From Candidatus Poribacteria bacterium (lineage in GTDB: Bacteria > Poribacteria > WGA-4E > WGA-3G): a stretch of 64,000 nt of DNA. The stretch covers positions 11,807 to 75,806 of the forward strand of contig JAJEGI010000015.1 in assembly GCA_022819945.1 (NCBI GenBank), given 5' to 3'. Of this stretch, positions 1 to 64,000 are shown in pieces (within the stretch, counting starts at the first letter, position 1; each line of letters opens with the position of its first letter). The translations under genes were made by a program, and so were the position numbers. The notes under the pieces were generated by a model. It made no database searches, was not told the origin of the DNA, and was given only the letters and a program-made list of their open reading frames with translations.

Positions 1-587
1 CCCGCAGCTTCTGTCAATTCCTGCATAAAGGCAACAGTCTGGGCAGCACGCGTGCTATCTCCCACTTCAACGCCTGCAGCTTTAGTAGCATATTCTAATA
101 ACTCGTCCATCAGAATAAGCACGGGTTTTCGCTGTTTTGAAAGCAGTTCACAGAGTGCATCACGGCCTGGGGAAGTCCCTCGGTTAAAGCGATCCATTTT
201 GCCCGTCAACTGTTTTTCCAGCATGCCCCAGAGCGTTTCTTTTTCAGCATCTATCGCTGCTCCATCAATTACTACCCGTTGCGCATTCCACTTACTTGCT
301 TTGTGGTACATTGCAATCTGTGCGTGCGTTTTACCACCTCCAAACGGGGTCTGAATTTGGATGACTGGATCCCCTCCAAGTCCCTTTAACCGTCTTTCAA
401 CAACAGAAAGCAATCTCGTGAGGCCCTCAGTTTCATGCGTGTTTTCAAAAAATTGCGTGGGATCCTTATATTCATCAGAAGCGTTACCTTTAAACACTTC
501 ACCCAGTTTCGCAGCAAATATTTCAGGCGTGTGTTTGCCTCCCAATATATCACCGTGGGGAACGGCAACCTCGTAGAAAGGTAGCAT
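1..587 (-). CDS. DUF499-family P-loop ATPase, paralogue a (N-terminal ~195 aa; gene continues beyond window start)
   Basis: Manual reverse-complement translation from ATG at 587..585 gives MLPFYEVAVPHGDILGGKHTPEIFAAKLGEVFKGNASDEYKDPTQFFENTHETEGLTRLLSVVERRLKGLGGDPVIQIQTPFGGGKTHAQIAMYHK... with no stop to position 1. It is ~70-75% identical to the N-terminus of the 858-aa protein at 6565..9141, including the GGGKT P-loop. The ORF track did not list it because it has no in-window stop. Confidence 0.8.
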   Translation of the reverse strand, partial: MLPFYEVAVPHGDILGGKHTPEIFAAKLGEVFKGNASDEYKDPTQFFENTHETEGLTRLLSVVERRLKGLGGDPVIQIQTPFGGGKTHAQIAMYHKASKWNAQRVVIDGAAIDAEKETLWGMLEKQLTGKMDRFNRGTSPGRDALCELLSKQRKPVLILMDELLEYATKAAGVEVGDSTRAAQTVAFMQELTEAA

Positions 588-620
588 TTACTAATCTCCT
601 TGTAGTCTGAATCAAAAATC

Positions 621-3371
621 TCAGAAGAGATCCAATTGCTTTACTGTCTCTTCCTCTTTCTTCTTTTTTTCTAGCTCATCTATATTTTCTTTAACACGTT
701 CCAAACCGTTACCGTGTAAAAAACCTTCTAATAACCTTTTCTCTTTGTGTCCGGGAGGCAACGTTTCGGAAATAGCTTGTGCGACACGATGGAATGCATC
801 ATTCAATTGGTAACCTTCCCTCTCAAAAACGCCAAGGATTTCTTCATGCCGTGGATCCTCTGCCCACAGTAACAACACATAATGCAGAACGTCAATCAAT
901 TCACTTGCACCTTTGAGTTCGTTTGTTGTTCTGTCATGTGGCCCGAGGACGCGGATAAATTGCTTCTCTTTCTGGATAAAACTGCGTCCGCCCCACCCTT
1001 GGGCAAGGTCAATCCCGCAGGACTGTGCTAATTTCCGAGCGTCATCAAAAGGCACACGTTTTGTCCCGTATTCCCATCGCCAGATAACATAAAAGCGCGT
1101 GAGAGAAGTAATTTTCCCCTCTTCAAAACCATTTCGTAAAATCTTTTTCACAGCGTAATTGGTTACCATTTTTTGCACATCGGTGAGAAGACTGTCTGCT
1201 CGTATTATGTTCGCGTGACGATCCATTACCTTCTTGTATTTGCCAAATATCTCAATTGCTGAACCAATACCAGCTATGAAAAAGTCCGTCCCACTCAAAC
1301 CTTCAGTCCAAAGGCTATCAAGTTTTTCCTTGAGATGGGTTTCCATTTCCGTTTTTACGTCACTATAGAAACCTGTTTCTTTGCGCTCCATTTTCCGAGC
1401 GACAATATAGATAGAAGAAGCAAGGACAGCCGATTCTTGGGCACGGAGACGTGAGGTCATTTCTGTATGAAGAGGCCACGCGCCCGTCATTATGAGGCCG
1501 GAATCAAGCAAAGAATTAATCAATGTTTCCCATCCTGCTGTAGATTTATGGGCGTAGACAATGACGGCAATTCCGTTCGGTTTCAATACACGATAGATTT
1601 CTTGAAAAGAGTCTCTTAGTTTTTCTTCAAAGAACCGCTTGCCTTCCGCGAAGCCACCTGGACCATGTGAATAGGCAACGATCTCGTTATTCTTCGGTGT
1701 CAACGGTGTAGAAAAGAGATCGGGATCAACACTCCCAAGCGTTCGCTTCAGCCAAACATAAAAGAAATCTGAGAGATATGAATAGGGAACGTTGTCGTAA
1801 TATGGTGGATCAGTGAAAACAGCATCAAAAAAATTATCGTGATGCGGGAGGTTAGTGGCTGAGGAATGGGTAACATCAGCGGATTTTGAACTGGATTGTG
1901 AACAGTGTTCAATTACCTTAAAAAAATATTTGCAGCCACTCTCAAAACTTCCAGCCGAACCACTAAATGGATTTACTTCGGCATAATCCCAAATCATTGG
2001 CAGAGCCTGCCTTGAGTACAGATGTGCAACTCCTTCTGAACCGTTTAACCAGCGGACAAGCATATTGCTAACTGCCGCTGTCATGTCAAGTGCTAATGCT
2101 AAATAGCTCACAACTGCCTTGGCGTATTCTATATCAGTTTCCTTCACTACTATCTGTTGATATGCTTCCCTTACCTTCTCTACGAACGTAACCAACATCA
2201 ATTTCTGCCTTGCGTTAAAGAGATCGCCCCAGGTGTTCATTCCATAGTTTTGAACGGAAAATGCTCTTTCAGCTCCCCTTCCTTTTCCTTCTGGAGTAGG
2301 TTCATCTGGCACCGCCTCAATACCCCATTCCAACGTTAACTTCTCCTGCTTCTCTGCAAGAAATGTCTTAGCCCGCTCAAAGACAACCTCGTCGTCAACC
2401 GTAGCCACGCGATAACGCTTACCTCGCACACCCGGCTTGTACGTTACAACGGCAACCATCCGCTCACCTGCTTTTCCCTCCTGAAAAAGTTGCTTAGTCT
2501 GCTTTGAAGTTACCGTCCCACCGCAGGTTGGATTAGGACACACCGCGACAGCTTTTGAGACCGTGCCTTTCGTCGGATCAAAACCGTTGGGTATCGGTCC
2601 GTAGTCATCGCCAACAATCTTAAACTCAACATGCTCGTTCTTAACATCCGGATAAAGGGCAATTTTTTTCTCCTTTTTCCTCTGCTCCGTTTTCTCTTTC
2701 TTTACCAGCCAGAATTGTTTCATCAGGGGAATCTCCATACCACATAATGGATTCTGACATGGAATCGTTCGCGCCCAAATCCACCCAACGACACGCGAAC
2801 CATCTGCTTCTTCTTCATAAAAATCTTTTAGTTCCGCCTTCACTTCCTCAAGCACCCACGTGCTCCATTTTTTCACATCTTCCAGCAAGCGATTTCTGAA
2901 ACTCCTCTTAGAGACAGAACCGTACGTCTGTGGGTATTCTAACGTGCATTTCTGGATCAGGACCGAGACAGGGTTGAGATCACTAGAATAAGTTTTACAA
3001 CCAAGCCGAAGTGTCTCTAGTGGAATCGCCCCACCACCTCCAAAAGGATCCAACACTTTCGGGGGTTCACCCTCGTTAGCTGTAAGGATTTCTTCTCGTG
3101 CCCTTTCAATCAAATGCGCGTTCAAAAGATTTTCCCACTTTGAAAGTTTAATGATAAAATCACGCCTTTGATTCCTTTCTAAATAACCCTTCTTCGGTGC
3201 CTGTGTCAGTGCTGCATAAGCAGTAGCGCGTGAAGAGGCAAGCGGCCGCCGAGCCCACCAGACGTGAAGCGTGGAGATATGTCCATGTCGTATGTACTTA
3301 TCACGGATAGATTCCTCGGAAACCTCTTTAACAGGGAACGATTCTTCAATAAGACGTTTATCTTCTTGCAT
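621..3371 (-). CDS. DUF1156-family DNA methyltransferase (N6-adenine/N4-cytosine gamma-class motifs), paralogue a, 916 aa
   Basis: N-terminal 'HISTLHVWWARRPL' signature; SAM-binding motif I-like 'LDPFGGGGAIPLETLRLG'; catalytic motif IV 'FTDPPYYDNVPY'. ~70% aa identity to the 9813..12476 protein. 33-nt gap to the downstream DUF499-a start. Confidence 0.85.
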   Translation of the reverse strand: MQEDKRLIEESFPVKEVSEESIRDKYIRHGHISTLHVWWARRPLASSRATAYAALTQAPKKGYLERNQRRDFIIKLSKWENLLNAHLIERAREEILTANEGEPPKVLDPFGGGGAIPLETLRLGCKTYSSDLNPVSVLIQKCTLEYPQTYGSVSKRSFRNRLLEDVKKWSTWVLEEVKAELKDFYEEEADGSRVVGWIWARTIPCQNPLCGMEIPLMKQFWLVKKEKTEQRKKEKKIALYPDVKNEHVEFKIVGDDYGPIPNGFDPTKGTVSKAVAVCPNPTCGGTVTSKQTKQLFQEGKAGERMVAVVTYKPGVRGKRYRVATVDDEVVFERAKTFLAEKQEKLTLEWGIEAVPDEPTPEGKGRGAERAFSVQNYGMNTWGDLFNARQKLMLVTFVEKVREAYQQIVVKETDIEYAKAVVSYLALALDMTAAVSNMLVRWLNGSEGVAHLYSRQALPMIWDYAEVNPFSGSAGSFESGCKYFFKVIEHCSQSSSKSADVTHSSATNLPHHDNFFDAVFTDPPYYDNVPYSYLSDFFYVWLKRTLGSVDPDLFSTPLTPKNNEIVAYSHGPGGFAEGKRFFEEKLRDSFQEIYRVLKPNGIAVIVYAHKSTAGWETLINSLLDSGLIMTGAWPLHTEMTSRLRAQESAVLASSIYIVARKMERKETGFYSDVKTEMETHLKEKLDSLWTEGLSGTDFFIAGIGSAIEIFGKYKKVMDRHANIIRADSLLTDVQKMVTNYAVKKILRNGFEEGKITSLTRFYVIWRWEYGTKRVPFDDARKLAQSCGIDLAQGWGGRSFIQKEKQFIRVLGPHDRTTNELKGASELIDVLHYVLLLWAEDPRHEEILGVFEREGYQLNDAFHRVAQAISETLPPGHKEKRLLEGFLHGNGLERVKENIDELEKKKKEEETVKQLDLF

Positions 3372-3394
3372 ATTAAATCCTTCTCGCTATATTT

Positions 3395-3676
3395 TCAACA
3401 ACCTACTAACTGAACAAGCAAAAACACACCTATACTCAAAATACAAAAAACGCCCGCAAAAAGTAACCAGATGGGCCCCACTCCCTTCCAATTTACGCGC
3501 GTATTTGCTTTTTTCCCAGCGCGTGGTGAGGAAAGCATGCGCTGTTCATATCTCTGTAGTGCCGCTTTTGCTCTTGAATCTTGTGTCCTTCTAAGCCATT
3601 TTATTGTCTGATGCTTTGCATAACTTTTATCAGACCAGGATTCACTGTCTACCACATAAATAAGAAGTTGAATCAC
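3395..3676 (-). CDS. hypothetical small protein with C-terminal transmembrane helix
   Basis: 93-aa ORF immediately upstream (24-nt gap) of MTase-a; hydrophobic C-terminus 'GPIWLLFAGVFCILSIGVFLLVQLVGC'; no recognisable family. Confidence 0.3.
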   Translation of the reverse strand: MIQLLIYVVDSESWSDKSYAKHQTIKWLRRTQDSRAKAALQRYEQRMLSSPRAGKKANTRVNWKGVGPIWLLFAGVFCILSIGVFLLVQLVGC

Positions 3677-3779
3677 TGCCTCAAATGAGCCCTGATATTT
3701 GTCAACGGAATTAGTCGTTTTGGACTTGCAAAAAGTTGTTAAAAAAGTGCCGTGAACCCTTATATTTAGTGGGTTTTTC

Positions 3780-4870
3780 GCTTGATTAATTAACGCAATT
3801 TATGGTAAAATATCAGTAGTAAAATAGGGGATTGTCAGTCCCCTATCCGAACCAAAAGCGAGTTGCTTTTTTCAGGTTCTACAACTGCTTGGTATTTTAC
3901 CAGAAACCGTCAGAAAAAAGCAACTCCTAATTTCATAGGAGTATCTGATGGACTTGATCAAGATCATGGAGATGTTCCCGGATCAAGAGGCGTGTATTGC
4001 TTATTTAGAGCGTCTACGATGGCAAGGATCACCAGAATGTCCGCATTGTGAGTCCACACACGTCAAACAACGCAACGAAAGCGATACAGGGCGAATTGGA
4101 CGCTATAACTGTCATGGGTGTCGCTCAACGTTCAAAGTAACGTCCGGCACGATCTTTCACGGCACAAAGATACCGCTTCAGAAGTGGTTTGTTGCGATCG
4201 GACTCATGGCAAACGCAAAGAAAAGTCTCTCAAGTTGCCAACTCGCTCGTGACTTAGGACTCAAGCAGAAAGCGGTTTGGCGGATGATGATGGCAATCCG
4301 TGCCGAGATGAGCAAGGATAACGTGCTACTACAGGGAATTGTAGAGGCAGATGAGACGTACATCGGGGGGAAACGCAAGAAAGACTACGATAAGGAAGCG
4401 GGTGAGCCTCGTAAGCGTGGACGTGGAACGGTGAAAGATGCCGTGATCGGGGCTATTGAGCGCGGTGGAAAGGTCGTCGCGAAGTTGATCCCCGACATCA
4501 CCGGTAAGACGATCCTTGAGTTTATCAAGCGGTTCGTCAAGACCGAAGACTCCGAACTCTATACTGACCAGTATCGTGGATACAACGAAGTCGGTAAAGA
4601 GATGGCACATGAGACCATGAATCGGAGTGAGAAATGGGAAGCCGATGGGATACATACCAACACAATGGAAGGCTTTTGGTCATTTGTAAAGCGTGCATGG
4701 TATGGATCGCATCATCACTATTCAACAGGATACACGCCCCTGTATCTCGCAGAGGCGTGCTATAAGTATAACTACAGAGAAACTAACATGTTTGATAAGT
4801 TTCTCAGGGAGCTGTGGGAATGAGTAAAGAAGAATTAATTGACCAAAAACTTAAGGAAATACTGTATCAA
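3780..4870 (+). mobile_element. IS1595-family insertion sequence (boundaries approximate; terminal inverted repeats not resolved)
   Basis: Contains a single IS1595-type transposase gene between the two DUF1156/DUF499 modules. Only a weak 'caattaatt'-type match between the flanks; exact ends need comparison with an empty site. Confidence 0.4.
3948..4823 (+). CDS. IS1595-family (ISXO2-like) DDE transposase, 291 aa
   Basis: N-terminal Zn-ribbon 'CPHCES...RYNCHGCRSTF' followed by a DDE_Tnp_IS1595-like core ('ADETYIGGKRK', 'YTDQYRGY', 'HTNTMEGFWSFVKR'). Confidence 0.85.
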   Translation: MDLIKIMEMFPDQEACIAYLERLRWQGSPECPHCESTHVKQRNESDTGRIGRYNCHGCRSTFKVTSGTIFHGTKIPLQKWFVAIGLMANAKKSLSSCQLARDLGLKQKAVWRMMMAIRAEMSKDNVLLQGIVEADETYIGGKRKKDYDKEAGEPRKRGRGTVKDAVIGAIERGGKVVAKLIPDITGKTILEFIKRFVKTEDSELYTDQYRGYNEVGKEMAHETMNRSEKWEADGIHTNTMEGFWSFVKRAWYGSHHHYSTGYTPLYLAEACYKYNYRETNMFDKFLRELWE

Positions 4871-4916
4871 ATCTTCCGTCTGTTTGTTGATTTCATCGAC
4901 GATGAACGCAAATACG

Positions 4917-5147
4917 CTAAAAAAACACAGCCTTGAGAGATTTCATCAAATCGTTTACGTCTTTTATCGTTTTCGTGTATCTGACAATCTCGTGAAGGGG
5001 TAAACGATGTTTTGACACGTCCTCACGGAATGTATCAAGGGTATTTTTCAGCGTTTCAATTTCTTCTTCAAAAGATTCGATCACTTGTTTTCGATCTGTG
5101 TTCATCTGTTCGTCCTTATAGGTTGGAGGGGACCGAAGTCCCCTCAC
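4917..5147 (-). CDS. hypothetical protein (76 aa, doubtful)
   Basis: ORF only; N-terminus is encoded by a GC hairpin (GAGGGGAccgaagTCCCCTC at 5119..5140) that may instead be a structural element. Confidence 0.2.
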   Translation of the reverse strand: MRGLRSPPTYKDEQMNTDRKQVIESFEEEIETLKNTLDTFREDVSKHRLPLHEIVRYTKTIKDVNDLMKSLKAVFF

Positions 5148-5154
5148 AGTTGGG

Positions 5155-5577
5155 TTATTGGGTATAGAATAGCTCAGGATAGAAGTTTAACACTATCCAA
5201 ACAGAAACGGCTGTCCCACCGAGACATCCGGCAGATGTATGGATAAGTCGTTTAATCCTAACCTCTTTCTTGTATGTGTCTGTGTAAGCATCAACATAGG
5301 CAGGTGTTTTGCCGATCAAACGATTTACTGGCGGTGTTGGTGGAATAACTTGAGCCGTTATTGCAATAACACCGCCAATAAGACAACCAAGTGCTGCGGA
5401 TGCACAGAAAGTTCCGGCTAACCAGCCGTAAGGTTCTTGTACGTCGCGTTTGGCATCAGCAATTGCTTGTGCAACATCATTTGTCTGCTGAGCAAGCACA
5501 ACACAAGGCATGCCGAAAATCAGCACTGCCATAACAAGTGCAAACAGTCTAAAAGTCATCACGAATCCTCTGGTCAA
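5155..5577 (-). CDS. hypothetical membrane protein (signal/TM helix plus two further hydrophobic segments)
   Basis: 140 aa; 'FRLFALVMAVLIFGMPCVVLA' N-terminal hydrophobic segment, internal 'GCLIGGVIAITAQVI' and C-terminal 'GGTAVSVWIVLNFY'. Confidence 0.4.
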   Translation of the reverse strand: MTRGFVMTFRLFALVMAVLIFGMPCVVLAQQTNDVAQAIADAKRDVQEPYGWLAGTFCASAALGCLIGGVIAITAQVIPPTPPVNRLIGKTPAYVDAYTDTYKKEVRIKRLIHTSAGCLGGTAVSVWIVLNFYPELFYTQ

Positions 5578-5779
5578 AAGACCAAAGTTCTGATATTAGA
5601 ATGAGTTATTGAGTTTACATCACTTTGACACACAACATCACTTTCCGATGTCACTCGGTTTGATGGTAGAGACCGCCCCAAGCGGAGCGGGTGACATTCT
5701 CTACCAAGTGATGTTCTGAATATTATACAATTTTTTGTATTTTTTGTCAATTTTTAAAATTTCTACAAGTCATAAACGA

Positions 5780-6442
5780 CTAATTCCGATTAAATTTGTT
5801 GTTTCCACCAATCCTTGGAGGTTTATGGAATTCAGCGAACGGTCCAATTCCGGCTTTTGTTGCGACTGCCTCGCCATTAATGTAGAGGAAAGCCTCATCC
5901 TCAAAATTCCAAGTCACCGCTACGTGCATCCACACATCTTTTTTAACGAAATCAGGTGCTGGAACAGACATCAGAGCATCTATATCAAGCGCACTTTCTA
6001 TCAAGAAAACGAACTCGTTCTCACGTTCTCCTGCCCGGGTGCCTTTGCCAATAGAGAAGGAGAGGGCAGCCGTACTCGCATCAAATAACCGATAGGTGCC
6101 TTCACCTGCACCGTCCCAATACGGCTTAAACCAGAACCCAATCGTGCCAGGGTTCTGCATCAGGTAATCGAATTCAATGAACTGCTCCTTGTTATCACCG
6201 AGTTCGATCCCCATTCCATATACACCCTCTTTACTCGGCACGCGCTTTGCTCCGCCCATAATCACGCCATCATTTCCGTTACCACTGGCATCTACAGCAA
6301 CATTCGCGTCTTTTCCTTTGAAGGAGAACCAGACTTCGGGTTCTAAGGTATGTCCGGTATGGGAAAACATTATCAAGCCGATCAAGAGTATCAAACTTAG
6401 CGTTAACGGACTGTCAATAGATTGGATTGTTCGGTTAAACAC
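5780..6442 (-). CDS. secreted LamG/concanavalin-A-like lectin-fold protein
   Basis: 220 aa, N-terminal signal-like hydrophobic stretch; sequence resembles LamG-type jelly-roll domains ('IGFWFKPYWDG', 'WMHVAVTWNFEDEAFLYINGE'). Confidence 0.45.
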   Translation of the reverse strand: MFNRTIQSIDSPLTLSLILLIGLIMFSHTGHTLEPEVWFSFKGKDANVAVDASGNGNDGVIMGGAKRVPSKEGVYGMGIELGDNKEQFIEFDYLMQNPGTIGFWFKPYWDGAGEGTYRLFDASTAALSFSIGKGTRAGERENEFVFLIESALDIDALMSVPAPDFVKKDVWMHVAVTWNFEDEAFLYINGEAVATKAGIGPFAEFHKPPRIGGNNKFNRN

Positions 6443-6564
6443 AGCGTCCTCCTTTTTAATGGAGATATACCTACTATTAAAATTGATTGAACACTCTAAT
6501 AGATAAAAAACTTGTCAAGTATGAGCACTGTTTGATTCTGGATGGCGCGGAAATTCAGTTATCT

Positions 6565-9141
6565 TTATTCATCTAAATCAATACCTAACTGGGCAAACGC
6601 CTCTTTGATTTTATCCTCGTAATCCTGTTCTGACATTTCTCCGTGGGTTGCTCTTAATTCAATCTGGAGGTTATCAAAATTCAACTGAAGCAGATTCATT
6701 ACCCCCATGAGTCCAGCCACCTTTCCCTTTGGTACAGTGAATTGCAAGTGAATCTCTTTACGTCCGCTTGACTCCGGCGGGGGCGAATCACCATCTGATC
6801 CGTTACCATTATCTTTACCTTCTACAATATCTGGTGCGGGAGTCCCCCCCGGTGGATAAGTAACACCACTGCTTTTTTCTTCATTCCCCTCTTCTGATTC
6901 CTTTTGGGCGATACAGATGTCTTCTCGGATTATCACCTCACTTCCAACAAGGGTGATTGACGGTGGGTCCTCCTTGAAATACCGGCAAACAGGCCTTTCA
7001 TCTTCCAATTCACCTAATCCAAACAATCCCTGTTCCACCCCTTGGCGAATTCCAGATTCCCAAGCGTCCTGACCAATGACCCGAGCCTCTCCTGGGGTCT
7101 TTGCACTGGATTGAGAGAGTTGTTCGGTGGATACAGATTCATTTGTTTTAAGGTATCGCTCCTTAATCACCAATGGATGAATGCTTTCAAGAATCTCCCC
7201 ATCTGATTTCAGTTTGTCATAGACAACTTCGTCGAGTTTCTTCGTGTCGCCGTAGGTTGGAACACCTAAATCACCTTCCTTCAACCCTTCTTTGGTAGGA
7301 ATAAACAAGGTTCGATAATAGCGGCGCAGCATATCGTCTATTCCATCTTCAGCCTTTTTCCGCTCTGTCCGAACCTCCTTTGCTTGTTCATTAGTGAGCA
7401 CAAGCGTTTTATCGCCTTCAATAGTCTGATACGCAATAACCTTGCGGAGTTGATTGTAAAATCCACTTCTCTCTCGTCCAAGAGGAACAAGAAAGAGTAC
7501 TGTATTTCGGTTCGCCCTCGGTGTATTCCCCTTCATTTCCAATGTGTTTTTCATCAAAACATCGTCACGCGTTTTAAGGATCACCAGTTTCAGTTCCGTG
7601 TCATCGCGGATGCCTGAACCGTCCTTTTGCCAGATATAAGTATCGAGTCTCTTGCCTGAGAGGTTGCCTTTCAGCACCGTTTCCTCAAGTTCACCAACTT
7701 TGGAGTCGGTAATATTCTCCATCCGGGTTTGTAGCATACGATTTAGATTGGGTTGGTTAGCAAAATAAGTCCGTTCACCGTCGTGTTGAAGATAAAACAG
7801 TTTATTTCGCAATTGTTCATTGGCTTCAACAACGATGCTGGAGGGGTTTCCTGTTGTAGTGGCATTCCGTTTAATCTCTCGCAGATCTGCTCCTTTTTTC
7901 TCTGGATTCGGTTTACCTGAAAATGAGTACAGAAACACAGTCGTCGCGGAACGGCTACCGAATCTGAATCCCTTGTGGGCATCCCCAAGTCCGACATCGA
8001 CCTGTTTTGCGCCAGCAACATCACTCGTAATGTCGGAGGCAATGATGCTGTCATATTCTTGACCGGTGTGCTTTAGTAATTCCTGCCGAATTTCCTGAAT
8101 ACTGAGATCGAAATCCGCCAGCGTGATATAAGGGAGGGTTTTCTCTCTAAGGGAATAAAGTACGAGTGACAACAAACGCAATACTCCGCGCGTGCGTTGA
8201 AAATTTGGAAAGCTCCCCCACCGTTGATACAGCACATCAATCACTTCGGGCAGAAACGGATACGCGGTTTCAAATCGCCTTCGATATTCTGAAGGTTCCA
8301 TTCCGGGGGGCAGCATAGATTCACTAACGGCGTAATCCATGAAATCCTGAATTATTTTACCGGCGGCATCAGTATCAATTGACGAAAAAAGTCTACTTCT
8401 GATGACTTCACTAATCTCATGCTCTTGTACTGGTGTATAGATCCTCTCCACCCGTCCTGAAACATGACTAAATTGCTCAAATAGGCGTTGGGCTTGTTCA
8501 TCATAATGTTCCATGGTGCCTGATGGCAGTGTGATAACCAGTGCTACCTTTTCTAAAATACCAGCCGCCTCGGTCAGTTCTTGCATAAAGGCCGCGGTTT
8601 GGGCTGCAAGCGTGCTGTCCGCCACCCGAACACCAGCAGCTTTGGTTACATATTCCAATACTTCGTCCATCAGGATAAGCACAGGTTGTTTTTCCGACAG
8701 CAGCTCGTAGATGGCATCACGCCCTGGTGAAGTCAATCCATCAAAACGCTCTATCTTGCCGGTCAATTGCTTTTCCAACACGCCCCATAATGTATCATTG
8801 GCACCCATCGGTGTTCCGACAATCACCGCTTCTTGTGCCTTCCACTCACTCGCCTTGTGATACATCGCAATCAACGCATGGGTTTTACCACCACCGAAAG
8901 GTGTTTGTAGTTGAATGACAGGATCGCCGCTTTGTCCCTTAAGCCTCCGTTCAATAATTGAAAGCAGATGCTTGAGCCCCGCAGTTTCGTGGGTTTTCTG
9001 GGAAAACTGCGTAGGATCTCTGTATTCATCCGGTGCTGTCCCTCTGAAGACCTCCCACAAGTCTGCGGCGAATACATCCAGTGTGAGTCTGCCCTCCAAT
9101 ATATCAGGGTGCGCCACAGCGATTGCGTGAAATGGCATCAT
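6565..9141 (-). CDS. DUF499-family P-loop ATPase, paralogue b, 858 aa
   Basis: 'MMPFHAIAVAHPDIL' N-terminus, P-loop 'TPFGGGKTHA', 'LILMDEV' Walker-B-like; start ATG overlaps the HepT stop (ATGA). Confidence 0.85.
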   Translation of the reverse strand: MMPFHAIAVAHPDILEGRLTLDVFAADLWEVFRGTAPDEYRDPTQFSQKTHETAGLKHLLSIIERRLKGQSGDPVIQLQTPFGGGKTHALIAMYHKASEWKAQEAVIVGTPMGANDTLWGVLEKQLTGKIERFDGLTSPGRDAIYELLSEKQPVLILMDEVLEYVTKAAGVRVADSTLAAQTAAFMQELTEAAGILEKVALVITLPSGTMEHYDEQAQRLFEQFSHVSGRVERIYTPVQEHEISEVIRSRLFSSIDTDAAGKIIQDFMDYAVSESMLPPGMEPSEYRRRFETAYPFLPEVIDVLYQRWGSFPNFQRTRGVLRLLSLVLYSLREKTLPYITLADFDLSIQEIRQELLKHTGQEYDSIIASDITSDVAGAKQVDVGLGDAHKGFRFGSRSATTVFLYSFSGKPNPEKKGADLREIKRNATTTGNPSSIVVEANEQLRNKLFYLQHDGERTYFANQPNLNRMLQTRMENITDSKVGELEETVLKGNLSGKRLDTYIWQKDGSGIRDDTELKLVILKTRDDVLMKNTLEMKGNTPRANRNTVLFLVPLGRERSGFYNQLRKVIAYQTIEGDKTLVLTNEQAKEVRTERKKAEDGIDDMLRRYYRTLFIPTKEGLKEGDLGVPTYGDTKKLDEVVYDKLKSDGEILESIHPLVIKERYLKTNESVSTEQLSQSSAKTPGEARVIGQDAWESGIRQGVEQGLFGLGELEDERPVCRYFKEDPPSITLVGSEVIIREDICIAQKESEEGNEEKSSGVTYPPGGTPAPDIVEGKDNGNGSDGDSPPPESSGRKEIHLQFTVPKGKVAGLMGVMNLLQLNFDNLQIELRATHGEMSEQDYEDKIKEAFAQLGIDLDE

Positions 9142-9482
9142 TCGCTTCTCTCCTTAAGGATTTGTTGAATTTGCGTTTTCAGCGGCGGAAGCTTGGCCTG
9201 TAACGCATCCCAAACCACATCCATGTTAATATTAAAGTATACATGGATCACTCTATTTCTGAACCCCGCAATATTATGCCATGGAACGCTTGGATACTTC
9301 TCTCGGATGGAATCGGGTATCTTCTTGACAGCTTCACCAATAATTCCAAGGTTTCGGATAACAGCGTCAACCCGCATCTGATCCGCCTCAAACGCACTGC
9401 GAGTCATACCTTCAACGTATGATGCGATACGGTCAGCTGCCTCCACTATGTCTTGGAGGTATAGGTTATAGTTCCGTGACAT
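9138..9482 (-). CDS. hepT: HepT-like (DUF86/HEPN) RNase toxin
   Basis: 114 aa; HEPN Rx4-6H motif region 'FRNRVIHVY'; follows the nucleotidyltransferase gene with a 17-nt overlap, the typical MntA-HepT arrangement. Confidence 0.75.
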   Translation of the reverse strand: MSRNYNLYLQDIVEAADRIASYVEGMTRSAFEADQMRVDAVIRNLGIIGEAVKKIPDSIREKYPSVPWHNIAGFRNRVIHVYFNINMDVVWDALQAKLPPLKTQIQQILKERSE

Positions 9483-9810
9483 ACTCTACCTCTTTTTCAA
9501 TATAAGGTTTGTAACCCGGTTTGATGGATGTGGGGGTCACAAGGTCAATGTCCTTCTTAAACAGATCTTCCAGAAAAACAGCCAACCCCATGTAATCGTC
9601 AAAAGTCAATCTTTCGAGTTCAACGAGAAAATCAATGTCGCTTGCGGCAGTTGCCGTCCCTCGCACGTAAGATCCGAACAAGCCGATCCGTTTAACCCCG
9701 TATTTCCGCAGGGTTTTTCGATTGTCCACAAGGGTCTGCTTGATAAACGCCTTGCTAAGAATTTTTTGATCTTCCAAACTTAAATCCTCCACTAAGGCAC
9801 TTTCTAACAC
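9466..9810 (-). CDS. mntA: MntA-like minimal nucleotidyltransferase antitoxin
   Basis: 114 aa; 'GLFGSYVRGTATAASDIDFLVEL' = GS...DxD polymerase-beta-type nucleotidyltransferase motif. Confidence 0.75.
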   Translation of the reverse strand: MLESALVEDLSLEDQKILSKAFIKQTLVDNRKTLRKYGVKRIGLFGSYVRGTATAASDIDFLVELERLTFDDYMGLAVFLEDLFKKDIDLVTPTSIKPGYKPYIEKEVEYVTEL

Positions 9811-9812
9811 GT

Positions 9813-12476
9813 CTAAAAGAGTTGTCCTTGTCGTATGTCCTCTCTGACCTTTTCACGTCCGGCAAGGAAACCGTCCAGTAGTTTTTTCTCTCTATTTTCA
9901 ATCGGTAGTGTTTCAGAAATGGCTTGCGCGACCCGATAGAACGCCTCGCTGTCTCCATAGCTGCTGTCCCTAAGCACGCGAAGCATTTCATCACGTTGTC
10001 CCTTTTCCCACAGTAATAGGGCCTTGTGCAGGATGTCTATTAACTCTTTAGTATTAGAAAGATCATCAAGCACTCGCGTTTGCGGTCCGAGGACTCGAAT
10101 AAATTGCTTCTCTTTCTTGATAAAACTGCTCCCACCCCACTCTTGTGCAAGGTCAACCCCACAGGATTGTGCTAACTTTCGCGCTTCATCAAACGGGACG
10201 CGCGCTTCGCGATATTCCCATCTCCAGAGGACATAGAAGCGAGTAAGATCGGAAATTTCACCGGCGAACCCGTTGTGCAAAATTTGTCTCACGGCGTAAT
10301 CGGTGGCGATCTCCCGCACATCGTCAAGCAGGCGATCGGCGCGAATTACCTCTCCTTCAAAATCAATAACCTTCTCGTATTTACCGAAAACCTCAATAGC
10401 AGAACCAATAGCGGCAATAAAGAAATCCGCGCCGCTTAGACCTTCCTCCCAAAGACGGTGGAGCTTAGCGTTGAGATGCGTTGTTATTTCTTCTTTAACT
10501 TCATTGTAGAAACCTGTCGGTTGACGTTCCATTTTCCGGGCAACAATATAGATGGAGGAAGCAAGAGCTGCGGATTCATTAGCCGTAAGTCGTGTAACCA
10601 TTTCGGTACGTAGAGGCCAAGCACCTGTCATAATGAGACCAGAATCCAGCAAAGAGTTAATCAAAGTTTCCCATCCTTCTGTGGACTTGTGGGCATAGAC
10701 AATAATAGTCACGCCGTTAGGATTTAACACACGATAGATTTCCTGAAAGGATTGCTTGAGATTTTCCTCAAAGAAGCCCTTGTCTTTGTGTGCATATCTC
10801 CTCGAATCCCACCCCGCCATTTCTGTAATTTCCTGATTTTTCGGAGCAAGAGGGGTCGAAAAAAGTTCTGGGTACAAATCACCAACTGTTCTTTTAAGCC
10901 AAACATAGAAAAAATCGGATAAATCCGCGTATGGAACGCTATTGTAATATGGTGGATCGGTAAAGACCGCATCAAAGAATTCATCAGGATACGCAATATC
11001 AGTAGCAGAAAAGTGAGAGATCACGGCATTTTGTGGGAAAAGCGTTGAACTTAACTGTGAAATAATTTCGGTAGCAATTTCAACTTGACTTAACCAATTT
11101 CCTGTTAAAGTGCCATACGGGTTTTGCTCTGAATAATCAAAAACCATTGGGAGTGCTTGCCTCCCAAAAACATTGAAACTTCTTTCTCCTAAAGGTTCCC
11201 ACCAACAGGAAGTCGAATTATAACTTGAATGCCGGCTTAATATTAGAGCCAAGTAACTCACCACTGCCTTCGCATACTCTACATCAACGTCTTCTGCTAC
11301 TAATTTTTGATATACCGCTTTCACTTTCTCCACAAATGTAATCAACGCTAACTTTTGTCTTGCATTAAAGAGATCTCCCCAAGTATTTATTCCGTAAATA
11401 GCAACATTAAATACTCCACTCATTAAAGGGAGCTCTTCATCAGGTACCGGATTCATACCCCACTCCAACGTCAACTGTTCCTGTTTTTCTGCAAGGCACG
11501 CTTTTGCAGACTTAAAAACAACAAAATCAGCCTCCGTTGCCACGCGATAGTGCTTATCCCTCGTCCCCGGCTTTTGCATGACAACAGCAACCATTCGTTG
11601 TCCTGCTTTCCCTTGTTGAAATAGTTTTCGTGTTGTTTTCGCCTCTATCGGTCTACCACAGATAGGACAAACTGCCACAGCACGTGAGATGCTGCCTATC
11701 TTCGGGTCAAAATCATTAGGTATCCGTTCGTACCCGTCACCAACAATCTTGAACTTGATATTCTTGTCTTGAGGATAAGGGTAAAGTGCAACCTTCTTTC
11801 GTGTCTTGTTTGCCAGCCAGAATTGTTTCATCAGCGGAATTTCTGCCCCACATGAAGGGTTTTGGCACGGAATTGTTCTTGCCCAAATATAACCTACTGG
11901 AATTGAACCATCTTTCTCCTCACGATAAAATTTGCCTAATTCTTTCTTCGCTTCTACAAGGACCCAGTTTCCCCATTTTTTAACATCTTCCGATAAAGTT
12001 ATTTCCGTTGTTGCGCTAAGTGAACTACCGTACTTTTGCGGGTATTCCAATGTACATTTCTGAATTAGAACAGCTACAGGATTGAGATCGTTGGAATAAG
12101 TTTCGCACCCAAGCCGAAGTGTCTCCAGAGGAATTGCACCGCCTCCACCAAAAGGATCCAGAACCTTCGGTGGGATACCGTCGTTCGCTTCAAGGATCTC
12201 CCTCTGTGCTTTTTTAAGCAGATGGGGATTTAGAGAATTTTCCCATTTTGAAAGGTTTATAATAAACTCTCGTTTCCGACTCCATTCATCAGTATCTTGT
12301 GAAGGTGGTACAAGGGCAGCATAGGCGGTTGCACGTGATGCAGCAAGCGGACGTCGCGCCCACCAGATATGGAGCGTAGAGATATGTCCACGCCGTATGT
12401 TTTTCTCATGGACGGATTCAGCGGAAACTTCTTTGACAGGAAAGGTTTCTTCAATGAGGCGTTTGTCTTCGTTCAT
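9813..12476 (-). CDS. DUF1156-family DNA methyltransferase, paralogue b (888 aa from the Met aligned with paralogue a; the ORF-track start at 12578 is probably an upstream in-frame extension)
   Basis: 'MNEDKRLIEETFPV' aligns with the paralogue-a N-terminus; 'HIWWARRPL', 'LDPFGGGGAIPLETLRLG', 'FTDPPYYNSVPY' motifs. 3-nt gap to the mntA start. Confidence 0.85.
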   Translation of the reverse strand: MNEDKRLIEETFPVKEVSAESVHEKNIRRGHISTLHIWWARRPLAASRATAYAALVPPSQDTDEWSRKREFIINLSKWENSLNPHLLKKAQREILEANDGIPPKVLDPFGGGGAIPLETLRLGCETYSNDLNPVAVLIQKCTLEYPQKYGSSLSATTEITLSEDVKKWGNWVLVEAKKELGKFYREEKDGSIPVGYIWARTIPCQNPSCGAEIPLMKQFWLANKTRKKVALYPYPQDKNIKFKIVGDGYERIPNDFDPKIGSISRAVAVCPICGRPIEAKTTRKLFQQGKAGQRMVAVVMQKPGTRDKHYRVATEADFVVFKSAKACLAEKQEQLTLEWGMNPVPDEELPLMSGVFNVAIYGINTWGDLFNARQKLALITFVEKVKAVYQKLVAEDVDVEYAKAVVSYLALILSRHSSYNSTSCWWEPLGERSFNVFGRQALPMVFDYSEQNPYGTLTGNWLSQVEIATEIISQLSSTLFPQNAVISHFSATDIAYPDEFFDAVFTDPPYYNSVPYADLSDFFYVWLKRTVGDLYPELFSTPLAPKNQEITEMAGWDSRRYAHKDKGFFEENLKQSFQEIYRVLNPNGVTIIVYAHKSTEGWETLINSLLDSGLIMTGAWPLRTEMVTRLTANESAALASSIYIVARKMERQPTGFYNEVKEEITTHLNAKLHRLWEEGLSGADFFIAAIGSAIEVFGKYEKVIDFEGEVIRADRLLDDVREIATDYAVRQILHNGFAGEISDLTRFYVLWRWEYREARVPFDEARKLAQSCGVDLAQEWGGSSFIKKEKQFIRVLGPQTRVLDDLSNTKELIDILHKALLLWEKGQRDEMLRVLRDSSYGDSEAFYRVAQAISETLPIENREKKLLDGFLAGREKVREDIRQGQLF

Positions 12477-12706
12477 GCAGTATCCTTTTTGTGAAGGTTT
12501 GGTCGTTTTTTCGACTCCCCTATTCAAAACTATAGGTTTGTGACGTGGCAATACAACTGAGGATTTATAGCATATCAAAGATGTATGAAGATTTCAATGC
12601 AATTGTCGGAGAACGCATATAATGTTGCATCCTTGACGTGCGATAAATCGCACTACTACGAACCGATAAGCGCGTTATTCCAAGACTGTTTTTATCAAGG
12701 CCTGGT

Positions 12707-14716
12707 TTATGTTTCACCAAAAGCCTCGCGAATTTTTTGGAAAAGTCTGATGGTCTTCTCCTTCGTCTCACCGGGTAGCTCGCTGGCATCTTGCATATTG
12801 CTAAGTTTGTTTCGCAATCGCTTTGCTATCGATCCCTTATTTGCCGTTATATCCTTTTCTTCCAGAAAACTCTCAATTCTTTTCCAAAGCACACCCTCAC
12901 CTTGCAACGTAAAGTCATCTACGCCAGCATGCGCAAGTTCTCTACTATAAGTTTCCTTAATAATTGCTTTCATAAAGTCTTCAGTAAAAATATCTTCAAG
13001 TTCAAAATCACCACTGGCACCTATAGCATCGCCTAGCAAAATGGCTTCAGTGTGAGATTCTGTATACTGCGTAAGCCACTTCTTAACCAATTTATCTTTA
13101 GCGCGTCGCCCCTCATCGTCAGAATCAAACAAAGCAACTACGTTAAGACGCTGACCAATCATAAGAGTAGCAACATGAACGGCTTCAGAAGCACTTGTTC
13201 CTGGTGTGATGCGGACATCTTCTGGCAGGCCTTCCTCTTCAATTCGTTTTAACCAATTTGACAATCCTGCTAGAATATAGTAGTCATGAACGCCCTCCAC
13301 AACAAGATTGCGATCAGCGATCAGAAGACTCTGTGAGGCATCCATCCCTAACGCTGCTTGAAGCACAAACTTTGCTTCTGGTGGGCTTTCGACAAGGTCT
13401 GTTGTTACAACGATGCCGTTATCTGTTTCCTTTAGCACTCGAATTCGGTCTGGATGATTCAAATCAATCATGAAGGGAAGATGTGTTGTATAGAGAAGTA
13501 TATTTCCCTTAGCATAGTATTCAAGCCGATCAAGTAAGTCTTTCTGTGCTTCTGGATGAAGGTGGAGTCCGGGTTCATCCAAAAGAACAACACAACCTTC
13601 AAACGTCCCTTCACTTTCGTGCATGAACATGAGGTCAAATGAGAAAAACCATTGAAATCCTTTGGATCTCTCCTCCAATTCAATGAGGGCTTCATCAAGA
13701 TCATCCTTTAGAAAAGTAAAGAAATCCTGATTATCAACATCATATTCAACTTCATAATTGCGTTGACGAAATCGATCTGAGATTAAGTTTGTTAGAGTGC
13801 TCCCACCGTCAGCAAGATCAAATTGTCGTTGCTTACGGGTTTCTGCATCGCCCTGTCCAAGCTGAATCAAGTTATTTAGATCAAGCCCTGATAAGTTAAG
13901 GATTGTGAGAAAGGTCTTGTCTTCTTCCGTCAAACGATTGTTATTTTGACGAGATTGAATCTCATCAAGTTGTGCAGCCCCGCTAAATGCTTTATAATCG
14001 TCCATGTAGATAAATGTGGGCAAATGATCAGTAATATATTCATGAATTTTTGATTGAATAGAGGGTAATGGTTCAAGCGTATGAACAAGCTGTGCAAGAC
14101 CTGCAATGTACGCGCTGATAAAGTTGTTCTCAATTTGCTGTGGGGGTTCCGATGGCGATAGGACCTCTTGCAACAACATTTGGTGCTTTTGAGCTAATCC
14201 TCTTAAATCGGTGAATCGACCTTCATGTGCAAAACGTCTCACTTCTTTGAGGCATTCATCAGCACGTTGTTTGAATGGAACCCCAAAATCACTTTGAACC
14301 TGTGGTAGAACACTACAAGCATTATTAACATCGTTAGGATCTGGTTTATCCGAGAAAATCTCATCCTCAAAGTCTATAACTAATTGCCCTGCATAATTCC
14401 GGGACACTTCTATGGTATCAGGGAATATCGCATTCTCAGCAATCTGGGTGAGTTCGGATTTTTCTTGATCTGAAAGTCGAAACTTTGCCCGGCAAACCTC
14501 TTGCTCTTCGCTTTGTTCTTGCCGTCGGCCGCGTGGCCATTCCTTCCTCATAACATAAGGCTCGGGGGTGTAAGGATTAAGCTTATGAAGTGCTTTCAGA
14601 AGGGAGGTTTTTCCCGATTCATTTTTGCCAACGAGTACCGTTAGTGGATTCACTTCGACCCATCCAGAGTCAAGGATCCCTTTGTACATAGTAACACGAA
14701 AAGAAATCAAGTCCAT
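12707..14716 (-). CDS. OLD-family ATP-dependent endonuclease (ABC ATPase + Toprim), 669 aa
   Basis: Walker A 'LVGKNESGKTSLLKAL'; 'VVLLDEPGLHLHPEAQ' ABC signature/Walker B typical of AAA_21/OLD; C-terminal Toprim 'LVVEGVHDYYIL' and 'LFDSDDEGR'. Confidence 0.8.
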   Translation of the reverse strand: MDLISFRVTMYKGILDSGWVEVNPLTVLVGKNESGKTSLLKALHKLNPYTPEPYVMRKEWPRGRRQEQSEEQEVCRAKFRLSDQEKSELTQIAENAIFPDTIEVSRNYAGQLVIDFEDEIFSDKPDPNDVNNACSVLPQVQSDFGVPFKQRADECLKEVRRFAHEGRFTDLRGLAQKHQMLLQEVLSPSEPPQQIENNFISAYIAGLAQLVHTLEPLPSIQSKIHEYITDHLPTFIYMDDYKAFSGAAQLDEIQSRQNNNRLTEEDKTFLTILNLSGLDLNNLIQLGQGDAETRKQRQFDLADGGSTLTNLISDRFRQRNYEVEYDVDNQDFFTFLKDDLDEALIELEERSKGFQWFFSFDLMFMHESEGTFEGCVVLLDEPGLHLHPEAQKDLLDRLEYYAKGNILLYTTHLPFMIDLNHPDRIRVLKETDNGIVVTTDLVESPPEAKFVLQAALGMDASQSLLIADRNLVVEGVHDYYILAGLSNWLKRIEEEGLPEDVRITPGTSASEAVHVATLMIGQRLNVVALFDSDDEGRRAKDKLVKKWLTQYTESHTEAILLGDAIGASGDFELEDIFTEDFMKAIIKETYSRELAHAGVDDFTLQGEGVLWKRIESFLEEKDITANKGSIAKRLRNKLSNMQDASELPGETKEKTIRLFQKIREAFGET

Positions 14717-14774
14717 AGTAAAGTACGAAACCTCTTAAATTGATTGGTATTGTCTTGACACATCCTATATGATG

Positions 14775-17700
14775 TCACAGTATATTGCTTTCCCCAGAAT
14801 ACTTTACACTTTTTTCCCGAATTTCATTCAAAGAAATCTGATACCGAACTGCTTCAATCTTTTCCTCCGGTTGTGTATGTTCAGCTGGATTCTGAATGAT
14901 ATGGAGTTCAGGCTTCTGGGTTGCAGCATTGAGAACAACATAGAGGAAATAGTCAGATTGAAACTGCTGTGCTTTGAACCACTCGTTTTGTGTCAGAACC
15001 ACCGAACCATATCCAGCCCGGGCTTTGACTTCAATATAGCGTTTGACACCTGTCGAGTCGGTTGAACGGACATCAAAACCGAGATTTTCAGCAGCGACAT
15101 CTTCAGGAACACGCCCGTGTTCACACTCGTAACGCATTGTTACTTCCATACCAATCTGCTCAATTTGCGGGTCGCTTTTCATTGCTGTGTCGGTAACTGA
15201 ACTCGGAATTACTCGAATTGCAGAAACAAAATTGGGCGTACTCATTGTGAGAAGACGTTCTTGAGCGATAGTTTCCTCCAATTTTTTTAAAGCATCCTCA
15301 TAACCCTGTTTCTGTTCCTCTTTGTTACGTATAATCCGATCAACCTTATCGCCTGCATCTCGGCGGGTATAGAGATGAATTAGATCGCTATCCAGCTCAA
15401 GGCAGAGATGCTCAAGCGAAGTGCGTCCGTATTTCTCTTTAATTTCTGTCTGCCGTTTGCGTTCAACCTCAAGTTCAGCTTTGTAACCTTCAAGTCCAGG
15501 CATCAATTTTGCCATGACAAGTCCTTTCAAGGTTTCAATATCTTCTGATAGGACTTGCTGTGTGCTTTCTGCTATATCCCAAATTATCTTCGGATCTATG
15601 GGTTCAACTGTTACTGTATCAGGTTGCACGTAGAAGGCAAACAGACGCACGCCAGCAATCTGACCTAAACCGTCGCGGATCTCACCCTCATAGAACAGAA
15701 TCACACCATCCATTTTCCCATCCGGGTCTTCAAAGACTGCTCCCTGTTTTAGACAATCAGAAAGTTCGCTTCCAACCCATTGGAGAACAGCTTCAAATAG
15801 CGGGTGACCAAAAGAGATGAATTCCGCATCGGGGTTTTTAAAGGCAAGTTCTTTATCGAAAGTGGCTTTCGGATAGGTTTTCAATATAGAACCGTGTTTC
15901 CGTTTAAATTCCACCACTTCAGCAATTCGTCGGATCTGGATCGGGATCCTTTCAATCGTAAGAAACTTATCTCTACGGTCATGCAATCTACCTTTGAGCT
16001 CAGCAAAGGCTTTTCGGAAAAAGGCTTCGGTATATTCTGGGATGAGTCGCTGTTCGCGGGCGCGCTCTGCCATTTCGCGAATGCGGGTGTAATCAATATA
16101 ATGGGTTGCGAGGCTTTCCGCCAAGTTCTCTTTGACCTGCGTAATGTATGCCTCATCTACCTCAATGTCAATTTCTGCAAGAATTTCATCAATTCCTTTT
16201 GCAGAAGCTGCTGCTTGCAATAAAAGTTGAGAGAGATTCACACCATAGAGTACTTCGTTCAGGACATCAAAAACCTTATCGCTACCTAAAGCGGTTTGGA
16301 TCTCTCTAATCTTCTTGAAAAGGGCAGTCAATACCATCCCTTCTCGTGTATCTTCGGCCACAAGGTTTACCACGAAGCACTCTTTAGTTTGTCCATACCG
16401 ATGGATACGTCCCATCCGTTGCTCCAAGCGATTAGGGTTCCAAGGCAAGTCATAATTAATCATAAGGTGACAGAACTGAAGGTTAATTCCCTCGCCAGCG
16501 GCTTCGGTAGCGATTAAAATCCGCGTTCGATTTTTGAATTCGTTTTCAGCTGCAATCCGTTCCTCAAGTTTCATGCCCCCGTGAATAACCGTAACGGTAT
16601 AACCCCAGGCCTCCATTTTATCCTGAAGGTATGACAACGTATCCCGAGATTCCGTGAAAATGAGAATTTTTTCACCAGAGAAATCGGCCTCAAGATCGTC
16701 AAGCGTTTTTCTCAACTCCCGCACCTTAATTTCGGCTTCGCTTGTAATAATCTCCTGTGCTGCTTCTGAGAGTGCTTCAAGGGTTTCGATTTCACGTCTG
16801 AGTTCTTCCCGATTCTCTGCCACGGAAAGTGTTTCCCAAATTTCTTCCTCTTTCCATCTGTCCTCTTCACTCAAATCATCAATTGTTTCAAAATCAATCG
16901 TGCCAATAGAAGCCTTCCTTTCTACTACACCCTCTAACAATTCCTGAAGACGAGCTTTTCGACGCATAAGTGAGTTGCGTAACGCATAAGTGCTGGATGC
17001 CAACCGCCTCTGTAAAATTACAAGTGCGAACGCTACATTATTCTTTTTATCTTTTGTCAAGGCCTTATTGTACTGGGTATTGACATAATCAGAGAGTTCG
17101 TTGTAGAGCTCTTTCTCTTTTGGTGAGTCAACGCCGAGATCAAATGAGAGTGTATCAACGTGTCGAGGGAGAAACAACGGTTTGCCTTCAAAATCTTTCA
17201 AATCTTCCTTGACACGTCGAAGGAAAAGCGGATTATCTCTTGCTGTAATAGATTCACTCAGCATCTGGCTTGTTGCAAAAAAACCTGGCTCAAGAAGATC
17301 TAAGAATAATCTGAAATTCTCGGGATCGCCTTTGTGTGGTGTGGCAGTAAGAAACAAGAGATGGGTTGAAATTCTGGAGAGCGTTTCTCCCAATTCATAC
17401 CGACTGGTTTTTTTCAACTTATTTCCGTACTGGTAAGCTGCCATTTTGTGTGCTTCGTCCACAATGACCAGATCCCACTGAGACGATTCAATCAAGGCTT
17501 TAATATCATCTCGTTTGGCAAAATCAACGGACGTAATTAAATGTGATTCACGTGTCCAAACGTTTTCACCCGGTTGCGCTAAGAGAACTGCCCGATCCAT
17601 TATAAGAAAACTTTCCTCAAACCGCTCTTTCAGTTCCCTCCGCCACTGGTCCTTAAGATGTCCTGGGACGACAATCAGTACGCGGCTAATGAGATGCCTA

Positions 17701-18125
17701 AGTTTGAGCTCCTTAATGATAAGTCCCGCCATAATCGTTTTCCCCGCACCCGGATCATCAGCAATAAGAAAACGGATTCGCGGTAATTTGAGAACATGTC
17801 CGTAGACGGCATCTACTTGATGTGGCAAGGGATCTACCTTAGAAGCGTTTACAGCAAAAAGTGAATCGTAGCGTGCAGCATATCGGTATCGCAGTGCTTC
17901 AAGACTGAGAAAAACGTGGCGTGCCTCTGCCGTAAAATTCGGCGTGAGTTTTAGCGATTCTAATGCATTTACTTCGTCTTTATGGAGAAGTTGGTCGATA
18001 TGTGTTCGCGAATTGATGGTAGACCCGATTAGTTGGACATATTCGCCAATTTCTTTGAGAAGATCAATTTTTACAAGCTCGGGCCATCGGTCAGACTTTA
18101 TAGTGTCCCCACTTTTTATATTCAT
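14775..18125 (-). CDS. SNF2-family DEAH helicase with C-terminal DUF3883 (NO VEIN-C/REase-like) domain, 1116 aa
   Basis: Motif I 'DDPGAGKT', motif II 'VIVDEAHK', helicase-C motifs ('ATEAAGEGINLQ', 'YDLPWNP', 'QRMGRIHRYGQ'); last ~110 aa ('YIEVKARAGYGSVVLTQNEW...YFLYVV') resemble DUF3883. Confidence 0.85.
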   Translation of the reverse strand: MNIKSGDTIKSDRWPELVKIDLLKEIGEYVQLIGSTINSRTHIDQLLHKDEVNALESLKLTPNFTAEARHVFLSLEALRYRYAARYDSLFAVNASKVDPLPHQVDAVYGHVLKLPRIRFLIADDPGAGKTIMAGLIIKELKLRHLISRVLIVVPGHLKDQWRRELKERFEESFLIMDRAVLLAQPGENVWTRESHLITSVDFAKRDDIKALIESSQWDLVIVDEAHKMAAYQYGNKLKKTSRYELGETLSRISTHLLFLTATPHKGDPENFRLFLDLLEPGFFATSQMLSESITARDNPLFLRRVKEDLKDFEGKPLFLPRHVDTLSFDLGVDSPKEKELYNELSDYVNTQYNKALTKDKKNNVAFALVILQRRLASSTYALRNSLMRRKARLQELLEGVVERKASIGTIDFETIDDLSEEDRWKEEEIWETLSVAENREELRREIETLEALSEAAQEIITSEAEIKVRELRKTLDDLEADFSGEKILIFTESRDTLSYLQDKMEAWGYTVTVIHGGMKLEERIAAENEFKNRTRILIATEAAGEGINLQFCHLMINYDLPWNPNRLEQRMGRIHRYGQTKECFVVNLVAEDTREGMVLTALFKKIREIQTALGSDKVFDVLNEVLYGVNLSQLLLQAAASAKGIDEILAEIDIEVDEAYITQVKENLAESLATHYIDYTRIREMAERAREQRLIPEYTEAFFRKAFAELKGRLHDRRDKFLTIERIPIQIRRIAEVVEFKRKHGSILKTYPKATFDKELAFKNPDAEFISFGHPLFEAVLQWVGSELSDCLKQGAVFEDPDGKMDGVILFYEGEIRDGLGQIAGVRLFAFYVQPDTVTVEPIDPKIIWDIAESTQQVLSEDIETLKGLVMAKLMPGLEGYKAELEVERKRQTEIKEKYGRTSLEHLCLELDSDLIHLYTRRDAGDKVDRIIRNKEEQKQGYEDALKKLEETIAQERLLTMSTPNFVSAIRVIPSSVTDTAMKSDPQIEQIGMEVTMRYECEHGRVPEDVAAENLGFDVRSTDSTGVKRYIEVKARAGYGSVVLTQNEWFKAQQFQSDYFLYVVLNAATQKPELHIIQNPAEHTQPEEKIEAVRYQISLNEIREKSVKYSGESNIL

Positions 18126-18262
18126 ACGTATTTGTTCCTTACATAACTTCCTTAGTCCAGTTTTGATTCAGATACCTTTAACATTGTAAATTACCTTGAA
18201 ATTTAAAGCAATTCTTTATACTATATCTTGCAAGGAAACGATACCTCTATTCCGCATGAGGC

Positions 18263-19078
18263 ATGGACATGACACCGAAACAGAAATACCTCTTTGACCT
18301 ACGTGGCTACCTGCATTTAGAGAACGTCCTGACACCAGTAGAACTTAGGAATACACAAGCAGCGATTGAACGGCTTGTGCAAGCATCGCCAGATGAATTA
18401 CCGCCTGGGATTCGTCGCGGAGGTGAGGGGTTTTCAAACGGATTCTCAGCGGATAAATCACTTGAAGCATTGACACTGCACCCTACCACATGGCCCATCA
18501 TCAAGGAGTTGACCTTTAATAAACCGCGTTTCAATCGTGGGTCGCTTGTTGTCAATACACACGAACGACAGGAGATGACACCGCTCCATTGTGCGGGTGA
18601 GGGGTTCCGCTGGACGCGACGGTATGATGTCAAAAACGATCGGATCTTCACGAACGACATCGTTGTTTTCTTCTATTTCACGGATGTCTATCCGGGGGAC
18701 GGCGGTTTGATCGTTTTGCCGGGTTCGCATAAACGCAATTTTAAGCGTCCGAAAAACTTGTTTTTCCCTGAACCTGACAATCCAGAGGCTCCGCTCCATC
18801 CGGCTATCGTCAATGTGACACCGAAAGCCGGAGATGTTGTGATTATCACCGAGATGTTGACACACGGTGTGTTGGTATGGAAACCGCAAGACCGCGATCG
18901 GCGATTCCTGATTTTGCGGTATAAGACGCAGTTCTTTCAGGATGATCGCGGTATCCGAGAACTCTTTCCCCCAGAAGTGATGGAACGACTCTCTCCAGAG
19001 ACAAAAGCGTTGGCGGCTTACGCAGCCGAGTGGGAAGAGAAGGAACTTGTCAAACAGGACAATGTAACGTTGACGTAA
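18263..19078 (+). CDS. phytanoyl-CoA dioxygenase (PhyH)-family Fe(II)/2OG oxygenase
   Basis: 271 aa; PhyH-like N-terminus ('FDLRGYLHLENVL') and double-stranded beta-helix motifs ('LPGSHK'). Confidence 0.65.
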   Translation: MDMTPKQKYLFDLRGYLHLENVLTPVELRNTQAAIERLVQASPDELPPGIRRGGEGFSNGFSADKSLEALTLHPTTWPIIKELTFNKPRFNRGSLVVNTHERQEMTPLHCAGEGFRWTRRYDVKNDRIFTNDIVVFFYFTDVYPGDGGLIVLPGSHKRNFKRPKNLFFPEPDNPEAPLHPAIVNVTPKAGDVVIITEMLTHGVLVWKPQDRDRRFLILRYKTQFFQDDRGIRELFPPEVMERLSPETKALAAYAAEWEEKELVKQDNVTLT

Positions 19079-19094
19079 TCAGGTTAATACTGCA

Positions 19095-19502
19095 ATGGAA
19101 ATCGTTAAAGCAGAACTGCGTGATGTCAAAAGACTTGCTGAACTTAACAAGAACCTCATTGAGGACGAGCGGCATCCTAACCCGATGAACATAGCGGAAC
19201 TCACTGAACGGATGGAAGAATGGTTGGTAACCGACTATATCTGTTATCTGGCGAAGGAGAACGGAGATATCGTCGCGTATTGCCTATACAGAGATGATGG
19301 CGGTCACTACTATATGCGGCAATTGTATGTGGACAGAGCGCATCGGCGAAAAGGCATCGCTACGCAGTTGCTTGACTGGCTATACGAAAATGTATGGACA
19401 GATAAGAAAGTCAGATTGGATGTACTTGCTCACAATGAAGATGCCGTTGCTTTTTACAAGCGTTACGGCTTCAGGATCGGTGTCTATAGGATGGAAAAAT
19501 GA
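19095..19502 (+). CDS. GNAT-family N-acetyltransferase
   Basis: 135 aa; 'HRRKGIATQLL' acetyl-CoA-binding motif A. Confidence 0.7.
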   Translation: MEIVKAELRDVKRLAELNKNLIEDERHPNPMNIAELTERMEEWLVTDYICYLAKENGDIVAYCLYRDDGGHYYMRQLYVDRAHRRKGIATQLLDWLYENVWTDKKVRLDVLAHNEDAVAFYKRYGFRIGVYRMEK

Positions 19503-19522
19503 AAAGTGTGAGGAAATGAACG

Positions 19523-20437
19523 ATGAAACATGATGAAGTAAATCGCACCTTTGACTGTGAGCCCACGCTTACGGATTCACAGGTGCTGCAGTATTGCCGA
19601 GATGGATACCTACAACTCCAAGGCGTTGTCCCCGATGAGATTAACCAACGGACGTGTGATTATCTCAACGGTGACTTACCGATAAATCCGTGCTTTATGC
19701 CACCCGGTATGACGCACGCCGATTTAGAACGCATGCGGGATACGCATGAACCGAGTTCCATTATGTTAGAGGATTGGTATATTGAGCATGTGCTACTCAA
19801 TCGTGAACTCGCCGGAGCATTGCGCTCACTGCTTGGTAAGAACGTTGGGTTACCCGTGCTGGTGAGCAACCATCGTGTTGAGTGCCCGATGCCTGCGCAG
19901 GGGTGGCATCACGATGCCGATCATGTCTTTGGCCCCGAAACCAATTTCGTTGAGGTTTTTTATTTCCCACAGGATACACCGTTGGAAATGGGCCCGACGG
20001 AACTTCTACCCGGTTCGCATATCCGCTCCACGAGTCGGGATATAGCTGAGAAAGGCGTTTCAAGCGATGGACCTGCGGGTTCTTTTGTTATCCATTCGCA
20101 AAGTATCCTCCATCGTCGGGGTGAATCCACTGCGGAAGGATTGCGCCACATGCTGAAATATAGCTACTGGCGGACCGTCCCACCGACACGGGATTGGAAA
20201 GAAGAACCGGAATTTGATTTCCAGTCTGCGGAATATGGCGGACACGGTGTCGCGAGATATGTGGCGCACATGTTCTATTGGCTGTGTGGCAGAGGTGACG
20301 AATTCCGTTTGATCGGCGGACAAGCCTGGCCCTGGTCGAGCGTGAACCAAATCGGACCTTCTTACGGCTTTGAACACAAAGAAGGGTATCTCCCGAACTG
20401 GCGGAAGAACAACCCAGACGATTACGCAGTGCCGTAG
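19523..20437 (+). CDS. PhyH-family dioxygenase paralogue
   Basis: 304 aa; 'GYLQLQGVVP', 'LPGSHIR' motifs. Confidence 0.6.
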   Translation: MKHDEVNRTFDCEPTLTDSQVLQYCRDGYLQLQGVVPDEINQRTCDYLNGDLPINPCFMPPGMTHADLERMRDTHEPSSIMLEDWYIEHVLLNRELAGALRSLLGKNVGLPVLVSNHRVECPMPAQGWHHDADHVFGPETNFVEVFYFPQDTPLEMGPTELLPGSHIRSTSRDIAEKGVSSDGPAGSFVIHSQSILHRRGESTAEGLRHMLKYSYWRTVPPTRDWKEEPEFDFQSAEYGGHGVARYVAHMFYWLCGRGDEFRLIGGQAWPWSSVNQIGPSYGFEHKEGYLPNWRKNNPDDYAVP

Positions 20438-20445
20438 GAAACACC

Positions 20446-22095
20446 CTATTCCTCCGAAATAACAAGCACCTGATTCGTTTCAAGGTTCTGTAGGGTTTGG
20501 ACGCTGCCGCAGAGCCATCGCACTGTTAGCGTATCAACCTGCGTCGCGTCCGCTAACCCAAAATGTAGACGGAGGTCGTTCTGACTGATATATCCCGAAC
20601 CGCTTTTGACCTCACGAATCTGTGTCAAGCTGCCTGAAACAACGGTTACCCGGGCACCAATCGCATCACGATTACAGTGCGTGCCGATGAGTTTGATACG
20701 CAACCATCGTGCCGTGCTATCACTGTCGTTCCGTAAAACAGTCGGTGCGCCTTTGAGGTTAGAGATAACAATATCGACATCGCCATCGTTATCTATATCG
20801 CCGAATGCAGTGCCACGACTCACCTTCTGTCCTGCTATTGCCGCATCAGGCTGCTCCGAAAAATTGATACCGCGGTTGCTCAAAAAAAGTTGATTCGGTT
20901 GTGCGTACGTTCCAATCGGATCAATCTCAGCGACGTTATCGTCCAAGTGTCCGTTAGCAACGAACAGATCCAGCCAACCGTCATTGTTAAAATCGATGAA
21001 ATCGACCCCCCACGCCAAATAACGGAGACTCTTCTCGCCGATGCCTCTGGCGAAACTCACCTCGTCGAAAAATCCGCGCTGGTCATTGTGATAGAGACTA
21101 TTCGTCTGATCCTGAAAGTTTGTAATCACGATATCAAGGTAGCTGTCGTTGTCGAAATCACCGAGGTTCGCACCCATCCCGCTATAGGCGCGTCCCTCCT
21201 CACTGAGTGCTACACCTGCGAAAAGCGCGGCCTCCGTCATCTTAATAGTCGTATCGCTATCATTTCGGTAGAGGAAATTTGGGGTGGTATCGTTCGCAAC
21301 GAAGATGTCCATATCGCCATCGTTATCTATATCACCGCAGACAACACCTAACCCTTTTCCATTTGCGCCGCTGATACCGGATTTCGCCGTTATATCCGTA
21401 AAAGTGCCATCACCGTTGTTCCGGTAGAGGACATCCTCAACACCTTGTAGTGTCTCCGGCGTGCAATATGTCCGAACGCCCTGCCGAGTACATTCTGGAT
21501 TTGTTGCTGGATCGAATTGAACGTAGTTGACGACATAGAGATCCAAGTAACCGTTGGCATCAAGGTCTACAAATGCACAACCGCTGCTAAACCGATTTCC
21601 ACCGACTCCGGCGGACTCGGTAATATCTGTAAAAGTGCCGTCGCCGTTGTTTCGATAGAGGACATTCGTTCCGTAGTTTGTCACATAGAGGTCGGTAAAA
21701 CCGTCGTTATTGTAATCCCCGACACAGCATCCCAATCCGTAGCCTGTATCACCGACGGACGCTTCCACTGTTACATCGGTAAAGGTGTCTCCATCGTTGC
21801 GGTAGAGGCGGTTTGTCGGTAGGGTCGGTGAGGTGCGTCCGGGTAAATTGCTTCCGTTGACAAGGTAGATATCTAAATCGTTGTCATTGTCAAAATCGAA
21901 GAGGGCAACGCCACTGCCGATAGGTTCAATAAAGTATTTCTGTCCACTCTCACCATTGGTGTGCCGAAATTGGATACCCAACTGCGTTGTCACATCGGTG
22001 AACCGTATTCCGCCTGCTTGTGAAAAGGCAGGCTGCGGCACAGCGTAAAGGATAAAGACAGTCAGAAATAGTCTGGTTAATTTTTTGTAACGCAT
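20446..22095 (-). CDS. secreted FG-GAP/VCBS-repeat protein (CRTAC1/ASPIC-UnbV-like)
   Basis: 549 aa with signal peptide; repeated 'DxDNDGxxDI' beta-propeller motifs and 'YRNNGDGTFTD' repeats. Confidence 0.65.
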   Translation of the reverse strand: MRYKKLTRLFLTVFILYAVPQPAFSQAGGIRFTDVTTQLGIQFRHTNGESGQKYFIEPIGSGVALFDFDNDNDLDIYLVNGSNLPGRTSPTLPTNRLYRNDGDTFTDVTVEASVGDTGYGLGCCVGDYNNDGFTDLYVTNYGTNVLYRNNGDGTFTDITESAGVGGNRFSSGCAFVDLDANGYLDLYVVNYVQFDPATNPECTRQGVRTYCTPETLQGVEDVLYRNNGDGTFTDITAKSGISGANGKGLGVVCGDIDNDGDMDIFVANDTTPNFLYRNDSDTTIKMTEAALFAGVALSEEGRAYSGMGANLGDFDNDSYLDIVITNFQDQTNSLYHNDQRGFFDEVSFARGIGEKSLRYLAWGVDFIDFNNDGWLDLFVANGHLDDNVAEIDPIGTYAQPNQLFLSNRGINFSEQPDAAIAGQKVSRGTAFGDIDNDGDVDIVISNLKGAPTVLRNDSDSTARWLRIKLIGTHCNRDAIGARVTVVSGSLTQIREVKSGSGYISQNDLRLHFGLADATQVDTLTVRWLCGSVQTLQNLETNQVLVISEE

Positions 22096-22159
22096 CGTCT
22101 GTGTATGTGCTATAATGGTTATTAGTTATCTGACGACTTATAAAAAAGGAGAAATTCTA

Positions 22160-23131
22160 ATGGCTAATAATCTACGTTTTGGCGTTGTCGGTTTGGGTAT
22201 GGGTATGAACCGTTCCGGTGTAATTCACAGCACAGACGGTGCGGAGCTCGTCGCTGTGGCAGATCTTGTCGAAGATCGGCGCAAGGCAGCTGAGGAACGC
22301 TTCGGCTGCGAAAGCCACGACGATGCGCTTGAGATGTTCGATCGCGACGATATCGATGTCGCAATGATTATGACCCCAAGCGGTCTGCACGGCAAATTTG
22401 GAGAGGAAGCGGCACGCCGCGGTAAACACGTTATTACCACCAAACCGATGGATGTTAGTGTCGAAAATTGTAACTCCCTCATTAAAACATGCGAAGACAA
22501 CGATGTCAAGCTGCTTGTTGATTTTGGTGAACGCTACGGTACGCATAATCGCCGAATCCAGCAGGTACTCGAAACAGGTGAGCTTGGTAGACCGCTGCTG
22601 TGCGAACTCCGTATGAAATGGAAGCGTCCAGATAGTTACTACGTCGGTTGGCACGGCACATGGGAACTCGACGGTGGTGGCTCCATCATGAACCAAGGCG
22701 TGCATTATATCGATCTCATGCTCTGGTTTATGGGTCCCGTCAAACGGGTCATCGGTGCCCATTTTGATGTCTACGATCATGAAAATTGTGAAACTGAGGA
22801 TATGACCTCGGCGATCCTCGAATTTGAGAACGGCGCGTTGGGCCACGTCCTGACAACGACAACATTCCCCGGCAGCAGCGTTTCGATGATCCACATCCAC
22901 GGCGAAAAAGGCATCGTCGGTCTCGGACCCGAGATGTGGTCATTCGTTGATGACGATGAGCCGGAAATTAAGTTGCCGCCTTATCCGGGTAATGTGATTG
23001 AAGACGCACTCCGTGTTATCAACGATGGCGCGTCACCGGCAGTCGACGGCTATGAGGGCAGACGTTCTGTCGCACTCAACATGGCTATCTATGAATGCGC
23101 CCGCACTGGCAAATCCGTTGAATTATCATAA
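22160..23131 (+). CDS. Gfo/Idh/MocA-family NAD(P)-dependent oxidoreductase
   Basis: Start moved to ATG 22160 (AAGGAG RBS at 22146..22151); 'LRFGVVGLGMG' Rossmann motif. Confidence 0.8.
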   Translation: MANNLRFGVVGLGMGMNRSGVIHSTDGAELVAVADLVEDRRKAAEERFGCESHDDALEMFDRDDIDVAMIMTPSGLHGKFGEEAARRGKHVITTKPMDVSVENCNSLIKTCEDNDVKLLVDFGERYGTHNRRIQQVLETGELGRPLLCELRMKWKRPDSYYVGWHGTWELDGGGSIMNQGVHYIDLMLWFMGPVKRVIGAHFDVYDHENCETEDMTSAILEFENGALGHVLTTTTFPGSSVSMIHIHGEKGIVGLGPEMWSFVDDDEPEIKLPPYPGNVIEDALRVINDGASPAVDGYEGRRSVALNMAIYECARTGKSVELS

Positions 23132-23488
23132 TAGATAGTTTTCAGTTTTGACCAAGAACTCACGCCTTAGCAAAATTATCTGTAGGCGAGTTCTTGGTCA
23201 AGATTGTCGGTTAAGAGAGGCTTTTGATAAGGATCTCCGTATCGATAACCGACAACCGTTTAAAACTGAATGCCCCTGACTACATCGAACCAACCTGTTT
23301 TTAGTAGGAAAAGCCAATAACTCTATTTGCAATCCAGCCAAAAACTGGGTATAATATTTATCGGCAAACCAGAGATTTATTTGATAGATACTTAAAAAAA
23401 CAGCCCCTCGCGAAACCGTACCGAATGTAACAGGAAACCATTTTTTCACATCGTGAAAAAATGAGCGGAGAGGCCCATATTTAAAAAG

Positions 23489-24844
23489 ATGAAAACTGCG
23501 AAACTGATTACGATGGGATGTAAGGCGAACCAATACGATACGCAATCTATGCGTGAGACACTCCAGCGCAACGGATATACACTCGTTGACGAGGGAGTGT
23601 CGGGGCAGCAGGCAGACCTCTATCTCATCAATACATGCACCGTAACGAACGTCGCCGACCAGAAAGCACGTCAAGCGATTCGGAGAGCGATTCGACAGCA
23701 CCCGAACGCAAAAGTGCTTGTCACGGGCTGCTATGCTGAAAGCGACCGCGAGGCGATCGAAAAGATACCGGGTGTAACGTTCGTTTTCGGTAACCGAGAA
23801 AAGGCGGATTTTCAGGACTATTTGGACGTATTAAACGCCGAAACGCCATCACTTTCGGAAGAGGTGTTTCATTCGCCGAATCCGCTTCTTTCCATAGAAC
23901 CCGTACAACACGATGCTATCCGTGAGCACGCACGTTTTAGCAGAGGCGTTAGCGATGCTGGCAAACGTACCCGCGCGCTCATCAAGGTACAAGACGGTTG
24001 CAGTGCCTTCTGTACCTACTGTATTATCCCCTACGTCCGCGGTCGAATGACAAGTCGTCCGCTCGACGACATCGCCGATGAAGCACATCGTATCGCTGAC
24101 AGCGGTATCAAAGAGGTCGTCATCACTGGTGTGCATCTGGGTGCCTACGGTATGGATACCGGTAGAGACAAAGACATCGCCGACATTTTAGAGCACATCC
24201 ACGACATTGAAGGCATCGAACGGATCCGTTTCAGTTCGATTGAACCGATGTACTTTCCTGATGCGCTTGGTGAACGGATGGCGGCACTGCCGAAATGTAT
24301 GCCTCACTTTCATTTGCCACTCCAAGCCGGTTCGGATGCGGTGTTACGGCGGATGCGTCGGCGTTATACCACGTCACAATTTGCGCATCTCGTAGAGAAT
24401 TTACGACGCGTCTTCGGCGACGATGTTGGGATTACGACCGATATTATGGTAGGATTCCCCGGAGAAACGGATGCCCACTTTGAAGCATCGTGCCGATTCG
24501 TTGAAGAGATCGGTTTCAGTCAACTGCATGTATTCCGCTATTCTCCGCGTAAAGGCACCCCTGCAGCGACCTACCCGGATCCGGTGTCGCCACACATCTC
24601 TGCTGCCCGGAGCCAAGCAATGATCGCGCTCGGCGAACGTCTCAATACAGCGTTTCGACAACGGATGCTTGGGAAACAGAAAGAGGTTCTCATCGAAGCG
24701 AGCAGAGAAGGCGAAAATGACCACCTCGCCGGTTTCACGGACAATTACCTCCGCGTCCTCGTTGATGCGCCAGAGAGTGCGATCAATCAGATTCAGCGCG
24801 TCACTTTGGGTGCGTTAGAAGGGGATTGTATCGCTGCTGCCTAA
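23489..24844 (+). CDS. MiaB-like radical-SAM tRNA methylthiotransferase (MtaB-type)
   Basis: 451 aa; MTTase N-domain ('ITMGCKANQYDTQ', 'INTCTVT'), radical SAM 'CSAFCTYC', TRAM-like C-terminus. Confidence 0.8.
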   Translation: MKTAKLITMGCKANQYDTQSMRETLQRNGYTLVDEGVSGQQADLYLINTCTVTNVADQKARQAIRRAIRQHPNAKVLVTGCYAESDREAIEKIPGVTFVFGNREKADFQDYLDVLNAETPSLSEEVFHSPNPLLSIEPVQHDAIREHARFSRGVSDAGKRTRALIKVQDGCSAFCTYCIIPYVRGRMTSRPLDDIADEAHRIADSGIKEVVITGVHLGAYGMDTGRDKDIADILEHIHDIEGIERIRFSSIEPMYFPDALGERMAALPKCMPHFHLPLQAGSDAVLRRMRRRYTTSQFAHLVENLRRVFGDDVGITTDIMVGFPGETDAHFEASCRFVEEIGFSQLHVFRYSPRKGTPAATYPDPVSPHISAARSQAMIALGERLNTAFRQRMLGKQKEVLIEASREGENDHLAGFTDNYLRVLVDAPESAINQIQRVTLGALEGDCIAAA

Positions 24845-27534
24845 CCTTCAGATCCCTCCGCTTTTGCTTTCAGATCATAGAGAATATTTACCGCATCTAA
24901 GGGAGTCACCTGCGTGAGTTCCAAACGTCGGATTTCTTCGACGAGTGGGTGTGTCTTCGGTGTAAAGAGTGCCATCTGGAGCGAATCGCTTTGCATTGTT
25001 TTTCGAGAGACGCGGCGACGGGGTTTCGGCATTGTCGGGTGTGTTTTCGGTGGTTCTCCTGTCGCACCGTCCGCCTCAACGCTGAGATTGTGTTGTTCCA
25101 GTACCTCAAGTATCTGTTGTGCGCGTGTAATCACGGCTTGGGGTAACCCAGCGAGCCGTGCGACGTGGATGCCGTAACTCTGGTCTGCGCCGCCCGGAAC
25201 AACTTTTCGGAGGAATGTCACCTTTTGACCATCTTCATGAACAGCGACGTTGTAGTTCTTCGCGCGTTTATATTTACTGGCGAGTTCCACTAATTCGTGA
25301 TAGTGCGTGGCAAAGAGCGTTTTCGCACCCATCCGTTTCTCATCTAAGAGATACTCTGAAACCGCCCATGCGATACTGAGTCCATCAAATGTGCTGGTGC
25401 CGCGCCCGACTTCGTCAAAAATGACGAGACTGTTGCGTGTGGCGTTGTTGAGGATATTCGCCGTTTCGTTCATCTCGACGAGGAACGTACTCTGTCCCAT
25501 TACGAGGTTGTCTGAAGCACCGACGCGTGTGAAAATCCGATCCACTAATCCGATCTTTGCAGCGGAAGCAGGCACGAAACACCCAATCTGTGCCATTAAA
25601 ACGATGAGTGCCGTTTGACGGAGATAGGTGCTTTTACCGCTCATATTCGGTCCCGTGATGATATGTAATTGCTCGTCATCACAGTTGAGTAGCGTATCGT
25701 TGGGAACAAATCCCTCTTGCGTAAATAGCTGCTCAACGACCGGATGCCTGCCGTCCCGGATAACGATCTCGTCTACGGATGCGACAGTCGGTTTCACGTA
25801 GTTGTATTTCGATGCGATGTATGCAAAATTGGCGAGAACATCAATCATTGCGAGCGCGGCTGCGATTTTCTGGACGGTTTCCGTGAACTTCGATACTTCA
25901 TCGCGGATTTGGCAGAAAAGCTCGTATTCCAAGGTCTGGATCCGATCTTCGGCGTTCAGTACCTTCGCCTCTTGCTCCTTGAGTTCAGGTGTGATGAACC
26001 GTTCAGAATTCCGAAGCGTCTGTTTACGGATATAATCTTCGGGGACCATGTCGAGATTCGGTTTCGTCACGTCGATGTAGTAGCCGAAGACCTGATTGAA
26101 TCCGATCTTCAAGGATTGGATACCGCTGCGTTTGCGTTCCGCTGCTTCCATAGCGGCGATCCAGTCCTTTCCTTCTCCCACAATCTGCCGAAGTTCGTCG
26201 AGTTCCTCGTTATAGCCGTCACAGATTACACCCCCTTCGCGAATCGTTACAGGTGGGTTCGGATGGATACCGTTTTCAATTAGTTCGACTAACGCGGGTA
26301 GCGGATCTAAGGTCCCATCAAGGGATACCAACAGTGGACTGCTGCAGTTTTGGAGCTGCGCTTTGACATTGGGAATCAGGCACAATGAGTCCTTGAGCGA
26401 ATGCAGGTCGCGTCCGTTGACGGAACCGAGACTGATCCGCGAAATGAGTCGCTCAATATCGTACATCTGTCCGAGTGCCTCGCGAAGTTCCTCTTGTAGA
26501 CTAATCTGGGTTTTGAGTTCGTCAACCGCGCTAAGCCGCTGTTCAATTTCTTTTTCATCGAGCAAAGGTTGCAAGAGGCATTGGCGTATCCTTCTACCTC
26601 CCATTGATGTTACCGTCTGATCGAGGACTTCGAGGAGCGTGCCTTTTGTGGAACCGTCGCGAATGGAGGTTGTGAGTTCAAGGTTGCGCTGCGTATCGGC
26701 ATCCAGTACCATAAAATCCGAGAGCGTGTAGGTGTGCAGCGAGACGATGTGTTCGACTTCCTGTTTCTGGGTCTCGTTTAGGTAGTAGATGAGCGCGCCG
26801 GCAGCAGCGATTGCAGTGGGCAGGTGTTCGCACCCGAATCCGTCGAGTGAAATCGTTTGGAAATGCTGGAGGAGTTCCGTTCGAGCGGTGTCGAACTCAA
26901 ACCGCCAGTCGGGCAGATAATTGAGCGTCGCTTTGAGTTCGGTCTTGAGGCGGTCAGACATCTCCGCATCTTCAAAGGATTCGGAAAAGAGACACTCTTT
27001 TGGCGAAAAACGGTGTATCTCTGCCCAGAGGCGTGAAGGATCCGTGAGTTCGGTTACCAGAAACTCGCCTGTAGAGAGATCCGCCACAGCGACACCGTAG
27101 ACATCTTTGTTGGGATAAATGGAAATGAGGTAATTGTTCTGTTTATGCTCAAGCACTTTCGGGTCGGTCACGGTGCCGGGTGTAACGATCCGGACAACAT
27201 CGCGTTTGACGAGCCGGTTTTCATCGCGTGCGAGTTTCGCGTCCTCGGTCTGCTCCAGAATAGCGACTTTGTGTCCGGCTTTGACGAGTTTGTAGAGATA
27301 GGAATCGAGTGCGTGGTGTGGGATGCCTGCCATCGGTGGCGGTGGGGATTTCTGGTTTTTATGGCTTCTTGTTGTCAAGGCGATCTCAAGGAGGCGTGCG
27401 ATTAACTCGGCATCCTCAAAGAAGGCTTCATAGAAATCACCGACTCGGCACAGGAGAATAGCATCTTCGTGCTGTTTTTTAACCTGTTTGTAGAGTTCCA
27501 TCATCGACAGGTCTGACTGTTTTGAACGTGGCAT
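24841..27534 (-). CDS. mutS: DNA mismatch repair protein MutS
   Basis: 897 aa; 'MMELYKQVK', mismatch-binding 'GDFYEAFFEDA', Walker A 'ITGPNMSGKST', 'DEVGRGTSTFDGL'. Confidence 0.9.
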   Translation of the reverse strand: MPRSKQSDLSMMELYKQVKKQHEDAILLCRVGDFYEAFFEDAELIARLLEIALTTRSHKNQKSPPPPMAGIPHHALDSYLYKLVKAGHKVAILEQTEDAKLARDENRLVKRDVVRIVTPGTVTDPKVLEHKQNNYLISIYPNKDVYGVAVADLSTGEFLVTELTDPSRLWAEIHRFSPKECLFSESFEDAEMSDRLKTELKATLNYLPDWRFEFDTARTELLQHFQTISLDGFGCEHLPTAIAAAGALIYYLNETQKQEVEHIVSLHTYTLSDFMVLDADTQRNLELTTSIRDGSTKGTLLEVLDQTVTSMGGRRIRQCLLQPLLDEKEIEQRLSAVDELKTQISLQEELREALGQMYDIERLISRISLGSVNGRDLHSLKDSLCLIPNVKAQLQNCSSPLLVSLDGTLDPLPALVELIENGIHPNPPVTIREGGVICDGYNEELDELRQIVGEGKDWIAAMEAAERKRSGIQSLKIGFNQVFGYYIDVTKPNLDMVPEDYIRKQTLRNSERFITPELKEQEAKVLNAEDRIQTLEYELFCQIRDEVSKFTETVQKIAAALAMIDVLANFAYIASKYNYVKPTVASVDEIVIRDGRHPVVEQLFTQEGFVPNDTLLNCDDEQLHIITGPNMSGKSTYLRQTALIVLMAQIGCFVPASAAKIGLVDRIFTRVGASDNLVMGQSTFLVEMNETANILNNATRNSLVIFDEVGRGTSTFDGLSIAWAVSEYLLDEKRMGAKTLFATHYHELVELASKYKRAKNYNVAVHEDGQKVTFLRKVVPGGADQSYGIHVARLAGLPQAVITRAQQILEVLEQHNLSVEADGATGEPPKTHPTMPKPRRRVSRKTMQSDSLQMALFTPKTHPLVEEIRRLELTQVTPLDAVNILYDLKAKAEGSEG

Positions 27535-27702
27535 AGAGTTTTCCTTGATATGATTGGCGTGGTTGTCTTTTATCGAAAGGTTAACTTCTAATACCGTAGC
27601 ACATTTTGAACTTTATGTCAAACCTTTTCGGTTCGTTGGTTCGTTCTTCTGTAGGATTCTAACTGCGAAGCACTCCTGATCGCGATTTCTTGACTTGAGA
27701 CA

Positions 27703-28077
27703 CTACATTTTCTTTATGTTTTCTGTATTGCGTACTGTCGTTTTTGACAACTTCTGCGTCACAAGTGCATAAAGGCTCATTCCGGATTTTGCCGCTTCGT
27801 CTGCCAAAGCGTGATAAAGTTTTGCATCAACAGAGATGTTGAATGGTCCCTGGTATCCGTTCCGTGAAGGTGCTTTTGGAATGGGTTCATCGTCTTCTTG
27901 ATAACACTCTTTCATCAACTCCCATGCTGTTTTTAATTCATTCAACGCCTCGGCAGGTGTCGGTCCGAAAGCCGAAACGTTAGGGAGTTCCACGAGATGC
28001 GCGAGATAATCACCGTCCTCATCAAAAAATACGTTCACCATGAAGCCATCAAAATCGTCGTGGTTATTCTTCTCCAT
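27703..28077 (-). CDS. hicB: HicB-family antitoxin (start placed at internal Met 28077; the ORF-track start 28155 would give a 92-nt overlap with hicA)
   Basis: HicB-like N-domain ('FDGFMVNVFFDEDGDYLAHLVELPNVSAFGPTPAEAL') and C-terminal DNA-binding tail. Confidence 0.6.
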   Translation of the reverse strand: MEKNNHDDFDGFMVNVFFDEDGDYLAHLVELPNVSAFGPTPAEALNELKTAWELMKECYQEDDEPIPKAPSRNGYQGPFNISVDAKLYHALADEAAKSGMSLYALVTQKLSKTTVRNTENIKKM

Positions 28078-28312
28078 CTGTTCTCTCCTGATTATATTGT
28101 TTAAGAAACTGTCGAACTTGGTATCCTTTCGCCATAGAGCGATCTGGTTGGACAATGAGCCTATATCCGTTAGGTGAATACCAAGCCCGATGGCTACCGC
28201 GTTGACGACGTTGTGTCCACCCGCATTGACGCATCAGGCGTTCAAACTCTCTAAATTGCAATCCATTTGGATTTCGCCTCGCTTTATCAAACAAGGTGTC
28301 TCGTCGGTTCAT
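28064..28312 (-). CDS. hicA: HicA-family mRNA interferase toxin
   Basis: 82 aa; YcfA/HicA-like 'GWTQRRQRGSHRAW...PNGYRLIVQP'. Confidence 0.7.
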   Translation of the reverse strand: MNRRDTLFDKARRNPNGLQFREFERLMRQCGWTQRRQRGSHRAWYSPNGYRLIVQPDRSMAKGYQVRQFLKQYNQERTDGEE

Positions 28313-28466
28313 GCTGTAATTTTAACCAGTTACGAAACAGAAATCAAGTGTATTTCTGGCTTGCAAGGCTTATGATTTCATCAGACCGGCGAGGTGTTTT
28401 TGCTTGGGTGTTGCCTCAGGAAACCTTGCCAGTGATGGGGACGGATCTATTGTAGTGAAAGTCAGA

Positions 28467-29087
28467 TTACTGCATCGGTGAGAAAGGTGCGGGCAGCAAG
28501 AGTTTGCTTTCTTGTGTGATGGGTCTGACGGAACCTTTGGGGGGCCAGACACTCTTCTCTCGTGTCTCTGTCCGGATTCGGGCACGTTCTTCAAAACTCT
28601 TGTATGCCCATATATGGATGAAATTATTGATACCGCCGTATTCCGAGTACCAACAGCCTGCCAACGGTGAGAACTTCACGCGTTCGGGGATCGCCGCACC
28701 CCACGCCTCCAGCACTTGCGGCATGCCTTCTGCGGGATAGGTGTACAGACGCATTTCATAGAGCGGTCCGATGTCTTTTTCGCCTAAGGGTTCCATAAAG
28801 GGAGCTGGCAGATAAATCTCGGAGACCATTGATACGATGAGATCGCTTGTATCGGGGGGCCATACTGGATTGGGTTCGGCTTCTGCAGCGCGTCGGATTT
28901 CTGCCCGCTGTTCGAGGCTCTCGTAGGGCCAAATGGCGACCATTTGATTTAATGGTCCCACTTCGGTGTACCAATGTCCACCGAGTTTTGAGAGTGCTTG
29001 GCGAGCTGGTAACTTTTCGCCGAAGCGTTTCCAGTATTCTTGGAGTTGACCGAGTTTCAAGTTGTAGGTTCTTATCTCATGGATCAT
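28467..29087 (-). CDS. NIPSNAP-family protein (tandem NIPSNAP domains)
   Basis: 206 aa; two repeats of the NIPSNAP pattern ('MIHEIRTYNLK...' / 'LYEMRLYTY...'). Confidence 0.55.
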   Translation of the reverse strand: MIHEIRTYNLKLGQLQEYWKRFGEKLPARQALSKLGGHWYTEVGPLNQMVAIWPYESLEQRAEIRRAAEAEPNPVWPPDTSDLIVSMVSEIYLPAPFMEPLGEKDIGPLYEMRLYTYPAEGMPQVLEAWGAAIPERVKFSPLAGCWYSEYGGINNFIHIWAYKSFEERARIRTETREKSVWPPKGSVRPITQESKLLLPAPFSPMQ

Positions 29088-29112
29088 GCTATCTCTCCTG
29101 TGTTTTGAGGTG

Positions 29113-29616
29113 TTATTGATTTAGCATCAAACGAATATCGTTTTCACAGATGAACTCAACTGTGACACCATTTTGACGGAGTGCTTCGCGATAGGTCCAC
29201 CATGCACTATCTACCGCTTGCAGAATGGGAGGTTTTTCGGCGTGTGCAAGTGCCACAGCGATGAATTTTCTGTCATCCGGATCAAAATCTGCTAACGCTG
29301 GGTCTGTTGGGAACTCTTGAAAATCAGTTTCTGAATCATCAATAGGCATAATGGAAACCAAGTCGCATTGTTGCGGGTTTGCCCAATTTATCTCTACCCA
29401 CTTAAGGAATGCATCCCCTACACCCGGAAAACCGTCTGAATGCAACTTATTCCGGTATTCTCCGATAATTCGCCGCTGGTCATCTAACACTAATTTTACG
29501 TTACCTGCGGTAATCTGCATCAGTCTGTCAATACAAGTCTCTACGCAATCTTCAGAGGCTTGGTCTGCTTTTCCATTGGCAACTAACGGGACATTTGTAT
29601 CTACAATAACTTTCAT
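29113..29616 (-). CDS. PIN-like nuclease domain protein
   Basis: 167 aa; 'MKVIVDTNV' first acidic residue, further conserved acidic positions, 'DRKFIAVALA' near the C-terminus; 4-nt overlap with the upstream ATPase gene. Confidence 0.45.
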   Translation of the reverse strand: MKVIVDTNVPLVANGKADQASEDCVETCIDRLMQITAGNVKLVLDDQRRIIGEYRNKLHSDGFPGVGDAFLKWVEINWANPQQCDLVSIMPIDDSETDFQEFPTDPALADFDPDDRKFIAVALAHAEKPPILQAVDSAWWTYREALRQNGVTVEFICENDIRLMLNQ

Positions 29617-30884
29617 ACTTTGCTGGCTTTCTTACGTTTCATCTCCGCTTTAGTTTTTGCTGCCAAGTCGCCCATCTCATCGCCGAAGAAGTTTTGTGGC
29701 CAATTCGTGATGTTTCCGTAGTCATCTACATTGAGCCTCTCAATTTCAGAGACCCCCTCTTTTATTTCGCAAAAATAGAAGGCGGTGTCGTCTGCCGAAA
29801 TCTCTTCCTCAGCGATGCGCCGCATTAATCGTATCAGTAGATGCTCACTGTGGCTCTCAAGGATAATCTGTAACTGTCGCTCTTTTACGACTTCAATGAG
29901 CATATCCGCTAATTCTGACTGCACTTTGGGGTGGAGGTGTGCTTCAGGTTGTTCAAGGATGAGGATGCTTCCTTCAGGTACATAATAGCATAGAACTAAT
30001 ACCGGTAGGACCTGCGAAACGCCAAAACCAACATCGGTGAGTCGGACTTCGGGACCATCCTTGTATTTACGGACGAGGAATTCGTACGCCGTTTCCGAGC
30101 CAGAGATAGGATTGAGGCGATAGGAGTCAATCAAATCCAACCGCTGCAGCCATTTGGGGATTTGCTTTTCAGTAGGACGGAGTTGAATTCGTCCGGAAAA
30201 GAGCGCGGTGACCATATCTTCGCCATGCTGACCAACCCCTGCGGAATGCTTACCTTGCCATGTGTAATTCCGACGCGGATATTCACGGAGGGGCCCGAGA
30301 TAGCGGATGCTACGGAATAGGTTTTCAAAACGGGTTTGGAGTGGCGAGAAAAGTTCCCGAATACGAAGCGGGGCATCGTGAATCCCATAACACCGGAATG
30401 GAGGTTCAATATAATCCTCGTGTCTATGAGGAATAGAAACCGTACAAGGGGCACCTGGGCCAGCCCAACTGACATGGAAATTTCGTTCATTAACTGTATA
30501 ACCGAATCCCATTCCAGTAACCGAATTCTCCACGTTCCTGATGCTGAGATCAAAGGAGAGAACATCCACTTCATCCATATCCGATATGCTTAATTTTTCA
30601 GAAAATTTCCATGACACTGAGATTTGGAGCCAAGGATCCCGCCTGTGACCGTGGATAAGATCGTCAAAGCTCCCCAAGTTGACAAGGGAATTGTTATCAC
30701 CGAAATCAATTATCTCATTCCAATTAGGCGGACGCTCCACGGTCTGCTTTAGCATGAGTAGCGTTTGCAGGAGACTCGTTTTGCCAGAACTGTTCGCGCC
30801 GAAGAATCCGGTTAAGGGTGCTATCTGCAGCTTACTTGTATCTTTCCATGATTTGAAATTTTGCGCTCTGAGTTCGGTGATCAT
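29613..30884 (-). CDS. AAA_21/AAA_15-type ABC ATPase (OLD-like ATPase domain without Toprim)
   Basis: 423 aa; Walker A 'GANSSGKTSLLQTL', 'ILILEQPEAHLHPKVQ' signature. Confidence 0.7.
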   Translation of the reverse strand: MITELRAQNFKSWKDTSKLQIAPLTGFFGANSSGKTSLLQTLLMLKQTVERPPNWNEIIDFGDNNSLVNLGSFDDLIHGHRRDPWLQISVSWKFSEKLSISDMDEVDVLSFDLSIRNVENSVTGMGFGYTVNERNFHVSWAGPGAPCTVSIPHRHEDYIEPPFRCYGIHDAPLRIRELFSPLQTRFENLFRSIRYLGPLREYPRRNYTWQGKHSAGVGQHGEDMVTALFSGRIQLRPTEKQIPKWLQRLDLIDSYRLNPISGSETAYEFLVRKYKDGPEVRLTDVGFGVSQVLPVLVLCYYVPEGSILILEQPEAHLHPKVQSELADMLIEVVKERQLQIILESHSEHLLIRLMRRIAEEEISADDTAFYFCEIKEGVSEIERLNVDDYGNITNWPQNFFGDEMGDLAAKTKAEMKRKKASKV

Positions 30885-30932
30885 GATGTGTAACTGCCTC
30901 TTTAACAGAGAAAGATAGAAATAGTCTCAATT

Positions 30933-32195
30933 TTACGCTTTAGCCTTAGTTGCGAAGATTATACTGATTGTGAGTTCGTTACCGGCAGCGTCAGCGACTT
31001 TACCTTTGATAACGTAAATGGTATTGCCGCGAATTTCTTTGCCTTTGACTAGTTCAAGTATTCCTTTATTACCTTCAACTTTGCCAATCCAACCGGCATC
31101 AGCACCACCTTCGGTTTGAAGTTCAATGCTTCCCACCACTGCTTCGTTGAATACAATTTCAATGATACCTCTGTGGTTGATTGCTTCGGGATCAACGTCG
31201 CTATCAGCATCTTTAACAGTTCCACCAATAACTCTCGGAGTCACGGCATCTGGTGTAACGATTGCATAAGCAAGTGTTTGACTATCACCATCCCATTCAA
31301 CCGATAGCGAGAGAAATCCGAGAGGGAAAGGGCCTGCGATTGTCCGTGATGTGCCAGCACCGGAGACAGAGCCTACACTTACCGTTACATTGCCTGGGTC
31401 GCTATCAAAATGAATAACAATTGAAGCATTCGCGCTAAGTCTACTGCCACTTGGTGGGATTGCAAAAACAAATGCTACATTTCTTGTGCCAACGACTAAA
31501 CGAACCCCAACTTCAGGTTTGTCCTCTTTATCAGCAGCATCAAGGTTTTGGGCAACCAGCACTAAGTCTAAAATATTGACCTTCCCATCTTTGTTGACAT
31601 CTGCGCGCGGATTTGCTGGAATATCTTCTGCATTGAGGTTGCTTGCAACCAACGTCAAATCGAGGATATTCACTTTCCCATCCTCATTGACATCCCAATC
31701 TGTTGGCAATTCAGTTGCCACAATATGTCCATTTCTTGCTGTAACTGCTAACGGCATCGCCGCACTATCGGAAAGAATCACATCCATTAGTTTAATGGTA
31801 GAATCTTTCGCAGCAATCACCTCAAAAGTTAATGTGGCAAGTGTGCCTTCGCTAGCAGGGACAACTTCTGCTCCGGATGTTGCTGTCATATAAACGGTGT
31901 TTTCAGTGACTATCGGAGGTATCGTAAAAGCATCTGCAGGCAAATAATCTGCATTTCCCCCTTCAATATAGCGGAGTGCAATCGGATCAAAACCTACAGT
32001 CAATTCATACCCTGAAACATTTTTCGCACCTACAATTTGAATATTCAGGTGCATCTGCTCACCGACAGCAATTGATTCAGTCTGTGTCGATGACACATAA
32101 ACGAGAGCCTGTCCGTAACTTCCGACAGTAAAACCCAAAAACATGAAAACAGTTGTAATGGAAAAAAGCAGTTTCATCTCAGGTAATTTTCCCAA
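30933..32195 (-). CDS. secreted cohesin-domain + dockerin-repeat protein with C-terminal Ig-like domain
   Basis: 420 aa; signal peptide (an alternative start at MKLLFS, 32177, is more likely); cohesin-like block; dockerin calcium-binding repeats 'DVNEDGKVNILDL' and 'DVNKDGKVNILDL'. Confidence 0.6.
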   Translation of the reverse strand: MGKLPEMKLLFSITTVFMFLGFTVGSYGQALVYVSSTQTESIAVGEQMHLNIQIVGAKNVSGYELTVGFDPIALRYIEGGNADYLPADAFTIPPIVTENTVYMTATSGAEVVPASEGTLATLTFEVIAAKDSTIKLMDVILSDSAAMPLAVTARNGHIVATELPTDWDVNEDGKVNILDLTLVASNLNAEDIPANPRADVNKDGKVNILDLVLVAQNLDAADKEDKPEVGVRLVVGTRNVAFVFAIPPSGSRLSANASIVIHFDSDPGNVTVSVGSVSGAGTSRTIAGPFPLGFLSLSVEWDGDSQTLAYAIVTPDAVTPRVIGGTVKDADSDVDPEAINHRGIIEIVFNEAVVGSIELQTEGGADAGWIGKVEGNKGILELVKGKEIRGNTIYVIKGKVADAAGNELTISIIFATKAKA

Positions 32196-32199
32196 CAGT

Positions 32200-32700
32200 T
32201 TGTGTCTTTACAGATGCCGTCTCTACGGGACTAAAGAAGGTAGTGAGGCTGTATTTCTAAACATATCGCCCCTACGGGACTCAAAAAGAAAAATGAATTG
32301 AATTGTTGACCTCGTTTTCCATACAAATACTAAAGAAATATCCAAGGAAATAAATCTTACAGGACTCAATAGGTTTGTTGTGTGTGAAGTTTTCTTCTCC
32401 GTATATCCAGTCCGGTGCAATGTTTGGACTTACCATAGGTATCAATTTAGTGACTGTTTCATGGTATTTTGTAACACCGATATAAACATGCCGCCCCTAC
32501 GGGGCTTGGGTTTTTGCTTGAAAACGCTGCTATAAACATGCCATCCCTACGGGACTCAAGAAGGTTCTGAAGTATTCAAGTTTTCTGTATAAAACCCGGT
32601 TCGGTTAGGAAACCGAACCTACCGGACCTGGTGAACGAGGCGGTTATTTTTTCTCAAATTGACGCTTATGGTGCAATATTTGGACTTACATGTTGAGTTT
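32200..32700. repeat. two tandem copies of a ~250-bp intergenic repeated element (core 'CATGCC(G/A)(C/T)CCCTACGGGACTCAAGAAGG', hairpin GGTTCGGTTAGGAAACCGAACC, 'GGTGCAAT(G/A)TTTGGACTTAC')
   Basis: Direct comparison of 32200..32440 with 32470..32700 and with 33262..33410. Confidence 0.6.
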
Positions 32701-32735
32701 CACCTTTGCTCTGTTTTGTTAAGTTTGCTAAATCC

Positions 32736-33161
32736 TCACTTCAAGGTTCTTTTTTTACTTTCTACCTCTATAAGATGGCTAAGCTCATACGCATTCCAAA
32801 TTAATTTTTTATAATCACCAGTTTCTTTGGATTCTAACGCTGATTTAGCTTCCTCTAAACAGTCAACAACTTGTGGAAATAATTCTAACAGTTTCCCCGA
32901 ATTATCTGAATTAAGTGGCTTTACTAACTCTTTTATAGCTTCAATCGTTTCATTAATTTCTGCGATTTTGTCCGAACGCTCCGGCGAATCAATTGATTTG
33001 TCCAGTTCATAAACCGCTCTGCGAACTTTTTCAGATATTTCGATAACCAATGAATTCATAGTGATTCTTTCCTTTGACATGATAGCATCATATCGGACTT
33101 CTGTTAAGCTTAGCGAATAGATTTGTCTGAGCGCAACGCCACTTTTCTTCTCCAACTTCAA
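32736..33161 (-). CDS. hypothetical helical protein
   Basis: 141-aa ORF with a coiled-coil-like composition; preceded by a repeat element copy. Confidence 0.3.
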   Translation of the reverse strand: MKLEKKSGVALRQIYSLSLTEVRYDAIMSKERITMNSLVIEISEKVRRAVYELDKSIDSPERSDKIAEINETIEAIKELVKPLNSDNSGKLLELFPQVVDCLEEAKSALESKETGDYKKLIWNAYELSHLIEVESKKRTLK

Positions 33162-33261
33162 TGAAAAGTATATCCGCCCTGTTTACTTCATCTACCGTAT
33201 ACGCACCGAGATATAAAGTCGATAGGTGTCAATTTTGGAGTTTTTCGCCTTATTTCGTCGC

Positions 33262-33410
33262 AGCTCTTCTACAGATGCCGCCCTTACGGGACTTAGGTCT
33301 GTGAGGTCCCGTTTTTCTATACAGATACCATCCCTACGGGATTCAAGAGGTGTTTGAACGCTTCAAGGTTTCTGTGTAAAACTCGGTGCGGTTACAAACC
33401 GCATCTACCA
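33262..33410. repeat. third copy of the intergenic repeat element (contains hairpin CGGTGCGGTTACAAACCGCATC)
   Basis: Aligns with 32480..32630 over ~130 bp. Confidence 0.55.
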
Positions 33411-33664
33411 ATTGGAGGAAGAAAACAAGGTGTGGTTATAAACTACACCCATAGGGATTAGAGTTATGGCACACGGAGTGTGCCTATTACTTTTCACCTT
33501 GCTTGCGGATTTCGACCAACTCTTCCAGAATACGCCTGTGAAGACGATGTAATTCAAGCCCTATTCCGATGCCGATGGCAGCGAAAACTCCCACTCCGAG
33601 AATAATCTTTGTTTTTAAGGACATGTGCTATTCCTCTGTTGGATCTATGGTGAGGGTGTTTTCG

Positions 33665-34909
33665 CTAAAAGTTTTCGATGATCGCTGCGCCGAATTCGGA
33701 GGTGCGGACCTTTGTCGCGCCTTCCATGAGACGCTCCAGGTCGTAGGTGACCCGCTTTTGGAGGATGGTTTTCTCAAGTCCGTTGATAATCAGGTCAGCG
33801 GCTTCCTGCCAACCGATGTGTTCCAGCATCATCACCGCGGAGAGGATGAGTGAGCCTGGATTGACAACGTCTTGGTCGGTGTATTTTGGCGCGGTGCCGT
33901 GTGTCGCTTCAAAGAGGGCGACTTCGTCGCTGAGGTTACCACCGGGTGCCATGCCGATACCGCCCACTTGCGCTGCCGCTGCGTCGGAGAGATAGTCGCC
34001 GTTTAGGTTCGGCGTGACAAGGACATCGTACTCGTCAGTTCGCGTTAAGATCTGCTGGAGCATGCTGTCGGCGATTCGGTCATTAATGATAATCTTGCCT
34101 TCAGGGCACTTACCGTCATAATCGCTATAGAGTTCGTCTTCCGTAATGGTTTGCTCGGCGAATTCCTCTTTGGCGAGTTCATAGCCCCAGGCACTGAACG
34201 CGCCTTCGGTAAACTTCATGATGTTACCTTTATGGACAAAAGTGACACTACGTCTATCGTGGTCGATTGCGTACTGGATCGCCATGCGTGCTAAGCGTTT
34301 CGTGGCGAAAATGCTGATCGGTTTTATGCCGACACCCGAATCTTCGCGGATTTCTACACCCATTTCGGAGCGGAGGAGTTCAATAACCTTTTTCACTTCG
34401 GGGGTGCCTTGTTCCCATTCAATACCGGCGTAGACATCCTCAGTATTCTCACGGAAGATAACGACATCCATCTTTTCGGGATGTGTGACGGGGGCAGGTA
34501 CACCTTGGAAATAACGGACGGGACGGACACAAGCATAGAGTTCAAGTACTTGACGCAAGGTCACGTTTAAACTCCGAAACCCACCGCCGACAGGGGTCGT
34601 CAGGGGTCCCTTTAAAGCGACACGGAAGTATTCGATTGCATCGAAAGTATCTTGTGGCAGCCATTCGTTGTACTTTGCCATGGCGTTTTCGCCAGCGTAG
34701 ACATCAAACCAGACGATCCGTTTTTCGCCGTTGTAAGCCGTTTGGACAGCTGTATCAACGACGCGGCGCGCCACTTTCATGATGTCTCGTCCGATACCGT
34801 CCCCTTCAATGACGGGGATAATCGGTTCATTCGGTACGGTGAGTTGCCCGTCAACGAATCCTATTCTTTCACCCTCTTTTGGTACTGTTAATTGCTCAAA
34901 TTCAATCAC
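33665..34909 (-). CDS. icd: NADP-dependent isocitrate dehydrogenase (homodimeric Icd type)
   Basis: 414 aa; '[14 protein letters not shown]', 'SLNVTLRQ', 'HGTAPKY', '[13 protein letters not shown]' Icd signatures. Confidence 0.9.
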
Positions 34910-35121
34910 TGGTTTTCCTTTCTACAAGCCATCTGAATAATAGGTTATAATATACCACTTAGAGCGGAATGTGTGCAAGGAAAATCTCGCAATATTTCAA
35001 GACACTCCCCAAAATGATAGGTGTTTTGTAAAATTTTCTGTCTACTGAAAAGCATGGGGAGACGCGCTGCCTAAGCGTGCCTCCCCATTTTTTTACGTTG
35101 CGCTTTGTTTATCAACGTGCC

Positions 35122-38100
35122 CTACTTCAAAATCACCATTTTCCGCAGGAATGAGAGATTATCCGCCTGCAATTGATAGAGGTAGATCCCACTGGCAACA
35201 CGTTCACCGACAGCATTTCTACCATCCCAATAGGCGGCGCGGCCCTTGCCGGTGTAGTAGCCTTCTCGTTGATGACCGAGATCGAGTTGGCGGACGACAG
35301 TGCCACGTGTATTATAAATCACGATACGTACATGTGCATCGGTCTCCAACTCATAGGGAATCCAAGTTTCAGGGTTGAACGGGTTCGGATAGTTGGCAAG
35401 GAGTTGCGTCTTCGCGGGACTGGCGGATGCGAGAAGGCGCCGGAGATACACCAGCGTCCGCAACGCCTCGGGTGACCGATCATTTGTTGCCTCCAGCAAC
35501 TCAATCTGCTCCCGGATGTTGTCTATCTGTACAGCGGTAAACTTCATGACAATACCTGAGGGTGCCCCAGCCGTCTCTTCAAAATTCGCAAAAATGAGTA
35601 GGAGGTCAAGGAAGTCTACACTGCCATCGGCGTTGAGATCGTATTGGAGGTTATTCGTCCCCAGTGCACCCGCGACCAAAACAGCGTCCACGTTGCCGAT
35701 CGTGCCGTCTCCGTCAACATCGTATTTGGATTGCGCAGCGGTTGTTGCGGGTGGTGTTGTCTCGGTTGCAGTTGCGCCACTGATTGCGATAGCCCCCGGT
35801 GCCATCAAGCCGGTGACAACATCTTGGATATTACTGCCATCCAAGTTAGCACGCTGGATGCCGTTCCGATCGGTCCAATAGACTTTACGCCCCGCAGCAT
35901 CGATAGCGATATCTTGGGGCGAATCCAATTTGACGATGAAGTTCCCCTCGAAGTTAGACCCGTCAACGTTGAACCGCTGTACGTTACCACGAGAGTTCGT
36001 CACATACAACTTGCCTTTTGACGCATCAACCGTGATACCGTAGGGCACGTTGTTTAGCTCCCGAACCGACTCAACGTTTGAACCATCCAGATCGGCACGA
36101 CGAACGCTGCCGGTATGCTTACCCGTCTGCTCGGTCCAATAGACTTTACCGTCCGCAGCATCGACAGCGATCCCTCCGGGAGATTCCAAATTGACGACAA
36201 CATTAGGTTGGAACTTCTCGCCATTCAGATCCATCCGCTGCACTTTACCCCAAGCGTTGGTTAGATACAACTTGTTATTTGACGTATCAAGTGCGATCCC
36301 ACGGGGGACGCTTGTCAGTTCTTTAACTAATTGGACGTTTGTGCCGTTGAGGTTCGCCCGCCGGATACGCCCTGTTCTATTGCTGGTCTGTTCTGTCCAG
36401 TAGACTTTGCCACCGTAGACATCGACGGCGATCCCCGTGATATTTTGGGCAGTTGGTGCGATGCCTTCAACTTCCGTTGCTGTGAGACGTTGGAGCGCGC
36501 CAGCCTGTGAATACCAATATATCGGTGGTCGCAGGGGTGCAGCAATTAACACTTCAGCTGGCGCAGCACTCAAGACGAGACTAACGGGCGACCGTAAACC
36601 TGTGACAACATCTTCGATATTACAGCTATCCAAATCAGCGCGTCGGATGCTGCTCCGCTCGGTCCAATAAACGCTCTTCGCAGCGACATCAACGGCGATG
36701 CCCTGTGGCGAATTCAGGTTGACGATCAGGTCGGGTTGGAAGCTTGTCCCGTCAAGGTTCATACGTTGCACTTTACCCTGATCGTTGGTTAGATACAACT
36801 TGCCTTTTGAAGTATCGAGGGCAATACTGCGGGGGACACCCGTTAGTTTCCTAATCAATTGGACGTTTGTGCCGTTGAGGTTCGCCCGCCGGATACGCCC
36901 CCTTTTATTGCTCGTCCGCTCTGTCCAGTAGACTTTACCGCCCGCAGCATCGACAGCGACACCCCTTGGCGCGTCCAAGTCGACGATAAGATCAGGTTGG
37001 AAGCCTGTCCCGTCAAGGTTCATCCGCTGCATTTTACCGTCAGCGTTGGTTAGATACAACTTGTTACTTGACGTATCAAGTGCGATCCCACGGGGGACGC
37101 TTGTCAGTTCTTTAACTAACTGGACGTTTGTGCCGTTGAGGTTCGCCCGCCGGATACGCCCCCTTTTATTGCTCGTCCGCTCCGTCCAGTAGACGTTGCC
37201 AGCACGGGCATCAACGGCGATATCAATGATATTTTGGGCAGTTGGTGCGATGCCTTCAACTTCCGTTGCTGTGAGACGTTGGAGCGCGCCAGCCTGTGAA
37301 CGCCAATATATGGGTGGTCGCAGGGGTGCAGCAATTAACACCTCAACTGCCGGAGGGCTCAAGACGAGACTGACGGGCGACCCTAAACCTGTCGCGACAT
37401 TCTGGATGTTTGTGCCGTTGGGGTTCGCCCGCCGGATACGATCTCCTTCTGTCCAGTAGACTTTACCGTCCGCAGCATCAACAGCGACACTCATTGGCGC
37501 ATTGGAATTAACAATGAAGTTGGGTTCAAAGTCGGTTCCGTTGACGTTGAGTCGTTGCACTTTACCCATAGAACTTGCCAAGTAGAGTTTATGCGTATGC
37601 GTATCAATAGCAAGCCCGTGGACGACATTTTGTAGTTCTATAACCAACTGGACGTTTGTGCCGTTGAGGTTTGCCCGCCGGATACGCCCCGAATTATCAC
37701 CGGTCTGTTCCGTCCAGTAGACTTTACCCCGTGCAGCATCGACAGCGACACCCCTTGGCGCGTCCAAGTTGACGATAAGATCAGGTTGGAAACCTGTCCC
37801 GTCAAGGTTCATCCGTTGCACTTTACCGTCAGCGTTGGTTAGATACAACTTGTTATTTGACGTATCAATGGCAAGCCCGCGGGGGGCACTTGTCAGTTCT
37901 TTAACTAATTGGATGTTTGTGCCGTTGAGGTTTGCCCGCTGGATACGTCCCGAACCATCACCCATCTGCTCTGTCCAGTAGATTTTACCATTAACTCTAT
38001 CCACAGCGACACTGGTTGCATTCTGGATGTCTGGTGCCAAGCGGTTTATATCGGTACCTGTCAGACTCTGGATCGCGCCGACATTGGCATCTACCCAATA

Positions 38101-41100
38101 CATTGGTGGTACCTGGGGTTCATCAGTGCCGGTGTCAGTCAGCGTGAAAATTTCACAGACATCGACTGCCCCCGTTCCGCCAATGCTCCGGGTCGTCGAG
38201 GTGCCCTCTGTGAAGACAGGTTCATCATCAGAATCAGGCGGCGTTGGCGGCGTTGGATCTGTTACCGTTTCATCTACATCTGTTTCATCTGAATCCGTTT
38301 CATCTGCATCTGTTTCATCTACATCCGTGATGTTGATGGTGACAGTAATACTCGCTGAAGCGCCGTTGCCATCGTAAGCCGTCACAGCTACGGAATAACT
38401 GCTTTTCGTCTCATAGTCCAAGGAGGCAGCCGTCCGCAGTTGAGCATTACTGCTGTCAATACCAAATGCTGCTGCATCGGTGCCACCGAGACTATAAGTT
38501 ATCGTATCCCCATCAGGGTCCGTCGCAGGGACAAGATCGCCTATATTGTTGCCGGATGGCGTGTTTTCCGCAACGCTCCGAGTCGTTGAGGCACCCTCTG
38601 TGAAGACAGGCGCGCCATTAGAAGCAGGCGGCGGGGCCGGCGGATCGGTTCCCGATTCATCCACATCCGTGATGTTGATGGTGACAGTAATACTCGCTGA
38701 AGCATCGGTGCCATCGTAAGCCGCCACAGCCACGGAATAACTGTTTTTCGTCTCATAGTCCAGGGAGGCAGAAGTCCGCAACTGACCGGTACTGCTGTCA
38801 ATACCAAATGCTGCTGCATCGGTGCCGCCGAGCGCATAAGTTATCGTATCATCATCAGGGTCCGTCGCAGAGACAGGATCGCCTATATTGTTGCCGGAAG
38901 CCGTGTTTTCGGCAATGCTCCGGCTCGTTGAGGTGCCATCTGTGAAGACAGGCGCGCCATTAGAGCCGGGTGGCGGTTGCGGCGGATTGCTTCCCGATTC
39001 ATCTACATCTGTGACGTTAATCGTGACAGTAATACTGTCTGAACCGCCGTTGCTATCGGAAACCGTCACAGCCACGGAATAACTGATTTTCGTCTCATAG
39101 TCGAGGGCAGCAGAAGTCCGCAACTGACCCGTGCTGGAAACGATCCGGAATGAGGCGGCATCCGTTCCACTCAGCCTATAAGTCAGTGTATCCCCATCAG
39201 GGTCTGTTGCGGAGACGCGAGACCCTATATTGCTGCCGGATGCCGTGTTTTCGGCAATGCTTCGACTCGTTGAGGTGCCCCCTGAAAATACAGGCGATTC
39301 ATTGACATCCGTGACGTTGATTGTGACAGTAATACTCGTTGAAGCACTGTTGCTATCGGTAGCCGTCACCTCCACGGTGTAACTATTTTTTCTTTCATAA
39401 TTGAGGGAAGCAGAAGTCTGGAGCTGACCGCTACTGCTGGTAATACCAAATGCTCCTGAATCCGTTCCACCAAGGCTATAAGTTATGGTATGACCCTCAT
39501 CGTCTGTTGCGGCGAAAGGGGTGCCTATATTGCTGCCGGCTGCGGTGTTTTCGGCAATGCTCAGGGTCGTCGAGGTGCCGTCTGAAAATACAGGCGCGTC
39601 ATTGGCATCCGTAACGTTGATTGTCACATCAATGTTAGCTGAAGCACCGTTGGGATCGATAGCAGCCACCTGCACGGCGTAACTATTTTTTGTTTCATAG
39701 TCGAGGGGTGCAGAAGTCTGGAGCTGACCGGTACTGCTGTCAATACCAAACAGTGCTGCGTCCGTCCCAAGGAGACTATATATTATCGTCTCATTATCAG
39801 CGTCTGTTGCGGCGACAGGCGTGCCTATATTGCTGCCGGCTGCGGTGTTCTCGGCAATGCTCCGGCTCGTCGAGGTCCCATCTGTGAAGACAGGCGATTG
39901 ATTCGTATTACCTCCCACACCATCCTTAATATTGATGGTAACAGAGATCGTATCTGTTAAATTAGTTGGATCGGTAGCAGTTACTGTGACATTCACAGAA
40001 GTTCTGTCGGGTGGAATATAGGAGACTCGCAACTGACCTGTGCTGCTAACCATTCCGAGCAGGATACTATCAGCACCGCTCATGATGTATGTTAGCGTAT
40101 GACCATCAGCGTCTGTTGCGGAAATAGGATCGCCTATAGCGTGGTTCCACGTGTCCGCTTCGCTTCTTAAAAGGCTCCGGACGGCTGATGTGCCCTCCGT
40201 AAAGACAGGCGGATTGTTGCCAGTGCCAGACTCCTCAACATCTGTGACATTGATCGTGACAGTGATTAGGTCTGTCCTGTCGGTGCGATCGGAAACACTC
40301 ACGAAAACTGTATAACTATTGGGTTGCGTTTCATAATCCATCGGTATCTTCGTTTTGAGTTGCCCGTTATTATCAATCCCAAATACCGTTGAAAGTGTGG
40401 CACGCCAAGGATTATTCGGATCATCCGGATCCGGCGCATCCACCCTGTACCTCAGTTCGTCCCCCTCAGGAAGATCAGGATCTGTTGCGGTTAGGGGAGC
40501 CCCTATATTCGTGCCTACGGGTTGATTTTCTGCGACACTCCGCGTAGCAGTGTCGCCCTCCGTGAACGTTGGGGGATTTTCGCCACCATCCAGGACATTG
40601 ATCGTGACAGTAATACTCGCTGAAGCGGCTTTACTGACATTGTCATACGCACTTACTGTAACGCTATAACTATTTTTCGTTTCATAATCTAATGCTGCCT
40701 CTGTTTTCAACTGACCGGTAGCAACATCAAGCGCAAAGGACGATGCATCCGTGCCAGTTAGGGCATATCTGAGCGTATCACCATTAGGATCTGTAGCCCC
40801 GACAGCAGAGCCAATATTAGTGCCGGCGAAACTATTTTCTACAATACTACGCGTCGTCGAATCCCCATCCGAAAATACAGGTGGAGTATTAAGTGGAATA
40901 CTTCCACGTGTGTATATGCTACAGGCACGCGAAAGATTAGTCCTGGGTACCTTGGCAGTTATGACATTCTCACCAACAATGGGTATTGCAATAACTTTCA
41001 TATAAGCAGTGGCTTTACCATCAGTACCTGTAGTTACATCAATAGTGGCTGTGTAGGTGCCATTCCTTGTAGCACTCACCTGTGTGTTGTTGGCGTTACC

Positions 41101-41292
41101 TGAGAAAAAATTTACGACTTCCCCTGGGATAGGTCTGCCCTTATCATCAATTATTAGAACAATTGCCTCCCTTATGGTGCCAACTACTCCATTCCTATCA
41201 CGTTCTACTTTTATCATACTGTATGCGGCTACGTCGTTTATACCAATTGCGAGGATCAAGAGACAACAAAACAAAAATAGTGGCCGTTTCAT
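35122..41292 (-). CDS. giant secreted adhesin: >=8 cadherin-like repeats, YWTD/LDL-receptor-class-B-type beta-propeller repeats, dockerin repeat, T9SS-type C-terminal sorting domain
   Basis: 2056 aa; signal peptide; repeated ~100-aa units 'PVFTDGTSTSRSIAENTA.GSNIG..V.ATD.D.DT.TY.L.GTD...F.I.S.TGQL.T...LDYE.K.SY'; repeated 'GKVYWTE' propeller blades; 'YDVDGDGTIGNVD'; C-terminal 'NYPNPFNPETWIPYEL...GIYLYQLQA'. Confidence 0.8.
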   Translation of the reverse strand: MKRPLFLFCCLLILAIGINDVAAYSMIKVERDRNGVVGTIREAIVLIIDDKGRPIPGEVVNFFSGNANNTQVSATRNGTYTATIDVTTGTDGKATAYMKVIAIPIVGENVITAKVPRTNLSRACSIYTRGSIPLNTPPVFSDGDSTTRSIVENSFAGTNIGSAVGATDPNGDTLRYALTGTDASSFALDVATGQLKTEAALDYETKNSYSVTVSAYDNVSKAASASITVTINVLDGGENPPTFTEGDTATRSVAENQPVGTNIGAPLTATDPDLPEGDELRYRVDAPDPDDPNNPWRATLSTVFGIDNNGQLKTKIPMDYETQPNSYTVFVSVSDRTDRTDLITVTINVTDVEESGTGNNPPVFTEGTSAVRSLLRSEADTWNHAIGDPISATDADGHTLTYIMSGADSILLGMVSSTGQLRVSYIPPDRTSVNVTVTATDPTNLTDTISVTINIKDGVGGNTNQSPVFTDGTSTSRSIAENTAAGSNIGTPVAATDADNETIIYSLLGTDAALFGIDSSTGQLQTSAPLDYETKNSYAVQVAAIDPNGASANIDVTINVTDANDAPVFSDGTSTTLSIAENTAAGSNIGTPFAATDDEGHTITYSLGGTDSGAFGITSSSGQLQTSASLNYERKNSYTVEVTATDSNSASTSITVTINVTDVNESPVFSGGTSTSRSIAENTASGSNIGSRVSATDPDGDTLTYRLSGTDAASFRIVSSTGQLRTSAALDYETKISYSVAVTVSDSNGGSDSITVTINVTDVDESGSNPPQPPPGSNGAPVFTDGTSTSRSIAENTASGNNIGDPVSATDPDDDTITYALGGTDAAAFGIDSSTGQLRTSASLDYETKNSYSVAVAAYDGTDASASITVTINITDVDESGTDPPAPPPASNGAPVFTEGASTTRSVAENTPSGNNIGDLVPATDPDGDTITYSLGGTDAAAFGIDSSNAQLRTAASLDYETKSSYSVAVTAYDGNGASASITVTINITDVDETDADETDSDETDVDETVTDPTPPTPPDSDDEPVFTEGTSTTRSIGGTGAVDVCEIFTLTDTGTDEPQVPPMYWVDANVGAIQSLTGTDINRLAPDIQNATSVAVDRVNGKIYWTEQMGDGSGRIQRANLNGTNIQLVKELTSAPRGLAIDTSNNKLYLTNADGKVQRMNLDGTGFQPDLIVNLDAPRGVAVDAARGKVYWTEQTGDNSGRIRRANLNGTNVQLVIELQNVVHGLAIDTHTHKLYLASSMGKVQRLNVNGTDFEPNFIVNSNAPMSVAVDAADGKVYWTEGDRIRRANPNGTNIQNVATGLGSPVSLVLSPPAVEVLIAAPLRPPIYWRSQAGALQRLTATEVEGIAPTAQNIIDIAVDARAGNVYWTERTSNKRGRIRRANLNGTNVQLVKELTSVPRGIALDTSSNKLYLTNADGKMQRMNLDGTGFQPDLIVDLDAPRGVAVDAAGGKVYWTERTSNKRGRIRRANLNGTNVQLIRKLTGVPRSIALDTSKGKLYLTNDQGKVQRMNLDGTSFQPDLIVNLNSPQGIAVDVAAKSVYWTERSSIRRADLDSCNIEDVVTGLRSPVSLVLSAAPAEVLIAAPLRPPIYWYSQAGALQRLTATEVEGIAPTAQNITGIAVDVYGGKVYWTEQTSNRTGRIRRANLNGTNVQLVKELTSVPRGIALDTSNNKLYLTNAWGKVQRMDLNGEKFQPNVVVNLESPGGIAVDAADGKVYWTEQTGKHTGSVRRADLDGSNVESVRELNNVPYGITVDASKGKLYVTNSRGNVQRFNVDGSNFEGNFIVKLDSPQDIAIDAAGRKVYWTDRNGIQRANLDGSNIQDVVTGLMAPGAIAISGATATETTPPATTAAQSKYDVDGDGTIGNVDAVLVAGALGTNNLQYDLNADGSVDFLDLLLIFANFEETAGAPSGIVMKFTAVQIDNIREQIELLEATNDRSPEALRTLVYLRRLLASASPAKTQLLANYPNPFNPETWIPYELETDAHVRIVIYNTRGTVVRQLDLGHQREGYYTGKGRAAYWDGRNAVGERVASGIYLYQLQADNLSFLRKMVILK

Positions 41293-41342
41293 GAGCTTTC
41301 CTCCCTACTTATAGTACTCCAAATGGATATGGACAAGATTTT

Positions 41343-41745
41343 AGTATATCGGGCGCGGATACCCCGCCCCTACGAGCATATATCCTTCCTTTTCGTGTAA
41401 ACAGAACATCGTATATCGGGCGCGGATACCCCGCCCCTACGAACATACATCCTTACTTTTCATCTCGACAGAACATCTTATATCGGGCAGGGAAACCCAG
41501 CCCCTACGAACATTTATCCTTACTTTTCATCTCGACAGAACATCTTATATCGGGCAGGGAAACCCAGCCCCTACGAACATTATCCTTACTTTTCATCTGG
41601 ACAGAACATCTTATATCGGGCAGGGAGACCCAGCCCCTACGAACATTATCCTTACTTTTCATCTGGACAGAACATCTTATATCGGGCAGGGAAACCCAGC
41701 CCTACGAACATTTATCCTCCTTTTTCGTGTAGACAGAACATTAGC
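41343..41745. repeat. tandem array, 6 units of ~61-62 bp, immediately upstream of the giant adhesin gene
   Basis: Units 'ATATCGGGC(A/G)(G/C)GGA(A/T)ACCCAGCCCCTACGAACAT(T)TATCCTTACTTTTCATCTCGACAGAACATCTT' with drift between copies; each has an imperfect inverted repeat (GGGCAGGG aaa CCCAGCCC). Confidence 0.75.
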
Positions 41746-43122
41746 AGTTTGTCCCGTTTAAACGGATAGGTTAGATTGACAGAATAGTTGGGTTTCACTA
41801 CGTTCAACCCAATCTACAATACATAAAAATAAGCATGACAGAACATTAGTAGTATTTCAACTTTGAACTTGAGGGGAGGTTTGTAGTGGTAAGATTTATC
41901 GCACATCAAGAACGGGCAATGAATTGCCCTACTACGAACCTAATTTACTCTAAAACTCAACATTGAAGCACTAATAGCATCGCACGGCTACGAACTGATT
42001 TGCTTATTATCACACGTCTTAGCGTTACCCGATTATAGTGGGGCCCAGCATTAATTCTACACCTGGGATTCGCGGGGTTACATGAAGATTAATTTATTAA
42101 TTCGGTAATTTTTGATCGAAGTCCGGTGCGGTTGCAAACCGTGAAGAAATCCGCAGAAACACCCAAGCAATACGCAGAAATACCCAAGCAAAAACCCTGC
42201 GGGGCCCGGGGAACATGGAATTACCGATTTATTTTCTTAAACTTCATCAAACCTCGCCAGCACCTGGGATTCGCGGGGTTACAAACCCCGACAGCGCGGA
42301 GGGTGTTTTGTGTTTGCTAAGTGTTCACGTATTTTCGGACTTTACTATAAATTCGTAATCTTCATGAGAGAGATGGTATATCTATAGAAAATGACGTGTT
42401 TACGTGATTGCACGCCAGTGGCGTGCTCTGTGCATAAAAAGGTAGCAACTTGCGTTAGAATGATAAAAATAGTTGTAGGGAAATATTTGGGATAGAAGAA
42501 GGATACAGCTGCGGTGTCTCTTTTCGATAGGCGATTCGGAAACGTCCGATGAGACCGTTCCTATAAGATATTGAGATGGAAGGTATTTATGATCAAGGTG
42601 TCGCATCTGTATCACGTAAGGCGTAGAAAGATTGTTGTGTTCCACAAGGGAATCTCTGGTAGACTTACAATAACAACTTGCGTTATAAATAGTCAATTCT
42701 TATCATAAACTTGCGTTATAAACAGATAATTCTTTTTATAATTAAAATTATGATTATAAATCCTATTATCTGGCTATATTATACACAATGTTCAAAATTA
42801 TACAATACTTTTTTATCAAAAAGGAAACAAATTTAATAAAAATTGCTAATTTTGCTTCAAAAGTGCGTAATATTTTTCTTAAGTGCCCTTATATGTCAAT
42901 TTAGCGAAGAGAATTTTGTGTAAAGTTTTTGGCCGGTTTTTTTGCGGTAAGATGAAGGTTGAAGTTTTTGGTGGGAAAATGAAGATTAAGAAAATAAATC
43001 GGTAATTCGGCGGGGATACAATCCCTGCCTGCGGAGGAGGACTTTTAGTTTGTGCTGCATAAACTACAAACTAAAAGTTTGTGCTACAATTTTATTTTCT
43101 TACCGTGTTCACTGAAATGTGG

Positions 43123-44679
43123 CTATCCGTCAAAGGCGTTTGCGCGTGCCAACCGTTTATGTAGTGCCACGACTTCGTTTGCGATTGTCATATCGTCAGT
43201 CGGGGTTGGGATGACCTCTGGGGCTGGTGGGATAACGGGTCGGATAATCTTCAACGGGAGTTGTTCGCGGGCATCCATCATCCAGCCGAAGCCTCGGAAG
43301 ATGTAGGTTAATAGCGTTCTGTCGCTTTCATAGATGTCCAATCCTTCTTGGACTGCCCATCCACCGAAATCGGTGTTGGGAGTTAGGCGCAAGGGTGGTT
43401 CGTTTTCACGTCCCGGGCGGACGAAACCTTCAATAAAAGCGAGTTGATAAATGCGTTGTACAATAGCCAACCGCTTTTTCTGTCTGTCGTTGAGTTGAAT
43501 GTCGCCGTTATCAACAGCCTCAAGAAAGGGATTGAAATAGATAGCGGGTCGAGGGTCTTGCTGGATTTCGTCAGCACGTCCGGCAGCCGCGATCTCTGGA
43601 TGTCCGAAAGTCGGTAGTGCGGATTGCATCCGTTCATAGATCGCTGCTTCGAGGGCATCGGCATCCAATGGTTCGATTTGATTGATAAACGTTGTCATAT
43701 CGTGGATAGCACCGAAATGTCGATCACCATCTAAAGCCATCTGTGCAGCAACAAAAAAGTCGGAGACCGCCCCCGTGTGCAAAGTCGCGAGATAGCGTGC
43801 GACGACGTTAGACCCTGCTGAACCGTGGTGTGTCTGTATAACGCCCATCCGTTCTAAGATATTCGCTTCGACAGGACTCGCTTCACGTCCCAAGAGAAGG
43901 CTATAGCACGTTTGGAAGGCGGTCTTTTCACTTTTTTGGTGTGCGTTTATCAGATCGGTTGCGCGCATCGCGAGGACTTGCGGATGAAGCGCGGTGTTCT
44001 CTCGGAGTTGATGCCGCATATACGCGGAAACTGTCCCTACAGCGACATTCTCCATGTGTGTTTCGATGAATTCGAGCAGGAGTGCCTCGGGTTCTCGTGT
44101 GCTGTTAATCCCTTTCTGATCTGGAATACTCAGTTTACGAAGTGTTGAGAAGTGTTGAATGGCGGCTTCGGGACCGGCTTCAGGGAAGGCTTTAACAAAT
44201 TCGGCGACCTGATTGATAAGGCGTTGCTCACTGGTTAGACTCTCTCTGCGAGTTGTAATAAATTCATAAAATTTCGTATCTATTAAATCCGACAGCACGG
44301 CTTCCTCATCAAGTCCACTGTCATTTGTTCCGGGTCGTCTGCCGAAAAGCCCAGCGAAGATAACAGCTGCGGGGCTGAGTTTATCTGCGACGATTTCACT
44401 TTCGGACACAATACCGCGGATCGCGAAACTGCGGATATTCAAAGTTATTTGTGTGCCGTCACAATCGACGACGGTTTTGTGGAGTACCGGATTCGCGAAA
44501 ACGGTCGTAGATTGGGGCATCGAACTGAAACCGTTGAGTACCGCTGCAATTTTATCCTCTCCTAACTCAGTTGCCCTATTCAAGGAATCTGTTACCGGTG
44601 TATGTGTCGAGGTTTCTGGCACCTCTGACAGGATTTCTCGGAGTGCGGCTTCCTGCTTTGCCTCCAAATTCTTGTTCAA
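43123..44679 (-). CDS. citrate-synthase-like family protein (divergent)
   Basis: 518 aa; 'IQTHHGSAGSNVVARY' and 'IFRGFGWMMDA' loosely resemble citrate-synthase His/Arg active-site regions. Assignment is tentative. Confidence 0.4.
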   Translation of the reverse strand: MNKNLEAKQEAALREILSEVPETSTHTPVTDSLNRATELGEDKIAAVLNGFSSMPQSTTVFANPVLHKTVVDCDGTQITLNIRSFAIRGIVSESEIVADKLSPAAVIFAGLFGRRPGTNDSGLDEEAVLSDLIDTKFYEFITTRRESLTSEQRLINQVAEFVKAFPEAGPEAAIQHFSTLRKLSIPDQKGINSTREPEALLLEFIETHMENVAVGTVSAYMRHQLRENTALHPQVLAMRATDLINAHQKSEKTAFQTCYSLLLGREASPVEANILERMGVIQTHHGSAGSNVVARYLATLHTGAVSDFFVAAQMALDGDRHFGAIHDMTTFINQIEPLDADALEAAIYERMQSALPTFGHPEIAAAGRADEIQQDPRPAIYFNPFLEAVDNGDIQLNDRQKKRLAIVQRIYQLAFIEGFVRPGRENEPPLRLTPNTDFGGWAVQEGLDIYESDRTLLTYIFRGFGWMMDAREQLPLKIIRPVIPPAPEVIPTPTDDMTIANEVVALHKRLARANAFDG

Positions 44680-45171
44680 AATGAGTTCTCCTTCGTTGGC
44701 TATTTAGAATAATAAGTTCCGTCTTGCAAGCTTCGCTAAAATTTTAACTCGTCCGGATCCGCACAATTACCTTTCAAGTGACAGGACAGTGAGGTGCTCC
44801 AGCTTCGGTTTAAAAAGTTTCTGACTGACCTATGTCATAACCTATAATATTTTATCAGAATTCCGACTAAAAGTCAAGATAAAATTGGAAAAAATCCAGA
44901 GACATTCAATTGTCAGTGTGAGTTAGAAAGTTGGAAGGGAACTTGAGAGGAAGGTTGGAAGGACGGAAGAATGGAAGGTTGAAAGAATGGAATGCTTCTG
45001 CGGAAAAATTTGACTTGCAGAAATGCGGATTTTGTAGTATCATTATTAACGAACATATTTGATTAAGGAACCTACACGCGTATCCATATTATAGCAGAAT
45101 TACAAACACACATCGGTTGTGCGCTGCGAGGTGCCTTATATTCTATTTTTACAGATAAGGAGTCTAACTAC

Positions 45172-45492
45172 ATGCGCAATGAAGCATTAGGAATGGTTGA
45201 AACACGCGGACTCGTCGGAGCAGTTGAAGCTGCCGACACTATGGTGAAAGCCGCAAACGTCAAATTAGTTGGGAAAGAACAGGTCGGTGGTGGTTTTGTC
45301 ACCGTCATGGTTCGCGGAGATGTTGGTGCGGTGCAAGCCGCGACAGATGCTGGGGCGGAAGCCGCGAAAGCGGTCGGTGAATTAGTGTCGGTACACGTCA
45401 TCCCTCGCCCACATTCAGATGTGGAGACTATTCTCGGCGGCAGCGGTGGGAGCAGCGCGAACGCGGAAGAACCGAAGAGTAGCAGCAAATAG
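45172..45492 (+). CDS. bacterial microcompartment shell protein, BMC-H (PduA/EutM/CcmK family)
   Basis: 106 aa; near-canonical '[31 protein letters not shown]...[19 protein letters not shown]...VHVIPRPH'. Confidence 0.9.
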
Positions 45493-45636
45493 ATCGGCTT
45501 TGTAGGGCGGGGATGACTTTCTCGCCTTTGCCCTACGCCGCTTTACCAGAGAACATGTTAGCATGACCACGGGTTTTGTATCTAAGGTGCCGCCTCGTGG
45601 TTTTACTACGTTCTCCTTGAGGTACTGGAGGGCTGA

Positions 45637-47064
45637 ATGGCACAAATTGACGAAAAACAGATTGAAGAAATTGTTTCTCAAGTCTTAAGAACGCTGCAAC
45701 AAAATGGGGAAGCGACAGCACACCCTACGCCGTCCGCTGGTACGAGTTCCGGCCGGTCAGGGGTCTTTTCAACAGCGGAAGCGGCGATTGCAGCCGCGAA
45801 AACGGCACAGGCAGCATTCGTTAAACTTGGGTTTGACAAAAGGCGCGAAATTATTGAAGCCATCAAAGAGGTCTCGCTTGCGAATGCGAAACGGCTCGCC
45901 GATTTGGCAGTGCAAGATACAAATATGGGCAATGCGGCGCACAAGGTGATGAAAAATGAAGGTGCTGTAACACTTTCACCTGGCGTTGAGGATCTTATCT
46001 CGGAATCGATATCTGGTGATGCTGGCACACTTCTCATTGAATATGTCCCCTTTGGTGTTATCAATTCAATCACACCCACCACGAACCCGACATCAACGGT
46101 AATCAACCACGCGATTATAATGCTATCGGCAGGCAACGCAGTCGTTTTCAGTCCGCATCCGAATGCGCGTGACTGCACGGAAGAGACGATGCACGTCATC
46201 AACGAAGCGATTGTTAAGGCGGGCGGTCCGGCGAATCTGCTCACCTCTGTTGAAAATGCGAGTCTACGAACAGCAAAAGAGATCATGGAGCATCCTGACA
46301 TCGCTATGCTTGTTGCCACTGGTGGAGCATCCGTCGTGAGAACAGCATTATCAAGCGGCAAAAAGACAATCGCCGCCGGTCCTGGCAATCCCCCCGCGAT
46401 TGTTGACGAAACCGCTGACGTTCAGCAAGCAGCAAAGCATGTCATCGCAGGCACCAGCTTCGATAACAACCTGCTCTGTATCGGTGAAAAGGCACTCTTT
46501 GTCATCGAATCCGTTGCGAATGAGACGGTGAGAGAACTCACACAGAATGGTGGTCATTTGTTGAACGCGAGCCAACGGGAGGCATTAGAGGCGGTTGTCA
46601 CAGAAAAAGGTGAATCAAACAAGGCATACATCGGCAAAGATGCGACGACTATCTTGAACGCTGCGGGTATTACTGCCCCGGCACAGACAGTCGCTATTGT
46701 TGTAGAAGTTCCGGCAGACCACGATTTTGTGGTCAATGAATACTTGATGCCGATTCTACCCGTCGTCCGATGCCGCGATTTCGACGAGGCGTTGGCAGGT
46801 GCAGTGAGAGCAGAAGGTGGACGCGGACATACCGCAGTGCTGCATACGAATAACACCAAACGGATCACACAATTCAACAAAACGATGGATTGCAGCGTTG
46901 TCGTTATTAATGCACCTTCTTACGCGTCCTGTGGACTTGAAGGCGAAGGCTTCTTAGCGATGACCATCGCAGGTCCGACAGGCGAAGGATATACCCGTCC
47001 ACGCACCTTTACACGTCAGCGACGATTAACGATTGCAAACAATTTGTCAGCACATACACTGTGA
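45637..47064 (+). CDS. CoA-acylating aldehyde dehydrogenase of the BMC-associated PduP/EutE type
   Basis: 475 aa; 'AAGPGNPPAIVDETAD' and catalytic 'NNLLCIGEKALFV' motif. Confidence 0.8.
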   Translation: MAQIDEKQIEEIVSQVLRTLQQNGEATAHPTPSAGTSSGRSGVFSTAEAAIAAAKTAQAAFVKLGFDKRREIIEAIKEVSLANAKRLADLAVQDTNMGNAAHKVMKNEGAVTLSPGVEDLISESISGDAGTLLIEYVPFGVINSITPTTNPTSTVINHAIIMLSAGNAVVFSPHPNARDCTEETMHVINEAIVKAGGPANLLTSVENASLRTAKEIMEHPDIAMLVATGGASVVRTALSSGKKTIAAGPGNPPAIVDETADVQQAAKHVIAGTSFDNNLLCIGEKALFVIESVANETVRELTQNGGHLLNASQREALEAVVTEKGESNKAYIGKDATTILNAAGITAPAQTVAIVVEVPADHDFVVNEYLMPILPVVRCRDFDEALAGAVRAEGGRGHTAVLHTNNTKRITQFNKTMDCSVVVINAPSYASCGLEGEGFLAMTIAGPTGEGYTRPRTFTRQRRLTIANNLSAHTL

Positions 47065-47125
47065 CGCAAGTAGACTATTTGCGACCGGTCGAGGTCGTTT
47101 AAAACTCTTCCCAAACCGGATGTAA

Positions 47126-49135
<2,010 letters not shown>

Positions 49136-49168
49136 CAGCACATCCATTGCAGCCCGCTTGTCCCTTTG

Positions 49169-49867
49169 TTATTCAGACGACTGGTAATATGCACAAGTCT
49201 CCCGCAAACGACATTCTTGACAGTTTGGCGTTTTCTTATGGCAGATTCCGGCACCGTGTCTAACGATTAACGCATGATACTCGTTGAAAAGATCAACATC
49301 ATGGGGGAGGTTGTCCATAAACAGGGCGCGGAGTTTGGCATAATTGTATCTCCCTTCAACCCATCCTAATCGCGAGAAGAGTCTATAGGTATAGGAATCA
49401 ACCACAAAACTCGGTTTACCCGCAGCGTAGAGGATAATTGTATCCGCCGTTTCGGGACCGACACCGTAGATAGAGAGCAGTTCTTCACGCAATTCGGGGA
49501 CATCCTGCTGAAACATCACGTGCATGGGACGCTTCGTGATATAATCCACAAACGCACGCACTTTCTGTGCTTTCATACGAAAATAACGCGAGGGTCGGAT
49601 TAATCGCTCCAAGGCGGCTTGGCTGATAGAGGCGATCTCTTCGGGTGTAAAGACACCAGCATTTTTGAGATTCTCCATCGCCTTTTCGACATTGCGCCAC
49701 GATGTGGCTTGTGTTAGAATTGCCCCGAGTGCTACTTCAAAGGGTGTATCTGCGGGCCACCATTTACGATGCCCGTGTTGCGCAAGCAATTGATTATAGA
49801 GCGAAAATAGCTTTTGGGTTATATTATCTTCATATAGAATTTGCATTCGTAGATAATCCTCTAACAA
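49169..49867 (-). CDS. endonuclease III-like HhH-GPD DNA glycosylase with [4Fe-4S] loop
   Basis: 232 aa; HhH 'LSIYGVGPETADTIILYA', C-terminal 'CHKKTPNCQECRLRETC' (C-x6-C-x2-C-x5-C). Confidence 0.75.
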   Translation of the reverse strand: MLEDYLRMQILYEDNITQKLFSLYNQLLAQHGHRKWWPADTPFEVALGAILTQATSWRNVEKAMENLKNAGVFTPEEIASISQAALERLIRPSRYFRMKAQKVRAFVDYITKRPMHVMFQQDVPELREELLSIYGVGPETADTIILYAAGKPSFVVDSYTYRLFSRLGWVEGRYNYAKLRALFMDNLPHDVDLFNEYHALIVRHGAGICHKKTPNCQECRLRETCAYYQSSE

Positions 49868-49879
49868 AAAGGGAGCATT

Positions 49880-50758
49880 ATGGATTTAAGTTTTAGCACC
49901 GGCGCGGGCAACGGCGGTTGGAGCCTTGCCGAATGCGCAGCGTGGGCAAAAGCGAACGGATTTGATGCAATCCGCCCGAATGCTAATGGTACTTTTGAAC
50001 CGAGTGCCATTATACAATCCGGCGGCGAAGCAGTCAAGGAAATTTTGGATGCCAACGGTATCTATCTCGCCGCTTTGACCTCTCACTGTAACCTTCTTGA
50101 CGACGACGCGGAAACACGGGAGCGTGCTCGTGATACACTGCTGCAGGCCATCGAAGCGACACATATCCTCGGTGCACCGGTGGTAGTGACGTATGCGGGA
50201 AGTCCCGTCAGTTGGCATTTCTATGGGCAATTCTCTTCGGAACCGGGGAACCCGGGTGATCGGTCAGTTGAACTCGTTGGGCGGTTCAAGGAGATGTGGA
50301 CACCTGTCGTCCGATTTGCGGAAGAGAAAGGCGTACAACTTGCGTTAGATTGTGCCGTACGGATGGGGAATATCGCCTGTAACCCCGAAATGTGGGAACG
50401 GATCCTTGATGCGATTCCGTCAGATTCGCTTGGTTTATCTTGTGATCCGTCGCATTGGCTCTGGATGGGGATTTTACCTGCTGAAGATGCGATCCGTATG
50501 TTCAAGGGCAAGTGGTATTATGCGGATGTGAAAGATTGCGAAATCAGCCCTCAGATGAAGTTCCGACAAGGGATTATCGGGAACTGGTGGTGGCAATATC
50601 GGGTACCGGGACGCGGACAACTGAATTGGGGAACGATCACTGGCGCGCTGCAGGAATCCGGTTATGACTATGTGTTGTGTGTTGAAAATGAGGATCGGGG
50701 TGCGCCCGGGTTAGATGGTTTCGCACTCGGTGGTAGGTATCTCCGTCAATTTCTATAA
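49880..50758 (+). CDS. sugar-phosphate isomerase/epimerase (xylose-isomerase-like TIM barrel)
   Basis: 292 aa; weak family-level resemblance only. Confidence 0.5.
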   Translation: MDLSFSTGAGNGGWSLAECAAWAKANGFDAIRPNANGTFEPSAIIQSGGEAVKEILDANGIYLAALTSHCNLLDDDAETRERARDTLLQAIEATHILGAPVVVTYAGSPVSWHFYGQFSSEPGNPGDRSVELVGRFKEMWTPVVRFAEEKGVQLALDCAVRMGNIACNPEMWERILDAIPSDSLGLSCDPSHWLWMGILPAEDAIRMFKGKWYYADVKDCEISPQMKFRQGIIGNWWWQYRVPGRGQLNWGTITGALQESGYDYVLCVENEDRGAPGLDGFALGGRYLRQFL

Positions 50759-50945
50759 GTGGCTGTCGGCAGTCAGCGATCAGCAATCAGAAGTATTACG
50801 CACCGCAGGCGGGGTTTTAAACCCCGCCTGCAAAGGGGAATGCGTAAGTACTATAGTTTTCAGTTGTCGGTTTTCAGTTTGAAATTGATTGGGATTTGTG
50901 GTAATCTACAAATATATTTATCCTAACTGAAAAGATACAAAAAAA

Positions 50946-52007
50946 ATGGAAAAGCAGTTACAACCGAAATCACATAGCATCGCGATTCTTGCGGAAGGTT
51001 CGTTTGGCATCCTTGAATCAAAAACGGCTACGGTCTTAGTCCGCTATCTCCCGGACAATGTTGTCGCAGTTATTGATAGTGCCAATGCTGGACGGGATGT
51101 CAGCGAGGTTATTGAGATTGGGGAAGGTATTCCGATTGTCCGTGATCTCGCTGAAGCAATGCAGTTCAATCCGACGATGCTTGCTATCGGTATTGCGCCA
51201 CCCGGCGGCGAGTTGCCACACCCGTGGCGCGCAATCCTCCACGAGGCGATACACAACGGTTTGCATATCATGAGCGGTCTTCATCAATTCCTAAGCGAAG
51301 ACGCAGAACTCTCCGAACTGGCAGCGGCACACGATGTGGTTTTATGGGATGCCCGAAAACCGCCTGCGGATCTACCCGTCGCGACATGCAAAGCCGATGG
51401 GGTTGATGCCACGGTTATCCTGACTGTCGGTTCAGATTGCCGCGTCGGGAAGATGTTATCTGGTATAGAGGTAACGCGCGCTGCGCGTGGTCGTGGTGTG
51501 AATGCTGAATTCTGCCCGACGGGACAAAATGGAATTATGGTTTGGGGGTGGGGTATTGCGATAGATGCCGTCGTCTCCGATTTTACTGCCGGTGCAGCAG
51601 AGCAGATTGTCCTGCAAGGCGCGAAAGATCACGAGTTGCTTATCGTCGAAGGACAAGGTTCACTGGTGCATCCTGGGTATTCAGGGGTAACGTTAAGTCT
51701 ACTGCACGGTAGTCTACCGGATGCGATGATATTCTGTCATCAGCCGTCACGGGATACGGTTGCGCGGTATACAGTGCCGTTACCGTCGTTAACTGAGATG
51801 ATTGCACATTACGAAACGTTGGCTGCGCCGATAAAACCGGCGAAAGTGATTGGACTGGCGTTGAATTGTTTTGATCTCTCTGAAGATGAGGCACAAGCGG
51901 CGATAAAAGCAGCAGAGGCGGAAACAGGGTTGCCAGCAACGGATGTCGTGCGGTTCGGTGCGGATAAACTCGTTGACGCCGTTCAAAAAGTGCATACTGA
52001 AAAATAG
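50946..52007 (+). CDS. DUF1611-family protein (Rossmann-like; DgcN-like)
   Basis: 353 aa; resemblance to the DUF1611 family by overall pattern ('IAILAEGSFG', 'GVNAEFCPTGQ'). Confidence 0.5.
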   Translation: MEKQLQPKSHSIAILAEGSFGILESKTATVLVRYLPDNVVAVIDSANAGRDVSEVIEIGEGIPIVRDLAEAMQFNPTMLAIGIAPPGGELPHPWRAILHEAIHNGLHIMSGLHQFLSEDAELSELAAAHDVVLWDARKPPADLPVATCKADGVDATVILTVGSDCRVGKMLSGIEVTRAARGRGVNAEFCPTGQNGIMVWGWGIAIDAVVSDFTAGAAEQIVLQGAKDHELLIVEGQGSLVHPGYSGVTLSLLHGSLPDAMIFCHQPSRDTVARYTVPLPSLTEMIAHYETLAAPIKPAKVIGLALNCFDLSEDEAQAAIKAAEAETGLPATDVVRFGADKLVDAVQKVHTEK

Positions 52008-52023
52008 CAAGGGAGTCTTTTCT

Positions 52024-52272
52024 ATGACGACCCGTCAATGGTCAGTAGAAACCAAGAGTCCTCATACTGTTCGAGTTGATCACTGGAATACGTGGTCCGG
52101 CAAGGTACATATCTATGTTGATGACGAATTAGTTTACGAAAGACCTCGTAAATTGTTCGATACAGGACTTGAGCATCGCTTCAAAGTTGATGATTTACCC
52201 TATATCGTCCGGATTTTCTATCGGGCATGGTCCTTTGAATATGAACTGTGGGTTGACGGTAAACTGCAATAA
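52024..52272 (+). CDS. hypothetical small protein
   Basis: 82 aa from ATG 52024 (the ORF-track start 51943 overlaps the preceding gene); no family recognised. Confidence 0.3.
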   Translation: MTTRQWSVETKSPHTVRVDHWNTWSGKVHIYVDDELVYERPRKLFDTGLEHRFKVDDLPYIVRIFYRAWSFEYELWVDGKLQ

Positions 52273-52331
52273 TTTATTTTTCAAAACGCAGCGAAGACCA
52301 TTTTGAAGTTAACAAAGGAGATGTAAAACCT

Positions 52332-53132
52332 ATGACTGATGAAGAAAAATTTCGATTTGACTTGAGCGGATTCCTTGTGCGTCCTGCGATCCTTGAACGC
52401 GATGAAGTGGACGCAATCGTTGATCAGATTGAGAAGATACACCACAACCCAGGATCTTTACCGCCAGAACACCGCGCTGTACCGGGTGGTCCGGCAAGTG
52501 TCCTGATTGACCATCCGAAGGTGCTTGATGTGTTGCATGAAATCATTGGACCCGATGTCCGATTGGAGAATTGCTCCTCTGTCTGGCGTGAAAAAGGGCA
52601 GGAACACGGTGGACTTCACGGGGGTGGACCACAGCAAGGTGATCCGATTTTCGGATACCGCGTCAACAACGGGCGGATTCACGCAGGAATGGTGCGGGTC
52701 GTTTTTGAACTCACAGATGTCACGAAAAAGGACGGTGCGACGCATTTTATAGCCGGTAGTCATAAGTCTAACTTCCCGATGCACGCTGATCACATGTCAT
52801 TAGAGGATGCGGAACGGAGTCCGTTCCTGATGTCGTATGATTGCCCGGCTGGCAGCGCCATCTTCTTTACGGAAAACCTCTGTCATGCGGGGCCTGTATG
52901 GCAACGAGAGGCACCGCGCGTGGCAGTCCTAAACGCTTATGCACATCTCGCAACGCACTGGCATCGGTTGAAGACCCCACCTGAAGTGCTCGCTGCCTTA
53001 CCGCGTGAGAAACAGGCATACTTCCGTGAACCGTGGGTTGCCGACTTTCGGACGAGTCCAGCAACAATTAACACGATTGAACGATTCATTAACAACGATG
53101 AACCGCCTGTTAACACCGATACCAAGCCGTGA
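52332..53132 (+). CDS. PhyH-family dioxygenase paralogue
   Basis: 266 aa; 'FDLSGFLVRPAIL', 'IAGSHKS'. Confidence 0.65.
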   Translation: MTDEEKFRFDLSGFLVRPAILERDEVDAIVDQIEKIHHNPGSLPPEHRAVPGGPASVLIDHPKVLDVLHEIIGPDVRLENCSSVWREKGQEHGGLHGGGPQQGDPIFGYRVNNGRIHAGMVRVVFELTDVTKKDGATHFIAGSHKSNFPMHADHMSLEDAERSPFLMSYDCPAGSAIFFTENLCHAGPVWQREAPRVAVLNAYAHLATHWHRLKTPPEVLAALPREKQAYFREPWVADFRTSPATINTIERFINNDEPPVNTDTKP

Positions 53133-53158
53133 ATTAAAGTGGCGAGGTTGAATAAAGA

Positions 53159-55027
53159 TTAAATCATTAATTCGGTATTATACGTAGTCTCAACGGTTGC
53201 GAGATCCCAGATAAGGATTGTGCCGTCTGCACTACCGCTGGCAAATGTTCTACCATCTGGACTGAATGCCAATGTGCAAACCCTATAATTCTTAATGATT
53301 GCACGCTGCTGGTTGGTGATAGGGTCCCATAATCGGATCGTGTTGTCCTCAGCGTCACCGCCGCTTATAAACGTGCGTCCATCTGGCGAAAATGCAACCG
53401 TCTCAACAGTATCGGTATGCCCGATAAGGGTAGCGATATGCTGACAACTGTTCATATCCCAGAGTCTGATGGTCCTATCAGAACTCCCACTGGCGAGGAT
53501 GCTACCATCTGGTGAAAACGCGAGTGTCTTAACAGCATCGGTATGTCCCGTAAGTACAGTGAGATAATGACCTGTAACAGCATTCCATAATCGAATTGTT
53601 CCATCTTCACCACCACTGGCGAGCGTTCTCCCATCTGAGGAAAATGCAACTGTTTTAACATCATCCGTATGGCCTGTTAAGACTGCTAATAGGTTTTCAG
53701 TATCAATATCCCACAATCGCACGATGTTGTCTTCACCGCCACTGGCGAGTATAGGACTGTTCGGCGCGAATGCCAATGCGGTAACTATATCCGTATGTTC
53801 CAATATCCCCGTCTCGGTGCCGGTATTTACATTCCACAAGAAAATCCTTTCATCTTGACTCGCGCTGGCGAGGATGGTGCCGTCTGGTGAAAAGGCAATA
53901 TCCTCAATCAGATATTCATGACCGTTGAAGGCTTGTGACTCAGTGCGGGTATATAGGTCCCACAATCGAAGTTTTTCGTCACGACTGCCGCTGGCGAGAA
54001 GGCTACCATCAGGAGAGAATGCTACGGAATTAATCCACTCGATATGTCCGTCAATAATCGCCATTTCTGCGCCAGTATCCGGATTCCAGAACCGAATCGT
54101 ATGATCCCGACTTGCACTGGCAAGCACTGCGCCATCCGGTGAAAAAGAGATAGCGGAAACAGCCTCTTTATGCGCTTTGAGGGTCGTCTGCTCGGTGCCT
54201 GTATCGGCGTTCCAGAGCCGAACGGTCTGGTCGCCACTCCCACTTGCGAGGCGGGTTCCGTCAGTCGAAAATTCCAAATTACCGACGACTCCGATGTTTG
54301 TAGCGAAGGTTGCCAAGTTCTCACCGGTGGTGGTATCCCACAAACGGAGCGTCTCATCCCGACTTCCGCTAACGAGATTCATACCATTCGGAGAAAATGC
54401 CAACGCCATAACGCCATGCGTATGTCCTGTGAGTGTGATGAGTTGTCTTCCAGTGTGGGCATCCCAGAGTTTGATGGTGAAGTCGTTACTGCCGCTGGCG
54501 AGCGTTGTGCCATCGGATGATAACGCCAGCGCATTGATCGGATACGCATGTCCAATAACATGAAAAAGAAGGCGACCTGTGTGAATGTTCCAAAATCGGA
54601 TTTGTCGGTCCAAACCTGCACTGATGAGCGTGTTACCATCCGGAGAGACGACGAATGCCCAGACCTCATTTTCGTTATCTCCAAGTGTCATGGTGGTGCG
54701 ACGCTGTCGGGTATGAACATCCCATAACGAAATTGTGCTATCCGAATTTCCTGTTACAAGGGTTGCGCCATCATGCGAGAAAGCGAGCGAGATGACCCCT
54801 TGATCCTGTGCATGTTTAAAGAGGGCGAGTTCAGTACGGGTGTGTGCATCATACAGCCAAACGCCGATATAAGTGGCAACGGCGAGACGTGTTCCATCTG
54901 GCGAATACTGGATATCGGTTATTGCGCCTTTGCCGAGACGCGCCGAGGCACCTGAAGGTAGCTGCCATTTTGTGTAAGGTTGCGGATTTTGTGTGTTCAT
55001 CGGTCTAAATCGCGAGTCTTTGGACAA
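53159..55027 (-). CDS. WD40-repeat protein (>=12 repeats, cytoplasmic)
   Basis: 622 aa; repeated 'SPDG..LASGS.D.TI.LWD' units; no signal peptide. Confidence 0.8.
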   Translation of the reverse strand: MSKDSRFRPMNTQNPQPYTKWQLPSGASARLGKGAITDIQYSPDGTRLAVATYIGVWLYDAHTRTELALFKHAQDQGVISLAFSHDGATLVTGNSDSTISLWDVHTRQRRTTMTLGDNENEVWAFVVSPDGNTLISAGLDRQIRFWNIHTGRLLFHVIGHAYPINALALSSDGTTLASGSNDFTIKLWDAHTGRQLITLTGHTHGVMALAFSPNGMNLVSGSRDETLRLWDTTTGENLATFATNIGVVGNLEFSTDGTRLASGSGDQTVRLWNADTGTEQTTLKAHKEAVSAISFSPDGAVLASASRDHTIRFWNPDTGAEMAIIDGHIEWINSVAFSPDGSLLASGSRDEKLRLWDLYTRTESQAFNGHEYLIEDIAFSPDGTILASASQDERIFLWNVNTGTETGILEHTDIVTALAFAPNSPILASGGEDNIVRLWDIDTENLLAVLTGHTDDVKTVAFSSDGRTLASGGEDGTIRLWNAVTGHYLTVLTGHTDAVKTLAFSPDGSILASGSSDRTIRLWDMNSCQHIATLIGHTDTVETVAFSPDGRTFISGGDAEDNTIRLWDPITNQQRAIIKNYRVCTLAFSPDGRTFASGSADGTILIWDLATVETTYNTELMI

Positions 55028-55284
55028 TTAATAGAGCAGGATCAAGTAATTTTATCTATTCCTTTTAACCCAATCCATCACATAAAAATTCATAAAAAAT
55101 TGTCCAAAGTTTAGTCTTCAGTTGTGTTAAAAACACCTTGCTTTTTCGCCCTGAATAAGGTATAATAACCGTGAATTATTTAGAATTGTAGATGGGTATC
55201 CAACACTACACCTTCTGACATAGATAGCATACTACATTGCCTATAAGAAACCGTAAATTCCTCGCGATTGCATGGAGAAACCCG

Positions 55285-58200
55285 ATGAATATTTTTCGCG
55301 ATTTAAATGAAAAACAGATAGAAGCGGTAACGCACAAAGATGGTCCTCTACTTGTCATCGCAGGTCCCGGTACTGGTAAAACGAAGGTTATTACACACCG
55401 CATTGAGCATCTGATCCGCGAACACAATATCAGACCTGAGCAGATTCTTGCGATTACGTTTACCAATAAAGCAGCGGAAGAGATGCAGGAACGCATCAAC
55501 ACCGAGATCGGCGAACCGCACGGATCCAGCGTTAAGGCTTGTACCTTCCATGCATTTTGTGTCAAAGTGCTAAGGAAACACGCGCTAAAGATCGGATTAA
55601 GCGAAAACTTCACCATCTTTGATCAGGAACTTCAAGACGAGATATTAACAGAAAGCACCCGTGAGTTGAACCTCAACGCTGACGACTATCCACCATGGTT
55701 GCTGCGAAACATTATCAGCGATGCTAAATGCACACTACAAAATCCAGTTGAAGCGGTCAATAACACGGATATTTACGACTCAGAGACGCTCGAAAATATC
55801 CGAAGTATATTGCAAACCTACCAGCATAAACTCGACAAATATGATGCCCTCGATTTTGATGACCTTCTGCTGAAAACCGTTGAACTGTTAGGCGTAGAAG
55901 AAGTCAAAGAAGCCTATCATCAGGAAATTTCCTACATTCTTGTTGACGAATTTCACGATGTGAACCGCGTACAGTACTATCTACTCCAACGGCTCTGTGC
56001 CGCACCGGCGCATAATCTCATGGTCGTCGCCGATGAAGATCAGTCTATCTATAGTTGGCGCGGGTCAAGCCCAGCGTATATTGACAATTTCAGAACAGAC
56101 TTCGACCCGCGAACCGTCGAGCTGGACGATCATTATAGGTGCAGCGAGAAAATCCTACGTGCCGCGGAAGAAGTCATCTCCAGAAATCCAGAGCGGCAGA
56201 AACAGCATACCCTCAGAACCCACAAAGATGCCGGACGCGACATTTTTCACTACACTTTTGACACACCGATAGCGGAAGCACTTGGTATCATCAGTGTTAT
56301 TGAGAATTTAGTAAAGCGTCGTAGCTATTCCTATCGCGATATTGCGGTCTTTTACCGGACCCATAGACTTGCTGATGTTTTGGCAGAGCAACTGCTACGT
56401 GCCGACATTAAATTCCAGCGGATTCTACCGACGAATTCCTTTGGCGAAGGACACAGCAAAGGGATCCTCGCGTATCTCCGTCTCATCCAGTGGCAGCTTC
56501 CACAAGACTTGGAACAGGCAATCAATTTTCCTGAGACCTGTATTGACGATTTGACATGGGTACGTCTCAAGTGGCTTGCACAGCGTGAACGTATCGAGTT
56601 TATAGAGCTTCTGAGAAATATTGAGGCATACCCTGAAGATGTCGGTCCGTTAACACGCCAAAATGTCCATCAATTTTGGACACAGCTTGAGAAATTATCG
56701 ACTGAACTTGAAGCCGAGAAGACTGATAAAATCATTCAGAAACTCTTTGATGTCTTAGAACTCTCTCGTTCTGCTTACCGTGCCGAAGAATTGGAAATTA
56801 TCGAAAAACGACCTGAATTGCCGAATCTTGTGACCGCGCGGGATGTTCTCTACAGTGCACTTAACCTTGACGAACCGATTCAGGTTACCGCCAGCTACGG
56901 CATCGACGAGTATTGTGCAGCGCACATTATCCACCAGACGCTTGAAATCTATCTGGATAAGCATGCGGAACTTCATTTTCTGCCGCTTGATGAAAAGAGA
57001 CCGCCGCAATTTGACAACGGCGTGCATCTACTTATTGGTGATTTTGAAGAACTTAGAGAAACAGGACGGGATGCGCGGACAATTCTCATCGGCGCAGCAG
57101 GGACAGCAGATAGCGATGTAACCCACCTCGAAACCGAAGACGTTCGGAGCATCGCGGCACTCAAATTTTGCCAACGTCTTATTAACCGTTTTGAGAGTCC
57201 AAATATGGCGGATATGGTTGTCTATGATTTGGAGACAACCGGTATCAATCCGAAAACGGCACAAATTGTTGAGATCGCCGCGCGCCGTCTCAATGCAATT
57301 GGAGATGATGTTGAAACCTATTACTGCTTAGTAAAACCGCCGGGTGGACACATTCCGCGTGCGGCCACACGCATTCACCAAATTGATGAAGAAACCGTCA
57401 AAGATGCCCCTGGGATTGAATTGGTCCTGCCTGAATTCTTTGGGTTTATTCAAGATCGGATTTTGATTGGACACAATGTAGCGGAATACGATAATCCAAT
57501 CCTTGCGCGCGACCTTCAAACATATTTGAAAACGGGGTTATCAGCACCGCATTACGATACCCTCACTACGGCGCGTAGGCTTTTCCCGCGACAGCGGTGT
57601 AGCATGGGTGCGCTTGCCGAAAAATTTGGGATTGAACATGGTCGCTTACACGGTGCCTTAGAGGATGTTCGCGTCAATCGAGAGATCTTCAAAGAACTCA
57701 TCAAAATCGATGCTTACAAACGCGAAATGAAATCCCTGACCGAACTGCTACCGCTCGTGGGGCTTGGTATCCTCGCCAAAACAGAGGCATCGCAGCAAGA
57801 AGCAGCAGATACAAGAGATACCTTAACCGAAACAGATGTATACCTTAATGCCGCGAAACGTTTTGCCCAGACACACAACACTGTGCTGCCGGATCGTCTA
57901 CCGCTTGAAGCAGCAGAAGCAGCAGAGGCGACAGCATATATGGAAGAATTACAAGATACGGTTGTCCCAGAATTCCGAGAAGATATTGAATGGCGGCAAC
58001 GCCGTATTCAGTTTATGAACGCAGTCATCCATTTTGAATCCGTGAATGACGAGCATCAACTCACCAACTTCTTGGACTATCAGAAGTTGCTCACCAATAT
58101 TGATGAACTCGACGATACAACTGAGCAACTGACCTTAATGACGTTACATGCAGCGAAAGGAACGGAATTCCCAGTCGTTATCATTCTCGGTATGGAAGAG

Positions 58201-58413
58201 GGAAGTTTTCCGATGTGGAAGCAGAATATTACAGAAGAAGAAATTGAAGAGGAGCGTCGCCTTTTTTATGTTGGCATGACCCGCGCGCAAAATCAACTCT
58301 ATCTGTCCTCCACAATCTATCGCACGGGTGATCGAGATCGCGCTGCATCCATGTTCGTTCGTGAGGTGCCATCTAATTATGTGATTAAATGGCCTCAGTC
58401 AAAACGGGGGTAA
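55285..58413 (+). CDS. UvrD/PcrA-family SF1 helicase with an embedded DnaQ-like DEDDh 3'-5' exonuclease domain
   Basis: Start at ATG 55285 (GGAG RBS). UvrD motifs 'VIAGPGTGKTKVITHRI', 'ILVDEFHDVN', 'NYRC'. Internal 'VVYDLETTGINP...IVEIAA...HNVAEYDNPIL...HGALEDV' is an exonuclease-epsilon signature. C-terminal 'LMTLHAAKGTEFPVVIILG' and 'RRLFYVGMTRA' are UvrD_C motifs. Confidence 0.8.
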   Translation: MNIFRDLNEKQIEAVTHKDGPLLVIAGPGTGKTKVITHRIEHLIREHNIRPEQILAITFTNKAAEEMQERINTEIGEPHGSSVKACTFHAFCVKVLRKHALKIGLSENFTIFDQELQDEILTESTRELNLNADDYPPWLLRNIISDAKCTLQNPVEAVNNTDIYDSETLENIRSILQTYQHKLDKYDALDFDDLLLKTVELLGVEEVKEAYHQEISYILVDEFHDVNRVQYYLLQRLCAAPAHNLMVVADEDQSIYSWRGSSPAYIDNFRTDFDPRTVELDDHYRCSEKILRAAEEVISRNPERQKQHTLRTHKDAGRDIFHYTFDTPIAEALGIISVIENLVKRRSYSYRDIAVFYRTHRLADVLAEQLLRADIKFQRILPTNSFGEGHSKGILAYLRLIQWQLPQDLEQAINFPETCIDDLTWVRLKWLAQRERIEFIELLRNIEAYPEDVGPLTRQNVHQFWTQLEKLSTELEAEKTDKIIQKLFDVLELSRSAYRAEELEIIEKRPELPNLVTARDVLYSALNLDEPIQVTASYGIDEYCAAHIIHQTLEIYLDKHAELHFLPLDEKRPPQFDNGVHLLIGDFEELRETGRDARTILIGAAGTADSDVTHLETEDVRSIAALKFCQRLINRFESPNMADMVVYDLETTGINPKTAQIVEIAARRLNAIGDDVETYYCLVKPPGGHIPRAATRIHQIDEETVKDAPGIELVLPEFFGFIQDRILIGHNVAEYDNPILARDLQTYLKTGLSAPHYDTLTTARRLFPRQRCSMGALAEKFGIEHGRLHGALEDVRVNREIFKELIKIDAYKREMKSLTELLPLVGLGILAKTEASQQEAADTRDTLTETDVYLNAAKRFAQTHNTVLPDRLPLEAAEAAEATAYMEELQDTVVPEFREDIEWRQRRIQFMNAVIHFESVNDEHQLTNFLDYQKLLTNIDELDDTTEQLTLMTLHAAKGTEFPVVIILGMEEGSFPMWKQNITEEEIEEERRLFYVGMTRAQNQLYLSSTIYRTGDRDRAASMFVREVPSNYVIKWPQSKRG

Positions 58414-58464
58414 GTGCCCTAACCTCAATTACAGAAAATTGAGACTGTAGATCGCGGTTAACGG

Positions 58465-60363
58465 TTATTGATCTGGACGGATCTTCTCCCAATCCCATAG
58501 CAGGATCGCGCCGCCAGCATTCCAACTGGCGAGTGTCTTGCCATCGGGTGAAAACGTAACTGCATTAACCTCTTCTGTATCATCTATAAGTGTTGTAAGG
58601 TGGGCAGCAGTGGCGACATCCCATAACTGTACTTTGCCAGCAGTACACCCACTTATCAGTGTTTCCCCATCAAGCGAGAATGCCAAGGTACGTATTGGAC
58701 GATGGTCACCTTCAGAAGTTGCTAACCTTCGGCGATGACCCACATCCCAGAGCAAAAATGCATCCCATCCACCGCTTGCGAATAGACTGCCATCCGATGA
58801 AAACGCGATTGCCCATACATCGCGTTTATCGCCAATAAAAGTGGATACCAATTCGCCATTAATCGTGTCCCACAAGTGGACTATGTTGTTCTGATCTACA
58901 CTTGCGAAGGTTGTACCATCTGGCGAAAACGCAACCATTTTGGATATCCCTCCACCAACTTTAAGGGTTCCCAATAATTCTCCGCTTCGGACATCCCACC
59001 ACCAGATTTTCTGAGGCAGCCCTGCACTTGCGAGTGTGGTGCCATCGGGAGAAAACGCTAATGTCGTGGGGGTTTTCATATCCTCGTGGCGAATCAACAA
59101 CGCTTTTTCTGTCTTCGTATCCCACAAATGGATTGCCCCGTTAGCGTTTCCATTAGCAAACATGGTGCCATCTCGTGAAAATGCCAAGGTCGTCGGAGTC
59201 CTCATACTTTCATGACGGATCGTTTCTGCCTTTTCTTTCTCAATATCCCACAGATGGATTGTATCATCGGCGTTTCCAGTGGCAAGCGTCCGACTGTCCG
59301 GCGAAAACGCCAACACAGTTCCAACGCTCCTATGTGCTATCGCAGGAAAATGTTGCTCGCCGTTAGTCGTATTCCAAAACCGGATTGTGCCGCTTTGCGT
59401 CACTGTCGTGAGCGTTTCGCCATCTGGGGAGAACGCCAGTGCATTCGCCCAACCTGGATGATCTGTCGGAAATATAGGAAATTTATTGGCACCAGTAACC
59501 AAATTCAACCACTCAACCGCATCTGTATCTCCGCCAATAGCGAGTTTCGTGCCGTCTGGTGAGAATGCTAACGCGTCAACCGACCAGTTATGTGAATGAT
59601 GCTCCTGCTGTACTTCACCGGTTTTTATGTCCCATACGAAAAGCGTTGGCCACTCGCTGCCACCACTGGCAATCATCTTTCCATCCGGTGAAAACGCCAA
59701 TTCAGTAATAAAAATTTCAGTATTAATATTTTTATGCTCAAGGAAAGTATACCAATGTTTACCCGTTTCTGGATTCCATAAACGGACCGTTCTGTCCGAA
59801 CTTCCGCTACCGAGTGTGTTACCATCCGGTGAAAACGCAACGATGTTGACAGCATCTGTATGTCCAGTGAGATGTCTACGCAGTTTACCTGTCTCTGTAT
59901 CCCAGATGCTGATTGTCCGATCACGGCTTCCGCTGGCGAGTGTTGCACCATCGGGTGAGAACACAACTGACAAAACGTGTTGTGTATGTATCGGCGGAAA
60001 ATGTCTAATTCTCCCTGTATCTAAACGCCGCAACCAAATTGTTCCTTCATCACTACCACAGGCAATTGTTTTACCATCCGGTGAGAAGGCAATCGCAGAA
60101 ACATCAAAAGGCGTTGCGGGTTCCAAGGCGGTTTCCGTACCAGTGGCAGCATCATAAAGCCAAATACCGACGCTACTTGCGACTGCGATTTGGGTCCGAT
60201 CTGGTGAGAAGGCCGTATCCGTTATCACACCTTTATTGATACCGAATCGTGCTTTGGCACCGAAAGGTAATGGCTGCTGTGCATCAATATTTTCATACCC
60301 TGTAATGAGCAGCAATAGACAGATGAATATGATGAAATGCTTACAATTTGTCACATTTTTCAA
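58465..60363 (-). CDS. secreted WD40-repeat protein
   Basis: 632 aa with signal peptide 'FIIFICLLLLITG'; >=12 'FSPDG..LASG..D.TI.LWD' repeats. Confidence 0.8.
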   Translation of the reverse strand: MKNVTNCKHFIIFICLLLLITGYENIDAQQPLPFGAKARFGINKGVITDTAFSPDRTQIAVASSVGIWLYDAATGTETALEPATPFDVSAIAFSPDGKTIACGSDEGTIWLRRLDTGRIRHFPPIHTQHVLSVVFSPDGATLASGSRDRTISIWDTETGKLRRHLTGHTDAVNIVAFSPDGNTLGSGSSDRTVRLWNPETGKHWYTFLEHKNINTEIFITELAFSPDGKMIASGGSEWPTLFVWDIKTGEVQQEHHSHNWSVDALAFSPDGTKLAIGGDTDAVEWLNLVTGANKFPIFPTDHPGWANALAFSPDGETLTTVTQSGTIRFWNTTNGEQHFPAIAHRSVGTVLAFSPDSRTLATGNADDTIHLWDIEKEKAETIRHESMRTPTTLAFSRDGTMFANGNANGAIHLWDTKTEKALLIRHEDMKTPTTLAFSPDGTTLASAGLPQKIWWWDVRSGELLGTLKVGGGISKMVAFSPDGTTFASVDQNNIVHLWDTINGELVSTFIGDKRDVWAIAFSSDGSLFASGGWDAFLLWDVGHRRRLATSEGDHRPIRTLAFSLDGETLISGCTAGKVQLWDVATAAHLTTLIDDTEEVNAVTFSPDGKTLASWNAGGAILLWDWEKIRPDQ

Positions 60364-60397
60364 CCTTGATTCATATCATAGTGTTAATTGATTCTTT

Positions 60398-63300
60398 CTA
60401 CTTCAAAATCAACATTTTCCGTGTCGATATGAACTCGCCTGCGGTTAATGTATAGAAATAGAGACCACTCGCTACAGGTTCACCGACGTTATTTCTGCCA
60501 TCCCAATAGGCGGCGCGGCTACGACTCTGATAGATCCCTGCAGGCAATTGCCCTAACACCAACGTCCGAACCAGCATTCCATTGACAGCATAAATCGTTA
60601 GGGTAACCTCGGCGGGTTCTGAGAGTTGGTAGGGTATCCATGTCTCTGGGTTAAACGGATTCGGATAGTTCGGTAGTAGTGCTGTCGCTTCAGGGATCAA
60701 GGCTGCCAAAAGCCGTTCGAGATTCGCGATACCTTGTTGGAAAACGAGCGATCCATCGTCTTCAGCGCGTGCCTGTTTTATCCACGCTTGAACTGTTGCT
60801 GGGTCTAATTCTTTTATGTCCTCTATTGTGACAGTGGCAGGTGCGGTTGCCGCTATTGATTCGCCGAGATGTTGGGCGACAAGGACAAGATCTAAGATGT
60901 TAATAATTCCATCGTCGTTTACATCAGATCTCGGATTAACGGACGGAGCACTTCCTAAGTTTTGTGCCACGAGAACTATATCTAAAATGTTTACTTGCCC
61001 ATCATTATTGACATCCCAGATGAGTCTGTCCTTCAATACAAGAGCGACCTCAAGGGGACCGGCAGGGATTGATTCCCCCGTGCCATCACCGAATCGAAAG
61101 TTAGTAAGCACCAATTGTGTCTTACCACCCGCTTTTGCTGCAAAGGTCACCGATAGCAGCAATCCTGTACCACTGACAGCATTTCCATTGAGTTTCGCTT
61201 CACTGAGACCTATAATGTTACCCGCCTGATTATCAATTGTTCCGTTCTGGAAGGAGGTTCCGCCACCCTCCGATGCCAGAAGATAGCCTTTGCGGGTCTC
61301 AATTGCTTCAAGGTGTAAAGGATCAAACACGATGTCAAACTGCCATGCTACTAAATCGGTGACATCTTCTGCGTAGAGGTCAATCGTAAATGTATCACCT
61401 GTAGAGATCTCAACATTGGGAAAGGCATATCCGATGCCAGCAAAAGGTAGCACGGTATACTCCGTATCCGCTTGAAATCCAAAAAAACCACTCCATCCGC
61501 CTGTACGGTTTTCAACAGCAACCAACATGGTATTTTTCCCCTGTTTTAGGGTGACTGCGAAAGAACCGCGGTAATCGGAGGCACTCCGCCCAACAATATC
61601 TTCACGCACAAGTTCGCCATTGATCCAAACCTTTACGCTGTCATCGCTTCCAACAAACATCTTTGTGTTCTGTTCTTGTGGAGCATCTAAGGTGATGAAG
61701 CCGTAAATGACGCGGTTGTTTCCGTTCCAGCCGAGAGAACCGGTCATATCGTTAAGGTTATTACCACCACTGCTGTCTATTTTGAGAGGTGTCCAGACAT
61801 AGTCCCCAATTGTATCTCCTGGTGACACACCGGTAGTTGCGATTTGCTGCTCTGTAACAGCACCCCCACTCGCTTTTGCCAACAGATCCGTGCTTTTGTC
61901 AAGTTGTTCATCCGGCACCAGTACCCATAACCACGGTCCTTGAATTTTCGGACCACCTTGGGATGGATCCAAGTTGACATCTTGATCATCGGGAGATGTA
62001 CTGGTCTGTCCTATATCACTGAAAATTCGTTCAACGAACGCCCTATATTCATCTTTGGCAGCGTCTACCCACGCAGGCAGTGCGCCTAATCGTCGCTCCA
62101 GTTGTGCCTCGTAAAGTGAATCTGGGGAGACGTGGGATCCAAATCCTTCGAAGTAGGCGTTGCGCGGAATAGAACCTCCCAATGTTTTGTAACCGATCAG
62201 GTTGGCTTGCGTGACCGCAAAACTGTATCCGCCGGGTGTCCACAGATTAAAGGTTCTACTGTCAACGACGTTGTTGTTCCAGCGTGTGTAACCATCAAGA
62301 TGGTGAGGCAAGTTGAATATTGCTCCGCCGCTCGCCTGATGGTTGATGCTGTTGTAATTATCGAATAGCGTATGGCGAGGCTGCGAACCGTGCGTATCAG
62401 GACCTCTCATCTGTTTCCCATCAATCTTCCAAACAACAGTTCCTGCCGAAGAGGAAGCCACGCTGATACCGTGCCACATCCCTTTGTCTGTATAGTCCGT
62501 TAAGAGACCGATAAAGCAGTATGTTGAGTAAGTGGCACTTCCGGGGATGTGCCCGTATCTGCCATCAAGTATAACTCCGAGTGCCGAGTTGCTGTAAGAA
62601 ACGTGGTGCCCAAACGCGTTGATGGTGTTTGAGAATCGACACCGGCGAATCCATGAATGGGCGGTATGCCAGAGCGTGATACCTCCCCGTCCCTCTTGAA
62701 CGAGATGCTCGTAAGGTTCCTGTAGGTTACCGTCTATGTGCAGGTCTTCAAAGCCGATACCCACCGTCATATCTCGCCAGTTGACGTTAAAACTTGAATT
62801 GAGATGCGTCAGCACCGGTGCCTTCACATAAACTCGGTTTCCGGCAATGCGGTCGATTTCATGAATTTCATACACGTTGATGCCATCTCGGATGTTTGTG
62901 TATGATTCGAGCATGTCCGACATCGTTCGGGAAGAGTGTTGACCCCAGTCGGTTCCGAGCAATCCGTCTGCTCGGATTTCAATGAATCTGCGGTTTCTCA
63001 GACGACTCACATCTTCGACATCGAAATGCCGTGTTCCCTTTGGGAAAGAACCTTTGACGCGCGTTGACGATCCTTGCCCGTTTGAACGCCAACGGGTTTT
63101 AAACAACCTCAGACCACTTGTTAGGACGTTGTGCATCTTGATGGTAGTTCCACCGTTGGAAGCACCTTCGGCACCGCTGCCGCGAACGATGACGTTGTCG
63201 CCTGATACGACGATCTGCTCCGCCGGTTCACTGTCAAGAAGGACGTCGTATAGTCCGGGCGGAAAGAACACAATACCACCGCCGGAAGAAGCAGCACTAA

Positions 63301-63580
63301 TGGCGGCTTTGATCCCGTCAGTGTCCGACTTCTCGTCATCCGGAACAGCACCGTAATCGGTCACATCGAAAATTGGCAAGGCAAAGGCATCGGGGATTGC
63401 TTCCTCGCTTTGTTTGTAACCTGCGTAGGAGTAGTCAATCAAATCAGGTGTTCCTGCGGGGACCGGCTCACCGATGAATTTCTTCCAAATGTTTGGCGTG
63501 AGTTGGGCTGATGCCAGCGGCAACAGAAATAGGAATAGGAACAACGATATGGCTGTTGCGTTTCTTATTTTGTTGATCAC
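60398..63580 (-). CDS. secreted right-handed beta-helix (pectate-lyase-superfamily) protein with PA14-like, cohesin and dockerin modules and T9SS-type C-terminal sorting domain
   Basis: 1060 aa; signal peptide; 'GDDSVKVWINGELV' PA14-like; cohesin block 'FTIDLYAEDVTDLVAWQFDIVFDP'; dockerin 'DVNNDGQVNILDIVLVAQNLG...DVNDDGIINILDLVLVAQHLG'; C-terminal 'NYPNPFNPETWIPYQL...GLYFYTLTAGEF'. Confidence 0.7.
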   Translation of the reverse strand: MINKIRNATAISLFLFLFLLPLASAQLTPNIWKKFIGEPVPAGTPDLIDYSYAGYKQSEEAIPDAFALPIFDVTDYGAVPDDEKSDTDGIKAAISAASSGGGIVFFPPGLYDVLLDSEPAEQIVVSGDNVIVRGSGAEGASNGGTTIKMHNVLTSGLRLFKTRWRSNGQGSSTRVKGSFPKGTRHFDVEDVSRLRNRRFIEIRADGLLGTDWGQHSSRTMSDMLESYTNIRDGINVYEIHEIDRIAGNRVYVKAPVLTHLNSSFNVNWRDMTVGIGFEDLHIDGNLQEPYEHLVQEGRGGITLWHTAHSWIRRCRFSNTINAFGHHVSYSNSALGVILDGRYGHIPGSATYSTYCFIGLLTDYTDKGMWHGISVASSSAGTVVWKIDGKQMRGPDTHGSQPRHTLFDNYNSINHQASGGAIFNLPHHLDGYTRWNNNVVDSRTFNLWTPGGYSFAVTQANLIGYKTLGGSIPRNAYFEGFGSHVSPDSLYEAQLERRLGALPAWVDAAKDEYRAFVERIFSDIGQTSTSPDDQDVNLDPSQGGPKIQGPWLWVLVPDEQLDKSTDLLAKASGGAVTEQQIATTGVSPGDTIGDYVWTPLKIDSSGGNNLNDMTGSLGWNGNNRVIYGFITLDAPQEQNTKMFVGSDDSVKVWINGELVREDIVGRSASDYRGSFAVTLKQGKNTMLVAVENRTGGWSGFFGFQADTEYTVLPFAGIGYAFPNVEISTGDTFTIDLYAEDVTDLVAWQFDIVFDPLHLEAIETRKGYLLASEGGGTSFQNGTIDNQAGNIIGLSEAKLNGNAVSGTGLLLSVTFAAKAGGKTQLVLTNFRFGDGTGESIPAGPLEVALVLKDRLIWDVNNDGQVNILDIVLVAQNLGSAPSVNPRSDVNDDGIINILDLVLVAQHLGESIAATAPATVTIEDIKELDPATVQAWIKQARAEDDGSLVFQQGIANLERLLAALIPEATALLPNYPNPFNPETWIPYQLSEPAEVTLTIYAVNGMLVRTLVLGQLPAGIYQSRSRAAYWDGRNNVGEPVASGLYFYTLTAGEFISTRKMLILK

Positions 63581-64000
63581 AGTTTGTTTGTTTCCGTTTC
63601 TTGCGACAAGTAAGATAAAAGCACAGAGTGCAACCGGTAATGTAAAGTCAATATGTATAAAATATTTTTATTTTTTCTAACCCAAGCTACTACTAACAAG
63701 ATTTTAGACCAATAACTCCTGTGTTTCACTGAAAAATGTCGATTATCCAAGCATTTTGTAGCGTCCACTTTTAGTTTGCGGCATTTTCGGGCACAAACTG
63801 GAAAGTTTGTGCTACAGGTGGCAACTTACGTTATTATAATTATGACTTGATATGTAAAACTATATGAGAATTTAGCTTATAAGTCAAATTAAACCTAAAA
63901 GTGTTTGATTTGAGGCTGGTTGATAAGTCAATGCCTTGATTCGTAAATATACATTATCGCACTGGTTATATGAAAAAGACACCTTGAAAAAATAGGTTAG

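What the first reader, a model, noticed from the sequence alone, without database searches (positions are those of the whole stretch)
55285..58413. UvrD-family helicase with an internal DEDDh (DnaQ-like) exonuclease domain, flanked by convergent WD40 genes
A UvrD/PcrA 1A-2A core (Walker A 'GPGTGKT', 'DEFHD', C-terminal 'TLHAAKGTEFP'/'VGMTRA') is interrupted by a ~170-aa epsilon-type exonuclease module (aa ~650..820: 'YDLETTG...', 'H-N-x-E-YD', 'HGALEDV'). It sits roughly where the 2B/accessory region would be. An Exo-helicase fusion recalls Gram-positive DinG-Exo and eukaryotic WRN, but within the UvrD fold it is unusual. It may be a repair or anti-MGE nuclease-helicase. Both flanking genes are WD40 beta-propellers, one secreted and one cytoplasmic, on the opposite strand.
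Basis: partly seen in the sequence, partly recalled or inferred. Interest (0 to 1): 0.55.

Follow-up and report, generated by a model that had tools for sequence, protein, structure and literature searches.

The report
UvrD-like helicase with built-in proofreading-type exonuclease
This is a real gene for a DNA motor protein of the UvrD/PcrA kind with a proofreading-type 3'-5' exonuclease built into its regulatory domain; it belongs to an uncharacterised family found in several bacterial phyla and most likely acts as a one-protein DNA strand-excision enzyme.

Summary
Window 55285-58413 (+) encodes a 1042-aa protein with a complete SF1A UvrD/PcrA motor. About 420 aa (aa 483-907) are inserted in the C-terminal half of the 2B domain. 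The centre of that insert (aa 641-815) is a DnaQ/PolC-type DEDDh exonuclease with all five catalytic residues.

It is not a mis-assembly. More than 120 near-full-length clusters in Candidatus Poribacteria have the same architecture. About 40 further clusters at 28-67% identity have it too; the named ones are Poribacteria and Chloroflexota. A shorter 828-aa form occurs in the cultured Clostridium relative Acetoanaerobium noterae.

It is an extra paralog. Canonical PcrA, with its Tudor C-terminus, appears to lie on the same chromosomes.

The family has lost the 2B 'GIG' motif, has a shortened 2A hairpin and lacks the PcrA C-terminal domain. No partner gene is conserved. It was not found in the plasmid, phage or IMG/VR collections searched.

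Best reading, by inference: a stand-alone ATP-driven 3'-end strand-excision or resection enzyme, functionally UvrD plus ExoI/ExoX in one polypeptide. A defence role or an RNA/R-loop role is not excluded.

It is a new variant of a known kind, of moderate interest.

The parts
55285..58413 (+). Whole gene: 1042-aa SF1A helicase-exonuclease fusion (stop codon 58411-58413)
   Evidence: ORF list and translation. Pfam and NCBIfam matches. An identical protein, P0001, is in public assemblies.
55138..55166 (+). Promoter-like element TTGCTT-17 nt-TATAAT, about 120 nt upstream of the ATG, in the AT-rich divergent intergenic region
   Evidence: Read from the sequence. The consensus scan did not list it because the -35 hexamer matches only 3 of 6. 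Not evidence of function.
55285..56415 (+). Motor domains 1A/1B and the N-terminal part of 2A (aa 1-377). Contains the Q motif, Walker A GPGTGKT (55363-55383), motif II DEFHD, motif III DEDQSIYSWRG and motif IV HYRCS.
   Evidence: Alignment to PcrA and UvrD1 structures. Pfam UvrD-helicase aa 7-273. Motif residues conserved across the family.
56416..56730 (+). N-terminal part of domain 2B (aa 378-482). The canonical RGIG duplex-contact motif is replaced by ETCID (aa 417-421).
   Evidence: In one search, PcrA INVPKRGIGASTI aligns to INFPETCIDDLTW. In one search, GIG is absent in all insert-bearing members and present in the canonical ones.
56731..57204 (+). First part of the insert (aa 483-640): helices, then a small alpha/beta subdomain (strands at about aa 532-615) and a long helix (aa 621-635). 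No known family.
   Evidence: No Pfam match at E<=10. Confident secondary structure in model m993ed9ad9c50. Conserved in the family: G539, I540, D541, L583, I584, G585 and others.
57205..57729 (+). DEDDh (DnaQ/PolC-type) 3'-5' exonuclease domain (aa 641-815). Catalytic residues: D648 (57226-57228), E650 (57232-57234), D736 (57490-57492), H789 (57649-57651), D794 (57664-57666).
   Evidence: Pfam RNase_T aa 645-802. NCBIfam matches to DEDD exonuclease, the PolC exonuclease domain and DnaQ. PDB 2p1j, PolC-type exonuclease, E 9e-25. Catalytic residues invariant in alignment A1 and intact in 37 of 40 family clusters.
57730..58005 (+). Last part of the insert (aa 816-907): helical arm with the conserved S817-L-x-E-x-L-P-x-V-G-x-G motif, leading back into 2B
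   Evidence: Invariant or near-invariant columns. Helices at aa 819-833, 849-864 and 876-891 in the model. This segment also aligns in the short Acetoanaerobium form.
58006..58410 (+). C-terminal end of 2B and C-terminal half of 2A (aa 908-1042) with motifs V (TLHAAKGTEFP) and VI (VGMTRA). The 2A hairpin is shortened. There is no PcrA/UvrD C-terminal Tudor domain.
   Evidence: Aligns to PcrA 513-645. Hairpin comparison. PF21196 is present in Poribacteria PcrA but absent here.
53159..55027 (-). Upstream neighbour, divergently transcribed: 622-aa WD40 repeat protein. Context only, not part of the system.
   Evidence: Pfam WD40, 13 repeats. Not conserved next to homologues.
58465..60363 (-). Downstream neighbour, convergent: 632-aa WD40 repeat protein with a signal-like N-terminus. 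Context only.
   Evidence: Pfam. N-terminal sequence. Not conserved next to homologues.

Best explanation
The gene encodes a bifunctional enzyme from a distinct, uncharacterised clade of SF1A (UvrD/PcrA/Rep-like) motor proteins. A DnaQ/PolC-type DEDDh 3'-5' exonuclease, with helical and alpha/beta scaffolding (about 420 aa in total), is built into the regulatory 2B domain. It is a second UvrD-like paralog beside the housekeeping PcrA.

Proposed mechanism (inferred, not shown):
- The motor binds single-stranded DNA at a 3' end, nick or gap and translocates 3'->5'.
- As it moves it clears proteins and/or opens the duplex ahead.
- The built-in exonuclease digests the same 3'-ended strand behind it.
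- The net result is ATP-driven excision or resection of one strand by a single polypeptide.

Functionally this equals the UvrD + ExoI/ExoX pair of E. coli mismatch-repair excision, or the 3'-strand degradation by RecB/AddA.

The 2B surface that normally touches duplex DNA and mediates dimerisation (the GIG motif) is lost. The enzyme is therefore predicted to be regulated differently from UvrD/PcrA, probably acting as a monomer whose 2B-exonuclease module replaces the canonical auto-inhibitory contact.
For: Shown:
- Intact ATPase and translocation motifs, and intact DEDDh residues.
- The exonuclease domain is as conserved as the motor core: 0.80 vs 0.83 identity within Poribacteria and 0.38 vs 0.38 family-wide.
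- DEDDh is intact in 37 of 40 insert-bearing clusters.
- The exonuclease is closest to PolC/DnaQ/DEDD DNA exonucleases.
- The AlphaFold model has pLDDT 90.9 and pTM 0.86, which indicates a packed module, not a loose tether.
- Best structural matches are PcrA, UvrD and Rep.
- Canonical PcrA passes its equivalog cut-off (928.8 vs 911.2) in a Poribacteria MAG.
- Contig-length fingerprints indicate that PcrA and the fusion share four contigs: 6252337, 6421138, 6749164 and 1084455 bp.
- The fusion is only 36% identical to that PcrA.
- It separates from canonical PcrA/UvrD in a core-only neighbour-joining tree.
- GIG is lost and the hairpin shortened in every insert-bearing member.
- The role of GIG and 2B in auto-inhibition and dimerisation is taken from review PMC13238157.
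- It is a stand-alone gene with variable neighbours.
- It was not found in the plasmid or phage collections, nor among the IMG/VR candidates examined.

Inferred: the coupling geometry and the substrate.
Against: - There is no biochemical or genetic data for any member, and I found no paper on this architecture.
- I could not inspect model coordinates, so whether the exonuclease active site lies near the 3' exit of the motor is unknown.
- 2B normally sits near the duplex or junction side, not the 3' exit. That would favour action on a recessed 3' end at a junction instead.
- Loss of GIG and the shortened hairpin could mean it is only a translocase and not a helicase.
- Three clusters have degenerate DEDDh residues, so in some lineages the module may be structural.
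Confidence: 0.5

Rival explanations
1. Junction-anchored 3'-end trimmer. The enzyme binds a primer-template junction (5'-tailed duplex, gap or stalled fork), as PcrA does when it reels in ssDNA. It pumps the template strand to strip RecA or SSB, while the 2B-embedded exonuclease degrades the recessed 3' end of the nascent or invading strand. This would be an anti-recombinase or fork-processing role, similar to the action of WRN or ExoDinG on recessed 3' ends.
For: - The insert is in 2B, the domain that contacts the duplex at the junction in monomer-DNA structures.
- The exonuclease is of the proofreading (PolC/DnaQ) type, which acts on primer termini.
- UvrD-family monomers are translocases that clear RecA filaments in gaps (review PMC13238157).
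- Loss of GIG and the short hairpin fit a translocase better than a processive helicase.
Against: - There is no direct evidence.
- The canonical duplex-contact motif is itself lost, so the canonical junction-binding mode may not apply.
- The PcrA reeling-in behaviour is recalled from established literature and was not tested here.
Confidence: 0.2
2. Anti-phage or anti-plasmid defence effector: a stand-alone nuclease-helicase that degrades invading DNA, in the manner of Nhi-like proteins or Gabija GajB with a fused nuclease.
For: - The best PADLOC profiles are GajB (UvrD-like, 320 bits) and a Cas-associated DEDDh model.
- In a Chloroflexales contig the homologue lies next to Mrr, Trypco1/trypsin-EAD7 and nSTAND3 genes.
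- In another locus a small nucleotidyltransferase gene overlaps its start.
- The window has a defence-like island at 0.6-18 kb.
- A phage 'DNA 3'-5' helicase' with DEDDh segments exists in BFVD.
Against: - The GajB hits cover only the generic motor (profile positions 5-388 of 635) and score below PcrA (515 bits).
- No GajA/OLD partner or any other conserved partner is present.
- The gene is conserved across Poribacteria at 76-100% identity in about as many listed clusters as PcrA, and the upstream PhyH gene is the same in the one close relative examined. This is a pattern of vertical inheritance.
- It was absent from the plasmid, phage and IMG/VR sets searched.
- The defence-like island in the window is 37 kb away.
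Confidence: 0.13
3. R-loop or RNA-processing enzyme. The motor unwinds RNA:DNA hybrids or tracks along nucleic acid while the DEDDh domain acts as a 3'-5' exoribonuclease, as reported for B. subtilis DinG.
For: - DEDDh domains include RNases (the Pfam family is named RNase_T).
- B. subtilis ExoDinG is described as an exo(ribo)nuclease that mitigates replication stress (PMC12525004, abstract seen).
Against: - The closest exonuclease relatives are DNA proofreaders (PolC, DnaQ, DEDD-GIY-YIG proteins), not RNase T or oligoribonuclease.
- The protein lacks the C-terminal Tudor domain through which PcrA/UvrD bind RNA polymerase (PMC3797733, title and abstract seen).
Confidence: 0.1
4. Assembly or annotation artefact: two adjacent genes (a helicase and an exonuclease) wrongly joined.
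For: Some database entries are fragments of 250-670 aa carrying only part of the architecture.
Against: - The window has one uninterrupted reading frame.
- The exonuclease is nested, with helicase sequence on both sides, which a simple fusion of neighbouring genes cannot produce.
- The same layout occurs in more than 160 clusters from independent assemblies, including complete chromosomes.
- The whole chain is confidently modelled.
Confidence: 0.01

Closest known systems
PcrA / UvrD / Rep (SF1A 3'-5' DNA helicases-translocases)
   Same: All motor motifs are present (Q, I, Ia, II, III, IV, V, VI). It has the 1A/1B/2A/2B layout. It is 34-40% identical to PcrA over the core. The best sequence and fold matches are 1pjr, 2is6, 3lfu and 1uaa.
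   Different: - A 420-aa insert with a DEDDh exonuclease sits inside 2B.
- The GIG motif is lost and the 2A hairpin is shortened.
- There is no C-terminal Tudor or RNAP-binding domain.
- It scores 515 bits against the PcrA equivalog cut-off of 911.
- It appears to share a chromosome with a true PcrA.
RecB / AddA / AdnB (SF1A helicase-nuclease subunits of end-resection machines)
   Same: A UvrD-like motor covalently joined to a nuclease. The likely logic is the same: the motor feeds a strand to a nuclease. Weak motor-level matches.
   Different: Their nuclease is a C-terminal PD-(D/E)xK endonuclease domain, and they work with RecC/RecD, AddB or AdnA partners. Here the nuclease is a DEDDh exonuclease nested in 2B, and no partner gene is conserved.
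ExoDinG (Gram-positive DinG with an N-terminal DEDDh exonuclease) and eukaryotic WRN
   Same: A DnaQ-like 3'-5' exonuclease fused to a DNA helicase in one polypeptide (PMC11981726, PMC12345164). NCBIfam also gives a DinG exonuclease-region match.
   Different: Those are SF2 helicases (XPD-like with 5'-3' polarity, or RecQ) with the exonuclease as a terminal domain. Here the motor is SF1A and the exonuclease is an internal insertion in a regulatory domain.
E. coli mismatch-repair excision pair UvrD + ExoI/ExoX; B. subtilis MrfA helicase + MrfB DEDDh exonuclease
   Same: The same two activities (helicase or translocase plus a DEDDh 3'-5' exonuclease) cooperating to remove a DNA strand. MrfAB is described in bioRxiv 10.1101/2024.02.15.580553. 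The MMR pairing comes from established knowledge.
   Different: In those systems the activities are on separate proteins. A functional equivalence here is inferred only.
Gabija GajB
   Same: A UvrD-like motor. PADLOC GajB profiles give the best defence-library hits.
   Different: GajB works with the GajA OLD-family nuclease, which is not encoded nearby. GajB has no DEDDh insert. The hits cover only the generic N-terminal motor.
828-aa UvrD-RNase_T protein of Acetoanaerobium noterae (uncharacterised)
   Same: An exonuclease plus following helical arm nested in the UvrD_C region. One BLAST segment spans the exonuclease through to the 2A C-terminus (24% identity). The C-terminal junction is the same, at PcrA ~503.
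   Different: It lacks about 230 aa (most of 2B and the alpha/beta subdomain), and its insert replaces PcrA 415-502. Its position in the core tree is uncertain.

Membership tests
SF1A UvrD/PcrA/Rep helicase superfamily | Conserved motor motifs (Q, I/Walker A, Ia, II DExx, III, IV, V, VI with arginine finger) | tested here: met
   LNEKQ, GPGTGKT, TFTNKAA, DEFHD, DEDQSIYSWRG, HYRCS, TLHAAKGTEF and VGMTRA all align to PcrA and UvrD1. K32, D221, E222, Q253, R259, R285, R992 and R1000 are conserved in the family.
SF1A UvrD/PcrA/Rep helicase superfamily | 1A/1B/2A/2B fold | tested here: met
   Pfam UvrD-helicase and UvrD_C. Foldseek top hits are PcrA, UvrD and Rep, with TM-score 0.66-0.73 normalised to the target.
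PcrA orthologue (TIGR01073 equivalog) | Full-length score above the curated cut-off of 911.2 bits | tested here: not met
   515 bits in two stretches. The canonical PcrA from a Poribacteria MAG scores 928.8.
PcrA/UvrD orthologues | GIG motif in 2B (duplex contact and dimer interface) | tested here: not met
   RGIG is replaced by ETCID. It is absent in all insert-bearing members and present in canonical sequences in the same alignment. The role of the motif is from PMC13238157.
PcrA/UvrD orthologues | C-terminal Tudor-like domain (PF21196) that binds RNA polymerase | tested here: not met
   No PF21196 hit, and the protein ends about 10 aa after the 2A core. PF21196 is listed for most Poribacteria PcrA clusters.
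DEDDh (DnaQ-like) 3'-5' exonucleases | Exo I (DxE), Exo II (D) and Exo III (H-x4-D) residues on an RNase_T-family fold | tested here: met
   D648, E650, D736, H789 and D794 are invariant in A1. Pfam RNase_T 90.5 bits against a cut-off of 24. The model has a confident alpha/beta fold at aa 644-815.
DEDDh (DnaQ-like) 3'-5' exonucleases | Mg-dependent 3'-5' exonuclease activity | not testable with these tools
   Requires biochemistry.
Gabija (GajA/GajB) | GajB encoded next to the GajA OLD/TOPRIM nuclease | tested here: not met
   The neighbours are WD40 genes. No OLD-like gene is adjacent in the homologous loci examined. L001 has an AAA_15/AAA_21 gene about 8 kb upstream, separated by several genes.
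AddA/RecB/AdnB helicase-nucleases | C-terminal PD-(D/E)xK nuclease domain and a partner subunit | tested here: not met
   No such domain in Pfam or NCBIfam. The scores are far below the cut-offs: addA 130.7 vs 707.65 and recB 103.7 vs 696.05.
ExoDinG / WRN | SF2 helicase core (XPD-like or RecQ) with a terminal DnaQ-like exonuclease | tested here: not met
   The core is SF1A. Only the exonuclease region matches the DinG model, aa 644-916, 74.8 bits vs a cut-off of 789.

The most novel reading that the evidence does not exclude
The family could be a natural experiment in SF1A regulation. The auto-inhibitory and dimerisation surface of 2B (the GIG region) has been swapped for an exonuclease module. 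Motor activity and unwinding would then be gated by engagement of a DNA 3' end in the exonuclease site, not by dimerisation or partner proteins. This would give a monomeric, self-activating helicase-exonuclease that defines a previously unrecognised strand-excision pathway in Poribacteria and Chloroflexota, and in a reduced form in Clostridia.
Probability: 0.2. Interest if true: 0.65.

Novelty: new variant of a known kind. Interest (0 to 1): 0.45.

Why it matters
Helicase-nuclease fusions are central to DNA repair (RecBCD/AddAB, WRN, Dna2, ExoDinG). A DnaQ-type exonuclease nested inside the regulatory 2B domain of a UvrD-like motor has not been described in the literature I could search.

Current work holds that 2B, and specifically the GIG surface, auto-inhibits UvrD-family monomers and mediates the activating dimer. 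A conserved family that has lost that surface and carries an enzyme there offers a direct test of how 2B controls these motors.

Biologically, it may show how bacteria with no recognised helicase partner for post-MutL excision, or with heavy DNA-damage or foreign-DNA loads (sponge symbionts, Chloroflexota), excise 3'-ended strands with one protein.

If instead it proves to be a defence effector, it would add a single-gene nuclease-helicase system.

Tried and rejected
1. Mis-assembly or gene-fusion artefact. Rejected: nested topology, a single ORF and more than 160 independent clusters.
2. 'This is the organism's PcrA with an insertion.' Rejected: a canonical PcrA exists in Poribacteria and appears to share contigs with the fusion.
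3. Gabija GajB. Rejected on context and profile coverage.
It gave only one true fusion locus (L002) plus, usefully, the Poribacteria PcrA locus L013.
5. The first AlphaFold run, with a shallow Poribacteria-only alignment, was poor (pLDDT 63.5). The second, with the diverse family alignment, was good.
7. Pfam on the two non-exonuclease insert segments found nothing at E<=10.
8. Four literature searches for a UvrD-DEDDh fusion, plus text look-ups in two of the papers found, found no description.
9. Plasmid, phage, BFVD and IMG/VR searches found no full-architecture match.
10. The promoter and terminator scan was uninformative.


Full report
**1. What is in the sequence**

The region holds one open reading frame, 55237..58413 on the + strand. 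The first ATG is at 55285, giving a 1042-aa protein. An identical protein is already in public assemblies (P0001).

Pfam finds:
- UvrD-helicase at aa 7-273 (E 9e-81).
- UvrD_C stretched over aa 279-1010.
- UvrD_C_2 at aa 950-1007.
- Nested between these, RNase_T (the DEDD exonuclease family) at aa 645-802, E 2.3e-25, 90.5 bits against a gathering score of 24.

NCBIfam ranks PcrA first, at 515 bits in two stretches, far below the equivalog cut-off of 911. It matches the exonuclease part to DEDD exonuclease, the PolC exonuclease domain and DnaQ models.

**2. Domain boundaries**

phmmer against solved structures aligns aa 4-482 to G. stearothermophilus PcrA residues 9-490, and aa 908-1032 to PcrA 513-645. 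By the published PcrA domain limits (2B is roughly residues 385-555; my knowledge of Subramanya et al. 1996 and Velankar et al. 1999), about 420 aa are inserted within the C-terminal half of 2B. The insert does not take the place of 2B.

A first AlphaFold run with a shallow alignment was poor. A second run, with a diverse family alignment, gave mean pLDDT 90.9 and pTM 0.86. Its secondary structure divides the insert as follows:
- Helices, aa 483-530.
- A small alpha/beta subdomain, strands between about aa 532 and 615.
- A long helix, aa 621-635.
- The exonuclease, aa 644-815.
- Three more helices, aa 819-891, leading back into 2B.

The high pTM suggests the module packs against the core and is not a loose tether. 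I could not inspect coordinates.

The non-exonuclease parts match no Pfam family, even at E<=10. Foldseek against the PDB returns PcrA, UvrD, Rep and UvrD1 first, then AddA, AdnB and RecB.

**3. Catalytic competence**

Motor motifs Q, I, Ia, II, III, IV, V and VI are intact.

Motif II reads DEFHD where DE(F/Y)QD is usual. Across the family H and Q each occur in about half of the clusters, so I attach no functional meaning to this.

The DEDDh residues D648, E650, D736, H789 and D794 are invariant in 41 Poribacteria sequences. They are intact in 37 of 40 insert-bearing clusters family-wide. P0249, P0251 and P0276 are degenerate.

The exonuclease is as conserved as the motor core: mean identity to the query is 0.80 vs 0.83 within Poribacteria and 0.38 vs 0.38 family-wide. 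Both activities appear to be under purifying selection.

**4. Not an artefact; the spread of the family**

- The word-indexed search returned at least 120 clusters (90% identity level) of 1035-1070 aa at 76-100% identity, all with the same Pfam set. The named ones are Candidatus Poribacteria.
- The exhaustive representative search found about 40 further clusters (50% identity level) of roughly 990-1130 aa that align with the query end to end or nearly so, at 28-67% identity. All carry the insert.
- Source names attached to members are Poribacteria, Chloroflexales, Anaerolineae and Thermomicrobiales. The functional labels are only generic, such as 'UvrD-helicase domain-containing protein' or 'superfamily I DNA/RNA helicase/DNA polymerase III epsilon subunit-like protein'.
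- A tblastn search of the plasmid collection hit a 2.6-Mb replicon of the cultured Clostridium relative Acetoanaerobium noterae. It encodes an 828-aa UvrD-like protein with RNase_T nested at aa 469-626.
- In that shorter protein the exonuclease, the following helical arm and the 2A C-terminus align with the query in one segment. The insert replaces PcrA 415-502 and shares the C-terminal junction. This is a reduced form of the same design. Its place in the tree is uncertain.

The nested topology also rules out a simple join of two neighbouring genes.

**5. An extra paralog, not the housekeeping PcrA**

The genome scan recovered locus L013 from a Poribacteria MAG. It encodes a 718-aa protein that passes the PcrA equivalog cut-off (928.8 vs 911.2). 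That protein is only 36% identical to the fusion over the core.

Searching with this PcrA returned many Poribacteria clusters carrying the PcrA/UvrD Tudor domain PF21196. Four of them have the same longest-contig length as fusion clusters:
- 6252337 bp: P0017 and P0466.
- 6421138 bp: P0022 and P0506.
- 6749164 bp: P0053 and P0501.
- 1084455 bp: P0033 and P0451.

This indirect fingerprint indicates that both genes lie on the same chromosomes.

A neighbour-joining tree on 473 motor-core columns places all of the roughly 1000-aa insert-bearing proteins apart from canonical PcrA/UvrD representatives, including the Poribacteria PcrA (no bootstrap, midpoint root).

**6. Family-specific changes in the motor**

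- In PcrA and UvrD the 2B 'GIG' motif contacts duplex DNA. A recent review reports that this contact is auto-inhibitory in monomers and that the same surface forms the 2B-2B interface of the active dimer (PMC13238157).
- In the query, RGIG is replaced by ETCID.
- In every insert-bearing member the motif is replaced by FP(R/E)xxxD(E/D)LT. Canonical sequences in the same alignment keep (R/K)(G/A)(I/L)G.
- The 2A beta-hairpin, the proposed 'separation pin', is 2-3 residues shorter and lacks the aromatic-glycine pair.
- The protein ends just after 2A and lacks the C-terminal Tudor domain that binds RNA polymerase.

Together these define a distinct clade. Its regulation and partner interactions are predicted to differ from those of UvrD and PcrA.

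**7. Genomic context**

In the window the gene stands alone.
- Upstream there is a 257-nt AT-rich region with a TTGCTT-17-TATAAT element, then a divergent WD40 gene.
- Downstream there is a convergent WD40 gene with a signal-like N-terminus, then a cohesin/dockerin surface protein.
- Further upstream on the + strand lie genes for PhyH, DUF1611 and a xylose-isomerase-like TIM-barrel protein, and NAD-dependent ligase LigA (47132-49135). MutS is at 24841-27534.

Homologous loci share no neighbour consistently:
- Only PhyH upstream is shared in a 77%-identical Poribacteria locus.
- Unrelated genes surround the 54%-identical locus.
- One locus has gatCAB and NFACT genes.
- One has DUF4062, a small nucleotidyltransferase and DnaE.
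- One has PhyH and sugar-metabolism genes.
- In a Chloroflexales contig the neighbours are Mrr, Trypco1/trypsin-EAD7 and nSTAND3, which are conflict-system genes.

No full-architecture match was found in 72,556 plasmid records, 50,697 phage records, BFVD, or the IMG/VR candidates examined.

**8. How it most likely works**

Shown: an intact SF1A ATPase and translocation core, an intact proofreading-type DEDDh site, tight integration of the two, selection on both, a stand-alone gene, and a paralog of PcrA.

Established for the parent families (my knowledge and PMC13238157):
- UvrD-family motors move 3'->5' on ssDNA.
- Monomers are translocases that can strip RecA.
- Helicase activity needs relief of 2B auto-inhibition.
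- DEDDh enzymes of the DnaQ/PolC/ExoI/ExoX type remove nucleotides from free DNA 3' ends.
- In E. coli mismatch repair, UvrD loaded at a nick on the 3' side of the mismatch tracks the nicked strand, and ExoI or ExoX degrades that strand 3'->5'.

Inference: this protein unites the two steps. The motor loads on a 3'-ended strand at a nick, gap or tail and moves 3'->5', opening duplex or clearing bound proteins. The built-in exonuclease degrades the same strand from its 3' end, giving ATP-driven strand excision or resection. I put this at about 0.5.

A geometric variant, at about 0.2, has the enzyme sitting at a primer-template junction and trimming the recessed 3' end while reeling in template ssDNA. 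It fits the location of the insert in the junction-proximal 2B domain. It cannot be separated from the main model without coordinates or experiments.

**9. Other rivals**

*Defence effector (about 0.13).* It is suggested by the PADLOC hits and by one defence-island neighbourhood. Against it:
- The GajB hits reflect only generic motor homology.
- There is no GajA or other conserved partner.
- The distribution in Poribacteria looks vertical and is about as broad as that of PcrA.
- It was absent from the mobile-element collections searched.

*R-loop or RNA role (about 0.1).* It is possible by analogy with B. subtilis DinG (PMC12525004). The exonuclease's nearest relatives are DNA proofreaders, however, and the RNAP-binding domain is missing.

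**10. Comparison with what is known, and novelty**

The protein is a member of the SF1A UvrD-like superfamily and of the DEDDh exonuclease superfamily. It is not a PcrA or UvrD orthologue, because three defining features were tested and not met. It is not GajB, AddA/RecB or ExoDinG/WRN.

Functionally it resembles helicase-nuclease repair enzymes. I found no paper describing this architecture: four searches and text look-ups in two of the papers found. Databases give the family only generic names.

I rate it a new variant of a known kind and of moderate interest (0.45). Its main value is as a natural remodelling of the 2B regulatory domain that is currently central to the debate over the UvrD-family mechanism, and as a candidate single-polypeptide excision enzyme.

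Noticed in passing
window 621-18125 (minus strand): A defence-island-like cluster: two DUF1156 proteins (621-3371, 9813-12578), a DUF499 ATPase (6565-9141), an AAA_15/AAA_21 ATPase (12707-14716) and an SNF2/ResIII helicase with a NOV_C domain (14775-18125). It lies 37 kb from the helicase-exonuclease gene.
   Followed up: no
window 24841-27534 (-) and 47132-49135 (+): MutS (all five MutS domains) and NAD-dependent DNA ligase LigA are in the same window. LigA is about 6 kb upstream of the fusion gene on the same strand. Neither was seen near the homologues examined, so probably no linkage.
   Followed up: partly
window 35122-41292 (-) and 60398-63580 (-): Large eukaryote-like surface proteins. 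One is 2056 aa with cadherin, LDL-receptor class B and NHL repeats and a Por secretion tail. The other is 1060 aa with DUF4955, cohesin, dockerin and FlgD-Ig domains. Together with the two WD40 genes, this is typical of sponge-symbiont Poribacteria.
   Followed up: no
window 52332-53132 and 49880-50758; L001 717-1517; L085 6350-7756; L002 9846-10712: PhyH-family dioxygenase and/or xylose-isomerase-like TIM-barrel (AP_endonuc_2) genes recur within a few kb of the fusion gene, including in one distant member (L085, 29% identity). These families may simply be abundant in such genomes. This was not tested.
   Followed up: partly
family alignment A2 (P0249, P0251, P0276): Three family clusters keep the exonuclease domain but have lost some or all DEDDh residues. 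P0276 also has altered motor residues (DD..E in motif II, with R259 and R285 replaced). These are possible inactive or structural derivatives, or pseudogenes.
   Followed up: no
BFVD entry A0A6J5QNL6 (uncultured Caudovirales phage, 1206 aa): A phage protein named 'DNA 3'-5' helicase' has segments that match the exonuclease domain of the model closely (174 columns, rmsd 1.5, 33% identity). Helicase-DEDDh combinations may therefore also exist in phages. Its architecture was not examined.
   Followed up: no
L086 7664-8011 and 8001-11090: In one distant homologue's locus, a 115-aa nucleotidyltransferase (NTP_transf_2/Polbeta) gene overlaps the start of the fusion gene by 11 nt and is preceded by a DUF4062 gene. 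This may be an operon in that lineage only.
   Followed up: no
proteins P0122 (621 aa) and P0142 (408 aa), both listed with longest contig 116126 bp: Two different partial exonuclease-bearing proteins (78% and 49% identical to the insert) are listed with the same longest-contig length. Either one genome has two paralogs of the fusion, or these are split or frameshifted genes.
   Followed up: no
[not shown]
   Followed up: partly
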